Assembly (NCBI GenBank): GCA_963626295.1 | Contig: CAVFWS010000003.1 | Coordinates: 1-46,395 of the forward strand | Length of the DNA: 46,395 bases | Source of the DNA: Clostridium sp. CAG:138 | Lineage (GTDB): Bacteria > Verrucomicrobiota > Kiritimatiellia > RFP12 > UBA1067 | Reading direction: 5' to 3' | Shown here: positions 1-46,395 of the stretch, one piece after another | Layout of the letters: the number at the start of each line of letters is the position of its first letter | How positions within the stretch are numbered: position 1 is the stretch's first letter | Position numbers and translations under genes: made by a program | The notes under the pieces: generated by a model | What the model was told of the DNA's origin: nothing | Seen by the model: only the letters and a program-made list of their open reading frames with translations | Databases searched by the model: none

Positions 1-1477
1 TCCGCTCGCCCTTGGCAAGCCGCGCCAACGCCCCGTGCTGCCACAGGATCGGCGCGGCGTCCGAGGTTGTTCCCGTGAGCCGCTCGTGGCGGCACTGGAG
101 CGCACGGTGGCAGAGTTCGAGCCGTTCGTCGAGGATCTTCCAGAACGCTTCCAAATCGCCACTGGCGGTCAAGGCCGCATCGACGAGATTGACCGTGACG
201 ACGCCCTGATTGAAACGTCCGTAGTATTTCGGCTTGCCGTCCTTATCGACGTAGGGCGTCAAAAACGAGCGGCAGCCCATGCAGGTGTAGCACTGACCGT
301 CGCCGTTCGGATCGACCTTGTCGCGGCGCATTATCTTCTCCGAGATGTAATCCGGCACCATGCGCTTCGCCGTACACTTCGCGGCGAGTTCCGTGAGGTA
401 GTAGAACGGCGAACCGGGATTCACGTTCTGCTCTTCAAGGACATAGACGAGCTTCGGAAACGCGGGCGTGACGTAGACGCCGCACTCGTTCTTCACGCCT
501 TGGATGCGCTGGCGCAATACCTCCTCAATGATCGCCGCGAGATCCTTCTTCTCTTGCTCGCCCTTGGCCTCGCCCAAGTACATGAAAACCGTGATGAACG
601 GGGCCTGTCCGTTGGTGGTCATGAGGGTCACGACCTGATACTGGATCGTCTGGACTCCTTTCTCGATCTCCTTGCGGACTCGCCGCTCGACGATCTCGTC
701 GAAGCGTCCGGCGGGAAGCTCCACGCCCTCGGTTTCGGCGGCAACCTCCTTGCGGATTTTCTCTCGCGAGACCTCGACGAACGGGGCGAGGTGTGCAAGC
801 GAGATGGACTGTCCGCCGTACTGGTTGCTGGCGACCTGCGCGATGATCTGCGTTGCGATGTTGCAGGCCGTCGAGAAACTGTGCGGGCGGTCGATCATCG
901 TCCCGGAGATGACCGTCCCGTTCTGGAGCATGTCCTCCAAATTGACGAGATCGCAGTTGTGCATCCGCTGGGCGTAGTAGTCCATGTCGTGGAAATGGAT
1001 GATCCCCGCCTCGTGCGCCTCCACGATCTCCGGCGGGAGAAGCACACGCTTCGAGAGATCCTTCGAGACCTCGCCCGCCATATAGTCGCGCTGGACGGAA
1101 TTGACGGTCGGGTTCTTGTTCGAGTTCTCCTGCTTCACCTCCTCGTTGTTGCAGTCGATGAGGGCGAGGATCGGGGCGTCCGTCGTGTTCGCCCGCCTCG
1201 CGAGTTCGCGGGTCTGGCGGTAGCGGATGTAGTGGCGCGAGAGCGCGAACGCGCCGAGGCCCTGCAGCTCCTCCTCCACATAGTCCTGGACCTCCTCGAC
1301 GGACGGGGCGCGGTTAAGAGCCTCGCAGCGGCCCGACACGCGCCTTGCGAGGGCTTGGACGGCCTGTCCGTCGATCCGCTCGGAAGCGGCCACGCTGGCG
1401 TTTGCCTTGTCGACGGCGGCGACGATCTTCTCGGGGTCGAAGTCGGCTTCCGACCCGTTGCGCTTGATGATGTGCAT
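1..1477 (-). CDS. nrdD: anaerobic ribonucleoside-triphosphate reductase (class III RNR), N-terminal ~492 aa; the 3' end runs off the window
   Basis: Absent from the ORF track because there is no stop inside the window. My translation from ATG 1477..1475 gives MHIIKRNGSEADFDPEKIVAAV (ATP-cone-like), then AHEAGIIHFHDMDYY, QYGGQSISLAHL and CYTCMGCRSFLTPY, which are blocks typical of NrdD. AAGGA lies upstream of the ATG. Confidence 0.85.
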   Translation of the reverse strand, partial: MHIIKRNGSEADFDPEKIVAAVDKANASVAASERIDGQAVQALARRVSGRCEALNRAPSVEEVQDYVEEELQGLGAFALSRHYIRYRQTRELARRANTTDAPILALIDCNNEEVKQENSNKNPTVNSVQRDYMAGEVSKDLSKRVLLPPEIVEAHEAGIIHFHDMDYYAQRMHNCDLVNLEDMLQNGTVISGTMIDRPHSFSTACNIATQIIAQVASNQYGGQSISLAHLAPFVEVSREKIRKEVAAETEGVELPAGRFDEIVERRVRKEIEKGVQTIQYQVVTLMTTNGQAPFITVFMYLGEAKGEQEKKDLAAIIEEVLRQRIQGVKNECGVYVTPAFPKLVYVLEEQNVNPGSPFYYLTELAAKCTAKRMVPDYISEKIMRRDKVDPNGDGQCYTCMGCRSFLTPYVDKDGKPKYYGRFNQGVVTVNLVDAALTASGDLEAFWKILDERLELCHRALQCRHERLTGTTSDAAPILWQHGALARLAKGER

Positions 1478-1515
1478 TTCTCAGAATCCTTGATTGCGTT
1501 GGGAGGTTGTTTCGG

Positions 1516-1572
1516 AAAACAAAAAAGACCGTGCGGCGGACGGCGGTCAGAGCCATCGCACCGCACGGTCTT
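1516..1572 (-). terminator. rho-independent terminator ending the long late operon
   Basis: Perfect 10-bp arms GACCGTGCGG (1527-1536) and CCGCACGGTC (1561-1570). On the minus strand they are followed by TTTTTTGTTTT. It sits 15 nt after the stop of the 1587..1931 ORF. Confidence 0.6.
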
Positions 1573-1586
1573 TCGGAGGAGAGTGT

Positions 1587-1931
1587 CTACTTGGTCACGG
1601 TCGCCGGGGCGTTCGTACACGCCTCGCCCTTGGCAAGCTCCGTCTCGATGTGTTCGAGTAGCCTCTCGTAGGCGGCCTGCGCGGCGACGTGCAGCCGGTC
1701 GGCCTGCTTGCGGGAGAGGTCGCCGGAGACGACGAGCGACTCGATCTTGTTCGAGACGGCAGTCGCGCCGCCCTCGGCGTAGGCGGTCTTGAGGCACTCT
1801 GTGACGTTCGCCCTCGCCCCGAGCTGGCGGACGAGCGCGCAGCCCGTGCAGAGCCGGACGCAGAGGAGCGTCATGCAGGCGGCGAGGAGAACGTTGAGGA
1901 TGGAGCGGGTGGCGGATTCGAGCATGTCCAT
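1587..1931 (-). CDS. small membrane or lipoprotein-like protein (114 aa), possible lysis accessory or spanin-like
   Basis: Start chosen at MDMLES because GAAAGGAAAATC precedes this ATG. The N-terminus is hydrophobic with LCTGC (lipobox-like), and the C-terminus is predicted helical. Confidence 0.5.
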   Translation of the reverse strand: MDMLESATRSILNVLLAACMTLLCVRLCTGCALVRQLGARANVTECLKTAYAEGGATAVSNKIESLVVSGDLSRKQADRLHVAAQAAYERLLEHIETELAKGEACTNAPATVTK

Positions 1932-2007
1932 GATTTTCCTTTCGGGTTTGATTGCGGTTGCCGTGCGTTTCGGGGTTGCGACGACGAGGATGCGGCGCAT
2001 GACCGCC

Positions 2008-2241
2008 TCACTTGTCGACGTTGATGAGGCCGACGGTGTACTCCTTGTCTCCCTCGTCGCGGGAGCCGGATCTTGTGGTTTCCGTCTTGATCGCGCCGCA
2101 GACGTATCCGTCGGCGCGCTTTGTGAGCGTGTCTTTCGTGGGTTCATAGAAACTCCTTTCGATTACCTGTTGAGAGAAACATCCGGCGAGTGCGCCGCAG
2201 AGGATTGCGGCGCACAGGGCGAGAAAGCGGCGGCGCGTCAT
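2008..2241 (-). CDS. small lipoprotein (77 aa), o-spanin-like position
   Basis: MTRRRFLALCAAILCGALAGCFSQQ is a classic signal peptide plus LAGC lipobox. There is an ATGA overlap with the stop of the upstream ORF (2238-2241). Confidence 0.65.
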   Translation of the reverse strand: MTRRRFLALCAAILCGALAGCFSQQVIERSFYEPTKDTLTKRADGYVCGAIKTETTRSGSRDEGDKEYTVGLINVDK

Positions 2242-2723
2242 GCGTCCGTCTCCTTCGCATCGGACTTCATCGCGGAGAGCATGAGGGCGGCGTTGGTGCG
2301 CTGCTCCTCCACGTCCTTCGCGGTGAACGGTGCCATCCATGCGGCCCAGCCGAAGCGCTGGCAGATGTTGCCGAAGCGGCGGGCCTGGTTCATGACGGCG
2401 TAGCGACGCGGGTTGTACCATGCGTACTCGCACTTGGCGACGCGGGAGCCGTTGCGCTTGAAGCGCTTGTTGCTGGCGGCGAAGGACTCCTTCGTGCCGT
2501 CCGAGAGCGACCACTCGACGTCGTGGATGAACGCGACGGGCGCGAGGGACGGATGGAGGAAGTCGAGGACGGCGCGAAGCCATCCGGGGAACTTCTCCGG
2601 CCCGATCCCATTGTACATCGAGGCGAGCTTGGTGTTCGGGAAGCCGTCGAGGACACCCCGTCCCTCCAGCTCGTACTTGTCGCACAGCTCCTTGAGCCGC
2701 TTCACTTCCTTGAGTGTGGCCAT
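2238..2723 (-). CDS. hypothetical protein with a YNGIG ... IHDVEW motif pair (PLA2-like YxGxG/HD or DUF1353-like); possible lysis or virion enzyme
   Basis: 161-aa ORF with normal composition and high GC3, translationally coupled to the downstream lipoprotein gene. The motif resemblance is from memory only. Confidence 0.55.
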   Translation of the reverse strand: MATLKEVKRLKELCDKYELEGRGVLDGFPNTKLASMYNGIGPEKFPGWLRAVLDFLHPSLAPVAFIHDVEWSLSDGTKESFAASNKRFKRNGSRVAKCEYAWYNPRRYAVMNQARRFGNICQRFGWAAWMAPFTAKDVEEQRTNAALMLSAMKSDAKETDA

Positions 2724-2744
2724 AGTGATTTTTCTCCTTTCGTT

Positions 2745-3317
2745 TTAGTCGGCGATGCACTGGGCGAGGATCGCCTCGATCTCCGCATCGGTGAGACGGG
2801 CGTAGTTCTTGAGCGCGGCGAGTCCCTGCTGGAAGAGATCATAGTCCTCGCGGAAGTCCTGCGCCGCGAGATAGAAGTCGTAGTAGGACTTCTCCTCGAG
2901 CCACGTCTTCACGAGAACCCACTTGTCGGCGGCCTTGAGCGCCGCGACGAGCTTCAGCTTCGAGAAGATGCGGTGGCCCTTGACGTTGTTCGTCGCGCCG
3001 CCGCTGGCGGTCGTTCCGCCCGAGGAAGTGCCACCAGACGTGCCGCCGGATGTGGTTTCGCCGCCGTCGGTGACTTCCTGCTGCGTGTTCGCCACCTGCT
3101 TGTAGACGCAGGTGATCGCGTCGGCGGTCTCCGTCCACGCCGACACCTTCACGTCCTTGCCGTCCTCGGCGGCAGGCGGATTGTCGACCACCTTCTTCCA
3201 GCCGCTTGCGAGGTAGCTTGCCTCGGAGGGATTCACCTTGAGCGCTCCGTCGACCGTGAGGACATCCGGCGCGTATTCGATCTGACCGTTCTTGAGCTTT
3301 CCGTATTTCGTGTTCAT
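2745..3317 (-). CDS. hypothetical tail-associated protein with a Gly/Ser/Thr-rich linker
   Basis: 190-aa ORF with RBS CTGAAAGGCACAC before the ATG. The central linker is GGETTSGGTSGGTSSGGTTASGG. Confidence 0.65.
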   Translation of the reverse strand: MNTKYGKLKNGQIEYAPDVLTVDGALKVNPSEASYLASGWKKVVDNPPAAEDGKDVKVSAWTETADAITCVYKQVANTQQEVTDGGETTSGGTSGGTSSGGTTASGGATNNVKGHRIFSKLKLVAALKAADKWVLVKTWLEEKSYYDFYLAAQDFREDYDLFQQGLAALKNYARLTDAEIEAILAQCIAD

Positions 3318-3343
3318 GTGTGCCTTTCAGTTTCGAGTTTCCG

Positions 3344-4147
3344 TCATGCGATCCTCGTGCCGTTGCCGAGGACGATTCCGTCCGTGCCGTGGAAGCGGCA
3401 GTCGCTACACGCGCCCCACGGGAACCTCGCCCCGTAGCCCGCGACGATGTTGCCGCTTGCCGCCACCTGCTTGATCTGGTCGACCGTCTTGTTGGCGATC
3501 CAGATGTCCTTCAGGAGCGGCGTGTTCGAGAAGTCCTGCGTCGCGAACTGCGTGACGTTTCCGAGCTTCAGTTCCGTGATGGACGTGCAGTCCTTCCACA
3601 CGTAGCTCCAGCACGTGCCGCAGCTCCCGATCTTGAACTTCTTCAGGTTGGTGCAACTCTGGTACGTGCCGTCGTAGTGGATTCCCGCGTTGCCCATCTC
3701 CACCTCTTCGAGCGAAGTGCAGTAGGCGAAGTCGCGCTGGCCGAGCCACTGACACTTCGGCCAGATGACGCGCTTGAGCCTCGTGCAACGCTTGAAGCCG
3801 CCCGAATTGCTGCCCGTGATCGTGCCGCCGTAGTCGACCATCGAGATTATCGCGTTGTCGTAGGCATACTGCGACTGGCCGTCCAGCCAGCGAAGCCCGA
3901 TGCCGCGCAGATTCTTGGTGCGGATCTTGTACTTGCCGTAGTTCGCATACGTGTGTCCGACCGTGATGCGGTCGTAGTTCGTGAACCGGTACGTGTCTCC
4001 GTCACCCCACGCGATCACGGTCTCCTTGTCGCGGTAGCCGTTGAAGTGGAACTGGATGAAGAGCCCGGTGGCCGGGGTCATCTCAACCTCGACCACCATG
4101 CCCGAGCCGCCCTCGTTCCAGAGGGATTGCTTCGATGCGATCTGCAT
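3344..4147 (-). CDS. BspA-type leucine-rich-repeat protein (tail or receptor-binding candidate)
   Basis: Repeated F..C..L..V ~23-aa units (FKRCTRLKRVIWP, FAYCTSLEEVEMG, YQSCTNLKKFKIG, WKDCTSITELKLG). Start taken at MQIASK (ATG 4147), 4 nt after the upstream stop. Confidence 0.65.
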   Translation of the reverse strand: MQIASKQSLWNEGGSGMVVEVEMTPATGLFIQFHFNGYRDKETVIAWGDGDTYRFTNYDRITVGHTYANYGKYKIRTKNLRGIGLRWLDGQSQYAYDNAIISMVDYGGTITGSNSGGFKRCTRLKRVIWPKCQWLGQRDFAYCTSLEEVEMGNAGIHYDGTYQSCTNLKKFKIGSCGTCWSYVWKDCTSITELKLGNVTQFATQDFSNTPLLKDIWIANKTVDQIKQVAASGNIVAGYGARFPWGACSDCRFHGTDGIVLGNGTRIA

Positions 4148-4151
4148 GGCC

Positions 4152-5177
4152 TTAAGCTCCCGCCGGAGTCCAGACGACATCGTCCACCCAGCCGCAGTCC
4201 TCGCCGTTCGAGCAGCTTCCGTCCTTGTCGTACTTCCACTGCACCGTGTGAAGACCGTCGCCCGTCACCTCGAGCGTGTACTGCTCCCAGTCACCCCACG
4301 TGCCGCTGATGTACGACTTCTCCGTTCCGTCGAGAATGACGCGGAGCTTGTCGTAGTAGTCCTCGCTCGAAACCTTCCACCAGAACGTGAGCGTTCCCGC
4401 GCCCGTGAAGGAGGTCTGCAGGATCGTGTTCTGGCTGTCCGAGATCCCGCCCGAACGCGCCGCACCCGGCTCGCTGCGGTAGGTCGCGTTGTCAACGTAC
4501 CAGTCGCCATTGCCCGAGGTGTAGAACGTGAGGTTCTTCGCCGCGCAGATCGCATCGACGAACGGATCGACATAGACCGCCCACTGCGCATAGAGCTTCG
4601 TGATCCCGGTCTTCACTGTGTCGTTCGCCGTGATCTGCGTCCCGCCCTCGGCCTCGGTGAACCACCCCTGAAAGGTGTAGCCATTCCGCACGGGAGTCGG
4701 AAGTCCCGTGAACTTCGCGCCGAGCTTGAACACCTTCGGGGAAGTCACGCCCTCGCCCCCGCAGGCATCCAGTTCGACGGAGTGGTCGATGTCCATCACC
4801 TTGCGGTTTACGAAGAACACGCCCTCGTCGTTCTCGGTGAACGAGAAGACGTTGATCCCGATCTGGCACGAGAGGATCGTCTCGTCGATGTCCTCGAACG
4901 AGATGATCTCGCCAGTCGGGGCGGCGAACGTCACCTCCGGAATCGCGTCTGCGGTGATGACGAGCCGGACGAAGAAGTCGCGCACCTGACCCTTGACGAG
5001 CGGCGGCAGGACGAGCCGCAGCGCGTCCTCGGTCGTGATCGCGATCTTGTTGACGGCCTTGTCCTCAAGCCCCACGACGCCCGATTCGAGGCGTTTGGTG
5101 ACGAGCTTGTACCTCGTCGCCGTGGTCTCGCCCGAGGCATCCACCTCATCGAGCTGCGGAATGTAAAGAACCTCCAT
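4152..5177 (-). CDS. tail fibre / receptor-binding protein with a Listeria-Bacteroides (Flg_new-type) repeat and a C-terminal lectin-like domain
   Basis: RNGYTFQGWFTEAEGGTQITANDTVKTGITKLYAQW matches the GYxFxGW repeat. RBS is GAAGGAGGA. The N-terminal ~130 aa is paralogous to ORF 5446..5853. Confidence 0.7.
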   Translation of the reverse strand: MEVLYIPQLDEVDASGETTATRYKLVTKRLESGVVGLEDKAVNKIAITTEDALRLVLPPLVKGQVRDFFVRLVITADAIPEVTFAAPTGEIISFEDIDETILSCQIGINVFSFTENDEGVFFVNRKVMDIDHSVELDACGGEGVTSPKVFKLGAKFTGLPTPVRNGYTFQGWFTEAEGGTQITANDTVKTGITKLYAQWAVYVDPFVDAICAAKNLTFYTSGNGDWYVDNATYRSEPGAARSGGISDSQNTILQTSFTGAGTLTFWWKVSSEDYYDKLRVILDGTEKSYISGTWGDWEQYTLEVTGDGLHTVQWKYDKDGSCSNGEDCGWVDDVVWTPAGA

Positions 5178-5179
5178 GA

Positions 5180-5443
5180 TCAGTCCTCCTTCAAGTTCAT
5201 CGTTTCATTGATCGGGATGTACGAGAGCGTCTCGGCATCCTCCCAAGCGCCATAGGCCCACATGACGCGCATGTCGCCGTTCGGGTCCTTGTCGAGGCGG
5301 TGGATGGGCCTCTTCGGCTCGTCGCCGAAGCACATGTACATGATCCCGTCCTTCATCTTCACGAGATGCGTGTCGAGCTTCTTCAGCTTGAAGTATTCGC
5401 TCGTCGTCTCGAATCCGTAGCAGTCGATCTGCCTTGCAGCCAT
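5180..5443 (-). CDS. small conserved protein, paralog A (87 aa)
   Basis: MAARQIDCYGFETTSEYF...WAYGAWEDAETLSYIPINETM aligns with ORF 5850..6104. GAGGAGGAG lies 5 nt before ATG 5443. Confidence 0.65.
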   Translation of the reverse strand: MAARQIDCYGFETTSEYFKLKKLDTHLVKMKDGIMYMCFGDEPKRPIHRLDKDPNGDMRVMWAYGAWEDAETLSYIPINETMNLKED

Positions 5444-5445
5444 AG

Positions 5446-5853
5446 TCACTCCTCCTCGTTATCCAGTTTTTCAACCACCTTGCGCCCGACGAGGAACGTC
5501 CCCGCCTTCGTCTCGGTGAAGAAATAGATGACCGTCTCGCCCTCGTCCGGGGCCTTCAGCTCGCCGCCCTCCGATCCCTCGAAGTCCGCTCCCGCGAACG
5601 TGAGGTCGGTCGCCGCCGTGCATTCTGCGCGCAGGAGAAAGTCCCGCGCCTTGCCGGGATCCGTGTCGGGGACGGCGACCGTCACCTCGCCGCCCACGAG
5701 GGCAACGGCGTTCATGGCGCGATCCTTCATCGTCGCCTTGCCCGTCGAGAGGTCGAGGCGGTTGAACTCGTACTGCGTCTCGCTCCGCGCCGCGCCCTTG
5801 GCGACCTTGGCGAGAAGCGTCAGCAGCTTGTCCCATTGGGTGAAGATCGTCAT
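5446..5853 (-). CDS. tail protein, short paralog of the N-terminal module of 4152..5177
   Basis: ARDFLLRA..TFAG...VIYFFTETKAGTFLVGRKVV aligns with VRDFFVRL..TFAA...NVFSFTENDEGVFFVNRKVM. ATGA overlap with the upstream stop. Confidence 0.65.
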   Translation of the reverse strand: MTIFTQWDKLLTLLAKVAKGAARSETQYEFNRLDLSTGKATMKDRAMNAVALVGGEVTVAVPDTDPGKARDFLLRAECTAATDLTFAGADFEGSEGGELKAPDEGETVIYFFTETKAGTFLVGRKVVEKLDNEEE

Positions 5854-6104
5854 CCCGCCACCTCCATCGTTTGCGTGATCGGGATGTAGAAGAGGTTCTC
5901 CGCATCAGCCCAAGCGCCGTAGGCCCACGTCTCTTCGACCACGCCGTCCGCGCCGATGCCGAGCTTGTGGATCGCAACGCGGTCGCCATCGGTAAAGCGC
6001 ATGAACGTCCACTCGCCGGACTGCTTCGTCTCGAGCGGCCTCTCGGGGACGCCCTTGGCGAACGTCTCCGATTTCGTTTCCTTTCCGTAACAGTCGATTC
6101 TCAT
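5850..6104 (-). CDS. small conserved protein, paralog B (84 aa)
   Basis: MRIDCYGKETKSETF...WAYGAWADAENLFYIPITQTM. RBS is AAGAGGAAAC. Confidence 0.65.
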   Translation of the reverse strand: MRIDCYGKETKSETFAKGVPERPLETKQSGEWTFMRFTDGDRVAIHKLGIGADGVVEETWAYGAWADAENLFYIPITQTMEVAG

Positions 6105-6120
6105 CTGTGTTTCCTCTTGT

Positions 6121-7131
6121 TTAGGTTGTCGGGCGCGGGATCGTCCCGCCCCAGTTTGTGTCCCAGAAGAGCGAGCGGACCGAGTCCGCGCACCCCGTCA
6201 CCACCTCGTAGCACCGGTAGTAGTCCGAGTCGGGCGAATAGCGCACCTTCTCCTCTGGCATCAGAAGCGCAGGATCGTCCGTCCATGCGCCCGTAAGTCC
6301 CGTGCATCCGTAGTAGCACCGGCTCACGTTCGTGACCTTCTCGGGCCACGCGGGGATGATCCCGGTCGCGCCCGTGCAGCCCTCGAAGCAGGCATTGAGG
6401 TCGCTCGCATTCTCCGGCCATTCGGGGATCGGCCCGTGCATCCCGGTCGCGTTCTTGAAGCATGATCCGAACTCGACGCACTTCTTCGGCCACTTCGGGA
6501 AGCGCCCCTGGACGCCCGGACAGTCGCAGAAGGTCTGGCAGACGCTCGTGATGTTCCGTCCCCACTTGGGGATCTTCCCCGAAAGACCCGTACAGCGGTC
6601 GAACGCCCCGGTCGCATCGACGATGTTCGGCGTCCACGCCGGGAAGCCGCCACGGAGGTCGAAGCAGAACTGCCAGCAGCAGAAGACGCTCGTGAGGGAC
6701 TTGCCCCACGGGATGACCTTGCCCTGAACGCCGCCGTGGTCGGAGTCCGACCAGCCGCAGTACGTTCCCTGCGCCGATTCGAGGTAGTCGCTCCAGCAGC
6801 GCGGGAAGATCTGCGGGCGCGAGACGTAGACCTTCCGCTTCGAGTCCACCGTGTAGCATTCCCAGAGCCGCCACCACTTGGCCGCATGGTTGATGCGCAC
6901 CGTGTAGCGTCCCTTGGCCGTGTAGTTGTGCCACGCGAGGTAGTTCGACTGCGTCGAGACCGTGCCGTCTCCCCAGTCGACCGTGAAGGTATCGAAGCCC
7001 GTCCGCTTCGTGACCTGCAGCTGTATCTGGCAGTAGCCGTCCTTGATCTCGTAGTCGACGAACTCGATCTCGAAGACCGAGTCCGGATTCAAGGGGCGTA
7101 TGCAGAACGCCCTGTGCCTTGCAGCGATCAT
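6121..7131 (-). CDS. repeat protein with Cys-rich LRR/DUF285-like units (tail tip or receptor-binding candidate)
   Basis: Units such as CFEGCTGATGIIPAWPEKVTNVSRCYYGCTGLTG, FDRCTGLSGKIPKWGRNITSV and FCDCPGVQGRFPKWPKK. Start moved to MIAARH (ATG 7131), which is preceded by AGGAGAG. Confidence 0.6.
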   Translation of the reverse strand: MIAARHRAFCIRPLNPDSVFEIEFVDYEIKDGYCQIQLQVTKRTGFDTFTVDWGDGTVSTQSNYLAWHNYTAKGRYTVRINHAAKWWRLWECYTVDSKRKVYVSRPQIFPRCWSDYLESAQGTYCGWSDSDHGGVQGKVIPWGKSLTSVFCCWQFCFDLRGGFPAWTPNIVDATGAFDRCTGLSGKIPKWGRNITSVCQTFCDCPGVQGRFPKWPKKCVEFGSCFKNATGMHGPIPEWPENASDLNACFEGCTGATGIIPAWPEKVTNVSRCYYGCTGLTGAWTDDPALLMPEEKVRYSPDSDYYRCYEVVTGCADSVRSLFWDTNWGGTIPRPTT

Positions 7132-7142
7132 CTCAACTCTCC

Positions 7143-9212
7143 TTACGCCGTCTTGAGTTCGATGTCCGGATCGAGATAGACGAATCCGCCGGACGCATAC
7201 CACGAGAAGTACACCCTCACGTCCACCGGGCTGACCGTCGGGATGTCGAGCGGCAGCTCCAAGACCTTCTGCGTGAGGTCAGAGTCGTTCACCCAGACGG
7301 ACGACGAATCGTCCGACCAGCGTCCGTGGATCGTCGAGTAGTACGTCTTGTCGCCGATGGTCGCCGAAAGGAAGAAGTGGCGGTACATCTCCGCGTCCTT
7401 TGCATACCCCTTGTAGGCGATGTGCGCCTTGAGGAGATGGCGGCCTGTGGTCGTGGGCGTGATCTGCATCCCGTTGAACGGTCTCCGGCCCAGCACCATC
7501 GTCTCGGCGTTCGAGCAGGTGTTGTTGTAGAGCTTCAGCGCGGATGCGCCGCCGCCCGTGCGGTGGACGGAGTACGTGTCGCAGATCCCGTTCGCACACC
7601 GGAACGCGAAGTGTCCCGTTGCGCCCTCGTTGTTGCAGCCGATTCCCTGATAGACGTGGTAGGCCTTCGAGGAGGAGGTCGTCATCGCGCCGAGGCTGGC
7701 GTTCGAGGCGTCGACGAACACGCTTCCGTAATCGTCGTAGTCCGAGAAGATCGCCGCATCCTCGTCGTAGGGATATTCGGAGTTCTCGAGGTTCACGGTG
7801 ATCTGCCGGATGCGGACGTGCGTCCCGTTCGAGACGAACACGCACTTCCCCGGAAACCACGTCGTGACGGCCTGGATGTCGCCCTCGACCTGCTTTAAGA
7901 TCACCGACCCTTGGAAGGTCGCGTCCGTGAGGCGGGCGTTCTCGAGATAGAGCGCCTTGCCACGCGGATGCGTGATCGTGAGATTGCTGATCTGCGGCAC
8001 CTTCGCGTAGAACGTCGTGTCGCTTGTCGAAAACGAGATCGACGCGGCGGCGTAGTTGTCGTTGTCCGTTGCGGCGTAGTCGTAGGAGATCGGCGAGCCG
8101 ATGCCCGATTCCGTCGCGAGGGTGATGGTCACGTTGTCGATCTTCTTGACCACGCCGGGGACGTAGTTCCCCGAGTAGCAGCGGTCGATGTCGAGGACGG
8201 GGCTCTTGCAGTACCAGCAGTTCGGCAGCACGACCGAGACATCCGTGAGCGAAAGCTCGTAGACGCTCGAAAAGTACATCATCGCCGCTTCGATCTGGAA
8301 GGTCGTGGGTCTCGTCGTCGAGAGCGCGTTCCCCATCTTGATCGTGATGCCGCTCACCTCGCACGAGACGTAGCCCTGCACGTAGAAGAGCCCCGGCACC
8401 TTGCTGGCGGTTCCGTTGAAGCGGATCGTCTGCTCCACGTTCTTGATCCGGCACTCGATGCCCTTGTTGGAAGTCCCCGAAAGGTAGAGCGGATAGGAGT
8501 TGTACGAATCCGTCCACACGGCGGAGTAGACCTTCACGTCCTCGACGTTTAGGATGTCCGCGAAGTAGCAGTAGATGCCGCACGGGTTGTTCGAGTTCCC
8601 CGTGACCGCGTGATTGATCACGCAGTCCGTGATGTTGAGCATCCTCGCGTAGTAGACGTACACATACGATTTGCAACGACTTGTCGTGAGCTCGCCCGTG
8701 TAGGTCGACTTGTCGAGGTTGATGCCGCGAGAGCCGAACTTGCAGTGCTCGAACGAGTAGCACCCGATGGCCGAGGACGTGTTGCTCATCTTGAAGATGT
8801 AGCCGTCCGAGTTGATGCCGTCGCGGAAGAGGTACACGCGGTGCAAGAGGAAGTGGTTGATCGACGGAAGCTGGAACGATCCGCTCGTCGACTCGAACTG
8901 GATGTTCGCGTATTCGGCGGTGTCCGCGCCCCACGCCGTCTTCGCCGCATCCGGCATGATGGAGTACATCGTGTCGCTGGCGTTCGGCATTCCGAGGAAC
9001 AAAATGTTCTTGATCGACGAGTTCGTGCCGTTCGGGAGCTTCGCGGCATACGTCTCGGCCGTGCGGCGGATCACGTAGGCCGTGTTGTCGGTGAAGCTGC
9101 CGACCGCCGTCGGAAGCGCGTTCATCGCGTTCGCGGGCGTCGAGCCGTCGCCATTGGTGCTGGCGGACGGGTCGACGTACTTCACGTCAAATTCAACGTT
9201 CGAGTAAAGCAT
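7143..9212 (-). CDS. tailspike-like protein, right-handed beta-helix (pectate-lyase fold) candidate
   Basis: 689 aa. The N-terminus VDPSASTNGDGSTPANAMNALPTA is typical of beta-helix proteins, and short N/S/T/G-rich repeats recur throughout. Confidence 0.6.
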   Translation of the reverse strand: MLYSNVEFDVKYVDPSASTNGDGSTPANAMNALPTAVGSFTDNTAYVIRRTAETYAAKLPNGTNSSIKNILFLGMPNASDTMYSIMPDAAKTAWGADTAEYANIQFESTSGSFQLPSINHFLLHRVYLFRDGINSDGYIFKMSNTSSAIGCYSFEHCKFGSRGINLDKSTYTGELTTSRCKSYVYVYYARMLNITDCVINHAVTGNSNNPCGIYCYFADILNVEDVKVYSAVWTDSYNSYPLYLSGTSNKGIECRIKNVEQTIRFNGTASKVPGLFYVQGYVSCEVSGITIKMGNALSTTRPTTFQIEAAMMYFSSVYELSLTDVSVVLPNCWYCKSPVLDIDRCYSGNYVPGVVKKIDNVTITLATESGIGSPISYDYAATDNDNYAAASISFSTSDTTFYAKVPQISNLTITHPRGKALYLENARLTDATFQGSVILKQVEGDIQAVTTWFPGKCVFVSNGTHVRIRQITVNLENSEYPYDEDAAIFSDYDDYGSVFVDASNASLGAMTTSSSKAYHVYQGIGCNNEGATGHFAFRCANGICDTYSVHRTGGGASALKLYNNTCSNAETMVLGRRPFNGMQITPTTTGRHLLKAHIAYKGYAKDAEMYRHFFLSATIGDKTYYSTIHGRWSDDSSSVWVNDSDLTQKVLELPLDIPTVSPVDVRVYFSWYASGGFVYLDPDIELKTA

Positions 9213-9248
9213 GGTTCAATGACCTTTCAAAGGGTGTTAAAGAGGCGT

Positions 9249-10652
9249 TCAAATGTCGAAGGACGAATACTGCGGCATCTCGATCAGGGTTGGGATTGCC
9301 GCCGGGTTCACCACGGAGAGGCCGAGGCCGCCGGTCGGCGAGCCGCCGCCGTTGGTCCAGGGCGAGAGGAGCGTGCGCCCGTTGACGACCGCATAGCGGT
9401 TCATCTCGTCGTCCGTGACCCCGGCCTCCTTAAAATTTACGATGACCTCCCCGTCGATTCCCTTGCGGATGTGTGCGTTCTCGAACACGATCCGGGAGAC
9501 CTTGGCGACCGAGGTGTCCGCATCTGCGACGAGGACGTCCCCGTACACGGTCGAATCGTCGCCGAGATACTTGACCCATGTGGCCGAGGCGAAGTCCGCG
9601 AAGACGGGCGTGTCGAGCGGCTCGTCGCGCAGAATCTCGGCGCGGTACTTGAGCGACGAGGCCGGAAGGAGCGAGAAGCCCGTTCCGTCCGACTGGCTGG
9701 CGTAGGCGACGTAGAGGTAGCTCTCGTGTCCCGTCGCGCCGGTCGGGCCACGCGGGATCTTGAAGTTGAACACAGCGTCGCTCGTCGTGCCAGAGTTCGT
9801 GACCTCCGGCTCCTGGTCGGTCGGGATCATCTCCGTCGTTCCCACGCGGATCGTCGCGGCATCGCCACGCGCACCCTGCGGGATCTTGAAGTTGAAGACG
9901 GCATCGTGTTCATCGCCGACGTTCTCGATCTCGGGGTCGCTGCCGGGGTTCCCCGCCTCGACCGTTCCGACTTGAATGGTCGAGCGTTCGCCACGGGGGC
10001 CGACGAGAAGCGGCAATGGATCGCTCCATTCGAGTCCGACCATCGCATTGCGGAAGCGATACCACCTCGCCGTTTCGGGCGCACCTTCCTCCGGATCGAC
10101 CTCGTACCACGTCTCGCCGTCATCCGAACACTGCACGGCGAGCCGCGCCGCGAAGAGCGCGCGGATCTGCGCCGCCGAGTACGTTCCGTCGTCGACGGGC
10201 ACGGGCGTTCCCGTTCCCGCGTCGGCGCGGCGGTTGCGGATCGCGATGTCGAACTGCAGCAGGAAGCCGGGCGTCGTTTCGCCGACCTCGAAACCCGCGA
10301 GCTCGCAGCCGAAGTTCGCCGACTCGTTCTTTCCGAGAGCGGCGATCAGCTCCTCCGTGTTCGTCTCGGTGAGCGGGATGTGAACCTCGTTCCCCGAAAC
10401 CGTGATCCCGTCCTTGACGCGGATCTGCGGATTGGTACTGGTGTCCCAGTCGTTCGCAATCGCGAAATCCCACGTCGCATAGTCGAGCGCGGTCGGATCG
10501 AGAGCCGCGCCGTTCGCGTCCACGAGCTTCAGCACCAGTTCGGCGCGGAGACCGCGTGTCAGCGCGGGGAGCGAGGAAACCGCCTGGTTCCACTCGTCGA
10601 CGAGCGTCCCCTTGACGCTCGCCGCCCGCAAGTACATCGTGATGATCTGCAT
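9249..10652 (-). CDS. tail fibre protein
   Basis: Contains the short G-X-Y stretch GPRGER and a duplicated segment ending AVFNFKIPQGARGD / AVFNFKIPRGPTGATG. It sits in the tail-distal module. Confidence 0.65.
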   Translation of the reverse strand: MQIITMYLRAASVKGTLVDEWNQAVSSLPALTRGLRAELVLKLVDANGAALDPTALDYATWDFAIANDWDTSTNPQIRVKDGITVSGNEVHIPLTETNTEELIAALGKNESANFGCELAGFEVGETTPGFLLQFDIAIRNRRADAGTGTPVPVDDGTYSAAQIRALFAARLAVQCSDDGETWYEVDPEEGAPETARWYRFRNAMVGLEWSDPLPLLVGPRGERSTIQVGTVEAGNPGSDPEIENVGDEHDAVFNFKIPQGARGDAATIRVGTTEMIPTDQEPEVTNSGTTSDAVFNFKIPRGPTGATGHESYLYVAYASQSDGTGFSLLPASSLKYRAEILRDEPLDTPVFADFASATWVKYLGDDSTVYGDVLVADADTSVAKVSRIVFENAHIRKGIDGEVIVNFKEAGVTDDEMNRYAVVNGRTLLSPWTNGGGSPTGGLGLSVVNPAAIPTLIEMPQYSSFDI

Positions 10653-10655
10653 GTC

Positions 10656-11714
10656 TCAAGTTTCCTTGTTTCTAAAGTGAAATCCGTTCTCGCAGCCGTA
10701 GTCCTGGAAGAACCAACACTTGCCCACGTAGCCGCGCTTCGCGCTCCGCCGGTGGGTGGCCGAGCCTTTCTCGTCGAAGTCGCTCGTCGGAACGACCTCG
10801 TTCTTCGGGATCGAATCGACGTTCCCGAAGTCGAACTCCATCTCCGTCGGATCGTCGACGTGCTCCTTCTTGACGTTCATGCCTTTCTTGAACTTGCTCT
10901 CGCCGCCGTCGAACACGGTCGTGGCGAGTTCGACCGAGTACGGAACGGGGGTGGTCGGCTCCGTCACCAAGGCATAGCCGAGGAAGTCCAGCTCGCGTCC
11001 GGCGACCCAGCTCCGCACCTTCTGGAAGGTGTAGGAGATCGACTGGGCGTATCCGCAGTAGCCGTTGCAGTTGTCCTCGCTCTCCTCCTGGTCGGGCTGC
11101 GGACACTTCCAGTGGGTGTTCCCGCTCCAGGCGTACACGGATGACGGCACGGACGAGAACTTCGAGGTGTTGAATCCGCGCTCGTCGTCGAACGCCATCT
11201 CGAAGGCATCTCCGATGGACTCGTCGAACGGCGGATCATGCCGACTGCCGGACCGCGTGTAGGTGAGTCCCCACGCGCCCGGACAGCGGATCACCGTCAG
11301 CTTGTCGATGGCGTTCTTGATCCACTTGAGCCACGTGCCGCCGTTCTCGCAGAGGTCGCCGAGCTTGGCGAACTCGTAGAGGCGGCAACCTTCCTCCTGT
11401 ATGAGGTCGCGATACGTCCACATCTTCGGAAAGTCCGAGTAGTCCTCCTCGTAATCGTCGAAATCCTTGTTGAAGAAGTTCCGCGAGATCTGCGAGATCG
11501 CCCGCACGACGGCCTTGACCTGCTTGATCGAGACCGTCTTCCACGGCGAGATCGTCGCGATGTCGGAGGGAAGCGACGCGTGTACCGCCGCGCACCGCTC
11601 CATGATCGCGTTCCTGATCGCCATGATGTAGTCGGCGTTTCGCGGGTCGGGGACGTTCCAGTTCATTCCCTTCGATTCCCACGAGGTCGGCTCCTCGTAG
11701 CGGATTATCTCCAT
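10656..11714 (-). CDS. hypothetical virion (tail tip or baseplate) protein
   Basis: Start at MEIIRYEEP (ATG 11714). The longer N-terminus in the track is Arg/Gly-rich junk. Coding composition is normal (352 aa). Confidence 0.55.
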   Translation of the reverse strand: MEIIRYEEPTSWESKGMNWNVPDPRNADYIMAIRNAIMERCAAVHASLPSDIATISPWKTVSIKQVKAVVRAISQISRNFFNKDFDDYEEDYSDFPKMWTYRDLIQEEGCRLYEFAKLGDLCENGGTWLKWIKNAIDKLTVIRCPGAWGLTYTRSGSRHDPPFDESIGDAFEMAFDDERGFNTSKFSSVPSSVYAWSGNTHWKCPQPDQEESEDNCNGYCGYAQSISYTFQKVRSWVAGRELDFLGYALVTEPTTPVPYSVELATTVFDGGESKFKKGMNVKKEHVDDPTEMEFDFGNVDSIPKNEVVPTSDFDEKGSATHRRSAKRGYVGKCWFFQDYGCENGFHFRNKET

Positions 11715-12544
11715 ATCGCGGCCTCCCCAAGAAACACGGCGGCGCGTTCGTCGCCCTTGACGTAGTCCTTCAAGCTGACATTGATGTCCTGTCCCTTGGC
11801 CTCCGATCCCTCGTTCACGGTGAACTTGAAGGTGACCGATCCCTCCTTCGAGGGTTCCGATCCCTCCCACCAGCCGGAATCCGAGCCGACCTCGCCGATT
11901 ACCCACTTCCCGCCGGAGTGCTTGATCTCGCCGTACTTGTAGTAGCCGTTCTCCTTTGCGAAGGAGCGGACGTAGTACGTGCCGTTTCCGCTGAAGCGCG
12001 GAAGCCCGAGGTGCTTGTCGCCGCTGGCGTCGCCCTTGGGTTCGTACTTTCCGAACTCGCGGCTGGACGCCCAGCGCTTCCACACGGCAGTCAGCTTCTT
12101 CGGCTCCTTGCCGTAGTTCGAGCCGCGCCCCGTCATCTCCTGCTCCGAATCCTCCGAGGACGGAATCGAGCCGATGGTGTAGAACGCATCACCCGTCCCG
12201 ACGTACTCCTTCTTCTCCTCGTCGTATTCGTACTCCTCCAGCGGCTCGTAGCCGGGGAAGAGGTTCGACCACACCCAGCCGTAGGTCTGCGAGTAGTAGA
12301 CGTACCCGTTTCCCTCCCAGTAGATGTAGCCGTTGATCGACGAGTAGACGGGATGAAGTTCCGAGCTGTCGATCTTGAGCGAATAGCAGAGGTAGTCCTT
12401 CGTCATCACGTACCCGCCCCAGTTGGAGCAGTAGAACGCATACGTGTTCGCGTCCTCCTTGAGTCCGCACCAGAATCCGTTCGGCGGCGTCCAGTTCGGC
12501 ACCTCCGGGATGCGGAACTGCGACGGCACATACTGAAAGCTCAT
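11705..12544 (-). CDS. hypothetical virion protein, Tyr/Trp/Gly-rich
   Basis: Start at MSFQYVPSQF (ATG 12544) with an ATGA overlap on the upstream stop. 279 aa. Confidence 0.55.
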   Translation of the reverse strand: MSFQYVPSQFRIPEVPNWTPPNGFWCGLKEDANTYAFYCSNWGGYVMTKDYLCYSLKIDSSELHPVYSSINGYIYWEGNGYVYYSQTYGWVWSNLFPGYEPLEEYEYDEEKKEYVGTGDAFYTIGSIPSSEDSEQEMTGRGSNYGKEPKKLTAVWKRWASSREFGKYEPKGDASGDKHLGLPRFSGNGTYYVRSFAKENGYYKYGEIKHSGGKWVIGEVGSDSGWWEGSEPSKEGSVTFKFTVNEGSEAKGQDINVSLKDYVKGDERAAVFLGEAAIWR

Positions 12545-13296
12545 GTCTCGTTCCCTCCCGTCGACGCGATTGCACACTTGTGTCCGATCACCCACGTCCC
12601 GCTCGGAAGGTCGGCGTCGAGCGCCAAGTCCGGCAGGAAGAGGAGTGCCGAGTAGGTCGTTCCCTCGTCCGTCCTTCCGTTCGGATAGACGGTCACTTGG
12701 TAGCCCGCCGTGGCGGAGCCGCTCGAGACCTTGCACATCATCGCTTTCTCGCCGCCTTCGCCCGCACCTGCGCCGCCCAACTGAAGGATGCACCACTGCG
12801 ATCCCGACCCCGATCCTTTCCAGAGGATGCGGGCGACGCCGGCCGTGGAGCTTTCCATCTCGCCTGTCGAAGAGCCGGACTTGGGAACGGCGTATCCGTC
12901 CTCGGAGTCGTTGACCGTCACCTTTGCGGGCGTGATGCCGAGGAGCATCGCCCGCCCGATCTCGCCCGCCTGTATCGGCTCCAGCGTGATCGCATACGGC
13001 TTGTCCTCGCGGTCTTCCGTCATCTTGTTCCCCTGAAAGACGGGCGTACACGAGACGAACTCGTCCTCGTTCGTGTCCGGCGTCACGCAGATTCCGGTGA
13101 TGACAAGCGCGGAGAAGCGGTCGTAGGTCTGCGACTCGCAGTTCTTAAGTGGGATGATGCCGAAGCCGTACCCGCTCTTCAAACCGTAGCCAAGGCGGTT
13201 CTGCTTCATCTGCTGCGTGAAGTTCGCCGCGTCGATAAAGGCATTCCACGTGGACGCCTTGATGACGACCTGCTCTCCCGCCTTGACCTTATCCAT
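12541..13296 (-). CDS. hypothetical tail protein
   Basis: 251-aa ORF with coding composition, between the post-TMP gene and the tail tip genes. Confidence 0.55.
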   Translation of the reverse strand: MDKVKAGEQVVIKASTWNAFIDAANFTQQMKQNRLGYGLKSGYGFGIIPLKNCESQTYDRFSALVITGICVTPDTNEDEFVSCTPVFQGNKMTEDREDKPYAITLEPIQAGEIGRAMLLGITPAKVTVNDSEDGYAVPKSGSSTGEMESSTAGVARILWKGSGSGSQWCILQLGGAGAGEGGEKAMMCKVSSGSATAGYQVTVYPNGRTDEGTTYSALLFLPDLALDADLPSGTWVIGHKCAIASTGGNET

Positions 13297-13343
13297 TGTG
13301 TGTTTCCCTTTGCTTTACGAGTCAGATTTTGACGGGTGACCCG

Positions 13344-14183
13344 TCAGTTTCCGATGCCGAGGTTTCCGAAGTCGCCCTCCGGATAGACCTGCTCGACATA
13401 CGCCGCGATGGGCTTCTTGATCATGTTTTTCTTGTTGTCCGCCACCTTGTCGGCGTAGCGCACCCAGAGATAGTCCCATCCTTTCTTGTTCGAGACCGTG
13501 AGATCGCCGACCTTGACCGAGGACTGGTTCGCCGAGACGGCGAAGCGGAACGTGATCTCCCACGGTGCGGACGATTTCTTCGAGCGTTTCGAGCCGGACG
13601 CACCGAGGAACAGCACCTCGCCCGCCGAGAAGCCCCGGAAGGACGAGCGGTTCACCGTTCCCGTGAGCGCGGCCACGGCCTTCTTGTACGAGGTCGAGAC
13701 GCGCCCGCCGTTCAGGGTGTGCGTCTCGGTGAAGTTCAATACCGGCATCGTCACGTCCACGCCGTTCACGTTCCCCTCGTTGTCGACCTCGATTGCGCCG
13801 TTGAAGTCCGGTGCGGTGTTCGGAGTCTTCGAGACGGTCTTCAGCGACTGGTTCATGTGCATCGTCCCGCCGCCCGTGTCGAACGCGAAGGAGGACTCCT
13901 CCTCCTCGTCGTCATCGTCGTCGTCATCGCCGTCCTCGTCCTCGGCGTAGATCGCCTTGACCTTCCACGTGTCGCCATTGAGTCGTTCCATGACCTCGAC
14001 CGAGTCGAGTTCCATGCCCTTGACCGTGTGCGACGATGCCGTCGAGCGGGCGGCGGAGAGCGCGGCGTCCTCGTCGGACGCCCCGGTTACGATGTAGGGG
14101 ATCTCGATCTCCGTCACGTTTCCCTTGGCGTCGATGGTCTGGTCGCGTTCCGTATACGCCTCTTCGACCCTTGTTCCTGCCAT
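13344..14183 (-). CDS. virion protein in the distal-tail-protein position (directly after the tape measure)
   Basis: 279 aa with the internal acidic run EDEDGDDDDDDDEEEE. The call rests on synteny only. Confidence 0.5.
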   Translation of the reverse strand: MAGTRVEEAYTERDQTIDAKGNVTEIEIPYIVTGASDEDAALSAARSTASSHTVKGMELDSVEVMERLNGDTWKVKAIYAEDEDGDDDDDDDEEEESSFAFDTGGGTMHMNQSLKTVSKTPNTAPDFNGAIEVDNEGNVNGVDVTMPVLNFTETHTLNGGRVSTSYKKAVAALTGTVNRSSFRGFSAGEVLFLGASGSKRSKKSSAPWEITFRFAVSANQSSVKVGDLTVSNKKGWDYLWVRYADKVADNKKNMIKKPIAAYVEQVYPEGDFGNLGIGN

Positions 14184-14202
14184 AGTTTCAAGTTTCCTTT
14201 CT

Positions 14203-17200
14203 TCATGTGAAGCTCATCGAGCTTCCAGTACCGTCTTTCAGCAGCTCTGCGGCTTTCTTCGTGTGCTTCTCGATCTCCTGCGTGACCGAGAGCATGCGCT
14301 GCTCCATCTGGTTGCCACGGAGGTTCTGCGCCGCCTTGGCGTAGAACGTTCCCTGCGGCTTCACCGCTCCGGTGCGCTTCTGCGTCTCGTCCTGTGCGGC
14401 GCGGAGCTTCGCGGCGTACTTGTCGACGAGGCCCTCGGAGTAGGAGTAGGCGTCCTTCGCCTTGCCGATCTTCTCCTTCTCCTCGTCGGTTATCGTGCCG
14501 TCCGCCGCCGCATCCTTGAGCGCCTTGTCGAACTCCGCCTTGGCCTGCACCGCCGCGATCTTCGACTGGTTGATGAGATCGTTTAGGAGTTTCATCCCCG
14601 CCGCCGCATCGGTCTTCAAGGTCGCGTCGACCTTGCGGTCGGTCTCGCCCTCGTCGCGGTTTCGCTGGATGTCCGCCGCCGTCTGGTCGAAGTCGCCCTG
14701 GAGGTCACCGACCTCCTTGTCGAACTTCTTCTTGGCCCTCGCGTTCGCGGCGGCGATCCGCCTCTCGGCGACCGCATCCGCCTCGGTGAGGCGGCCCTCG
14801 AGGTCGGCGATCTTTTCCAGATCCTTCTGCTTCTTCGACTTCTCGAAGGAGAGGACGGTTGCGAGGAGTTTCTTGTACTCGTCGCGGAGTTCCACGATGT
14901 CGGAGATCTCGTTCTGAAGCTCGGTCTGCTGTTCGCGGGTGAGCTTCTTCTCGATCTCGGCGGCTTTCTTCGCCGCCCGGTCCGCCTCGTCGGCGGAGGC
15001 CGCTTTCTCCGACTTGCCCTGTTCGACCTTGGATTCGAGCTGTTCCTTCTCCGCCTTGCCGCCGGTGAGCGATCCTTTCTCGTTTCCGAGAATGGCGTCG
15101 CGCCGCTGGCGGACTTCGGCGATCCGCTTCATCGTCTCCTCGATCTTCTTGCCGTTCGCCTCGATGTCGCTCGCGGCCTTGCCCATCCGGAAGGTGATCG
15201 TGTTCCATGCGTTCACCCAGAAGCCGGTCAGGGATTCGTTCTCCTCGTCCAGTTCGCGGATGTTCTTCTTGAGCTCGGCCATCTCGGCTTCCACCTGCTG
15301 CAAAGCCTGCGCCTTCATCGCGGCGTTGAACCGCTCCTGCGCATCGGTCGCAAGCGAGATCGAATTGGTCGTCTTGTCGACGGAGATCCCGAGCGCACCG
15401 TACCGCGCCTTCAACTGGTTCGAGAGGCGGTCGGCCTCCTTCATCTCGGCGTTCGATAGATTTTCCTTCTCGGCGAGCTGCTGGAGCCGCTGCATCCGGA
15501 GTTCGTCCGTCGCCCGGAGATCGTCGCCTTTCTCGCGGAGCCTGCCCATCTCGTCCGAGAGGGTCGCCGTGTGCTTCGAGGCGGACGCCATGTAGGCGCA
15601 GAGTCCGGCCAATGCGCCCACGACCGCGATCAGCACCCACGTGATCGGAATCGCGCAGAACGCAGCCGCCGCCGAGGCCGCCGCGAGGTAGCCCGCCGCG
15701 ACGAGCTTCGTCGTGAGAGCCAACGCCACGTTAGCCGTACCCGCCGCAGCCGCCCCGAGAGCGGCTTTCGCGTGGGATGCGGTGACCATGCCCGAGACCG
15801 TCGCGAACGCCGCGTGCGCGGCCGTGGAGGCCTTTGCGGCGAGAGTTCCGACGGTTTCGGCGGCGGCGTGGGCCTTGGCGGACACCGTGGCGGCGATGGT
15901 GGCGCGGTTGAGGCCCTTGAGAGCCGTCACGATGCCGCCGAAGTTCGCCGCCGTGGCCGTCCGGGCGACCGCCGTCGTGTGCAGGTTCGCGGACAAGGTC
16001 GCGGCGGTCGTGGCCGTCGTGACGCCCTTGAGTCCGGACACCATCCCGTCGAACTTGCCCGCCGTCGCGCTCTTCCCGACCGCGAGCGTGTGCAGCTTCG
16101 CGGACACCGTCGCCGCGATGGTCGCGAGGTTGAGGTTCTTGATCGATGCGATCAGTCCCTCGAACCGGGCGGCGACCGCCGTCTTTGCGACTGCCGCCGT
16201 GTGAAGATTCGCGGAGACCGTGGCTGCGATGGTGGCAAGGTTCACGCCCCGCAGGGACGCGATCATGCCCTCGAACTTTGCCGCAATAGCGGTCTTCGCG
16301 ACCGCGAGCGCGTGGAGCTTCGCCGAGACCGTGGCCGCAATCGTGGCGAGGTTGACGTTCCGCAAGGAAGCGACCATGCCGTCGAACTTGGCGGCAAGCG
16401 CCGTTTTCGCAACCGCCGCCGTGTGGAGGCGGGCGGAGACGGCAGCCGCAATCGTCGCGGCGTTGACTCCCTTGAGCGAGGCGATCATTCCGCCGAACTT
16501 CGCCGCAACCGCCGTCTTTGCGAGGGCGAGTGCGTGGAGTTTCGCCGAGACCGTCGCCGCAATGGTGGCGAGATTCACGCTCTTGAGGGCATTTACAACC
16601 CCCTCAAACTTCCCGGCTGCCGCCGATTTCGCGAGGGCGAGGGCGTGTATCTTCGCCGAAGCCGCCGCCGCGAGGGTCGCGAGGTTCACGCCCTTCAAAG
16701 ACGCGAGCATCGAGCCGAACTTCGCCGCGACCGAGGTCTTGGCAACGGCGGCGGTGTGTGCGTTTGCGGCAGCCGTCGCCGTGACCGTGGCGGCGTTCAC
16801 CCCCTTGAGCGCGGCAATCATCGAACCGAACTTCGCGGCGAGCGCCGTCTTGGCGACAGCCGCCGTGTGCATCTTCGCCGAGAGTGCTGCGGCGACGGTC
16901 GCGGCATTCACGCCCTTGAGGGCGGTGATCATGCCGGAGAACTTCGCCGCGACGGCGGTCTTCGCAACCGCCATCGTATGCAGTTTCGCCGAGACCGTGG
17001 CCGCGATTGTCGCCGCATCAACCCCCTTGAGGGCGGTCAGCATCGCGCCGAACTTCGCCGCAACGCCGGTCTTGGCGACGGCGGCGGTGTGTGCGTTCGC
17101 AGCAACAGTTGCAGCCGACGTGGCAGCAGTGACCCCGTTCAGAGAGGACACCATGCCACCGAACCGGGCGGCGACGGAGGTCTTGGCGACCGCCGCCGTG

Positions 17201-19002
17201 TGCGCCTTCGCCGCAACCGTGGCCGCGACGGTCGAGATGTTCAGGTTGCGGAGAGCCGCAATCATCCCGTCGAACTTGGCGGCGACCGCCGTTTTCGCCA
17301 AGGCGAGGCCGTGCAGCTTCGCCGACACGGTCGCCGCGACGGTCGAGTCGTTGAGTCCCTTGAGGGACGCGATCATGCCGTCGAACTTGGCGGCAACCGA
17401 GGCCTTCGCCAAGGCAACCGCATGGAGCTTTGCCGAGACAGTCGCCGTGATCGCCGCCAGATTGATGCGCTTCAACGCCGCCTCGAAGGAGGCGAACTTC
17501 GCCGCGATGGCGGATTTCGCGACCGCCGCCGTCTCGGCGTTCGTCATGAGGACGAGGCTCGCGGCGATCTGCCGGGCGCGTCCGTCAATCGGAAGGTTGA
17601 GGGCGGCGAGGAGCTTCGAGGTGCCGACGAGCGCGGGGACGGAGGCGTTACGGTAGTCCGAGAACGCCTGCGCCATCACGCCGAAGGCGTTTGCGGCGAC
17701 GATGCCGCGCTTCGCGAGAAGCGAGAAGAGACCCGTCACACCGGAGACCGCGCCGGAGATGATCCCGACGCCCGCGCCCAGCACACGCGAGGCGGTGCCG
17801 AGGGCGAAGAGCGCCGCGCCGAAGGCGGCGACGCCCGTCACAGTCGCTGCAATCGATGTGACGAGTCCCTTGTTCGCCTCCACCCACTTGGTGAAGGAGT
17901 TGATGACCGCCGTCACCTTGCCGACCATCGGCTGGAGCGTCGAGTTGAGCGCATCTCCGACGGCGTTCATCGTCCCCTCGACGGCGGACTGGAAGAGACG
18001 GAACGAGCCGCCGATGCCCCGATCCATCGCACGGGCGGTCTCGTCCGCCTGCCCGTTCACGTCCTTCAGCTTCGCGAGGAACGCGTCCATCTCGTCGATG
18101 TTCCCGGCGAGCGAGATTCCCGACATCATGCCACGGACGTCGAAGACGTCCTTCATGAACGAGAGCCGCTCGGCGGTCGGCATCTTCTTGGTGGCGAGGG
18201 CGATGTCGCGCATCACAGCCGCCATCTTGCGGAGGTTGCCGGAGGCGTCCACCGACTCGACCCCGACTTCTCGGAGCATCGCCTGCACCTTCGTGTCGGC
18301 GAACTGGATGAACGCCTTGCGGAGGGCCGTGCCTGCGAGCGATCCCTTGATGCCCATGTTGGCCATCACGCCCAATGCGGCGCACGTCTCGTCGATGGAT
18401 TCGCCGCAGGACGCGGCCTGCGGTGCCGCCATCTTGAGCCCCTCGAAGAGGTCGGTCAGCGTCTGCGCCGATCCGTTCGCGGTCGCCGTGAGGACGTCCG
18501 CGACCTGCGTCATCTTGCCCGCCTCCAGGCCGAAGATGCGGAGCGAGTTCGCCGCGATGTCGGCGGACTCTGCGAGGTCGGTGCCCGTGGCGCGGGAGAG
18601 ATTGAGGACGGAATCAATCGAGGCGACGATCTCCGAGGGGTTGAAACCCATGCGCCCGAGGCCGATCATCGCGTCTGCGACCTGCTGGGCCGTGAACGAG
18701 GTCTCGCGCCCGAGCCGCTGGGCGGTCTTCGTCAAGGCGTCGAACTGGTCGCCCGTCGAGGACGTGACCGCCTGCACGAGCCGCATCCGGTCGTCGAAGC
18801 CTGCGAAGGACTTCTCCGCCAGGACGAACGGCAGCGAGAGCGCACCGCCCAGTGCCATCATGTCCCGTCCGAGACCCTGACAGGCCTTGCCGAAGTCGCG
18901 GAGCTGCGTCTGGACCGCCGAGAGATTCTCCTTCAGCTTGGAGGTCTCGGCGGTCACCTCGACGTAGGCGCGACCGGCGCGGATGTTGGCGGATGCGGAC
19001 AT
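14203..19002 (-). CDS. tail tape measure protein (1599 aa)
   Basis: The N-terminal region is typical of TMPs (GRETSFTAQQVADAMIGLGRMGF, LTATANGSAQTLTDLFEGLKMAAP). It also has hydrophobic segments, a long Ala-rich repeat array and C-terminal coiled-coil sequence. Confidence 0.9.
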   Translation of the reverse strand: MSASANIRAGRAYVEVTAETSKLKENLSAVQTQLRDFGKACQGLGRDMMALGGALSLPFVLAEKSFAGFDDRMRLVQAVTSSTGDQFDALTKTAQRLGRETSFTAQQVADAMIGLGRMGFNPSEIVASIDSVLNLSRATGTDLAESADIAANSLRIFGLEAGKMTQVADVLTATANGSAQTLTDLFEGLKMAAPQAASCGESIDETCAALGVMANMGIKGSLAGTALRKAFIQFADTKVQAMLREVGVESVDASGNLRKMAAVMRDIALATKKMPTAERLSFMKDVFDVRGMMSGISLAGNIDEMDAFLAKLKDVNGQADETARAMDRGIGGSFRLFQSAVEGTMNAVGDALNSTLQPMVGKVTAVINSFTKWVEANKGLVTSIAATVTGVAAFGAALFALGTASRVLGAGVGIISGAVSGVTGLFSLLAKRGIVAANAFGVMAQAFSDYRNASVPALVGTSKLLAALNLPIDGRARQIAASLVLMTNAETAAVAKSAIAAKFASFEAALKRINLAAITATVSAKLHAVALAKASVAAKFDGMIASLKGLNDSTVAATVSAKLHGLALAKTAVAAKFDGMIAALRNLNISTVAATVAAKAHTAAVAKTSVAARFGGMVSSLNGVTAATSAATVAANAHTAAVAKTGVAAKFGAMLTALKGVDAATIAATVSAKLHTMAVAKTAVAAKFSGMITALKGVNAATVAAALSAKMHTAAVAKTALAAKFGSMIAALKGVNAATVTATAAANAHTAAVAKTSVAAKFGSMLASLKGVNLATLAAAASAKIHALALAKSAAAGKFEGVVNALKSVNLATIAATVSAKLHALALAKTAVAAKFGGMIASLKGVNAATIAAAVSARLHTAAVAKTALAAKFDGMVASLRNVNLATIAATVSAKLHALAVAKTAIAAKFEGMIASLRGVNLATIAATVSANLHTAAVAKTAVAARFEGLIASIKNLNLATIAATVSAKLHTLAVGKSATAGKFDGMVSGLKGVTTATTAATLSANLHTTAVARTATAANFGGIVTALKGLNRATIAATVSAKAHAAAETVGTLAAKASTAAHAAFATVSGMVTASHAKAALGAAAAGTANVALALTTKLVAAGYLAAASAAAAFCAIPITWVLIAVVGALAGLCAYMASASKHTATLSDEMGRLREKGDDLRATDELRMQRLQQLAEKENLSNAEMKEADRLSNQLKARYGALGISVDKTTNSISLATDAQERFNAAMKAQALQQVEAEMAELKKNIRELDEENESLTGFWVNAWNTITFRMGKAASDIEANGKKIEETMKRIAEVRQRRDAILGNEKGSLTGGKAEKEQLESKVEQGKSEKAASADEADRAAKKAAEIEKKLTREQQTELQNEISDIVELRDEYKKLLATVLSFEKSKKQKDLEKIADLEGRLTEADAVAERRIAAANARAKKKFDKEVGDLQGDFDQTAADIQRNRDEGETDRKVDATLKTDAAAGMKLLNDLINQSKIAAVQAKAEFDKALKDAAADGTITDEEKEKIGKAKDAYSYSEGLVDKYAAKLRAAQDETQKRTGAVKPQGTFYAKAAQNLRGNQMEQRMLSVTQEIEKHTKKAAELLKDGTGSSMSFT
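15840..17535 (-). repeat. ~15 tandem copies of a 111-bp (37-aa) unit inside the tape measure gene
   Basis: Unit ATIAATVSAKLHALALAKTAVAAKFGGMIASLKGVNL. I counted 15 A-x-x-S-A-K-L-H motifs spaced 37 aa apart. Boundaries are approximate. Confidence 0.85.
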
Positions 19003-19013
19003 GACGGTTTACC

Positions 19014-19345
19014 TTATTGGGTTATGGGTGTGCGTTTGAGCGGCCTCTTGATGAAGGCCGACTTGAGGGCGTCGAGCATCTCGCCGCCCTTGAGGACGAT
19101 CTTCGGTGGCTTCTCCGCGAACGGATTGAAGTCGGCGGGGCTTACCGCCTTGCCTTTCTTCGGATCGCGCATGAGGTTCACGGCAAGGGCCATGATCGAC
19201 GAGGTCTGCGCCCAGTCGAACCGGCCCCTGCCTTCGACCATCGAGATCAGCTCACGGAGGGTGAAGGGTCCGGGGTCGACGCCGAGGATTCCGGCGAACT
19301 CGTAGACGAGCTCATCGACTCCCTTACGCGGCTTTCGAGTTCCGG
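19014..19345 (-). CDS. T-like extension of the tail assembly chaperone, reached by a -1 frameshift from the G frame (the upper boundary is not defined)
   Basis: The -1 frame becomes codon-typical from about VDELVYEFAGILGVDPGPFTLRELISMVEG and ends 11 nt before the TMP start. There is no in-frame start with an RBS. Confidence 0.55.
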
Positions 19346-19756
19346 ATCCTCCAGCGCCTTCTCGAGGACGGCGTTCGACTCCGTCCCGAACTTCCTCGCC
19401 AGCTCGACGGCCTTCTTGAGGAAGAGCCGCCTTGCGCCGGGGAAAAAATCCACGAGCTCGTCCAGAAACGCCTTGGTGGCCGACTCGATGGCGTCGCCCG
19501 CGAGAGCCGTGCCGAACTGCTCGTCCGTGACGTTCGCGACCTTCGCCTGCTCCTGAACGAGCACCCAGAGGATGTCGACCAAAAGACACGGGTCGTTCGC
19601 GATCTTGTCGATCATGTCGACCTTGACGTTGCCGTCCTGACCAAGCTCGATCACGTTCACGAGGTCGAGGCCGAGGGCGGCGCGGACGCGCTTCATCTGA
19701 AAGACGTTGAGGACGATCTGCCATTCGCGACCGTCGCGATCCTTGAAAATCTGCAT
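19247..19756 (-). CDS. tail assembly chaperone (G-like)
   Basis: 169-aa ORF between the major tail and tape measure genes. Its last ~25 aa are Ser-rich and look out of frame. Confidence 0.7.
   Translation of the reverse strand: MQIFKDRDGREWQIVLNVFQMKRVRAALGLDLVNVIELGQDGNVKVDMIDKIANDPCLLVDILWVLVQEQAKVANVTDEQFGTALAGDAIESATKAFLDELVDFFPGARRLFLKKAVELARKFGTESNAVLEKALEDPELESRVRESMSSSTSSPESSASTPDPSPSVS
19442..19448 (-). other. in-phase T_TTT_TTC heptamer in the chaperone gene (candidate -1 slippery site, uncertain)
   Basis: On the minus strand gaT TTT TTC is in the X_XXY_YYZ phase of the G frame. However, it lies about 100 nt upstream of where the T frame starts to look coding. Confidence 0.3.
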
Positions 19757-19789
19757 TGTGAATTACCTTCCGGTTTTGTTGGGTTGTGC

Positions 19790-19812
19790 GCCGCGCCACA
19801 CTGTGGCGCGGC
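19790..19812 (-). other. GC-rich hairpin between the major tail and chaperone genes
   Basis: GCCGCGCCACA c TGTGGCGCGGC, 11-nt complementary arms, with no U-tract. Confidence 0.5.
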
Positions 19813-19819
19813 ACGGGAC

Positions 19820-20248
19820 TTATTCCTTCCACGTCGGGGCGCGGTTGACGAGCGTCGGCTTGCACGTCACGGAGACGGTCAACGCCTCCTCCAGCGGCTC
19901 GGAGCGGGAGAACGACGTGACGACGAAGTCGGCGTCGAGACCCTTGCCGTTGCCATCCGAGACGAATAGCGCGAGCGGCTCGGCGTTGAAGTATGCCGTC
20001 TTGATCGCGGAGAAGCCGGAATCGTTCGGATCCCAGACCATCTCGAACTCGACGGACGCCTCCTTGAGGGTCGCGGCCGTCAGTCGCCAGCCCTCGGCGG
20101 CGCGGGTCGTCACGTCCGCCTCGCCCGTCTCCATGCTCAAGGTGACGTCCTTGACGTTCGTCATCTCCGTGGCGGCGGTCGTGCCGGCCGCACCGTGGAA
20201 GAGCTTGGCCTCAAGGCCGAGCGTGTAGCTCTTCGTTGCATCTGCCAT
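19820..20248 (-). CDS. major tail protein
   Basis: 142 aa, positioned before the chaperone and TMP genes. Beta-rich sequence of the small siphovirus major tail type. Confidence 0.7.
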   Translation of the reverse strand: MADATKSYTLGLEAKLFHGAAGTTAATEMTNVKDVTLSMETGEADVTTRAAEGWRLTAATLKEASVEFEMVWDPNDSGFSAIKTAYFNAEPLALFVSDGNGKGLDADFVVTSFSRSEPLEEALTVSVTCKPTLVNRAPTWKE

Positions 20249-20275
20249 AGTGAATTACTCCTTGTTAGTGTGATT

Positions 20276-20659
20276 TCATTTGACTGCGTCGCGCCACATC
20301 TCGGCGAGATGCGGCGAAGATTCGCGCAAAGACGGCCCCATGAGGGGTCGCTTCGGATAGCGGTCGCCCTTGTACGCGCCGCCGAACTCGTGCGCCGAGG
20401 CCGAGGTTCCGACGAAGCGGAAGCCGGGGCCGATCAGGACGCGCTTCTTGTCGCGCTCAAGGCCAAAGAGGATCGCCCGCTTCAAAAGCCCTCGCCGCGA
20501 GTGCGGCGGCGTTCCCGGCGTCGATGCCTTTGGGCTCGTCCTGACCTTCGACTGCGCCACCTTGCGGACATACGCGCCCATCCGCTTCAAGATGTCCACG
20601 GACGCCTTGGCGACGCGGGCGGTGAGTCCCTCCGAATCGAAGTCGACTTCCGTCTTCAT
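20276..20659 (-). CDS. tail completion / HK97 gp10-like protein
   Basis: Start at MKTEVDFDSEG (ATGA overlap at 20656-20659). Contains AHEFGG and the size is typical of the gp10-like family. Confidence 0.55.
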   Translation of the reverse strand: MKTEVDFDSEGLTARVAKASVDILKRMGAYVRKVAQSKVRTSPKASTPGTPPHSRRGLLKRAILFGLERDKKRVLIGPGFRFVGTSASAHEFGGAYKGDRYPKRPLMGPSLRESSPHLAEMWRDAVK

Positions 20660-21054
20660 GTCCGGACGATCTCCTTGAAGGTCAGCTCGATCACCGAGGT
20701 GAACTGCCGACGTTCCTTGAGGTGGTCGGGTACGAAGAGCGGATTGTGTTCCGCCTTGTGGCACCGCGCCCCCGCGAGGATCTTCTCCAAGAAGCCCGTC
20801 GCTATGGTCTCAACCAGTTCGACGAGGCCTTCGAGATCGTCCTCGGTCGCTTTCTTGAGGACTCCGATCTGGATCTTGTAGTCATCCTCGCGGTGTCCGC
20901 GTGACAGGAGGTGGTGTTCGACGCCGACTGGTACGACGACGACGCGCATCTTCTTCGCTTCCTTGAGCGTAAACTCCGGGGCGAGTTCCACGACCGCGCC
21001 GTATTCGGCGAGATCTTCGGCCACCGCCTCGGCGATTTCAAGAGTCCGTTTCAT
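20656..21054 (-). CDS. head-tail connector protein (hypothetical)
   Basis: 132-aa ORF in the connector block, with ATGA coupling at both ends. Confidence 0.5.
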   Translation of the reverse strand: MKRTLEIAEAVAEDLAEYGAVVELAPEFTLKEAKKMRVVVVPVGVEHHLLSRGHREDDYKIQIGVLKKATEDDLEGLVELVETIATGFLEKILAGARCHKAEHNPLFVPDHLKERRQFTSVIELTFKEIVRT

Positions 21055-21311
21055 CGCATGACCCTCACGAGCTCGAAGATGAGCGTCCCAACGGCGGAGA
21101 GAAGCGAGATGATCGCAGCTCCCGTCGCCGTGTGCAGGGTCTTCTGCAGTCCCGATGCCGTCGCGCAGGGCGGCATGTGGTGGACAGCGTCCTTGAAGTG
21201 CATCTTGATCATGCCTTTCAGCTCCGCGATGTCCATCCGCGCCCGCGACACACCCTCCCAGAGTTCGGGGAATCCGGGCGGCATGTCAGCCGATTGCGTC
21301 TTGTCGCTCAT
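21051..21311 (-). CDS. small protein with a C-terminal transmembrane helix (86 aa)
   Basis: Start at MSDKTQSADMPP (ATGA overlap at 21308-21311). The C-terminus is TATGAAIISLLSAVGTLIFELV. Confidence 0.5.
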   Translation of the reverse strand: MSDKTQSADMPPGFPELWEGVSRARMDIAELKGMIKMHFKDAVHHMPPCATASGLQKTLHTATGAAIISLLSAVGTLIFELVRVMR

Positions 21312-21661
21312 GATTCTCCCTCCGTGAGTTTCGTGTGGATGCGGTAGGCCGTGTGCGTCGGATCGCTCCAGCGCCACGCGGGCTCTCCGTTCGGGGCGAG
21401 CACCTCGTAGGTTTTGCCGCCATAGACGATCTCGTCGCCCTTGGCGGGTTCCGCCGCGAGGTTTTCGCTGCGGACGATGAAGTCCCTCGTCTCGGTACGG
21501 ACAAAAGCCCCGTACTCGTTCTGCTGGCGGAAGACCGTCCGCCCCGGAACGGCGGTCACGCGGTAGCGGACGCCGCCCAAGGGAACGTAGTCGATCTCCT
21601 CGCCGAACCACTGCTCCTCGGTCGCCCGCAAGGCGGTCATCGCCTCACTGAGGACCGACAT
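21308..21661 (-). CDS. head-tail joining / head closure protein
   Basis: 117 aa, beta-rich (YRVTAVPGRTVF...IVYGGKTYEVL), placed after the capsid genes. Confidence 0.55.
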   Translation of the reverse strand: MSVLSEAMTALRATEEQWFGEEIDYVPLGGVRYRVTAVPGRTVFRQQNEYGAFVRTETRDFIVRSENLAAEPAKGDEIVYGGKTYEVLAPNGEPAWRWSDPTHTAYRIHTKLTEGES

Positions 21662-21664
21662 CGC

Positions 21665-21997
21665 TTACAGCCCCTGTTCGAGCCGGACGTTGACGAGCGA
21701 ATCGCCGGAAGCGGCCGCCGCGATGGCATAGCCGAGCTTCACGCAACCAGCCGTGCTGGCGAGGACGGCCTTCTTGTTCGTGGCGTCCCAGCCCACTTCG
21801 TCGCCGGCCGCGAAGGCCGCATCGCCCTTGACGACCTCGTAGACGCCGGTGAGCGCGAGTGCGCCGAGCTCGCCCGCCTTGATGTCGAGCTTCGCGACGC
21901 CCACGAGCTTGCCCTGGTTCAGGATGTCACCCGCAGCGATGTCGGCGGTCGGGGTGAAGTCGATGGAATCGCCGCGCTGAACATAACGTGCATTCAT
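21665..21997 (-). CDS. DUF2190-like capsid decoration/cement-type protein
   Basis: MNARYVQRGDSIDFTPTADIAAGDIL..GKLVGVAKLDIKAGELGALALTGVYEV matches my recollection of the DUF2190 pattern. It lies immediately after the capsid gene. Confidence 0.65.
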   Translation of the reverse strand: MNARYVQRGDSIDFTPTADIAAGDILNQGKLVGVAKLDIKAGELGALALTGVYEVVKGDAAFAAGDEVGWDATNKKAVLASTAGCVKLGYAIAAAASGDSLVNVRLEQGL

Positions 21998-22036
21998 GAT
22001 TGGAATTGCCTTTCTCTTGTGAAGTTGGTTTCGTGT

Positions 22037-22071
22037 GCGGGCGTCGGGTCAGTTACGATCCGACGCCCCGC
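22037..22071 (-). other. GC-rich hairpin just downstream of the capsid gene stop
   Basis: GCGGGCGTCGG ... CCGACGCCCCGC arms with a 12-nt loop and no U-tract. Confidence 0.5.
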
Positions 22072-22077
22072 ATTCGG

Positions 22078-24156
22078 TTAGGCCGCCGCGCCGACGGCCT
22101 TGATCATGCCGCGATGATCCTGCTCGCGGATGCCGATGTCGAAGAACACGCGGAACCAGATGCCGAGGACGTTGAAGTCCAGGTCGCCGCGCTCCACGGT
22201 CGGGGTGCGCTTGCCCTTGAGGTAGCCGATCTCGAACGTGTCCACCGTGCCGGGACGCCCGAAGAGATACCACGACGCCTCCGAAGAGCCGGGGTACTTG
22301 GCGTTGCCGAGGTACGGCGAGGAGACCACGTTGAGGTTCTGGTCGGCGATCACGTTGATCGTCGGACGGATCGTCTGCTCCGTGCCGCCGCTCATCATGA
22401 AGGTCGCGCCCTTGGTGAGCTCGGTCGCGAGGAACTTGAGCGCCGTCGGGACGAGAAGGATGCTCGGCTCGACGCTGATCGGCTGGCCGTCCGCGAACGT
22501 CTGGTCCATGAAGAGCTGGATGCCTTTCTTGAGGGAATCCGCCGACAGGGCCGAGGACGCGCCGGTGAGGAGGTTCTTGTGGCCGGACGAGAAGAGCGCC
22601 TTGCCGTCCGTGGTGGTCGGGTTCGCCAAAAGCCGCTTGAAGAAGAGCTGATCGACGAGACGCGCCGCACGGTTGCCCATCGAGGTCGGAACCTTGAGGA
22701 ACGCGCCGAGGTCGTCGTTGATGATCATCTTGCGGGTGAGGCAGAACTTCTTCGCGTAAGTGTCGAGCTGGTTCGTCGCCATCTCCTCGCCGACGCCGCC
22801 GTCCTTGATCTCGCCGTCCGCGCCGACGGGCTGGAGGTCGCCGATGTCCGTGAGGCGGAAGCGCTGGTTCTCCTTGAAGTCGGTGAGGTCGCCCGTGGTG
22901 CAGAGGCGGGTCGCGATGATCGGCTGCGCCTCATACGCCTGCAGGAGCTTCTTGTTCGCGACATTCGAGAGGATGCCGGGGACGCTCACGGTCGAGAACG
23001 CCGCCTTGATGGCCGCATTGTCGAAGGTGTGCGGGACGGACATTTCCTCAAGGCGCATGCACTCGCCCAAAACGGCGCGGAGCGGCATGTCCATGTCCTT
23101 CATCGCAGCCTCGACGGTCTCCTCGCCCATCTCCTTGGCGAGCTTGTCGCCGTCGATGCCCGCGCGGAGCGAAAGCGCGGCCTCGATGTGCTTCGCGTTC
23201 ATCTCGGACACTTTCTTCACGCTGATCATGGGGGCGGCGACCGGCTGCTTCTGGCGGTAGGCGGCGAGGACGGCCTCGTTGAGCTGATCCTTCTGCCAGC
23301 CCTCGGCGATGGCCTTCGCCTCGATCTCCGGGAACTCGCCGTTGCAGACGCCCTTGATCATGGCGACGCGCTCGCGCTCGGCCTTGATCACGGCCTCGGC
23401 GACCGCCTTGGCGTCCACCTTCGGCTCGAAGGAGATCTCGCCCTTGGCCTCGACCTTCTTCGGGGGCTCGCTGGCGGTCACCGCGGGAGCGGGCGTCGCG
23501 GGAGCGGCTGCCGGGACTGCCGGAGTCGCGGCGGGGGTTTCGGGTGCTGCCGGGGCCGCAGGAGCGGCGGCGGGAGTCGCGGGGGTGCCCTCGGCCTTGA
23601 CGGCGGCGGGCGTGTCTTTCTTGTTTTCAGGTTCCATTATGGATTTGCCTTTCAGTTGGAGTGATGCCGTGACCTGCATGTGAGTCGCCTTGTCGGCTCC
23701 CACCGCGACCACGGACACTTCGCGGAGGGTAGATTTCGTGACATGGTAGAACGGGCCTTCGTGTTCGATCCCGTTGATCGTGCGCTTCCCGTCCTCGACG
23801 AGTTCGGCGGCCTCGACCTCGGCTCCGATGGAGAGCTGCCAGTCGGCACCCGCTTTGCCCTGCGAGACGATGTGTTCGGCGAGGTCGCCCTCGGCCACGA
23901 TCTCGCCCGCGATGACGAGCGTCCCGTCCTCGACGGACGGCTTCACCACGCCCACGCGGGCGAGGGTCTCGTTCTCGTGGTCGGCGAGGAGCGGAACGGA
24001 TTCGGGGACGTTCAGCCCCGAGAGATCCACGACGACCGGCCTCGACCAGCCGAAGAGCCGCATCTTGCCGCCCGAATACGCGAGACCGCGAACCTGCGGC
24101 TTCCGCGCCCCGGATGCGGCGGTGATTTCGAGAAATTCACTCGTCTTTTCCTTCAT
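22078..24156 (-). CDS. prohead serine protease (S78/HK97-type) - Ala/Pro linker - scaffold-like segment - major capsid protein, as a single ORF
   Basis: LLADHENETLARVG, WQLSIGAEV and LREVSVVAVGAD are protease blocks, followed by PATPAAAPAAPAAPETPAATPA. The remaining ~450 aa is capsid-like, ending FRVFFDIGIREQDHRGMIKA. Start at MKEKTSEF after GGAAAGGAAG. Confidence 0.75.
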   Translation of the reverse strand: MKEKTSEFLEITAASGARKPQVRGLAYSGGKMRLFGWSRPVVVDLSGLNVPESVPLLADHENETLARVGVVKPSVEDGTLVIAGEIVAEGDLAEHIVSQGKAGADWQLSIGAEVEAAELVEDGKRTINGIEHEGPFYHVTKSTLREVSVVAVGADKATHMQVTASLQLKGKSIMEPENKKDTPAAVKAEGTPATPAAAPAAPAAPETPAATPAVPAAAPATPAPAVTASEPPKKVEAKGEISFEPKVDAKAVAEAVIKAERERVAMIKGVCNGEFPEIEAKAIAEGWQKDQLNEAVLAAYRQKQPVAAPMISVKKVSEMNAKHIEAALSLRAGIDGDKLAKEMGEETVEAAMKDMDMPLRAVLGECMRLEEMSVPHTFDNAAIKAAFSTVSVPGILSNVANKKLLQAYEAQPIIATRLCTTGDLTDFKENQRFRLTDIGDLQPVGADGEIKDGGVGEEMATNQLDTYAKKFCLTRKMIINDDLGAFLKVPTSMGNRAARLVDQLFFKRLLANPTTTDGKALFSSGHKNLLTGASSALSADSLKKGIQLFMDQTFADGQPISVEPSILLVPTALKFLATELTKGATFMMSGGTEQTIRPTINVIADQNLNVVSSPYLGNAKYPGSSEASWYLFGRPGTVDTFEIGYLKGKRTPTVERGDLDFNVLGIWFRVFFDIGIREQDHRGMIKAVGAAA

Positions 24157-25543
24157 CGTCTTCCTTTCCCTGTGCGGGCTCCGCCTCAAGGGGCGTGATC
24201 CCGAGTTCCTTCATGAGTTCCTTTTCCTTCGCGATCTGCCTCAGTTCCGTCTCCCAGTCCTTTCCCTGCTTGGCGTACTCCGCCGCGAGGGAGGTCGTGT
24301 TGCTCTGGAGCCGGAGCGACTGCGCCGTCGCCTCCTTCGAGGGATCGACGTGCTCGTGTCCGTCCCAGAACCACACGTGGCGGCAGTCGCAGCCGTCGAT
24401 CTCCGTCACCTTGGCGACGAGCGTCCACTCCCGGAGCCACAGCTCGAAGAGGCGGTCGAGGACGGTCTCCTCCATGAACGCCTGGTCGACGCGGATCGCC
24501 TTGTAGTAGGTCTGGTGGTCCAATCGACCGCTGGCGTAGTTGTAGCCGGAGGAGTTGCCCGCCGCGATGTTGTACGGGATGTTCAGGCAGCGTGAGATCT
24601 CGTTCAATATCTCGTGCTTGAACTCCCCGTAGGTCGTCGCGGGCTGCTTCGGATCGACCTGCGCCATCTTCCATCCGCCTGGCATCGTGAGGAGCATGTT
24701 GCGCTCCAATTGGATCGTGTCCATCGCCTCGACCGAGTCGGCCTCGCCGTTCGCCGGTGCGTCCGTGTAGAGGACGCCCGCGAAGTCGGCGGCGGCTTCG
24801 GCAGCCGAAACGACCGCGAGGGTGAACCTGCGGAGGTGTGCGAACAGGGGCAGTGCGGAGGTGATCTCCGGAATGCCCCGGTGCTGCTCGGGCCGATCCT
24901 GCCGGAACGAGTGGATCATGTTCTCGGCCTTCACGGTGTAGAACTCGGGGGCGAACGGGTGCGTCCCGCCCGGATGGTGCTTCAGCACACGGTATTCCTT
25001 CGGGTTGCCATAGGAGTCGAACGTGATGCCGTCCACCGTCCTTTCGTCGCTCGTAAGTTCCGTATCCGTAACCCGGTCGGCTTCGACGAGGACGAGGTCG
25101 AGCTTCACGTCCGACTTCAAGTTGGGGTTCTGCGCCATGACGGCGAACGCCTCGCCGTCCTGTGCGCGGGCCATGCGGATCGTCCGCAGCTTCTCCGCGA
25201 GGCGGATGCGCTTGGCCCAGTTGGTGAAATCGTATTCGACGCGCTTGTTGAGCTCGTCGTCGTCAAGGAGCATCTGGAGCCGCGGCCCCGTCCCGATCAC
25301 GTCGTTCGCGAGTGTCGAGACGATCCCGCGTGCATACGAGTTGTTCTGAACCTCGTACCGTGCGCGGGTGCGGAGGATCTTCCGCACCGAGGAATCCGCC
25401 TCGGCGTCCGCCGACAGGGCCTCCGCCGCGTGCCAGTGCTTCGCGTTGTCCTTGGAGGTCGAGGCGGCGTCGAACCGCGCCCGCATCCAGTTTGAGAGCG
25501 GCTTCAAGACCGTCTTGACCGGCTTCTTTCCGAACCACTTCAC
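24137..25543 (-). CDS. portal protein, lambda gpB family
   Basis: The length and blocks (RARYEVQNNSYARGI, GRLDHQTYY) resemble lambda-type portals. I prefer GTG 25543 as the start (GGGAGGAGG 6 nt upstream, GTGA overlap with the gpW-like stop). The track's start is ATG 25588. Confidence 0.8.
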   Translation of the reverse strand: MKWFGKKPVKTVLKPLSNWMRARFDAASTSKDNAKHWHAAEALSADAEADSSVRKILRTRARYEVQNNSYARGIVSTLANDVIGTGPRLQMLLDDDELNKRVEYDFTNWAKRIRLAEKLRTIRMARAQDGEAFAVMAQNPNLKSDVKLDLVLVEADRVTDTELTSDERTVDGITFDSYGNPKEYRVLKHHPGGTHPFAPEFYTVKAENMIHSFRQDRPEQHRGIPEITSALPLFAHLRRFTLAVVSAAEAAADFAGVLYTDAPANGEADSVEAMDTIQLERNMLLTMPGGWKMAQVDPKQPATTYGEFKHEILNEISRCLNIPYNIAAGNSSGYNYASGRLDHQTYYKAIRVDQAFMEETVLDRLFELWLREWTLVAKVTEIDGCDCRHVWFWDGHEHVDPSKEATAQSLRLQSNTTSLAAEYAKQGKDWETELRQIAKEKELMKELGITPLEAEPAQGKEDDEGKDE

Positions 25544-25743
25544 AGGATGCCTCCTCCCGATGCCATTCTCGTTATGCGCAGGGGGCATCGCTTCCCGCGC
25601 ACCGCCTTCTTCGAGGCGAGGTAGCGGTCGACCTCGATCAAGTCCGTGACGGAGTGGTTCTCGACCCGCTGGCTGTCCACCTCCATCACCTTGGGCTGGA
25701 GGAGAAGTTTCTCCATCGCCTCGTCAACCTTCGACTGTTCCAT
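25540..25743 (-). CDS. gpW-like head completion protein
   Basis: 67 aa between the terminase region and the portal. VMEVDSQRVENHSVTDLIEVDRYLA resembles lambda W VEFTATSVSDLKKYIAELE. Confidence 0.55.
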   Translation of the reverse strand: MEQSKVDEAMEKLLLQPKVMEVDSQRVENHSVTDLIEVDRYLASKKAVRGKRCPLRITRMASGGGIL

Positions 25744-27091
25744 TTTCCACCTCGTTGATTCTTCTTCCGATCCACGCCATCACGTTGACGCACATCGAGT
25801 TACCAAGCGCCTTATAGCGGGGCGCGTCCGGGCAATCCTCCGCCGGATGTCTCTTCCAGGCGATCTTCGTGTGACCGTCCGGGAAACCCGTGAGCCGCTC
25901 CGCCTCCACGGGGAGGAGCATCCTCACGACCGGCACGGGGCCGTTCACGGACGTGCAGACCGCCGAGGGCCGACGCCGCGTGAGGACGTAGGCCGGATCG
26001 TCCGAGCCGCCGAGACAGGCGAGATAGTCGCGCTTCTCGCGTCCATCGAAGTTCGTCATGTCCACGGGGTAGCAGAGCTCGCCCGTCACCACCGCCTTCG
26101 GCTCCTTGTAGTCGGTGCCCAAGAGGGTCGGCGAAGAGCCGTCCGTCTCGGAGTGGGAGAACCAGCGGCGGTCGAGGACGCAGGGAAGCTGCCCCTTGTC
26201 CGGCATCCGCTGGCCGACCGAGCGGGTCGTCCACGTGGGCGCGGCCTTCGAGCCGTCCCACCACGTCAGTTCGCCCTGCGGCGTCCCGACAGGTACTCGA
26301 GTGCCGTCCTGAACATCTCCGGCATCGCCTTGAGCTTCCGTTCTGCGCGGCGGAGTATCCCCTCCGCACAGCTCGCCGTCAAATAGTACCTTCGCGGCAC
26401 GCTCCCACGAACCAAGACTTCCGACAAGGAGGACACGCTTCCTTCGCTGCGGGATTGCCCTTGGAAATTCGGGAACGCGGGTGTATTGAGCGTCAAGCAC
26501 TCGCCATGCCACGCCGAAGCATCCGGGGGCGTTGGTGACGATCCCGGAGTTCCGCCATCCGCCGTCGGGGACGGGGACTTCCCATCCGCAGAGGAGCGAT
26601 AGGAAGGCGGCAAAATCGCGTCCGGCCCCGCTTGTGAAGACGCCATTGACGTTCTCCCAAACCAGCCAGCGTGCGCCCGTGCGGTAAGCCAGGCGAGCAA
26701 ACTCAAGCGTAAGATTGCCTCTCGCATCTTCAAGTCCTTTCCGAAGCCCCGCCACGCTGAACGCCTGACAGGGGCTGCCGCCGACGAGGAGGTCGATGTC
26801 GCCCCCGACGTCGGATTTCTCGATCTTCGTGAAGTCGCCGAAGTTGGGGAGCGTACCGCCCTCGCGGACAAAGGGCATCGCCCGCAGCCACGACTCGCGG
26901 AGCTTCCGATCCTTCCCCGGCGGAACCGCCGCCGGATCGAGCGGACGGAGCGGCCTCGTCGCGCCGAACCTCTCGCGGAGGACGGCGCACGGAAACGGCT
27001 CCACCTCGGAGACGAAGGCGCACTCCCAGCCGAGGGGAGCCCATGCGACCGTGGCAGCCTCGATGCCACTGCAGACGCTTCCGTACCGCAT
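25724..27091 (-). CDS. DNA (cytosine-5)-methyltransferase
   Basis: Motifs SVCSGIEA (I), GGSPCQAFS (IV), WENV (VI), QRRKRV (VIII) and GNS (X), with RBS GAAAGGAAGGAGG. See the finding about an internal frame anomaly at 26266-26430. Confidence 0.85.
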   Translation of the reverse strand: MRYGSVCSGIEAATVAWAPLGWECAFVSEVEPFPCAVLRERFGATRPLRPLDPAAVPPGKDRKLRESWLRAMPFVREGGTLPNFGDFTKIEKSDVGGDIDLLVGGSPCQAFSVAGLRKGLEDARGNLTLEFARLAYRTGARWLVWENVNGVFTSGAGRDFAAFLSLLCGWEVPVPDGGWRNSGIVTNAPGCFGVAWRVLDAQYTRVPEFPRAIPQRRKRVLLVGSLGSWERAAKVLFDGELCGGDTPPRRTEAQGDAGDVQDGTRVPVGTPQGELTWWDGSKAAPTWTTRSVGQRMPDKGQLPCVLDRRWFSHSETDGSSPTLLGTDYKEPKAVVTGELCYPVDMTNFDGREKRDYLACLGGSDDPAYVLTRRRPSAVCTSVNGPVPVVRMLLPVEAERLTGFPDGHTKIAWKRHPAEDCPDAPRYKALGNSMCVNVMAWIGRRINEVENGTVEG

Positions 27092-27306
27092 GGGCTCTCC
27101 CTCCTTCCTTTCGCTTCACCTACCTCAAGAGTTAGTGACCGTGCGGAGAGGTATGGTTCCGCTTAAGGGGCCGGTCGACCCTGATGTGGCTCCGGGGAAG
27201 AAACAACCAAAGAACCCGGAGCGCCGCCCTGCGGGAATACCGTCCCAGCAGAACGCGATGAAATCCTCGGCCTGCGAAGGATAGCGTCTTGCAACGCACA
27301 TCCCTC

Positions 27307-27347
27307 GCAGCGTAGTTATTAGCCGTGACCCGTGAAAATGGTGCAGA
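27307..27347 (-). promoter_or_regulatory. conserved bipartite motif, copy A
   Basis: Plus-strand reading is GCAGCGTAGTTATTAGCCG-N14-GGTGCAGA, about 215 nt upstream (in the transcription sense) of the C5-MTase ATG. Confidence 0.55.
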
Positions 27348-27409
27348 GTTTCTGCAACTTTTTTCGACTGCCGCGACTTTTTGCCACGCACGGGGGAGAA
27401 TCGGCCCCC

Positions 27410-27450
27410 GCAGCGTAGTTATTAGCCGCGAGCAGGTGTTTTGGTGCGGA
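27410..27450 (-). promoter_or_regulatory. conserved bipartite motif, copy B
   Basis: GCAGCGTAGTTATTAGCCG-N14-GGTGCGGA, beginning 10 nt after the terminase stop codon and 103 nt from copy A. Confidence 0.55.
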
Positions 27451-27459
27451 CAATTTTCA

Positions 27460-29751
27460 TCATCCGCGAAGTTTTCTCAATTCCGAGAGTTTCATCTTTG
27501 GCTTCGATTCCGTCGACTTCTTGACGACCGTGTCCGTCCCCGCGAGGACGCATCCGGCCATCGAAGCGCCGACCGCACACCCGACGAGTCCGTCCCACCA
27601 GTGGTTGTCCGTTCCCTCCGGGCGCATCTTCCATTCCTCGACGCGCCGTCCGCGTCCCTCGGTCTTGACGCGGTACTCCGCAGTCAAGTGTTCGGCGAAA
27701 AGCATGTGCGTTTCGCTCGAACGCCCCCAGAGGGAGAGCGATCCACGGTCACCCATCGTCTCGAGGAGACGGCTGGCGACAAAACTCTTCCAGTAGTTCG
27801 TGTCGAAGACGACGTGCCGCACCGCCCGCTTCCCGCGGATGTTCGGCATCCGCCAGTTGTGGCCGACCCGGTCGCCCACAACCTTGTGGTACTCGCTCAT
27901 CGGCTTCGAGGAAGCGCCGATGTACTTGCCGTGCGAGGGGATGATGATGTTCGAGTAGGCGGACTCGCGGCAGAACTGGTAGACCACGTCGGTCGACTGA
28001 CCCCAGTTCGCGTCCACGAGACACTTCTCGATCTTCATCGCCGCTCCGTCGTCGCGGGTGAACTCGCGGGCGAGGTAATCGTCCGTGAGGGCCTTGAGTC
28101 CCGAGTAGAGGCATCCCTCCAAGCCGGAGCGAGGGAACTTCGACTGCAGCGTCGGATTCGCCTCCGAGAGCGTGAAGTACCGCCGCCTCTGGTCCGGCCA
28201 TGCGCCGTAGTCGATCACGTAACCCGTGAAGTCGTCGTCCCACGCGCACACGACGTAAAAGAGGAGAGTCTTCTGCACGTCCACGAACATCGTGATGTGG
28301 TTCGCCGAGACGGGAATCGTCCGCTGGGTGTGTCCGTTGATCTTGTTGACGATGCCGTCAACCGTCAGTTGCTCGTCCGTTCCCAAGTCCTCCGGCAGGG
28401 GTTCGTTCTGATACTCCGCCCAGAACGCCGATTCGTCGGTGAGCTTCAAGTTCATCGCATGCTGGACGGCGGAGATCTCGTCGTAGTTGTGCCGGTCGGG
28501 CCACGACACGACCGCACCCTCGTCCATCTCGAACTGATGCTCCCGGTAGAACTCGGTCGCTTTCTCGAACGTTCCGTTCTCCCGGAGTTCGTCGGCGCGT
28601 AGATCGGCGTACTTCTCCCACAGCTCCTCGTTCTTGGGGAACTGATAGATCATCTTGCATCGCTCCCCGTTCCACTCCGGATGCTTCGACTTGTCGAGGA
28701 TCTGCTCGGCCATGTCGCCGGGGCGGATGACCGTGCAGGGCATGATGCCCGCGATCTTCTTCCCCGGCCCCGCGAGGCCAAGGATGTCGCCCGCGAGGAC
28801 ACGGACGCGCTTTCTCGTCTGTTCGACGGAATCCGCCGATTCCGAGGTCTGCGGGTCGTCGATGACGACGAACTCGGGGCGGATCGTCCGCCCGTCCGGC
28901 TTCTTGTACTTCATGCCGCGAATGCGGCCCGTGATGCCCGCTACGCGGACGATCACTCCGGACGAGAGCGCGTCCCTGATCGTCGGAAGGACAATCTCGT
29001 TCGCGGTCCAAGTTATGCGCGTCCGCTCGCCCTTGTAGAGCTGACCGGCGCAGCGGTTCGCGATTCCCTCCAGCTTCGAGATCGGATAGGCGACCTCGGG
29101 GAAGTCCGCCGCTATGTGTTCGTTCACCTCGAACTCGGTCTTGATCGAATCGAGCATTTCCAAGGCGGCGGATTCGGAAGCGCCGATCAGCACGACGAAC
29201 TCGCGGTGACCGTAGAGCATCGCCCAGATCGCGGCGGTCTCGGTCAATGAAGACTTGCCGCTGCCACGACTCATGGCGAGTGCGAAAAGACCGCCCTCGA
29301 GGACTGACTTCTGTATCTTCGAGATGGCGCGGAGGTGGTCATCCGACCACTTGAGCTGGTAGACCTCGGGAAAGTACGTCTCGCAGAAGAGCTTGAAATC
29401 GTCCTTGCAGGACGCCTTGCGCTCCGGATTCTCGACTTCGGGCAGTTCGCCGATGTCGCGGCCTTCGAGCGAACGTTCGAGGGAACGCTTCGCCGCATCG
29501 GCCCTGATGTCATCGTAGTCCATCGCCGAGTTGTCCTCGGCCGGCGTGTTCTTCCGGTCGACGAGCCACGCGACGTACCGGTAGAAGCTGATGTAGTGGC
29601 TGTCCTCGGCGGACGCGATGCGGTAGCCCGCGTTCGTGAAGTGGCGGTAGACCTGCGCGGGAGAGACGACCGTCCCGAAGTCCGTCGAGTTGATGAGCTT
29701 CACCACCTCGGCCGGCTTCAGCTTCGAGGGCGTGATCGAATTAGTCGCCAT
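27460..29751 (-). CDS. terminase large subunit, lambda GpA-like, with an extra N-terminal domain
   Basis: 763 aa with Walker A MSRGSGKSS, FVVIDDPQT and a C-terminal nuclease region. The overall blocks resemble Terminase_GpA. Confidence 0.85.
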   Translation of the reverse strand: MATNSITPSKLKPAEVVKLINSTDFGTVVSPAQVYRHFTNAGYRIASAEDSHYISFYRYVAWLVDRKNTPAEDNSAMDYDDIRADAAKRSLERSLEGRDIGELPEVENPERKASCKDDFKLFCETYFPEVYQLKWSDDHLRAISKIQKSVLEGGLFALAMSRGSGKSSLTETAAIWAMLYGHREFVVLIGASESAALEMLDSIKTEFEVNEHIAADFPEVAYPISKLEGIANRCAGQLYKGERTRITWTANEIVLPTIRDALSSGVIVRVAGITGRIRGMKYKKPDGRTIRPEFVVIDDPQTSESADSVEQTRKRVRVLAGDILGLAGPGKKIAGIMPCTVIRPGDMAEQILDKSKHPEWNGERCKMIYQFPKNEELWEKYADLRADELRENGTFEKATEFYREHQFEMDEGAVVSWPDRHNYDEISAVQHAMNLKLTDESAFWAEYQNEPLPEDLGTDEQLTVDGIVNKINGHTQRTIPVSANHITMFVDVQKTLLFYVVCAWDDDFTGYVIDYGAWPDQRRRYFTLSEANPTLQSKFPRSGLEGCLYSGLKALTDDYLAREFTRDDGAAMKIEKCLVDANWGQSTDVVYQFCRESAYSNIIIPSHGKYIGASSKPMSEYHKVVGDRVGHNWRMPNIRGKRAVRHVVFDTNYWKSFVASRLLETMGDRGSLSLWGRSSETHMLFAEHLTAEYRVKTEGRGRRVEEWKMRPEGTDNHWWDGLVGCAVGASMAGCVLAGTDTVVKKSTESKPKMKLSELRKLRG

Positions 29752-29932
29752 TCAAGTTTCCTTTCAGTATCCACGCGGCATACTCGATGAGGTTCACCGT
29801 GCCGTCTTCGTTCAGTGGTGCGCCGGATGCGATGTCCGCCGCCAGCGTCTCTTCCGTGATCGTGCGCGACCCCTGTCCCTTGAGGAGCCGGACAACCTCG
29901 TCCTTCGTCAGTTTTGCAATCTTAGGGGTCAT
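29741..29932 (-). CDS. small DNA-binding protein (terminase small subunit candidate)
   Basis: 63 aa, overlapping the TerL start by 11 nt. It is paralogous to the TerL N-terminus (EVVRLL...LIEYAAWILKG versus EVVKLI...FYRYVAWLVDR). Confidence 0.45.
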   Translation of the reverse strand: MTPKIAKLTKDEVVRLLKGQGSRTITEETLAADIASGAPLNEDGTVNLIEYAAWILKGNLNGD

Positions 29933-30050
29933 TTCATGCCTCCGAAAAATAGTTCAAATGCCCGCTGGCTATTCCCGCGCGATTACGGCACAATGTCACC
30001 CGATCCTCCGGAATGGGTCCGGAGATCGCAACAAGAAAGGAACCGCACCT

Positions 30051-30365
30051 ATGTGCAAGAACAAGAAAGCGAGTCAGTCCAGCAAGGCCGCCGCAGCCCC
30101 GAAGGCCGCGAAAGCCGCAACGCCCAAGACGGGCGAGAAGAAGATGAGTCTCCTCAAGGCCGCAGTAGCGGTACTCGACAGGAGCGAGGAGGCGCTGGGG
30201 GCCAAGCAGCTCGTCGAGCGCGCCAAGTCCGAGGGACTCTGGACGCCCGGCGAGGGCAAGACCCCGGAGCAGACGCTCTACTCCGCAATGGTCCGCGAGA
30301 TCAAGACCAAGGGCGAGAACGCCCGCTTCACCAAGGACGGCGGACTCTTCCGCATCAAGCGGTGA
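30051..30365 (+). CDS. HARE-HTH domain protein with a Lys/Ala-rich histone-H1-like N-terminal tail
   Basis: The only convincing plus-strand gene. AAGAAAGGAAC RBS precedes ATG 30051. The tail is KNKKASQSSKAAAAPKAAKAATPKTGEKK, followed by MSLLKAAVAVLDRSEEALGAKQLVERAKSEGLW..KTPEQTLYSAMVREIK...RFTKDGGLFRIK. Confidence 0.65.
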   Translation: MCKNKKASQSSKAAAAPKAAKAATPKTGEKKMSLLKAAVAVLDRSEEALGAKQLVERAKSEGLWTPGEGKTPEQTLYSAMVREIKTKGENARFTKDGGLFRIKR

Positions 30366-30374
30366 GAGCCGCCC

Positions 30375-30599
30375 TTACCGCCGCCACGCGACCGCGCCCC
30401 AGACCGCGAACGCGAGGTGGACGAGGTCGAGGGCAAGCCGCGACCAGAGGCCGAGCGAGATGTCGACTATCGCCCACGCCACGTTCGCAACCGCCCAGAC
30501 GTAGAAGCATGAACGCATCTTCCACACGTTGAGGGCCGTTCCGAGGAGCGAAAAGGCCGTGAGCGACCAGAGGACGATCTGCATCCAAACGCCGCTCAT
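30375..30599 (-). CDS. 3-TM small membrane protein (PnuC-repeat-like signature; holin or transporter fragment?)
   Basis: MSGVWMQIVLWSLTAFSLLGTALNVWKMRSCFYVWAVANVAWAIVD... Start set by the ATGA overlap with the upstream small ORF. Confidence 0.5.
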   Translation of the reverse strand: MSGVWMQIVLWSLTAFSLLGTALNVWKMRSCFYVWAVANVAWAIVDISLGLWSRLALDLVHLAFAVWGAVAWRR

Positions 30600-30751
30600 G
30601 TCCTGAACCTCGCAAGCGGCCATATCTCGACGGACGAGTCGATGCGATCCCGCGCAAGGCGGTCGCGGACGGCCTCGGCGATTTCGTCGAGGTCGATCTT
30701 CTCCCCGTCGTCCGCCGAAACGTCGATGACGAGGGTGCTCGTGATGTACAT
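30596..30751 (-). CDS. small acidic protein (51 aa), below the size cut-off of the ORF track
   Basis: MYITSTLVIDVSADDGEKIDLDEIAEAVRDRLARDRIDSSVEIWPLARFRT. GGAAAGGAAC RBS, high GC3, and an ATGA overlap with the next gene. Confidence 0.55.
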   Translation of the reverse strand: MYITSTLVIDVSADDGEKIDLDEIAEAVRDRLARDRIDSSVEIWPLARFRT

Positions 30752-30793
30752 TTCAAGTTGTTCCTTTCCGTTGCCGCCCGCTGGCGGCGAATT

Positions 30794-31810
30794 CTACGAC
30801 TCGAAGCCGAAGAGTCCGGCCGCACAGCGGTCGGCGTAGCCGGGGTAGGCGAGGCCGAGCGTGTCGATGACGTGCGAGGCCGGTTCGGATTCGATGCCCG
30901 TTTCGAGGAGGTTGTTCTCCGCGTCGAAGTACGAGACGCGGATCTCCTTCCTGCCGATGCAGCACGAGATCTGGCACTGGACGAGCGGGAGGTTGTGCGC
31001 CTTCCGGTATTCGAGCGCCTTCATGCGGGCATAGACATTCAGGGTCACGTCCGCCTTCGTGGGATCCTTGCCCCACGGAGAGCCGCCGCCAATCCGGCTG
31101 TTACCGCCATAGAAGTCCACGACGAGCTTCCGACCGGTCGTGCCGCAGTCGCCTATGGAGCCATGCTTCACGTAGCGGCCCGTCCCGTTCACGACCACGT
31201 GGCAGTCATTGCCGACGAACTCGCGGACGAGCGCTTCGACCGGGGCTTCGCTCTCGCCGGGCGGGAGCGGGATCGCCACCACGCACTCGACGGGCTTGCC
31301 GTCCTCGAGCGTCACCTGCGTCTTCACGTCCAAGCCGCCGAGCTGGCGCGAGACGAGTTCCTGCGCGATCCGCCGGGCGAGCCAGTAGTCCTTCGGCATG
31401 TTGCCCGTCTCGGGATCGTCGACCGCGAGGCCGAAGAAGATCCCCTGGTCGCCCCAGCCGTCGGCATTCACGCCCTGCGCGATGTCGTCGGACTGCTGGG
31501 AGATGTGCAGGGCAACCTCCACGTCCGTTCCGTTGATGCAGTTCTGGTCGCCGAACTTCGCCTGATAGGCATCGTCGTAGCCGATCTTGCGGATCGCCTC
31601 ACGGACGAACTCGGAGAGTTCCGCATCGGTGAAGCGCCAAGTGGAGGTCACCTCGCCCGAGAGTGTGCAGAATCCGTCCTTGAGCTGAACCTCAAGGGCC
31701 ACGCGGGAGCGCGGATCCTTCTCGAGATAGCGGTCGAGGATGTGGCTGGCGATGTAGTCGCAGGTGCGGTCGGGGTGTCCGACGGCGCAGTATTCGCTTG
31801 TCTGAATCAT
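30794..31810 (-). CDS. metK: S-adenosylmethionine synthetase-like protein (short, divergent MetK)
   Basis: GHPDRTCDYIASHILD, GDQGIFFG and GDCGTTGRKLVVDFYGGNSRIGGGSPWGKDPTKADV correspond to the canonical MetK blocks GHPDK.CDQISD, GDQG and GDAGLTGRK..VDTYGG..HGGGAFSGKDP.KVD. Confidence 0.8.
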   Translation of the reverse strand: MIQTSEYCAVGHPDRTCDYIASHILDRYLEKDPRSRVALEVQLKDGFCTLSGEVTSTWRFTDAELSEFVREAIRKIGYDDAYQAKFGDQNCINGTDVEVALHISQQSDDIAQGVNADGWGDQGIFFGLAVDDPETGNMPKDYWLARRIAQELVSRQLGGLDVKTQVTLEDGKPVECVVAIPLPPGESEAPVEALVREFVGNDCHVVVNGTGRYVKHGSIGDCGTTGRKLVVDFYGGNSRIGGGSPWGKDPTKADVTLNVYARMKALEYRKAHNLPLVQCQISCCIGRKEIRVSYFDAENNLLETGIESEPASHVIDTLGLAYPGYADRCAAGLFGFES

Positions 31811-32108
31811 TTTTGCTTGTCCTTCATTGTCACGGCGTCCATGAGAATGGATACCGGTGAATATACTTCGTGTACAGGGACGACACCCGGGATGTACAGG
31901 ACATCTACTCGGATCCTGTGGGGAGTCATCCCGATCTTATTACCGTAAACGGGAATCTGCCCTTATACGGCGCGATACCGCCCGTTTACGGCGGATTGCG
32001 CGCTCTATACGGCTCTCTGAAAGTGTGTTTCCGGCGCTCTATAGTGCTCTGTCACGCAGATGTAGTGTCGACGTGACAGAGTATACGATTGCTGAGTTTG
32101 CACACTTT

Positions 32109-33458
32109 TCAGCCTTGCACGACCGCCGTTTCAGGGGCCGCCGTCTGGGCCTGGTCGAGCGGAAGATCGTCCGCGACTTCGAGCGGCGCGTCGGCCTCGG
32201 CTGGCGCGGATTCTCCGCCCGATTGCGCGGAATCTGCCGCTTCGGGGGCACTTTCCGCGCCGACGGGCGGGGTCTTCGCCGCCCAGTCGCAGCCCTCGCC
32301 GTGGACGAACTCGGCCCACCGGCGGCGGATCACGTCGCAGTACTTGGGGTCGAGTTCCATCGTCCGGCACTTGCGCCCCGTCTGCTCGCAGGCGATCAGA
32401 GTGGAGCCCGAGCCGCCGAACGTGTCGACGACGACATCGCCTTTCTTCGAGGAGTTGCGGATCAGATAGATCAGCATCTCGGTCGGCTTCATGGTCGGAT
32501 GCACGTCGTTCTTCTTCGGCTTGTTGAACTCCATGACAGTGGTCTGCGAGCGGTCGGCGTACCATTCGTGTCCGGCCCCGTCCTTCCAGCCGTAGAGGCA
32601 CGGCTCGTGAATCCACTGGTAGTCCTGCCGCCCCAAGACGAGCGAGTTTTTCTTCCACACGAGGCACTGGCGGACGCGGAGACCGACATCGTGACACGCG
32701 CCACGGAAGTTGTAGCCTTCGGAATCCGCGTGGAAGATGTAGAACGGCGCACCCGGCTTCATGACCTTTTCCGCACAGGCGAAGGCCGAGCGCAGGAACT
32801 CGCGGAACTTCACGTCCTCCATCGAGTCGTTCTGGATCGTGAGTCCGTTCGACCCCTCGTAGGCCACGTTGTACGGCGGATCGGTGAGCCAGAGATCGGC
32901 TTCCTCCCTGCCGACGAGCTTTTCCACGTCGCCGGACTTGGTGGAGTCGCCGCACATGAGGAGGTGATCCCCGAGGACGTACACCTCGCCCGCGCGGGAG
33001 AGTGCCGCCTCCGGCACTTCGGGTGCCTCGTTCGGATCGGTCTCGCCGAGCGACACCGTGTCCTCGCCGTTGAGGAGCTTTTCGAGTTCGTCATCGTCGA
33101 AGCCAAGTTCCGCGACCTCGAACCCGGCCTCCTGCAACGCCTTCAGTTCGGCGCGGAGAAGTTCCTCGTTCCACTCGGCGATTTCGCCCGTCTTGTTGTC
33201 GGCGATGCGGAGCGCGTTCTCCTGCTCGGGCGTGAGGTGGTCGACGATCACGGCGGGAATCGTCTCCACGCCGATCTCCTTCATGGCCTTCACCCGCGTG
33301 TGGCCGTTGATGATGACCTTGTCTTTGTTGAGGACAATCGCGCCGATGAATCCGAACTTCCGGATGGACGCCACGACCGATGCGACCGCATTGTCGTTGT
33401 TCCTCGGGTTCTTCTCGTATGGCGTGATCTCCGAGAGCTTCACGTTCACTATTTCCAT
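32109..33458 (-). CDS. ParB-like nuclease domain fused to an N6-adenine/N4-cytosine DNA methyltransferase
   Basis: The N-terminus has PYEKNPRNN..INGHTRVKA (ParB/Srx-like). It is followed by LWLTDPPYNV (DPPY motif) and DTFGGSGSTLIACEQTGR (SAM-binding). Confidence 0.85.
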   Translation of the reverse strand: MEIVNVKLSEITPYEKNPRNNDNAVASVVASIRKFGFIGAIVLNKDKVIINGHTRVKAMKEIGVETIPAVIVDHLTPEQENALRIADNKTGEIAEWNEELLRAELKALQEAGFEVAELGFDDDELEKLLNGEDTVSLGETDPNEAPEVPEAALSRAGEVYVLGDHLLMCGDSTKSGDVEKLVGREEADLWLTDPPYNVAYEGSNGLTIQNDSMEDVKFREFLRSAFACAEKVMKPGAPFYIFHADSEGYNFRGACHDVGLRVRQCLVWKKNSLVLGRQDYQWIHEPCLYGWKDGAGHEWYADRSQTTVMEFNKPKKNDVHPTMKPTEMLIYLIRNSSKKGDVVVDTFGGSGSTLIACEQTGRKCRTMELDPKYCDVIRRRWAEFVHGEGCDWAAKTPPVGAESAPEAADSAQSGGESAPAEADAPLEVADDLPLDQAQTAAPETAVVQG

Positions 33459-33469
33459 TGCTTTCCTTT

Positions 33470-33501
33470 CTTGAACGGCCCTTGAACGGGCCTTGAAACG
33501 G
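33470..33501 (-). repeat. three direct repeats CTTGAACGG / CTTGAACGG / CTTGAAACGG with 11-bp phasing
   Basis: Starts at 33470, 33481 and 33492, about 12-40 nt upstream of the ParB-MTase ATG (33458) and touching its RBS. Confidence 0.7.
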
Positions 33502-33827
33502 TTGATTTTCGATGCCAGAATCCGCTCGCAGAGCCGCTGGCGCGAGAGCGTCCATAATCGGGCATTACGGGCGCATACGCACCCGAGACGCCCGCATATG
33601 AATGTTTCTCACTGTAAACAAACTCTGCTTAGTAGCCCCGCTCCTTCCCGCGCCCTGCCGTCGATAGCCCACAGGGGGGAACCGTCGGAAATTCGCGGCT
33701 GGGGGCCGCCGGGGGCCGGGTCGCCCAGCACTCGCTCGGCTTGGGCGGAGGGCACGTGGGGCGTCCTTGGGGCCTTGCAGGCGAATCTGTGCGGCCTTGC
33801 GAGAGATCGCAGGGCACAATCTCCCTT

Positions 33828-33868
33828 GCAGCGTAGTTATTAGCCGTGCAGGGGTGTTTTGGTGCAGA
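33828..33868 (-). promoter_or_regulatory. conserved bipartite motif, copy C
   Basis: GCAGCGTAGTTATTAGCCG-N14-GGTGCAGA, about 370 nt upstream of the ParB-MTase ATG. Confidence 0.55.
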
Positions 33869-34107
33869 CTATTTTTCTGAAGATTCTTCACTTGCCCCGT
33901 TGACTTGCAGGACAAGTTGTGGCATCATATCCCGCTGTCGGCCACCCGTCTCCTTTCCTGCCGATGCGCATGCCTATTACAGGGCGCAAGCCCCGTTGCG
34001 CACCGACAGTGTTTGCGCCGGGTGGCCGACTTCTTTTCCCCTCGCGCACGCTCGCGCGATCATACACGCACAAAACCGCCCAAAAAGCGTGTTGCACACG
34101 ACTGCCA

Positions 34108-34319
34108 GCGAACGTGCGAACACAAGGAAGAGAGAAAGGATAGAAAGAGAAGAAAGTAAAAGAGAATATATATTTTCCTCTTGTTATGTCTTTCTCTTCG
34201 CTCTTTTTCTTCCGTTCGCCTTATGTTCGCACCGCGTTCGCATTTTGCGACTTCCACAGTCGCTTTCGCCGGATTCTGCTAACACTTTGCGAACGTAACG
34301 CGACCATCCGAATGAACGC
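34108..34319. other. origin-like region: GCGAAC/GTTCGC iterons flanking a purine-tract / (AT)4 / pyrimidine-tract core
   Basis: GCGAAC at 34108, 34116 and 34289. GTTCGC at 34214, 34225 and 34236 (exact 11-bp spacing). Purine run ~34124-34166, ATATATAT 34166-34173, pyrimidine run 34173-34213. Confidence 0.4.
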
Positions 34320-34320
34320 A

Positions 34321-34371
34321 AAAGACAACAAAAAAGGCGTCCGCAAGAGCATTCATACTCCTGCGGACGCC
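34321..34371 (-). terminator. rho-independent terminator after the replication module
   Basis: GGCGTCCGCA (34336-34345) and TGCGGACGCC (34362-34371), followed on the minus strand by TTTTTTGTTGTCTTT. It lies 26 nt after the prim-pol stop. Confidence 0.7.
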
Positions 34372-34397
34372 TTGCGTCCCTGTCACGAGTCACCGCA

Positions 34398-36668
34398 TCA
34401 TGGAAGCACATAGAACACGCCTCCGCGCTGTCCGTACTCCTTCTTGAGTCGACAGCTCTCGACGAGCGTATCCGTGATGCGCTTGAACGACTCCCGGTCA
34501 ATGTGCGAATTGCGGAGAAGCCGTCCGTGTGAGATGCGACCGCCGTGCGCCTTCACGCCGCGCATGAGCTTCATCGAGAGCGATTCGTACTCCGTGTCGG
34601 CGACGAACAGTCCCGCCATGAAGAGCATACGCTTCGTCATGTGTTCGACAAGTTTCCACGCCCAGTCGACGGCATCGACATCCATCATGGGATCGAGCGG
34701 ATTCTTGCTGATCGCGTAGAGCGCGGCGAGCTTCGACACCTTCTCCCCCGCACGCGCCCAGAGGGCGTTAGCGGAATCGCACTCGAGTTCCGATGCGCGG
34801 GCATACTCCTTGTCCGCGAGGGCGAACACCTCGTCGAGCCGCTTCGTCGCCTCGGTCGTTTCGGGCAACACCATCGGCTGCGGATATTCCTTGAGAAGGT
34901 TCTGCTCGTGTCCCATGCGCACCATGTCCCGGACAGTCTGGAGGATCGAACTCGGAAACGCCTCCTCGTGGGGCGTGCCCGCCATGCCGCGCTCCGCCGC
35001 CTCGAGGACGATGCACCGCGCCAGAAGACCGTTCTCCATCGTGCGCTCCGTGAGCGACTGGTAGAAGAACTTGGGTGTCGCCGTGCCGAACATCGTGAGA
35101 TGAGGCTGCGGGATGTACGAGCCGGACTGAGGCTGTCCGCGCTGAATCGCCTTCTTGCGCATGACGTGGGTGGTCTTCGATTCCGAGTAGAGCTTCAACA
35201 GCATCGAGCTGATCTGCTCCGCCCGCGCATCCTTCAGCTTCACCGTGTTGAAGAGATAGTCCACCTCGTCCACCTGGTAGAGCATGGACGGCGAAATGCA
35301 GAGCGAATCCTCCAAGCCCTCGCCCGAAGCGAAGGTGTCGCCGAGTTCGCCCAGCATCGACATCTGCGCCGCGAGGTCGATGTTCACGGAGCGAGGATGC
35401 TCCTTGCCCGTTCCGGACTTCGCCAAGGCGAGAAGATAGAGGTTGAACCGACTTCCCCGCTTGTCCTTGTAGCGGCGTCCCGTCAGATGCGAGAGCATCG
35501 CCATCGCTCCGGCGAACGCGAGCGCCTTGTTCGGATAGTAGGCCGTCCGCAAGGTATAGCCCATCAGATCCGACACGAATCCCGGCACGTTGAAATACTC
35601 CTCCGGAATGACGCCCGGATCCTCGTACTCGAACGCCGCCTCGTGTGCATCGTCCGCATCCTCCGGCTGGACGACGACCGCTTCGGATCCTTTCTGTGCG
35701 ACGCCCGTCCGCGCCACTTGCTGCGCGAGACCCATGATGCCCGCACACTCGGCCATCGGCACCTCGTCGCCCGTCCCGTATCCGCGTTCCAGCAATGTAC
35801 GCGCCGCCGCCGTGAAGTCGCCACCGTGTTCAAGGAGCGCATACACCTGAAACTTGTTGTACCCCTTGGCCTCGAAGGGAGCGGCGTTCGTCGAGAAGAC
35901 ACACAGAATCTCCCCGTTGAAGGTCGCCGAGTTGCCGTCCCCGGACTTGCCGGGACGCTGCCACAGTTCGTTTCCGTCCGGCTTCGTGCCGAGGAACTTC
36001 CAGCCGTGCGCCGTCAGAACGGGCCGGATGTCGCCACGTGCGCAGAAATCGTCGCCCGGTTTCACCAGAAAGGCCGAATCCTGCCCCTGTGTGGCCTCCG
36101 TGGGGGCGATTGCGTCCACACACTCGTTCATCGCCTCCGCCGCCGACACGAGGGCTTTACGCTCGTCTGTCGAAAGGACGGACAGTTTCTCAAACCGTCC
36201 CTGCAAAAGACAATAACCCTCGGTGGGGGCACAGAGAAAAAGTCCGCCCTCGCCTCGGGTTTCTATAAGCGTCGTCTTCTTTCCCTCGCGCATTCCCTGC
36301 GCGAGCTTCCGGTTTCCTTCTACGGGATCTTGTGTCCGATAGAGGACATGGTATCCGCCGGATGGTGTGCGTTCGACGACGAGCCGGTCGAAGAGTGACT
36401 GCTCCAACGTCGCCGCCCACGCCTCGAAGCATTCGCCGTGCGCGTCGAAGTCGATGCACTCCAGGTTTCCGGACACCGCGCCCGCCACGATGCACACGCC
36501 GTCCTGCGCGTTCGCGAACCACGCCCCGACCTCGTACTCGGTCGGAAGCCGTTTCGCCCACGTCTTCCACGATCCGACGGACGGACGCTTCCTCTGCCGC
36601 GCCGCCGGGAGGACGGAGAGTCCCGCCGAAAGGTACGACTTCGCCAGTTCGACCGTCACAGTAGCCAT
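34398..36668 (-). CDS. bifunctional primase-polymerase (prim-pol) N-terminal domain fused to a DUF3987/D5-like helicase-type C-terminal domain
   Basis: IDFDAHGE and TPSGGYHVLYR are typical prim-pol blocks. The large C-terminal region resembles phage/plasmid primase-helicases. 756 aa. Confidence 0.75.
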   Translation of the reverse strand: MATVTVELAKSYLSAGLSVLPAARQRKRPSVGSWKTWAKRLPTEYEVGAWFANAQDGVCIVAGAVSGNLECIDFDAHGECFEAWAATLEQSLFDRLVVERTPSGGYHVLYRTQDPVEGNRKLAQGMREGKKTTLIETRGEGGLFLCAPTEGYCLLQGRFEKLSVLSTDERKALVSAAEAMNECVDAIAPTEATQGQDSAFLVKPGDDFCARGDIRPVLTAHGWKFLGTKPDGNELWQRPGKSGDGNSATFNGEILCVFSTNAAPFEAKGYNKFQVYALLEHGGDFTAAARTLLERGYGTGDEVPMAECAGIMGLAQQVARTGVAQKGSEAVVVQPEDADDAHEAAFEYEDPGVIPEEYFNVPGFVSDLMGYTLRTAYYPNKALAFAGAMAMLSHLTGRRYKDKRGSRFNLYLLALAKSGTGKEHPRSVNIDLAAQMSMLGELGDTFASGEGLEDSLCISPSMLYQVDEVDYLFNTVKLKDARAEQISSMLLKLYSESKTTHVMRKKAIQRGQPQSGSYIPQPHLTMFGTATPKFFYQSLTERTMENGLLARCIVLEAAERGMAGTPHEEAFPSSILQTVRDMVRMGHEQNLLKEYPQPMVLPETTEATKRLDEVFALADKEYARASELECDSANALWARAGEKVSKLAALYAISKNPLDPMMDVDAVDWAWKLVEHMTKRMLFMAGLFVADTEYESLSMKLMRGVKAHGGRISHGRLLRNSHIDRESFKRITDTLVESCRLKKEYGQRGGVFYVLP

Positions 36669-36682
36669 TTCCGTCCTTTCCG

Positions 36683-36940
36683 TCAGCGGATGGTGAACCA
36701 GCCGCCGATTCCGAATTGTTCAAGTTCCTTGAGGAGTTCAAGCTCCTCGTTCATGCGGACGCGCCCGTCCGCATCCATCTTCGGCTTCCAGTGCTTCGGA
36801 AGCCCGCTCGACCGCACCGTGTGCGAGAGCCGCGCACCCGCGCCGCGCCCGCCGAGGCAGTTGAGGCAGTGGCTTCCCCTGCGGAAGCCGTTCTCGTGTT
36901 CGGGGCCGATCTCCATGCGGCGTTTCTTCAGATCGCTCAC
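36683..36940 (-). CDS. hypothetical protein (85 aa from GTG; 77 aa if from ATG 36916)
   Basis: High-GC3 frame ending ...MNEELELLKELEQFGIGGWFTIR, with a GTGA overlap on the upstream small ORF. Confidence 0.45.
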   Translation of the reverse strand: MSDLKKRRMEIGPEHENGFRRGSHCLNCLGGRGAGARLSHTVRSSGLPKHWKPKMDADGRVRMNEELELLKELEQFGIGGWFTIR

Positions 36941-37089
36941 TTCATCACCCCCGCCACGCGGCAGAACGCGACCGCCCACGCGACCGTGAAGTTGAGAACC
37001 GCCATCGAAAGCCCCCAGTAGGCCATCCGCCTCCAGTAGTCGAGTTCGCGCTTCACCCGGCAGCAGCCGCGTCCAATCATGCATTCCAT
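36937..37089 (-). CDS. small membrane protein (50 aa), below the track cut-off
   Basis: MECMIGRGCCRVKRELDYWRRMAYWGLSMAVLNFTVAWAVAFCRVAGVMK. GAAAGGAAAC RBS and high GC3. Confidence 0.5.
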   Translation of the reverse strand: MECMIGRGCCRVKRELDYWRRMAYWGLSMAVLNFTVAWAVAFCRVAGVMK

Positions 37090-37092
37090 CGG

Positions 37093-37467
37093 TCAGTTTC
37101 CTTTCTTCGTGTGGTTCAAGAGATTCGTCCTGTTCCGGTCGAGGGCGTCGTAGTACTTGCCCGAGACGGAAATCGAATAGTTTGTCGGATTCGTGTAGGC
37201 GACGCTGAACGTCATCGGCCAGCAACCGGCCTCGCGCATCTCCTCCATCACCGCCGAGAGCCGCAGCGACAGCGCCTCGTGGTGTACGGGCTGCGCGGCT
37301 GGCGCCGCCGCGTCGTTCGCGCAGCCGGAAAAGCTCGCGATCCCCCAGAGAATCGCGAAGAGGATCGCGGCGTAGATCGCGTAGACACGCGCCCACCACC
37401 AGATCCGAAACAAAAGCTCGTAGAATTTGTCCCTGTTCAACCTTTCGTCAAAACGGAAGATCCTCAT
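37093..37467 (-). CDS. putative lipoprotein (124 aa)
   Basis: The hydrophobic segment AIYAAILFAILWGIASFSGC has a lipobox-like SFSGC. It is embedded in the replication module. Confidence 0.5.
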   Translation of the reverse strand: MRIFRFDERLNRDKFYELLFRIWWWARVYAIYAAILFAILWGIASFSGCANDAAAPAAQPVHHEALSLRLSAVMEEMREAGCWPMTFSVAYTNPTNYSISVSGKYYDALDRNRTNLLNHTKKGN

Positions 37468-39160
37468 CGTCCATCGACTCGGACTGTGCGTTCACCGCCG
37501 CCTTCGCCTCGCCGAGTTCGTATCCGATCACGTTCGGATACTTCTCGCCCGTGACCGTGCGCACCTTGATCTTCTTCACCTCCTTGAGCATCCCCATGAA
37601 GGCGTACTCGCACACGTCCTCCGCCGTGACCGGCATCGGGCACTCCGGAAGCGCGTGTTCCTTCCACCATTTCTCGAACTTCCTCCGGGCGTACCCCGTG
37701 TGTTCGGGACACAGCCACTCGGAAATCGAATGGAGGAGGTCGAGCCGGTAGGTGACGCGCACGGTGTGCGGCGCTTCCGGCGGTGCGCCCCGCTTCTGCC
37801 AGACGAAGTAGTCCGTATCCCTCACCTCGTGTTCTTCGGTGATCACCTCTCCGGACAAAACGCCGAGGTTCGAGGCGGTCGCGTCGAACTTCGGCTCCGG
37901 ATCCTTCTGCGGATACTCGTAGCCGCACTGTGGACAGCGCGGCATCGCAATCGGAATCAAGGCCCGGCACTGCGGACACACCTTCGCGAGCGGCCCGGAC
38001 TGTCCGGACTTCTCGCGCTCGGACGGCGGCTTCAGCGCATCCAGCGGCCCATGCCGCTCGATGTTGCGACCGTAATCGAGGATGAGGCAGTCGGTCTTCC
38101 CCGTTTCGGGCGAGAGCCGCGTGCCGCGCCCGCACATCTGCATGAGAAGTCCCGGCGACATCGTAGGACGCAGAAGGCACACTGTGTCGATTCCCGGCGC
38201 ATCGAATCCTGTCGTGAGACATTCGACGTTCGCCACGAACTTGAGCGGCTTCTTCCCGTTGCCGAAAAGGTCGGCGTCCACCACCTCGCCCTTGAAGCGG
38301 GCAAGGATCTCGGCGCGTTCGGAGGACGGCGTGTCGCCCGTCACGACCGCGCACTCCTCGCCGGTGTAGCCGTGGATCAGTTCGGCGACCCGATGCGCGT
38401 GTGCGACCGAGGTGCAGAAGATGATCACGGACTTACGATCCTTCGTCAGTTGCGCGATCTCGTGACACGCCGAAGTGACGATGGCCTCGTCACCCATCGC
38501 CCGGTCGATGTCCTCCTGCACGAACTCGCCGCCACGGATGTGGAGGTGGTCGAGATCGGCAAGAGCCCGCCCCGACTTCGAGACGAGCTTCGAGAGGAAG
38601 CCACGGTCGATCATTTCCTTCAATCCGATCTCATAGCACACCTCGTTCAGGATGTTCTCCGGCTTGCAGATGAGTCCGCCTTTCATCCGCCACGGGGTCG
38701 CCGTGAGCCCCACCACGCGGATGTTCGGATTGACGGCCTTGAGACCTTCGAGCAAGGTGCGGTACATCCCGTCGCCGTCCGGCGGCACCATGTGTACTTC
38801 GTCGATGATCACGACGTCGAACCGCCCGAAGTCCGCCGCCTTGTTGTAGATCGACTGGATGCCGCCGACGATCACCGACTGCGACATGTCGTGCCGCCCC
38901 AGTCCGGCGGAGTAGAGCCCGAGCGGAATGTCGGGGCAGATCGCCTTGATCTTCCCCGCATTCTGCTCCAGAAGTTCCTTCACATGAGCGATGCAGAGGA
39001 CGCGCCCACCCCAGTTCGTGACGGCATCCGAGGCGATCTGTCCGATCACCCAGCTCTTGCCGCTTCCCGTCGGCATCACGACGCAGGGATTCGTGTCCTT
39101 CTCGCGGAGATGCTTCCACACCGCGTTCACGGCATCGGCCTGGTAGTATCTCAGTCCCAT
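37448..39160 (-). CDS. SF2 DEAD/DEAH-box helicase with a zinc-ribbon insert
   Basis: Motifs PTGSGKS (I), DEVH (II), TATP (III) and QMCGRGTR (VI), plus CPQC..CPQC. Confidence 0.85.
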   Translation of the reverse strand: MGLRYYQADAVNAVWKHLREKDTNPCVVMPTGSGKSWVIGQIASDAVTNWGGRVLCIAHVKELLEQNAGKIKAICPDIPLGLYSAGLGRHDMSQSVIVGGIQSIYNKAADFGRFDVVIIDEVHMVPPDGDGMYRTLLEGLKAVNPNIRVVGLTATPWRMKGGLICKPENILNEVCYEIGLKEMIDRGFLSKLVSKSGRALADLDHLHIRGGEFVQEDIDRAMGDEAIVTSACHEIAQLTKDRKSVIIFCTSVAHAHRVAELIHGYTGEECAVVTGDTPSSERAEILARFKGEVVDADLFGNGKKPLKFVANVECLTTGFDAPGIDTVCLLRPTMSPGLLMQMCGRGTRLSPETGKTDCLILDYGRNIERHGPLDALKPPSEREKSGQSGPLAKVCPQCRALIPIAMPRCPQCGYEYPQKDPEPKFDATASNLGVLSGEVITEEHEVRDTDYFVWQKRGAPPEAPHTVRVTYRLDLLHSISEWLCPEHTGYARRKFEKWWKEHALPECPMPVTAEDVCEYAFMGMLKEVKKIKVRTVTGEKYPNVIGYELGEAKAAVNAQSESMDDEDLPF

Positions 39161-39164
39161 GAAA

Positions 39165-39443
39165 TCACTTCCTCACTTCGATGCCCTTGAGCCGGAGCCC
39201 GATGGCGATCCGACCCTTGGCGGCCTCAATCTCCTCCTCGGACATCGAGAGCGTCTTCGAGATCGTCTTGTTCTCGAGTCCCTGCATGAGCAGGAACGCG
39301 ACGAGGAAGAGCTTGTCGTCCTCGACCGTGTGCATGTACTCGCGGACGATCTCCCGCTTGCGCTCGATACGTTTGCGCCACTCCGGGATGAACTCCTCCT
39401 CGGGTTCCCTGTTCCTCTCCGCGTTGTGTTCTTCCTCTGCCAT
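39165..39443 (-). CDS. small acidic protein with a C-terminal sigma-region-4/LuxR-like HTH
   Basis: LFLVAFLLMQGLENKTISKTLSMSEEEIEAAKGRIAIGLR. 92 aa. Confidence 0.45.
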   Translation of the reverse strand: MAEEEHNAERNREPEEEFIPEWRKRIERKREIVREYMHTVEDDKLFLVAFLLMQGLENKTISKTLSMSEEEIEAAKGRIAIGLRLKGIEVRK

Positions 39444-39449
39444 TTGAAA

Positions 39450-39791
39450 TTACCTCTTCTCGATTGTGACGTGGACCATGCCGTCCGGCGGCACGGCGTC
39501 CATCATGTGCAGTCCCAGATCCTTGACGAGCGAATCGTCCTCGTAGACCCCGGCGTGCGTGAGCGAATCCAAGAGACACTTCAGACAGTTATCCAAGTCT
39601 CGTCTGCGGTTGTCCGGCGGATAGAGCTCGATGCGCACCTTCACGGGGACGGTGAACTTCTCGAAAAGCCCGCCGAGCCGGGACACGGTCTTCAGCCGGT
39701 ACTGCCGGCCCTCGCGGCTGATGAGCACACGGGGGCCGACGTGCCGATAGTACCGGTTCAGGCTCGGAGGCCACGGAAGCTCGAAGCTCAC
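39450..39791 (-). CDS. rusA: RusA-family Holliday junction resolvase
   Basis: VSFELPWPPSLNRYYRH...RRRDLDNCLKCLLDSLTHAGVYEDDSLV. GTG start with a GTGA overlap at 39788-39791. Confidence 0.75.
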   Translation of the reverse strand: MSFELPWPPSLNRYYRHVGPRVLISREGRQYRLKTVSRLGGLFEKFTVPVKVRIELYPPDNRRRDLDNCLKCLLDSLTHAGVYEDDSLVKDLGLHMMDAVPPDGMVHVTIEKR

Positions 39792-40264
39792 CGGCTCCAC
39801 GGGGCCTTTCCTTGCGTAGCCGTGGTCTGTGCGGCCTGGACGGGCGTCGCGGCCTGCGGGGCCGTCTGGGCGGCTTCCTTCGCCTTGTAGCCGCCGACCT
39901 CGTTCGTGTAGGTGTCGTCGTCGCGCTTCACGCGCTTCACCACGACCAAGAACGGGATGTTGTGCAGTTCCGAGCTGTCGCCGGGATTCATGACGTTCAC
40001 GGCGCGGCAGATCGAGGAGAGTTCGCGGCGGGCGATCTCGACCGCCTTGACGTTCTGGTTCGCGAGGTTGAGGCGCGACCACACCCTGCGGCCCTGGTGG
40101 TCGCCGGAGATGATCTCGATGGTGAGTTCGAGATACGATCCCGTCCCGTTCTTCGTCGGCTTCATCGCGGAGTCCGTGATGACGGCCTCGTAGGTTCCGG
40201 CGGGGATCGCCTCGAAGGTTTCGAGCGGCTGCACTTCGGCAGCGTTGAAGTTGAGCTGTGCCAT
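39788..40264 (-). CDS. DUF669-like phage ssDNA-binding protein
   Basis: IPAGTYEAVITDSAMKPTKNGTGSYLELTIEIISGDHQGRRVWSRLNL fits my recollection of the DUF669 pattern. It sits next to a Sak4-like ATPase, as is usual. Confidence 0.6.
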   Translation of the reverse strand: MAQLNFNAAEVQPLETFEAIPAGTYEAVITDSAMKPTKNGTGSYLELTIEIISGDHQGRRVWSRLNLANQNVKAVEIARRELSSICRAVNVMNPGDSSELHNIPFLVVVKRVKRDDDTYTNEVGGYKAKEAAQTAPQAATPVQAAQTTATQGKAPWSR

Positions 40265-40267
40265 GAC

Positions 40268-40537
40268 TTATCTGACCTTTCTTGCTTTGTTGTTGGTGTT
40301 GCCTTTGCGGCGGTTGACTGTGCGGGCGCGGACTGCGCCACGGACAAGGGTTCTCGGGCGGATCGGGCGGGGGACTTTCACAGCCGCGTTCTCCGCCGCC
40401 GGACAGGCCTCGTGCGTGAACCGGCACTCGCCGGTCTTCTCGTCGAAGGTGACGATGGCCGTCTCTCCCGCCTTGATCGTCTCGCCGCAGCGGTCGCACA
40501 CGACCGCCGCAGTGAGGGTGACGCGCTGCCTCTTCAT
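40268..40537 (-). CDS. small Cys-containing protein with a basic tail
   Basis: VVCDRCGE...ECRFTHEAC, then an Arg/Lys-rich C-terminus. ATGA overlap with the upstream stop. Confidence 0.45.
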   Translation of the reverse strand: MKRQRVTLTAAVVCDRCGETIKAGETAIVTFDEKTGECRFTHEACPAAENAAVKVPRPIRPRTLVRGAVRARTVNRRKGNTNNKARKVR

Positions 40538-41280
40538 TTGGCTCCTCCCGTCTTCAGCGCCTCGACGAAGGCGGACCAGGAGAGCGGAAGTTCCGTCGGA
40601 AGCCCGTAGCGGTTCTTCGCGATGCAGGCCGGGGAGCCGTTGGTGCGGAGCATCCGCTCACCGCCGTCGGCCCCCACGGGCGCGGCCTTGCCCGTCGTCG
40701 CATCGACGCGCATCCGGCGCGAGGCGAAGAGGACGGCATCGACCCACTCGCAGACGAGCGAGCACGCCTTCTTGTGAAGCCGGGGCGTGTAGCGGTCGTA
40801 GGCGGCGTGTTCCGGATCCTCGAAACGCTCCACGGCGGCGTGCGCGATGAGGATCACCGCCATCCCGCGCTTCGAGCGGATTTCATTGAGGATCGAGATC
40901 ATCTGCCGCCAGTAGGTGAGCGCGAGGACATAGCCCTTGCCGTACCCGCCGTCGGCCTTTTCAATGCTCTTCACACCGTAGTCGTTGCACACGCGATCCC
41001 AGATGAGACGCTCCGCCCAGTCGAGGGAGTCGATCACGACCGTGCCGTAGGAATGCTCCTCGTCGCGGACGGCCTTGAGCTGCAGGACGAGGTCGTCGAA
41101 GCTCGTGCAGAGCGGGAACTTGGACGTGTCGATTTCCGAAAGACCGTCCTCGGTCTGGATGAAGATCGGGTCGGGCGCAAGCGAGGCGAACGAGGATTTT
41201 CCCACGCCCTCGCTGCCGTAAATCATGATCCTCGGCGGCTGGGTTTCGCGGCCCTTGGTGACAGTGTTGATAAGCGACAT
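40534..41280 (-). CDS. Sak4-like / AAA_24 RecA-superfamily ATPase (recombination)
   Basis: Start at MSLINTV after GAAAGGAAAG. Walker A is YGSEGVGKSS, Walker B-like is VVIDSL, and the size is ~250 aa. Confidence 0.7.
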   Translation of the reverse strand: MSLINTVTKGRETQPPRIMIYGSEGVGKSSFASLAPDPIFIQTEDGLSEIDTSKFPLCTSFDDLVLQLKAVRDEEHSYGTVVIDSLDWAERLIWDRVCNDYGVKSIEKADGGYGKGYVLALTYWRQMISILNEIRSKRGMAVILIAHAAVERFEDPEHAAYDRYTPRLHKKACSLVCEWVDAVLFASRRMRVDATTGKAAPVGADGGERMLRTNGSPACIAKNRYGLPTELPLSWSAFVEALKTGGAK

Positions 41281-41315
41281 ATTCTTTCCTTTCTGTGTTT
41301 GCGTGAGTTGGAGGG

Positions 41316-42161
41316 TTAGCGGCTGAAGTCGAGGATGCGGATCTCCTCGTAGCCGGTCGGCCACGTGTTCTGGCAGCGGCATTCGCGGAGGAGCGACAGG
41401 GCGCGTTCGTTCTCGGCCTTGGCATCGTCGAGCGCATCGGTGGAGAGTTGCCACACGCCGACGCGATACGGGGCCTTCTTCTCGACCGCGATGATGTAGA
41501 CCGGGAATTCCTCACCGGAAACGATGCGCATCACCTCGCGGTAGAAGGCAAGCTGGTGGATGTACCCGTAGCGGCGGGCGTCCGACTCGAAGAAGTCGAT
41601 GGTCTCGCACGTCTTCAAGTCGATGATCGCGCCCTCGCGTCCCGTGAGCGGATTCTTGAAGTTCGGATTGAAGTAGTCGATCCGGATTTGCACGGGTTCG
41701 CCGTTGTAGGTCGTCCTGACCGTACCCTCGGCCCAGCCATCGGAGAGAAGCTCGCCCGCGACCGGGTGCAGCCAGACGGAACTCTGGAGCTTCGCCATGA
41801 AGCCGAAGTCGGTCGTGGAGATCGGCTCCAGCGTCTGCGCGGCGGCCCACTCCCGGTAGACCTTCGTGAGCTTCCCGAACGGCTCGCCCGTCTTGGGATT
41901 CACCGGCCCATCGGTCACGACGAACTCCTTGTCGAATGCGGCGCGGCCCTCGCACACGAGCGAATGGACGGCGCGGCCTGTCTTGTACGCGGCGGAGTCC
42001 TGCGGAGGAATCTCGCCCGTCATCTTCTGGTGGTAGGTGCGCGGACACTTTCGGAAGTCCCCGAGCAGATGGCTCGAGAGGAACTTGCCCTGCCTCGCAT
42101 CCTCGTGGTATTGTTCCGCGTCGATGTCGGCGAAGAACGGATAGTCGGCTCTTGTCTTCAT
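41316..42161 (-). CDS. PD-(D/E)XK nuclease (RecB/Cas4-like exonuclease)
   Basis: IIDLKTC and YIHQLAFY (QxxxY) blocks. Start at MKTRADY (AAGGAC RBS). The track's start is 42188. Confidence 0.65.
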   Translation of the reverse strand: MKTRADYPFFADIDAEQYHEDARQGKFLSSHLLGDFRKCPRTYHQKMTGEIPPQDSAAYKTGRAVHSLVCEGRAAFDKEFVVTDGPVNPKTGEPFGKLTKVYREWAAAQTLEPISTTDFGFMAKLQSSVWLHPVAGELLSDGWAEGTVRTTYNGEPVQIRIDYFNPNFKNPLTGREGAIIDLKTCETIDFFESDARRYGYIHQLAFYREVMRIVSGEEFPVYIIAVEKKAPYRVGVWQLSTDALDDAKAENERALSLLRECRCQNTWPTGYEEIRILDFSR

Positions 42162-42203
42162 GATTGTTAGTCCTTTTTGAGTTGTCATAGGAGGTTGCCC
42201 CCC

Positions 42204-42244
42204 GCGGCGTAGTTATTAGCCGCAGGGGGTCGAAGTGGTGCAGA
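42204..42244 (-). promoter_or_regulatory. conserved bipartite motif, copy D
   Basis: GCGGCGTAGTTATTAGCCG-N14-GGTGCAGA. The GGTGCAGA box abuts the sigma gene stop codon (42245), and the motif lies 43 nt upstream of the nuclease ATG. Confidence 0.55.
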
Positions 42245-42832
42245 TTATTTTTTGAAGTCGTGGATTTTCTGCAGACGCTTCGCGATTTTCGGCACGAGGC
42301 AGCGGATCACGCGCCAATGGGTGACACCCATCTTCTCCGCCGCACCGCGCAGGGTCTCGCCGTCCATCAGCAACTGGCAGAGCTGCATCGACAAGGGGTC
42401 GAGACCGCGCAGGGCTTCCGCCACGTCATTGTGCAGGTCGACATCGTCCACGCCGCCGTCACGTTCGTCGGGGACGGTGTCGATGCGCGATTCCTCGCAA
42501 TCCACCTCATCGTCGCCGCCGAAGCCGTCCTGGCAGACGGGTTCGTCGAGAACGCAGATGAAGCGCACGCGCTTTTCGCGGCGCTTGTTGCGCAGGAATT
42601 CCTTGGCGGCATTGTCCACGGCAGTGTGGAGGAACGTCTCGAGGGACGCCTTGGCTGCCTCATCGTAGGCATAACGCGCCTTGACGGCGGCCAGACTGAT
42701 GTGCTGCTTGAGATCGTCCTCGTCGGCGAAGGAGAACCCGACGTTGATGGACGTCTGACGGGTCTTCGTCTCGATGTACCTCATGGTGGTGGCAGGGATG
42801 AGCTCTGCGACACGATTGTTAGTGGTCTTCAT
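42245..42832 (-). CDS. phage-encoded sigma-70 family (ECF-like) sigma factor
   Basis: Region 2-like: DDLKQHISLAAVKARYAYD...ETFLHTAVDNAAKEFLRNKRREKR. Region 4-like: LDPLSMQLCQLLMDGETLRGAAEKMGVTHWRVIRCLVPKIAKRL. Confidence 0.7.
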   Translation of the reverse strand: MKTTNNRVAELIPATTMRYIETKTRQTSINVGFSFADEDDLKQHISLAAVKARYAYDEAAKASLETFLHTAVDNAAKEFLRNKRREKRVRFICVLDEPVCQDGFGGDDEVDCEESRIDTVPDERDGGVDDVDLHNDVAEALRGLDPLSMQLCQLLMDGETLRGAAEKMGVTHWRVIRCLVPKIAKRLQKIHDFKK

Positions 42833-43034
42833 GGTTCGTTGTTCCTTTTTGCGCCCCAGGCCGTTGCCGACCTGTGAGCTGTTTTTCGAGCATCGAACCG
42901 CCTCTGTCCGCCAGAGCCAGAAGACCGTTCCGACTCCTCAAGACCCAAACCACCCGGCTTGGTGGGGCGATTCGCCTCTTGCCGGGTTCGTCAATCTCGT
43001 TTGCGATCTTGATTCGCCCGACCACACACGGGCG

Positions 43035-43065
43035 AAGTTCCACACGAAGACCTTAAGTGGAACTT
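43035..43065. promoter_or_regulatory. palindromic operator-like site AAGTTCCAC-N13-GTGGAACTT (proximal)
   Basis: Perfect 9-bp inverted arms at 43035-43043 and 43057-43065, about 200 nt upstream of the sigma ATG. Confidence 0.55.
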
Positions 43066-43099
43066 GGAAAGTGCAACAGGACATTCAGGAAAAATGAAA

Positions 43100-43138
43100 A
43101 TGGCCGTTTCCGCGTCTTTTACACACGGAAACAGCCAT
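43100..43138 (-). other. 13-bp imperfect inverted repeat with a 13-nt spacer; T-rich tail on the minus strand (attenuator/terminator candidate)
   Basis: ATGGCCGTTTCCG ... CGGAAACAGCCAT with one mismatch. The minus strand continues TTTCATTTTTCC. Confidence 0.35.
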
Positions 43139-43172
43139 TATCTCGAATGGAAAAATCTGAAATTTATTTTGG

Positions 43173-43223
43173 AAGTTCCACTCGTTTTCCTTAAGTGGAA
43201 CTTTGACGCCTTAAATGGAACTT
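43173..43223. promoter_or_regulatory. palindromic operator-like site AAGTTCCAC-N13-GTGGAACTT (distal) plus an extra half-site ATGGAACTT
   Basis: Arms at 43173-43181 and 43195-43203, with the extra half-site at 43215-43223. The spacer length matches the proximal site. Confidence 0.55.
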
Positions 43224-43240
43224 TCGGGAATGGTGGAGAA

Positions 43241-43273
43241 ACAAAAAACGCAGCCGGTCAACCCGACTGCGTT
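43241..43273 (-). terminator. rho-independent terminator of the low-GC cassette
   Basis: AACGCAGCCGG / CCGACTGCGTT arms (one G-U pair) with a 5-nt loop, followed on the minus strand by TTTTTTGTTT. It lies 24 nt after the stop at 43297. Confidence 0.7.
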
Positions 43274-43296
43274 CTCATCTGATCTCGTATCCGAGC

Positions 43297-44331
43297 TTAC
43301 TTCGCGGATTTGTGTCTTGCCATTTCGGCCAAATACAATCGATAGAAATTGCCATAGAGGGTTTGCGCGTCCTGTCCAGCCGAAAACGGCTTCTCCTCAA
43401 CAATCTTCGCAAAGATGAAGAAGTAATCGTATACAGTGACGACGTTGAACCAGAACTGAGCACACGATTCATCATCGCCCCAATGCCACTTGGCGTTGAG
43501 ATATCGAATCATTGTGTTTTTGGGGATGTTCAATTCACGCCCAATCTCCGCAACATTCTTAGTCTCGCGGATGGCTTTCTCCCGTTCTTCCCATGTTGGA
43601 AGACTCATAATCGAGAAGAACCGATCCTTCAAATACTCCGCGATCTTCCGCTCGCGCGCCAATGTGTCGGCGCGCTTTCCTCGCTTCTTCGGAACAACGG
43701 ACTCGGAAAGACGATTCGTGAACTCGTCGAGGACAAACGAAACCGTACCATCATCCGCGAACCGCACTACTTGGTCGAAGGTGTAGATGCGCCGCCGGTA
43801 CTGATCATCGAATTGCGTCAAATCGCACTCAAGCGATCCGACAAGCAAAAGAAAATTCTGATTCTGAAGCAACTTGGGAAGGGATTCGAGATCTGCTTTG
43901 CCGCACCGCGTCATGATGACGATTTCACGTTCCTGCGTCTCGGCTATGTCGCTGTGTCCCAGCCGCCACACTTTGCCGTCGCCAATTTTCTCAACACCCT
44001 CGCACTCAAGACGCTCACAGACAATAGCCGCAAAGCGGTCGGGGTCGTAGACCAATGAAAAGACACGTTCAGCGTCGACATCGATTACCTCACCCGTCAG
44101 CTCGCAGGTGTACGCCCACTGCGGTTTCTCGGCGGTTTCATCACGAACATAAGGCGTCGGCATGAAGTCGCAATCATGACAATCATCGCAGTCTATCGTG
44201 TGAAGTCGTTCGCCCCAAATGAGAACGCCGGACAACACCAGAGGATTTTTCGATCCTCCGGGAAGAGTGCAGACCGTCCAATAGGGATTCTCGTTACGAA
44301 GCTGCTGCGTCAGTATTCGGGTCGTTTTCAT
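43297..44331 (-). CDS. hypothetical protein with a Cys/His/Asp cluster and a C-terminal HTH (cassette gene 3)
   Basis: 344 aa with HTIDCDDCHDCDF and NVAEIGRELNIPKNTMIRYL. Lower GC than the phage backbone. Overlaps the upstream gene by 38 nt. Confidence 0.6.
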   Translation of the reverse strand: MKTTRILTQQLRNENPYWTVCTLPGGSKNPLVLSGVLIWGERLHTIDCDDCHDCDFMPTPYVRDETAEKPQWAYTCELTGEVIDVDAERVFSLVYDPDRFAAIVCERLECEGVEKIGDGKVWRLGHSDIAETQEREIVIMTRCGKADLESLPKLLQNQNFLLLVGSLECDLTQFDDQYRRRIYTFDQVVRFADDGTVSFVLDEFTNRLSESVVPKKRGKRADTLARERKIAEYLKDRFFSIMSLPTWEEREKAIRETKNVAEIGRELNIPKNTMIRYLNAKWHWGDDESCAQFWFNVVTVYDYFFIFAKIVEEKPFSAGQDAQTLYGNFYRLYLAEMARHKSAK

Positions 44332-45502
44332 CGGGCGACTTTGTGATGCCGTACTTGCGCATGTATTCCTTGAATCCCTTTTGCACCTTCTTTGGCGCGG
44401 ACATCAATCCTCCGATGGATGTCTCGGAAATTCTGAATGTTCTCGGCACGTCGTTCTTCTTCGCCGAATCATAAGTGATGCGGATCGTCACGCGCTGGAC
44501 GGTCGTGGTATCACGATTGAGTAGATCGTCGCTCAACTCCTCCTTGATCGTCGCCTGCAGATCGCGCTCCGCCTCAAAATACGACCGGCGGCGCTTCTTG
44601 GTGTTGTCGAGAAGGATGTCCAGTCCAATTACGGTCGCCGTCTTGATGCCCGCATCAGGCAAGGGCGGCAATTTCGACTTGTTCTTGAACTGGCTGATGG
44701 TGTATCTGACTTCGTCAATGCGCTTGTAGCCGTCCGCACCGAAAATGGCATCGGCAAGCACGGACGAGAGTTCCCGGCATCCTCTTGGATTGCTTGTGTA
44801 GAGGATGCTCATCCGGTAGGTGTCGTAATCAAACGAGAGCACAACCTTGAATGCCTTCAAGTTGTCAGTCGGCTTGAAGTCCTGTGACTCTTCGCTCCAG
44901 AATTCGTCTGCCGACTTGTGGTCGGTCAGTTTGAAGACAATGTTCTCCTTGTCACCGACGGTATAGCACTCGCTCTTGCAATGCCGTCCGCGATATTCGC
45001 GGTGCGAGATCGACTTGACGATGGCTTTCTCGAGTTGGGTCTTTCGCTCTTCGATGAGACCGCGCTGCGGATCCTGCTCGAACTGGAGATCGAAGCTCTT
45101 CCATTCGCCGGGGTTGAAGTTGTTGATGAGCGCACGCCCACGAAGCCGCCCCCATTGAACCGGTTCGAGATTGAGCCAGCTCCAGGTCGCCATCTGAGCT
45201 GCATTCCATTCGTCGAATCCATCCGGCGTCTCCTTGCGCATCTCGTAGAGCGTGGAGAGGATTACGGGGATGTTCTTGTTCTCACGCCCCACCGGCGCAA
45301 TCTCCTCCAGCGTCAGACCAACCTCATCCTGGATCTCGTCCGGCAGTTTCGCCAACGCATCGCACAACGGCTTGATGTTGCGTTTGCTGGACTTCTTCCA
45401 TTCCTCGTCCAAACCCTCGATATGAAGCCGCTCGAACAATTGCTCGAGCAGTTTCTGGTCGATCCTTTTGACGATCTCGTTTACTTCATGATGTTCTGCC
45501 AT
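44294..45502 (-). CDS. hypothetical protein, no recognisable motifs (cassette gene 2)
   Basis: 402 aa with a GGAGAA RBS and lower GC. I could find no Walker or nuclease motifs. Confidence 0.6.
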   Translation of the reverse strand: MAEHHEVNEIVKRIDQKLLEQLFERLHIEGLDEEWKKSSKRNIKPLCDALAKLPDEIQDEVGLTLEEIAPVGRENKNIPVILSTLYEMRKETPDGFDEWNAAQMATWSWLNLEPVQWGRLRGRALINNFNPGEWKSFDLQFEQDPQRGLIEERKTQLEKAIVKSISHREYRGRHCKSECYTVGDKENIVFKLTDHKSADEFWSEESQDFKPTDNLKAFKVVLSFDYDTYRMSILYTSNPRGCRELSSVLADAIFGADGYKRIDEVRYTISQFKNKSKLPPLPDAGIKTATVIGLDILLDNTKKRRRSYFEAERDLQATIKEELSDDLLNRDTTTVQRVTIRITYDSAKKNDVPRTFRISETSIGGLMSAPKKVQKGFKEYMRKYGITKSPDENDPNTDAAAS

Positions 45503-45537
45503 AATTTAAGTTCTCCGTTTTACAGATTGAGTGCTAT

Positions 45538-46311
45538 CTACAATGGGTACGCACGATAATTCGCTATTCCTTTGCGCACGTTTCCCTTGCCGACAGTTGT
45601 ATTGTCGATACGCTTCTTCAAGAAGGTGCAAAGCTCGCCAAATCGAGATGAAGACACGGCGACAGCCTTCGTGCCAAACTGTTTCCTAATTGCCCGACTG
45701 AGATTGACGGCTACGACTTTTGGATTAAGCGAATAAGCACCTGCCAGTTGCTTGTATTGGTCGATCAGATAGAGGACATACGCCCTCTGCGCGGCATTGC
45801 GCTGGATTGCATCGTCGGGAATCGGATCGCGTTGCGGATGCATGAAAACATTGACCGTCTGCTGGGCGTTTCCGGTTGCCTCGTTGTGAACGGAATGGTT
45901 GTAGACGGTCTTCTTTACCGTTGTCTTTCTGACGACAGCATTGTCCATGTAAATCTTCGTCAGTCTGCCATCGATAGGATCAATGTCCAGACGACCAAGA
46001 GACTCATGATTACGCTTCATCTCGCGTAATCTTGCCACGGTGTATCCATTGCGTTTATCGTCGATCAACGTATGATGATCATGGCACAGCAATATGAGGT
46101 TGTCACAATCGTTCAGGTGCTCATCCGGCAAGTTTGGGTTGTGTCGTGCGGAACCCTTTGCAACGCCCTCGATGTGCGCTATCTCGCCCATGACGGTGTT
46201 CGTTGTCTCGTCCACGATCATGCGATTGCATCCATCAAATGCGCACATGTTTCGCGACTTTGCGAACAATGCCTTGATAGTACGTTCGGGTATGGGCTTC
46301 CGTCTTGCCAT
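45538..46311 (-). CDS. HNH endonuclease domain protein with an unknown C-terminal domain (cassette gene 1)
   Basis: CAFDGC...GEIAHIEG...NLPDEHLNDCDNLILLCHDHHTLID is a CxxC ... H ... N ... CxxHH HNH signature. Start at MARRKP (ATG 46311). The track's start at 46323 is TTG. Confidence 0.7.
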   Translation of the reverse strand: MARRKPIPERTIKALFAKSRNMCAFDGCNRMIVDETTNTVMGEIAHIEGVAKGSARHNPNLPDEHLNDCDNLILLCHDHHTLIDDKRNGYTVARLREMKRNHESLGRLDIDPIDGRLTKIYMDNAVVRKTTVKKTVYNHSVHNEATGNAQQTVNVFMHPQRDPIPDDAIQRNAAQRAYVLYLIDQYKQLAGAYSLNPKVVAVNLSRAIRKQFGTKAVAVSSSRFGELCTFLKKRIDNTTVGKGNVRKGIANYRAYPL

Positions 46312-46327
46312 CTGTCGCCTCAATTCT

Positions 46328-46395
46328 TCAAGAATTGGTTTCGCTCTTGCGCACCTCGGCGATCTCCATGCGGCGCGTCAGCTCGCCCTCGACCT
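46328..46395 (-). CDS. 3' end of an upstream high-GC ORF (partial)
   Basis: The reading frame ...VEGELTRRMEIAEVRKSETNS ends at TGA (46330-46328). Only 22 codons are visible. Confidence 0.35.
   Translation of the reverse strand, partial: VEGELTRRMEIAEVRKSETNS

Follow-up and report, generated by a model that had tools for sequence, protein, structure and literature searches.

Temperate lambda-like phages normally use antiterminators or activators, and not a sigma factor, to control their genes. Among phage sigma factors, gp55 comprises a sigma2-like part only and requires gp33 and the sliding clamp. Together with gp28 and gp34 of SPO1, gp55 of T4 redirects the host polymerase to middle or late genes (PMC9429907). 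Phage 7-11 gp47 and phiEco32 gp36 are sigma factors with phage-specific promoters; both phages are lytic podoviruses of enterobacteria in which the promoters were mapped experimentally and the sigma factors were acquired independently (PMC8948821, PMC4331800). The 7-11 promoter consensus is bipartite (GTAAtg-N16-aCTA), and related phages keep the positions of these promoters, not their sequences (PMC8948821, PMC4331800). A conserved stem-loop beside the 7-11 sigma gene was proposed to be an mRNA stabiliser (PMC8948821). In temperate phages of Gram-positive bacteria, late activators of the RinA/ArpU type act at one late promoter (PMC3152322). Private promoters combined with a phage sigma factor are thus an established strategy, and the locus described here brings no new mechanism. 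To our knowledge, the way in which phages of Kiritimatiellia and Verrucomicrobiota control transcription is almost unstudied; these hosts are uncultured bacteria of the gut and rumen.

The window analyzed here, a stretch of 46,395 nucleotides (contig CAVFWS010000003.1, positions 1 to 46,395), is a lambda-like temperate siphovirus, a prophage type known from metagenome-assembled genomes (MAGs) of Kiritimatiellia and Verrucomicrobiota. Its organization suggests one sigma gene and four promoters (elements A to D) spread over about 42 kb of a temperate phage. The nearest precedent is phiEco32 and 7-11, which likewise combine a small phage protein of the sigma-70 family with a low-copy, highly conserved promoter class, here predicted from the sequence alone. 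The locus differs from this precedent, and is distinctive, in its host group and genome, since these phages are temperate, lambda-like and found in Kiritimatiellia. It also differs in that the sigma factors form a homologous but diverged series, in which only the -35-like box is exchanged and the -10-like core is retained, and in that a predicted hairpin overlaps the first promoter itself. T4 and SPO1 are large lytic phages; here, one two-domain sigma factor would serve all non-early genes of a temperate phage. As in the RinA/ArpU systems, a single phage regulator, acting at a site ahead of the terminase genes, would activate the operon for packaging and morphogenesis. The window differs from those systems in having a copy of the element before its replication block too, and in encoding a protein whose sigma2 and sigma4 domains are clear.

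The sigma factor and the phage that encodes it

Nearly all genes of the window lie on the minus strand and are transcribed leftward. Their order, in the direction of transcription, is the following.

Low-GC cassette: an HNH protein and proteins of 402 and 344 aa
42833..43296, minus strand: control region upstream of the sigma gene, with two terminators and a repeat-rich intergenic part that includes palindromic units and a relic element
42245..42832, minus strand: sigma gene, sigma-70 family, ECF-sized, 195 aa; followed by element D
41316..42161, minus strand: exonuclease gene (PD-(D/E)XK, DUF3799, exonuclease VIII-like), with a conserved start; the first gene behind element D
Further genes of the recombination/replication block: Sak4/AAA_24, DUF669, RusA, helicase and Prim-Pol
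34334..34373, minus strand: strong intrinsic terminator (18-bp stem and T-run) behind the Prim-Pol gene, about 470 nt upstream of element C; followed by an iteron/AT-rich region
Element C, then ParB-N6 methylase, SAM synthetase and gpA-type large terminase
Elements B and A, 103 nt apart
25724-27091: C5 DNA methylase gene, the first gene behind copies B and A, with the portal and capsid genes next
Remaining genes of this block: lambda-type portal, protease-capsid fusion, decoration protein, tail genes and NrdD

The phage is new, with no close match in INPHARED. When positions 27000-46395 were compared with INPHARED by megablast, the sole match was one methyltransferase gene, and a tblastn search of the sigma protein against INPHARED phages gave no match. 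Related genomes were reached through helicase searches and exact-protein look-ups. The relatives found by the helicase-based searches lie in MAGs of Kiritimatiellia and Verrucomicrobiota from human gut and rumen, and some of them lie inside contigs of 89-160 kb, indicating that they are prophages. A set of 5.8 billion proteins contained four close homologues of the sigma protein itself, each encoded on a short contig, and an alignment of the close-relative sigma factors (A3) found nothing when searched against viral and genome contigs.

The first-pass annotation had read ORF 42245-42832 as an ECF-sized protein with segments resembling sigma region 2 and region 4, and Pfam, PHROGs, profile comparison, the AF2 model and Foldseek all agree with that reading. 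The protein does score as a sigma factor: Pfam Sigma70_r2 (PF04542) was matched at 25.2 bits, a marginal pass of the cut-off of 24, and PHROGs sigma factor families were matched with an E-value of 2e-9. No Pfam region-4 match was obtained with the window protein alone. An exhaustive HMMER search gathered a family of proteins of about 190 aa, in which Sigma70_r2 was matched by all 41 aligned members (best E 5e-12) and Sigma70_r4_2 by six of the 41, and in which the motifs DLxQ and ETFLH are conserved. The family profile matched the solved ECF factor SigE over residues 24-185 (E 4e-11), as well as SigH, SigW and FliA over both domains (E 1e-7 to 4e-11), and aligned region 4 of the solved structure 1l0o_C with query residues 88-179. 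The NCBIfam model TIGR02937 (sigma70-ECF) matched residues 37-177 of the window protein at 33.7 bits (E 2.5e-8), without reaching its cut-off of 42.9, and the relatives, at 36.8-40.4 bits, also fell below it. This family is therefore a divergent clade of ECF-sized sigma factors.

The 195-aa protein comprises sigma2 at about residues 14-95, an acidic disordered linker at about 97-125 and a sigma4 helix-turn-helix at about 127-194. In the AF2 model (pLDDT 85.6), two helical domains are separated by the disordered acidic linker, and the C-terminal helices (127-194) have a pLDDT above 90. The best 50 Foldseek matches in the PDB were all sigma factors (sigma32, SigA, SigB, SigH, SigE; probability 0.97-1.00); as the two domains are free to orient relative to each other, the TM-scores were low (about 0.3). 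Judged by its profile matches and predicted structure, ORF 42245-42832 is a genuine two-domain, ECF-sized protein of the sigma-70 family. Among the relatives, the protein found at the sigma position in L059/60 gave a weak region-4 match and no region-2 match.

The bacterial ECF (group 4) sigma factors offer a second comparison. They share with the window protein a length of about 190 aa, the presence of sigma2 and sigma4 only, and a bipartite promoter with rigid spacing. In one pair of relatives (L057/58), a copy of their own motif lies 80 nt upstream of the sigma gene; this arrangement would be the positive autoregulation typical of ECF sigma factors. Unlike for those, no anti-sigma gene is evident beside the window sigma gene. 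ECF promoters usually carry AAC and CGT signatures, whereas the putative window promoter has neither and carries an A/T-rich -10-like box (ATAAC).

The four-copy element and its counterparts in related prophages

A 19-mer, CGGCTAATAACTACGC(C/T)GC, is found four times in the window, always on the minus (gene-sense) strand (27307-27325, 27410-27428, 33828-33846 and 42204-42222), while 0.01 copies are expected from dinucleotide shuffles. Each copy is accompanied, at a fixed distance, by the distal box TC(T/C)GCACCA, with an A-rich tract before the box. The annotation had described the distal box and the spacing as invariant and had placed the element only at block boundaries, and this is what we found: all four copies read perfectly as GCACCA-N17-TAATAAC, all are sense-oriented at the starts of gene blocks, and no further copy was detected in the window with up to three mismatches. 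A point against a promoter is that conservation around the -10-like box extends over 16-19 nt, which is unusually long. The elements are the following.

Element D, 42204..42253, minus strand: A-tract 42248-42253, GCACCA (-35-like) 42236-42241, 17-nt spacer, TAATAA(C) (-10-like) 42213-42218
Element C, 33828..33878, minus strand: GCACCA 33860-33865, TAATAA 33837-33842; before the ParB-N6 methylase/SAM synthetase/terminase block
Element B, 27410..27460, minus strand: GCACCA 27442-27447, TAATAA 27419-27424; begins at the stop codon of the large terminase
Element A, 27307..27357, minus strand: GCACCA 27339-27344, TAATAA 27316-27321; in tandem, 103 nt after B

Copy D was said to follow the sigma stop codon directly, and its box TCTGCACC (42237-42244) indeed starts right behind the TAA of ORF 42245-42832, with the A-tract overlapping the last sigma codons. 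The distance of 43 nt reported between copy D and the recombination/replication block is correct when counted to the ATG at 42161 of the exonuclease gene, which is conserved in orthologues; the ATG at 42188 given in the ORF list is not. Transcription from element D is predicted to start at about 42204-42208. Copy C lies downstream of the terminator with the 18-bp stem, and element A lies about 220 nt before the C5 methylase/portal/capsid block. Copy C (33828) and copies B and A (27410, 27307) thus head the methylation/packaging and structural blocks as annotated, except that the first gene after B and A encodes the C5 methylase and the portal and capsid genes come second.

An exact scan of viral contigs with the 19-mer gave no match. 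The two-box pattern gave 22 matches in metagenome contigs; none of them had the flanking features, and all were rejected as coincidental or coding matches. We also dropped the idea that TGCAC is a sigma-54-type signal, as neither the spacing nor the second box fits.

We then turned to the relatives. A total of 26 element copies from nine prophage lineages (from MAGs of Kiritimatiellia and Verrucomicrobiota) could be aligned without gaps as an A-tract (GAAAAA..GTCT), a hexamer, N17 and nRATAA(C). Within a genome, the boxes are invariant and the spacers variable. The -10-like core (ATAA, mostly followed by C) and the upstream A-tract are common to all lineages. The -35-like hexamer is lineage-specific and identical at every copy of one genome, as listed here.

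Window: GCACCA
L002/3: GCTCAA
L005: GTTCCA
L029: GCTTCA
L030/31: GCTCCA
L062/55/74: CTCGGT
L056/37: GTGACA
L075: ATGACA
L057/58: GGGACT
L059/60: nnCTAC

The copies in relatives occupy the same junctions as in the window, namely after the sigma gene, between PrimPol and the ParB-methylase, and between TerL and the C5 methylase. In L062, they are found after the sigma gene (4151), at the Prim-Pol/ParB-methylase junction (12446) and right after TerL (18260); L056, L057 and L059 have three copies apiece, in comparable places. The co-occurrence of sigma gene and motif anticipated for related phages was largely borne out. The element directly follows the sigma stop codon in all four close sigma homologues, and it is found at this place in the sigma-carrying relatives examined, with the exception of L040-42, whose post-sigma DNA has no recognizable ATAAC element, and of L061, a doubtful case in which there is only a GGAATAAAC-like sequence.

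Concerted change of the sigma factor and the -35-like box

The closest relative of the window is L062, with 90% identity for TerL, 87% for the ParB-methylase, 86% for the helicase and 84% for the exonuclease. Its sigma factor is 40% identical to that of the window, and CTCGGT replaces GCACCA at all three of its element copies, inside intergenic DNA that can otherwise be aligned. The copies at 12446 and 18260 are the orthologues of elements C and B, respectively, and the box is swapped in both. In each of four lineage comparisons, sigma was the least conserved gene, with 33-42% identity compared with 60-90% for most of its neighbours. Across 14 sigma/box pairs, sigma factors with the same box were at least 65% identical and those with different boxes at most 66% identical. 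The identity of sigma4 (C-terminal 62 residues) was correlated with the Hamming distance between boxes (Mantel rho -0.57, p 0.0006). Two genomes obtained by blind look-up fit the predicted pairing of sigma and box: L074, whose sigma factor is 68% identical to that of L062, likewise has the box CTCGGT, and L075, whose sigma factor is 55% identical to that of L056, has ATGACA, one base from GTGACA. The sigma gene is physically linked to the post-sigma copy, so that co-inheritance accounts for part of the sigma/box correlation; the argument rests on the distant copies changing as well.

The first-pass annotation had proposed a dedicated class of promoters read by the phage sigma factor. We observe the motif with its geometry and positions, a sigma fold, and a box that changes in concert with sigma, and fixed geometry, sense orientation, a position before operons and concerted change are what a dedicated sigma/promoter system predicts; they favour that proposal. 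We consider it probable that the phage sigma factor acts with the host core polymerase at four phage-specific promoters, the link between sigma and motif being the part that we infer. The sigma factor, made from its upstream control region, would join the host core RNA polymerase, and the resulting holoenzyme would initiate at A-tract-GCACCA-N17-TAATAAC. Promoter D would thereby drive the recombination and replication genes, promoter C the ParB-methylase, SAM synthetase and terminase genes, and the tandem promoters B and A the C5 methylase, portal, capsid and tail genes, so that about 42 kb of the 46 kb genome would be switched on. Sigma region 4 would contact the lineage-specific -35-like hexamer and region 2 the family-wide ATAA(C) core, and the A-tract may be contacted by the host alpha subunit. 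If so, relatives that differ in their -35-like hexamers and in their region-4 helices could show how region 4 reads DNA, and the series could be mined for orthogonal sigma/promoter pairs. The rule hexamer-N17-nRATAAC after an A-tract could also aid operon annotation in related prophages.

Some of the same observations could be explained if the host housekeeping sigma factor read ATAA(C) and another phage activator bound the distal box in a class II-like manner, as exemplified by Mu Mor/C, the sigma-like protein having another role. The constancy of the -10-like core and A-tract across lineages is as expected of host-read parts. A candidate activator is g92 (39165-39443), a small, fast-evolving protein with a weak GerE helix-turn-helix match (E 1.3e-3), encoded by the second most diverged gene, with 41-61% identity across lineages (47% in L062, 41% in L056). 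That match, however, is below the Pfam threshold, the most diverged gene everywhere is sigma, and it is the similarity of sigma region 4 that tracks the box. Moreover, the T found at -7 of TATAAT is missing from the -10-like box, and in every lineage the regulon begins directly with a sigma gene, which in L057 is itself preceded by a copy of the L057 motif. We regard this explanation as improbable.

The hairpin behind the sigma gene and the remaining alternatives

Copy D differs from the other copies by one base, which the annotation had noted as turning a G-U pair into G-C in an alternative hairpin extended by the flanks. On the sense strand the change is T to C, the G.U pair does become G-C, and the flanks extend the stem to 11 bp. 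The feature is the following.

42198..42229, minus strand: hairpin with an 11-bp GC-rich stem (42219-42229 paired with 42198-42208) and a 10-nt loop that holds the -10-like box

Equal segments of 46 nt were folded singly and compared with shuffles. The window hairpin folds at -25.2 kcal/mol (z -4.88), and none of 200 shuffles was as good. The post-sigma copies gave z-scores of -4.9 in the window, -4.5 in L005, -5.0 in L029, -2.8 in L031, -3.7 in L062, -4.4 in L056 and -4.8 in L057. Folding showed that the hairpin is retained with different stem sequences in these six relatives, and inspection of the sequences revealed it in L074 and L075 as well; in L059, the element has no stem. The stems vary in sequence and register (GCGGC/GCCGC, GCGCGGC/GTCGCGC, TGGCA/TGCCA, CCTCG/CGAGG, CTCTCACG/CGTGGGAG) around loops of 8-13 nt, and they contain G.U pairs that are valid on the sense strand only. 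When RNAalifold was applied to the post-sigma elements, only the outer CCCCC/GGGGG pairs were recovered, because the inner stems shift register between lineages. Copies elsewhere behave differently. Those at C, B and A in the window had z-scores of -1.5, -1.0 (-0.97) and +0.6 (+0.64), respectively, and those outside the post-sigma position had -0.55 and +0.8 in L062 and +0.45 and -0.5 in L057. The other two copies of L056 (z -3.0 and -2.6) have folds unlike its post-sigma hairpin.

The sigma/exonuclease junction thus appears to carry an extra, selected hairpin. The promoter spacer serves as its 5' arm, so only RNA that continues from the sigma gene across the junction would form it, with the -10-like box in the loop. 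It is not an intrinsic (Rho-independent) terminator: no T-run follows the post-sigma hairpin in any lineage, the next sequence being CAACCTCC, GTGAAGAC or ACCCCAGC, unlike in the genuine terminators of the window. Nor does it resemble the hairpin promoters of the N4 virion RNA polymerase, which have a short stem and a 3-nt loop and are read by a phage single-subunit RNA polymerase; the loops here are of 8-13 nt, the hairpin is missing from three of the four window copies, and no RNA polymerase gene is present among the annotated window genes. Our best guess is that it protects or insulates the sigma transcript as a stem-loop at its 3' end, with the shielding of downstream genes from early read-through as an alternative; its nearest precedent is the stem-loop beside the sigma gene of phage 7-11 (PMC8948821).

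The annotation had kept open a role of the motif as RNA structure. This holds for the post-sigma copy, where the hairpin is real, and does not extend to copies A, B and C, which do not share it. The hairpin is therefore an added second signal that does not explain the four-copy motif. An element acting as RNA throughout, either in antitermination of the nut (boxA/boxB) or HK022 put type or as an RNase processing site, would account for the strong folding of copy D and its orthologues, for the conserved AATAAC in the loop and the sense-only G.U pairs, and for pairing that is retained while stem sequences differ between lineages. The locus has in common with lambda N/nut, Q/qut and HK022 put a temperate lambda-like layout with control elements at block boundaries, and the box and hairpin of copy D resemble boxA/boxB. 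Against such a role, copies A, B and C and the other copies of L062 and L057 fold no better than shuffles (z +0.8 to -1.5), the other L056 copies fold differently from the post-sigma hairpin and L059 is stemless, so that the shared element has no common structure. The distal box is replaced wholesale with no compensating changes. Unlike in lambda and HK022, a significant hairpin is seen at only one of the four window copies, none of the proteins was identified as N- or Q-like, and copy C comes after, not before, a strong terminator. A search of Rfam returned no RNA family for the element; a match to snoR125 was spurious (24.7 bits against a gathering score of 100). With most copies unstructured and copy C located after the terminator, we consider an RNA element very improbable. 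That the element is instead a partition (parS), iteron or packaging site, as the ParB-N domain protein encoded just downstream of copy C and the terminase gene abutting copies B and A might hint, is hardly credible, given that parS sites are palindromes whereas the element is asymmetric, always co-oriented with transcription and of -35/-10 geometry, that it heads three functionally different blocks, and that a separate iteron/AT-rich, origin-like region, distinct from the four elements, lies at 33900-34330.

The preferred explanation, a phage sigma factor reading its own promoters, leads to a more speculative one, which we put forward tentatively and think rather doubtful. The sigma factor and the -35-like box could form an exchangeable specificity cassette, perhaps under diversifying selection. 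In addition, the hairpin of promoter D could tie the 3' terminus of the sigma mRNA to promoter D, the first one that depends on sigma. Prophages that are otherwise mostly 60-90% identical have at least eight distinct sigma/-35 combinations, all sharing one -10-like core. If this were true, co-resident or superinfecting relatives could not fire each other's lytic genes, which would be a transcriptional counterpart of heteroimmunity; the prophages would hold a natural set of orthogonal sigma/promoter pairs, and the hairpin coupling would concern the stability or read-through of the sigma transcript.

Two further observations concern the DNA preceding the sigma gene. The 402-aa and 344-aa proteins were considered as a cassette present in inverted form in L005 and L031, and this was rejected; the proteins there are about 20% identical, so the pair is a different module. 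The control region upstream of the sigma gene contains two terminators (43244-43276 and 43099-43139), two palindromic units of 31-35 nt (AAGTTCCAC..GTGGAACTT) plus a half site, and, at about 42877-42905, a relic of an L057-type element that reads cGGACa-N17-GAAAAAC.

Region upstream of the sigma gene

Several features were located upstream of sigma, the ECF-sized sigma-70-family gene of the prophage:

about 42877-42905, - strand: cGGACa-N17-GAAAAAC, a short distance upstream of the sigma gene
43030-43235, - strand: two palindromic units and one half site
43099-43139 and 43244-43276, - strand: strong terminators ahead of the palindromic units
43297-46323: low-GC cassette encoding an HNH protein, a 402-aa protein and a 344-aa protein

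The first feature is similar to the GGGACT-N17-GAAAAAC type of the related locus L057, whose own copy, at position 6315, is predicted to be autoregulatory. Its counterpart in L062, the closest relative of the window, lies at about 3500-3530 and is further decayed. The window element looks like a relic of another specificity type and suggests that recombination exchanged sigma cassettes.

The palindromic units of the window have the form AAGTTCCAC..N11-13..GTGGAACTT (31-35 nt), and every one of them sits 3' of a strong terminator. L062 has the same units, and it has the HNH/402/344-aa cassette as well. An immunity-type switch probably uses these units as its operators. The cassette itself, 64-80% identical between the window and L062, has a GC content of 49-53%, versus 62% in the rest of the window. 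Its HNH protein matches the PADLOC candidate PDC-M68A and CBASS-type HNH effectors (E 1e-29). No family match was found for the 402-aa and 344-aa proteins; the latter carries a helix-turn-helix-like stretch at its C-terminus (NVAEIGRELNIPKNTMIRYL). The cassette may serve as a module for defence or immunity.

Leaders of the proposed element-initiated transcripts

An anti-Shine-Dalgarno-like sequence, CAACCTCC (or GCAGCCTCC), was found at 42185-42197, directly 3' of the hairpin that overlaps element D, the promoter-like copy following sigma. It occupies the same position in L001-L003, L056 and L074. Transcripts initiated at element D could form base pairs between this sequence and either the G-run in the 3' arm of the hairpin or a ribosome-binding site.

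The post-'sigma' element of the L059/60 lineage (L059 7423-7460) shares bases with the end of the gene that precedes it. This element has no hairpin, and the exonuclease ATG is located only ~13 nt downstream from TGATAA. The L059/60 mRNA starting there would be nearly leaderless.

Long GC-rich leaders follow two other promoter-like copies:

27091-27310: leader after element A, ~220 nt to the next clear gene
33458-33830: leader after element C, ~370 nt to the next clear gene

Both open with a stem-loop a few bases from the inferred start, and the element C leader is partly conserved in L062 (GCCCCACGT..CTCCG).

Other putative regulatory, replication and metabolic functions

39165-39443: g92, 92-aa protein with a weak GerE/LuxR-type helix-turn-helix match (E 1.3e-3)
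33900-34330: GCGAAC/GTTCGC iterons and an AT-rich inverted repeat, flanked by the Prim-Pol terminator and element C
34133-34211: the inverted repeat, AT-rich and purine/pyrimidine-rich
2-1477: NrdD, anaerobic ribonucleotide reductase, cut by the window end
25724-27091: C5 DNA methylase
30794-31810: SAM synthetase
32109-33458: ParB-N6 fusion, DNA methylase

Second in divergence among the genes compared between lineages (41-61% identity), g92 is a possible additional regulator or alternative reader of the distal box, the -35-like hexamer of the elements. The region 33900-34330 is probably the replication origin; L059 has the same layout at 14200-14400, but with different iterons (GCTGACA). A weak match to Rfam snoR125 in this region was judged spurious. 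The combination of NrdD, SAM synthetase and two DNA methylases is consistent with an anaerobic gut host and with anti-restriction self-methylation.

Follow-up and report, generated by a model that had tools for sequence, protein, structure and literature searches.

The cassette at positions 43297–46311 of the window (the whole stretch of 46,395 nucleotides that was analysed) is two things: an optional gene encoding an HNH nuclease and a unit of two genes, designated A and B, which are always paired. Our best reading, put forward tentatively, is that the A–B pair is a Rex-like module of a prophage immunity region, which is predicted to be expressed in the lysogen and to bind and act on the adjacent operators. 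This reading is supported by the constant position of the pair at a genomic junction, the operator-like repeats next to it, the parallel change of the repeat motif and of a putative recognition helix in B, a recombination breakpoint inside B, the RdgC-like fold modelled for A and the basic domains of both proteins.

Layout and composition of the locus

The following features were identified in this part of the window:

46328–46395, minus strand: GC-rich 3' end of the upstream backbone gene, ending in VEGELTRRMEIAEVRKSETNS followed by the stop and cut by the window end
45538–46311, minus strand: HNH protein gene, 257 aa from ATG or 261 aa from an upstream TTG
44294–45502, minus strand: gene A, 402 aa
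43297–44331, minus strand: gene B, 344 aa
43244–43276, minus strand: intrinsic-terminator-like hairpin (14 pairs) with a T-run, which ends the HNH–A–B transcription unit
43173–43223, unstranded: operator-like cluster 1, two direct copies of the repeat motif and an inverted partner
43099–43139, minus strand: second strong hairpin (17 pairs) with a T-run, between the two operator clusters
43035–43065, unstranded: operator-like cluster 2, an inverted repeat
42245–42832, minus strand: gene of a sigma-70-like factor (195 aa), the first of the early operon

The ORFs, all on the minus strand, confirmed the arrangement of three genes described in the earlier note, with a 35-nt gap between the HNH gene and gene A and a 38-nt overlap between A and B, and the terminator that it had placed at the end of the operon was recovered as the 14-pair hairpin. 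The ATG of the HNH gene is preceded, at a distance of 7 nt, by a GAGG ribosome-binding site. Formal calculation of GC and GC3 agreed with the sharp drop in GC, flanked by high GC on both sides, that had been noticed earlier, and supported a foreign composition relative to the backbone. The GC content was 0.520 for positions 43297–46311 and 0.629 for positions 1–42832. The 1-kb windows within the island (n = 10) averaged 0.524 with a maximum of 0.548, and those outside it (n = 168) averaged 0.630 (sd 0.022) with a minimum of 0.557. The GC3 values were 0.59 for the HNH gene, 0.72 for A and 0.61 for B, compared with 0.82–0.87 in the adjoining backbone genes. High GC returns below about position 43000 and at 46328–46395, the latter being the right-hand edge of the low-GC island. 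In its GC content the A–B pair follows the cargo island and not the backbone.

No terminal repeat indicating a closed circle was found in the window, and the NrdD gene at its start is truncated and lacks about 200 residues. The contig is thus not complete, and the possibility of a closed circle was rejected. Scans of the window for tRNA genes and Rfam families gave no matches. Plus-strand ORFs at 19.7–21.3 kb were considered as a hidden repressor cassette and rejected, as they look like shadows of genuine minus-strand tail genes. A search for DNA similarity among 50,697 phage genomes revealed none for the cassette and none for 25 kb of the backbone.

The HNH nuclease gene

The HNH signature reported in the earlier note was substantiated by a match to Pfam HNH_2 (PF13391) with E = 5.9e-6, above the gathering cut-off. 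Residues H46, N71, H79, H80 and C76 are at least 90% conserved in the homologues, with the catalytic His/Asn/His and the zinc-binding Cys intact. Residues 1–108 match the Cap5/PDC-M68A-type nuclease domain (PADLOC PDC-M68A, 1e-29) as well as CBASS HNH effectors, SAVED-HNH proteins and the SduA N-terminus, with E from 1e-29 to 1e-17, so that the domain falls in a defence-type clade, as the assumption of a defence nuclease implied. The PDC-M68A match is confined to profile positions 1–106 of 253, one SduA model matches the N-terminal part only (residues 8–107), and the Pfam search gave no match to SAVED or DUF4263. The C-terminal domain is very basic (pI 10.1) and has no assigned family. No cyclase or other partner gene was found near the HNH gene, whose visible neighbours are A, B and the cut backbone gene. 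An association of the nuclease with packaging, named as an alternative in the earlier note, was ruled out by position: the gpA-type terminase (27460–29751) and the portal gene (24137–25588) are about 16 kb away, whereas the low-GC island with the HNH gene is at the opposite contig end.

The earlier note took the HNH protein, A and B for one candidate defence system; in such a system A and B would sense infection and license the HNH protein as the effector. In the window and in four other loci (L016, L020, L012 and L013) the HNH gene directly precedes A, and the gap is 35 nt in each. When the HNH family was used as the search start, three of the three contexts found carried A–B within three genes, and relatives carry other effector-like enzymes in the slot before or after the pair (ADP-ribosylglycohydrolase, trypsin-like PDC-S45 protease, alpha/beta hydrolase). 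Against this, most contexts of the pair lack the HNH gene (L001, L004, L005–8, L009, L010, L017, L023, L025, L030, L032 and L035), and in L003 two other genes separate the HNH gene from the pair. In L005–8 the pair directly follows a 90-aa gene and DndH, and no candidate effector of the enzyme kind is adjacent. In addition, the HNH proteins are 77–80% identical; since this equals the identity of A within that sub-lineage, plain co-inheritance suffices to explain the linkage. The three-gene model is thus improbable, and only half of the expectation that the genes travel together was borne out: A and B are always adjacent, whereas the HNH gene is absent from most A–B loci. The HNH gene is a facultative neighbour outside the conserved unit. 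In our best explanation it is single-gene defence-type nuclease cargo, inherited with A–B in one sub-lineage and dispensable.

Proteins and genomic contexts of the A–B pair

Neither A nor B belongs to a recognisable family, as the earlier note had supposed: comparison with Pfam, NCBIfam, PHROGs and PADLOC (including PADLOC v2), with members scanned singly, gave nothing credible. Searches by tblastn of phage and plasmid collections found no relatives of A or B, an alignment of A found none in IMG/VR, and profile searches of the PDB by sequence returned only noise. The A family comprises only 17 clusters among 5.8e9 proteins, and for B a set of 1.84e9 representatives yielded 56 clusters at 50% identity. 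The wider families show no conserved catalytic residues, neither an effector nor an enzymatic domain was detected, and transmembrane segments are absent from A, B and the HNH protein.

Protein A contains an acidic N-terminal helical domain (aa 1–127) and a basic alpha/beta part (aa 130–385) that resembles RdgC and CENP-N. A Foldseek search of the PDB with the AlphaFold 2 model (pLDDT 85) identified RdgC (2owy, 2owl) and CENP-N with E about 3e-5 and a probability of 1.0, at TM scores of only 0.29–0.41. As modelled, A has an RdgC/CENP-N fold, a class that has also been reported for lambda RexA, a DNA-binding protein that influences the lambda switch (PMC11077077). Lambda RexA was absent from the top 50 Foldseek matches of the A model.

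Protein B begins with a Cys4 cluster (C48, C51, C54 and C76), followed by an alpha/beta domain without a fold match, a disordered K/R linker (aa 209–220) and a basic helical HTH domain (aa 221–343, pI 9.4). The AlphaFold 2 model (pLDDT 81) gave no Foldseek match below E = 0.08 in the PDB and BFVD. The metal-cluster-like segment pointed out earlier proved to be well conserved, as the four cysteines are invariant among the closer relatives (11 sequences), and the consensus of the 56 clusters retains CxxC and C76. The C-terminal HTH claimed for the same protein received weaker backing, namely scattered, weak C-terminal HTH matches in Pfam among family members and the basic helical character of the domain; no match to Peptidase_S24 or HTH_3 was found in the window's B. 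The protein is predicted to be soluble, as the maximum Kyte-Doolittle value of a 19-residue window is 1.39 and no hydrophobic segment is present. In L009, L010 and L017 the C-terminus of B is a different domain.

The fold of A could also mean that A is a phage analogue of RdgC which, assisted by B as its co-factor, modulates RecA or recombination and so might dampen SOS induction or protect phage DNA. The pair would then benefit the phage or counter host defences, and would belong neither to immunity nor to defence. E. coli RdgC is cited in PMC11077077 as inhibiting RecA strand exchange and LexA cleavage, and the pair adjoins phage recombination genes (exonuclease and Sak4). However, no sequence kinship with RdgC was detected, as none of the 17 members of the A family matched PF04381 even at E up to 5. 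This explanation also leaves the obligate HTH/zinc partner, the linkage to the operators and the copies beside restriction-modification genes remote from visible phage genes unexplained, and we regard it as very improbable.

In each locus whose contig extends far enough to show it, A and B are neighbours and overlap, and both features persist even at about 17–26% identity (L027, L030, L032 and L035). All related phage contigs in the sample carry the pair at the same position; one of them, L030, was reached via the exonuclease gene rather than via A or B (the only sampling of the lineage that was independent of A and B and had usable flanks, n = 1). The pair is therefore not cargo of sporadic occurrence. 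As for the opposite expectation, conserved lineage genes with a matching GC, the conserved place was found, but the GC does not match and A and the N-terminus of B evolve much faster than the backbone genes.

In no fewer than four diverged phage groups, the pair sits where a variable defence island meets the early operon, whose genes include the sigma-like gene in three of four groups. The adjoining islands contain DndH, BREX, restriction-modification or PDC-S45 genes; whether the genes occur in defence islands had been asked in the earlier note. The pair runs in the same direction as the early operon in the window lineage and diverges from it in L030, L032 and L035; in either orientation it adjoins phage-specific inverted repeats. 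L013 is a decayed prophage with the order serine recombinase–HNH–A–B–sigma–exonuclease, and no HTH family is recorded for any of the other genes called there from the integrase up to the early genes, with the HTH of B itself weakly supported. Two candidate assignments in the neighbouring genes were rejected: BLAST against the L006 DndH gave no support for the giant ATPase of L001 and L003 as DndH, only the L006-type protein being shown to be DndH, and a 224-aa protein of L032 was not supported as a sigma homologue.

Other copies of the pair are located on DNA that otherwise shows bacterial genes and none of phages (L017 and L009), or beside restriction-modification genes on short contigs without visible phage genes (L010, L023 and L025). 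The restriction-modification neighbours are Eco47II in L010, HindVP in L017, a type I S subunit and YhcG nuclease in L023, and a C5 methyltransferase and HATPase_c_3 in L025. A strong extended -10 promoter belonging to the pair itself is common to the copies in these four loci. Such contexts speak for the main rival explanation, namely that A–B acts on its own as a two-gene system of anti-phage defence or exclusion, independent of the operators and very often retained in a phage defence hotspot, in which A would be a DNA-sensing RdgC/RexA-like protein and B its partner or output. The phage copies likewise sit among DndH, BREX, PDC-S45 and HNH genes, the GC of the pair is cargo-like, A and the N-terminus of B are hypervariable and swapped as a cassette, and RexA offers a precedent. 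The fast evolution of A and the B N-terminus fits an arms-race sensor equally. On the other hand, the families lack an effector or enzymatic domain and conserved catalytic residues, PADLOC v2 gave no match, and the pair is present in every relative seen, always at the boundary of the early operon and in both orientations. Variable defence cargo is usually patchy among related phages. Autonomous defence is rather unlikely in our estimation.

The pair could alternatively regulate the neighbouring defence island in the manner of BrxR/CapW-type transcriptional regulators, switching on the adjacent restriction-modification, BREX or Dnd system in response to foreign DNA. It accompanies many unrelated defence systems, B contains an HTH domain, and the defence genes of L023, L025, L030, L032 and L035 are on the same strand as the pair, downstream of it. 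However, in the window lineage the pair is at the 3' end of the island and a terminator follows it, the pair and the restriction-modification genes converge in L010 and L017, and in L023 and L035 a small Cro/C1-type controller gene of the restriction-modification genes' own is located between them and B. A role as island regulator is therefore decidedly improbable.

Control region and comparison with known systems

The position beside a regulatory region, proposed in the earlier note, was supported by the operator-like repeats and the adjoining early operon, in which the sigma-70-like gene is followed by the exonuclease and Sak4 genes; the sigma-like gene is a constant neighbour of A–B in this phage lineage. 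Cluster 1 contains two direct copies of AAGTTCCA(C/T)TTAAGG and an inverted partner, with arms at 43173–43182 and 43194–43203. Cluster 2 is the inverted repeat AAGTTCCAC-N13-GTGGAACTT, after which a conserved GC hairpin and a leader run into the sigma-like gene. Five half-sites of one motif thus make up two inverted repeats across 43035–43223, and the motif is absent from the rest of the 46 kb. The related phage contigs that were compared (L001, L005, L013 and L016) have the same element as the hairpin at 43244–43276 behind B. The hairpin at 43099–43139, whose position is conserved in related loci, may be an attenuator or a terminator.

The repeat motif differs in L004 (AAGTTCGGG) and L030 (AAATCCGA), and in L004 the putative recognition helix of B changes in parallel with the motif, being KSVMNEII there and KNTMIRYL or KSTMTRYL in the others. 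What connects B with the operators is a correlation, and the repeats could instead be bound by the sigma-like protein or by a 90-aa RHH-like protein found in relatives. A comparison of L005 with L016 revealed DNA identity of 95.9% from about codon 88 of B through the operators and the sigma, exonuclease and Sak4 genes, with A only 38% and the N-terminus of B 16–43% identical. Because identity breaks inside B, the HTH half was inherited with the operators and A with the N-terminus of B; the breakpoint ties the former to the operators and the sigma gene and the latter to A.

In the Rex-like reading, A and B would be an obligate, translationally coupled pair forming a soluble DNA-binding complex that belongs to the immunity region of one temperate siphophage lineage, whose members integrate via a serine recombinase. 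A, with its predicted RdgC/RexA fold, would bind or encircle DNA non-specifically, the zinc-cluster N-terminus of B would be the docking place for A, and the C-terminal HTH of B would anchor the complex at the phage-specific inverted repeats just downstream, in the control region of the early sigma-like operon. In the lysogen the module would be co-transcribed with the upstream cargo, with the terminator insulating the early operon, and would keep early operons closed, both that of the resident prophage and those of incoming relatives with the same operators. It may also modulate the switch, as reported for lambda RexA. The copies beside restriction-modification genes without visible phage genes would be orphaned or domesticated forms of this same leftward 'immunity + defence' operon. 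Several observations run counter to the Rex-like reading: the pair occurs on bacterial-looking or phage-less contigs (L009, L010, L017, L023 and L025), the C-terminus of B is different in three of these loci (L009, L010 and L017), the GC of the pair is cargo-like, and A has no sequence similarity to RexA, which is also outside its top 50 Foldseek matches.

A broader proposal, which seems to us rather unlikely, is that the pair represents an undescribed class of two-protein immunity/defence module, combining an RdgC-fold DNA clamp (A) with a zinc-cluster-coupled DNA-targeting protein of novel fold (B). Swapping of the cassette of A and the B N-terminus between phages would alter what is sensed, and the C-terminal domain of B would set where the complex acts; the module would have been carried out of the immunity regions of prophages to defence islands of bacteria, where, next to restriction-modification systems, it would protect against phages.

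If the pair is Rex-like, the RdgC/RexA fold class gains a second, unrelated partner architecture, with a soluble zinc/HTH protein instead of a membrane protein, and the long-unsolved Rex mechanism gains a comparative handle. Switch or immunity genes would then also be identified for an uncultured phage group, probably of Verrucomicrobia, without a canonical repressor among the genes seen. If autonomous defence is correct, the pair is a new family absent from current defence databases. Either way, the locus marks a hotspot of defence genes (Dnd, BREX, restriction-modification, HNH and PDC-S45) anchored by a recognisable pair, which is useful for mining cargo in metagenomic prophages.

The HNH protein resembles Cap5 and SAVED-HNH proteins of CBASS in its nuclease part, but has no SAVED domain and no CD-NTase among its visible neighbours. 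It shares positions 1–106 of 253 with the PDC-M68A profile of the PADLOC candidate PDC-M68, and the N-terminal HNH-like part with Shedu (SduA), whose DUF4263 core is absent from it; A and B match no PADLOC model. RdgC and the kinetochore proteins CENP-N/Chl4 are the best structural matches to the A model, and the basic RdgC-like part of A is consistent with DNA binding; A differs from them in the low global TM (0.29–0.41), the lack of a Pfam RdgC match, a different N-terminal domain and its constant pairing with B.

Like cI/Cro or ImmR/ImmA modules, the pair is located between the integrase/cargo side and the early operon (divergently in L030, L032 and L035) and combines an HTH protein with phage-specific inverted-repeat operators and mosaic exchange of 'immunity types'. 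Unlike them, it consists of two large proteins (about 400 and 340 aa) without an S24 peptidase or ImmA metalloprotease domain. A cI/LexA-type repressor has an N-terminal HTH and a C-terminal S24 autopeptidase, whereas the HTH of B is C-terminal, behind the zinc cluster and a domain of unmatched fold. In comparison with lambda RexA–RexB, no sequence similarity between A and RexA was found by hhalign (probability 0.1), and A (402 aa) has an extra N-terminal helical domain. RexB is a four-helix membrane protein and B a soluble zinc-cluster/HTH protein, and in lambda cI precedes the pair, whereas most A–B loci have no cI-like gene before A. RexA–RexB (cI-rexA-rexB-timm, beside OL/PL) is a pair of a prophage immunity region, as is proposed for A–B, and both pairs have a terminator at their end and operators or operator-like repeats next to it. 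RexA, the first protein, binds DNA without being an enzyme and belongs to the RdgC fold class, as is predicted for A, and RexA influences the lysis–lysogeny switch (PMC11077077).

Composition and phage context of the cassette

The low-GC cassette consists of three minus-strand ORFs, HNH, A and B, separated by the 35-nt gap (HNH to A) and 38-nt overlap (A/B) that the earlier note described. Formal counting bore out the sharp composition drop estimated there: GC content was 0.520 at 43297-46311 vs 0.629 in the remaining window, and all 1-kb windows inside the cassette (maximum 0.548) lay below the lowest one outside (0.557; outside mean 0.630, sd 0.022). The GC3 of the cassette genes was 0.59-0.72 vs 0.82-0.87 for adjacent genes. 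Where the note placed a terminator after the cassette, a terminator-like hairpin was also found. In its final 68 nt the window takes in the GC-rich 3' end of an upstream gene; the unclosed contig stops there, shortly 5' of the HNH gene.

Features of the window
2-1477, minus: auxiliary gene, anaerobic ribonucleotide reductase NrdD (has an ATP-cone), truncated at the start of the window
14203-19002, minus: tape-measure protein, 1599 aa
25724-27091: auxiliary gene, C5 cytosine methyltransferase
about 30080-30365, plus: plausible gene
30794-31810: auxiliary gene, SAM synthetase
32109-33458: auxiliary gene, ParB-N6/N4 methyltransferase fusion
33460-34400: ORF-poor stretch
43035-43065 and 43173-43203: inverted repeats of the half-site
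43139-43099: second strong hairpin, 17 pairs
43276-43244, minus: 14-pair hairpin with T-run, 3' of B
43297-44331, minus: B ORF, 344 aa
44294-45502, minus: A ORF, 402 aa
45538-46311, minus: HNH ORF, 257 aa counted from ATG, GAGG ribosome-binding site

As a phage contig, the window is siphovirus-like and carries nearly all its genes on the minus strand. It contains structural genes (tail genes, tape-measure protein, capsid, lambda-type portal and gpA-type terminase), replication and recombination genes (PrimPol/DUF3987, helicase, DUF669, Sak4 and a DUF3799-type exonuclease), a sigma-70-like factor, three DNA methyltransferases and a SAM synthetase. The cassette is located directly upstream of the sigma-like gene, with a 464-nt non-coding region between them.

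Note that in the tape-measure protein a unit of about 29 aa is repeated about 25 times in tandem (…ATVSAKLHxxAVAKTAVAAKFxGMIASLKGVN…), an unusually long and regular array. A stretch of about 940 nt, flanked by the genes for the ParB-N6 methyltransferase and PrimPol, lacks a convincing ORF and includes the backbone GC minimum (0.524 at 34001-34500); tRNA and Rfam searches of this stretch gave no match, and it could represent an origin of replication or some non-coding element. The plausible plus-strand gene, one of few, encodes a Lys/Ala-rich histone-H1-like N-terminus and a small helical HARE-HTH-like C-terminus and lies in a region of extreme AT skew (0.459 at 30001-30500).

The A-B pair and the facultative HNH gene

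The N-terminal nuclease domain claimed for HNH was confirmed: residues 1-108 match Pfam HNH_2 and the defence-type HNH clade, namely PADLOC PDC-M68A (1e-29), endonuclease effectors of CBASS, SAVED-HNH and, for one SduA model, its N-terminus, and the catalytic and zinc-binding residues are conserved. No match was found for the C-terminal half (pI 10.1). Weak relatives occupy the lysogenic-conversion slot of P2-like phages. A role in packaging is unlikely, since the terminase is about 16 kb away.

Among 5.8 billion proteins, only 17 clusters of A and 12 of B were found (for B, 56 at 50% identity among 1.84 billion representatives), with all members originating from metagenomes or MAGs. Wherever the contig permits a view, B lies 3' of A, overlapping it by 4-50 nt in all cases except L027, where the two neighbours are separated by 208 nt. 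The loci with A followed by B were the window, L001-8, L009, L010, L013, L016-18, L020, L023, L025, L030, L032 and L035. The adjacency persists at about 17-32% identity, with both partners still recognised by hhalign.

Only the window, L012, L016, L020 and L013 (a decayed prophage) have HNH directly 5' of A, the gap being 35 nt in each. L003 has two further genes between HNH and A-B, and the remaining A-B loci lack HNH. In the sub-lineage that bears HNH, identity is 77-80% among the HNH proteins and 80% for A, an equal degree of divergence, so co-inheritance is enough to explain their linkage. Conservation thus applies to A-B as a unit and not to all three genes: of the trio whose travelling together the earlier note proposed to check, A and B do so, and HNH joins them only in some loci. 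Its single fixed HNH-A-B system is rejected, since HNH is missing from most A-B loci and displaced in L003, and the data likewise reject ordinary patchy cargo.

Control region, neighbourhoods and recombination

Between the B and sigma-like genes (42833-43296), the order is terminator, two direct repeats with an inverted half-site, possible promoter, hairpin, second inverted repeat, GC hairpin and leader. The five half-sites of AAGTTCCAC(TT) form the two inverted repeats, separated by the 17-pair hairpin, plus one extra direct copy; the motif has no occurrence elsewhere in the 46 kb. The GC hairpin (CGCCCG...CGGGCG) is conserved, and the leader of about 200 nt after it is conserved in L001, L005, L013 and L016. 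This architecture recurs in relatives, where the half-site varies with the phage (AAGTTCGGG in L004, AAATCCGA in L030). The putative recognition helix of B is retained where the operator is retained (window, L001, L005, L016) and altered in L004. The possible promoter runs straight into the 17-pair hairpin, perhaps giving a short RNA or an attenuator.

In the relatives, the whole stretch 5' of the sigma-like gene is low in GC (0.46-0.57 vs 0.62-0.66) and variable in content, and A-B is always the final element before the terminator and control region.

Contents of the stretch 5' of the sigma-like gene, by locus
L005-8: DndH (1e-302) and a 90-aa RHH-like gene
L012: BrxC, PglZ, BrxL and cysteine desulfurase
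L001, L003: giant FtsK-like ATPase distinct from the DndH of L005-8, C5 methyltransferase, PRiA4_ORF3
L004: ADP-ribosylglycohydrolase upstream, PDC-S45 trypsin-like protease downstream
L021: C5 methyltransferase, weak HEPN-like match, DUF4268

The 90-aa protein (MANQLNPN.Y.LMCRCPL...) is conserved, shows a ribbon-helix-helix-like pattern and is encoded 5' of A-B in several relatives (L001 8392-8664; L003 6152-6424; L005 1049-1321; L006 8543-8815), immediately so in L005-8. Operator binding could alternatively be due to this protein; the window contig ends too early to show whether it is encoded there.

The integrated state is seen in L013, where host genes are followed by a serine recombinase, truncated HNH, frameshifted A, B, sigma and exonuclease. 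In this decayed prophage (chromosome GC about 0.71), B is intact, the Sak4 genes are fragmented and an AbiEi/AbiEii pair is inserted after DUF669 (14501-15753). The related phage L030, reached via its exonuclease gene (73% identity; Sak4 79%), carries a very divergent A-B at the same place, inverted and divergent from the sigma-like gene, followed by HsdR/HsdM-like genes identified by eye from N-terminal sequences. Its plus-strand terminator-like hairpin and repeat cluster before the sigma-like gene (8052-8240) are kept despite the inversion, with no obvious upstream plus-strand gene to terminate. Two further remote groups repeat the placement of A-B. In L032, A-B is divergent from the PrimPol/DUF3987 operon and followed by an HsdM-like gene (identified by eye). 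In L035, a small gene and then A-B are divergent from an early operon with sigma-like and exonuclease genes; a Cro/C1-type controller, two C5 methyltransferases, an MmeI-type enzyme, a helicase and a T5orf172 protein lie downstream.

A comparison of the window with its relatives revealed identities of 81-84% for the exonuclease, 87% for Sak4, 80% for A (38% in L005), 56-66% for B and 34-42% for sigma. From about codon 88 of B through the operators, sigma, exonuclease and Sak4, L005 and L016 share 95.9% DNA identity. Upstream of that codon the DNA is unalignable, with protein identities of 38% for A and 16-43% for the B N-terminus, and the cargo differs, with DndH in L005 and HNH in L016. This sharp recombination breakpoint within B (L005 position 2771) makes A plus the zinc-cluster N-terminus of B the exchange unit, which implies a joint function of the two; the operators and the HTH half of B travel as one.

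Protein structure and possible function of A-B

Several copies have no visible phage genes nearby; housekeeping-type neighbours were found only at L017 and L009, and the other such contigs are short.

Surroundings of A-B copies without visible phage genes
L017 (MAG named Azospirillum sp. 51_20): DnaE, RpoN, T2SSE and PfkB on one side; C5 methyltransferase and HindVP on the other
L010: Eco47II
L023: HTH, YhcG, type I S subunit
L025: C5 methyltransferase and HATPase_c_3
L009: NtrBC-type genes instead of restriction-modification genes

A near-identical extended -10 promoter (TTTTATGGTACAATA-like) is located about 30-50 nt 5' of A in L009, L010, L017 and L018, despite only 37-44% identity of their A to that of the window. 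In L009, L010 and L017, the B C-terminus is replaced by a different domain. The palindrome TAAGT-N3-ACTTA 5' of A-B in L023 and L025 is similar to the operator-like repeats of the window, although as an operator counterpart it is suggestive only.

Copies beside restriction-modification genes that lack visible phage genes, the cargo-like GC of A-B and its hypervariability favour the main rival reading, that A-B is an autonomous new defence pair; we consider this unlikely. The best fit, tentative and at somewhat less than even chance, is an immunity-region module on the lysogen side that resembles Rex in its fold class and location, in which B would be directed to the adjacent operators and A would be its DNA-binding partner. 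Regulation of the defence island, modulation of RecA and the three-gene HNH-A-B model are each less likely than these two readings. That A-B represents a new immunity/defence class is doubtful.

The model of B (pLDDT 81) contains a Cys4 cluster (C48, C51, C54, C76), followed by an alpha/beta domain, with a disordered K/R linker leading on to a helical domain that is basic. The four cysteines are invariant in the 11 closest relatives aligned, so the metal-cluster-like segment predicted earlier stands, and the C-terminal HTH is only probable. In PDB and BFVD, the alpha/beta domain had no match. No plausible catalytic constellation is kept in the wider A or B family, and no membrane segment was found in HNH, A or B. 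Both A and B are outside every described family, the fold of B is not recognisable, and the A-B pairing with its conserved position is not described in the literature searched.

In the model of A (pLDDT 85), the N-domain is helical and acidic and the alpha/beta part is basic. The best-matching PDB structures were RdgC and CENP-N (E about 3e-5, probability 1.0, TM 0.29-0.41). The crystal structure of lambda RexA has an RdgC/Chl4-Iml3 fold, and RexA binds DNA non-specifically and biases the lambda switch (PMC11077077). As RexA illustrates, the immunity-region and autonomous defence readings do not exclude each other. RexA was not in the top 50 fold matches of A and sequence similarity between the two is absent, so the predicted resemblance of A to lambda RexA is one of fold class, not of family membership.
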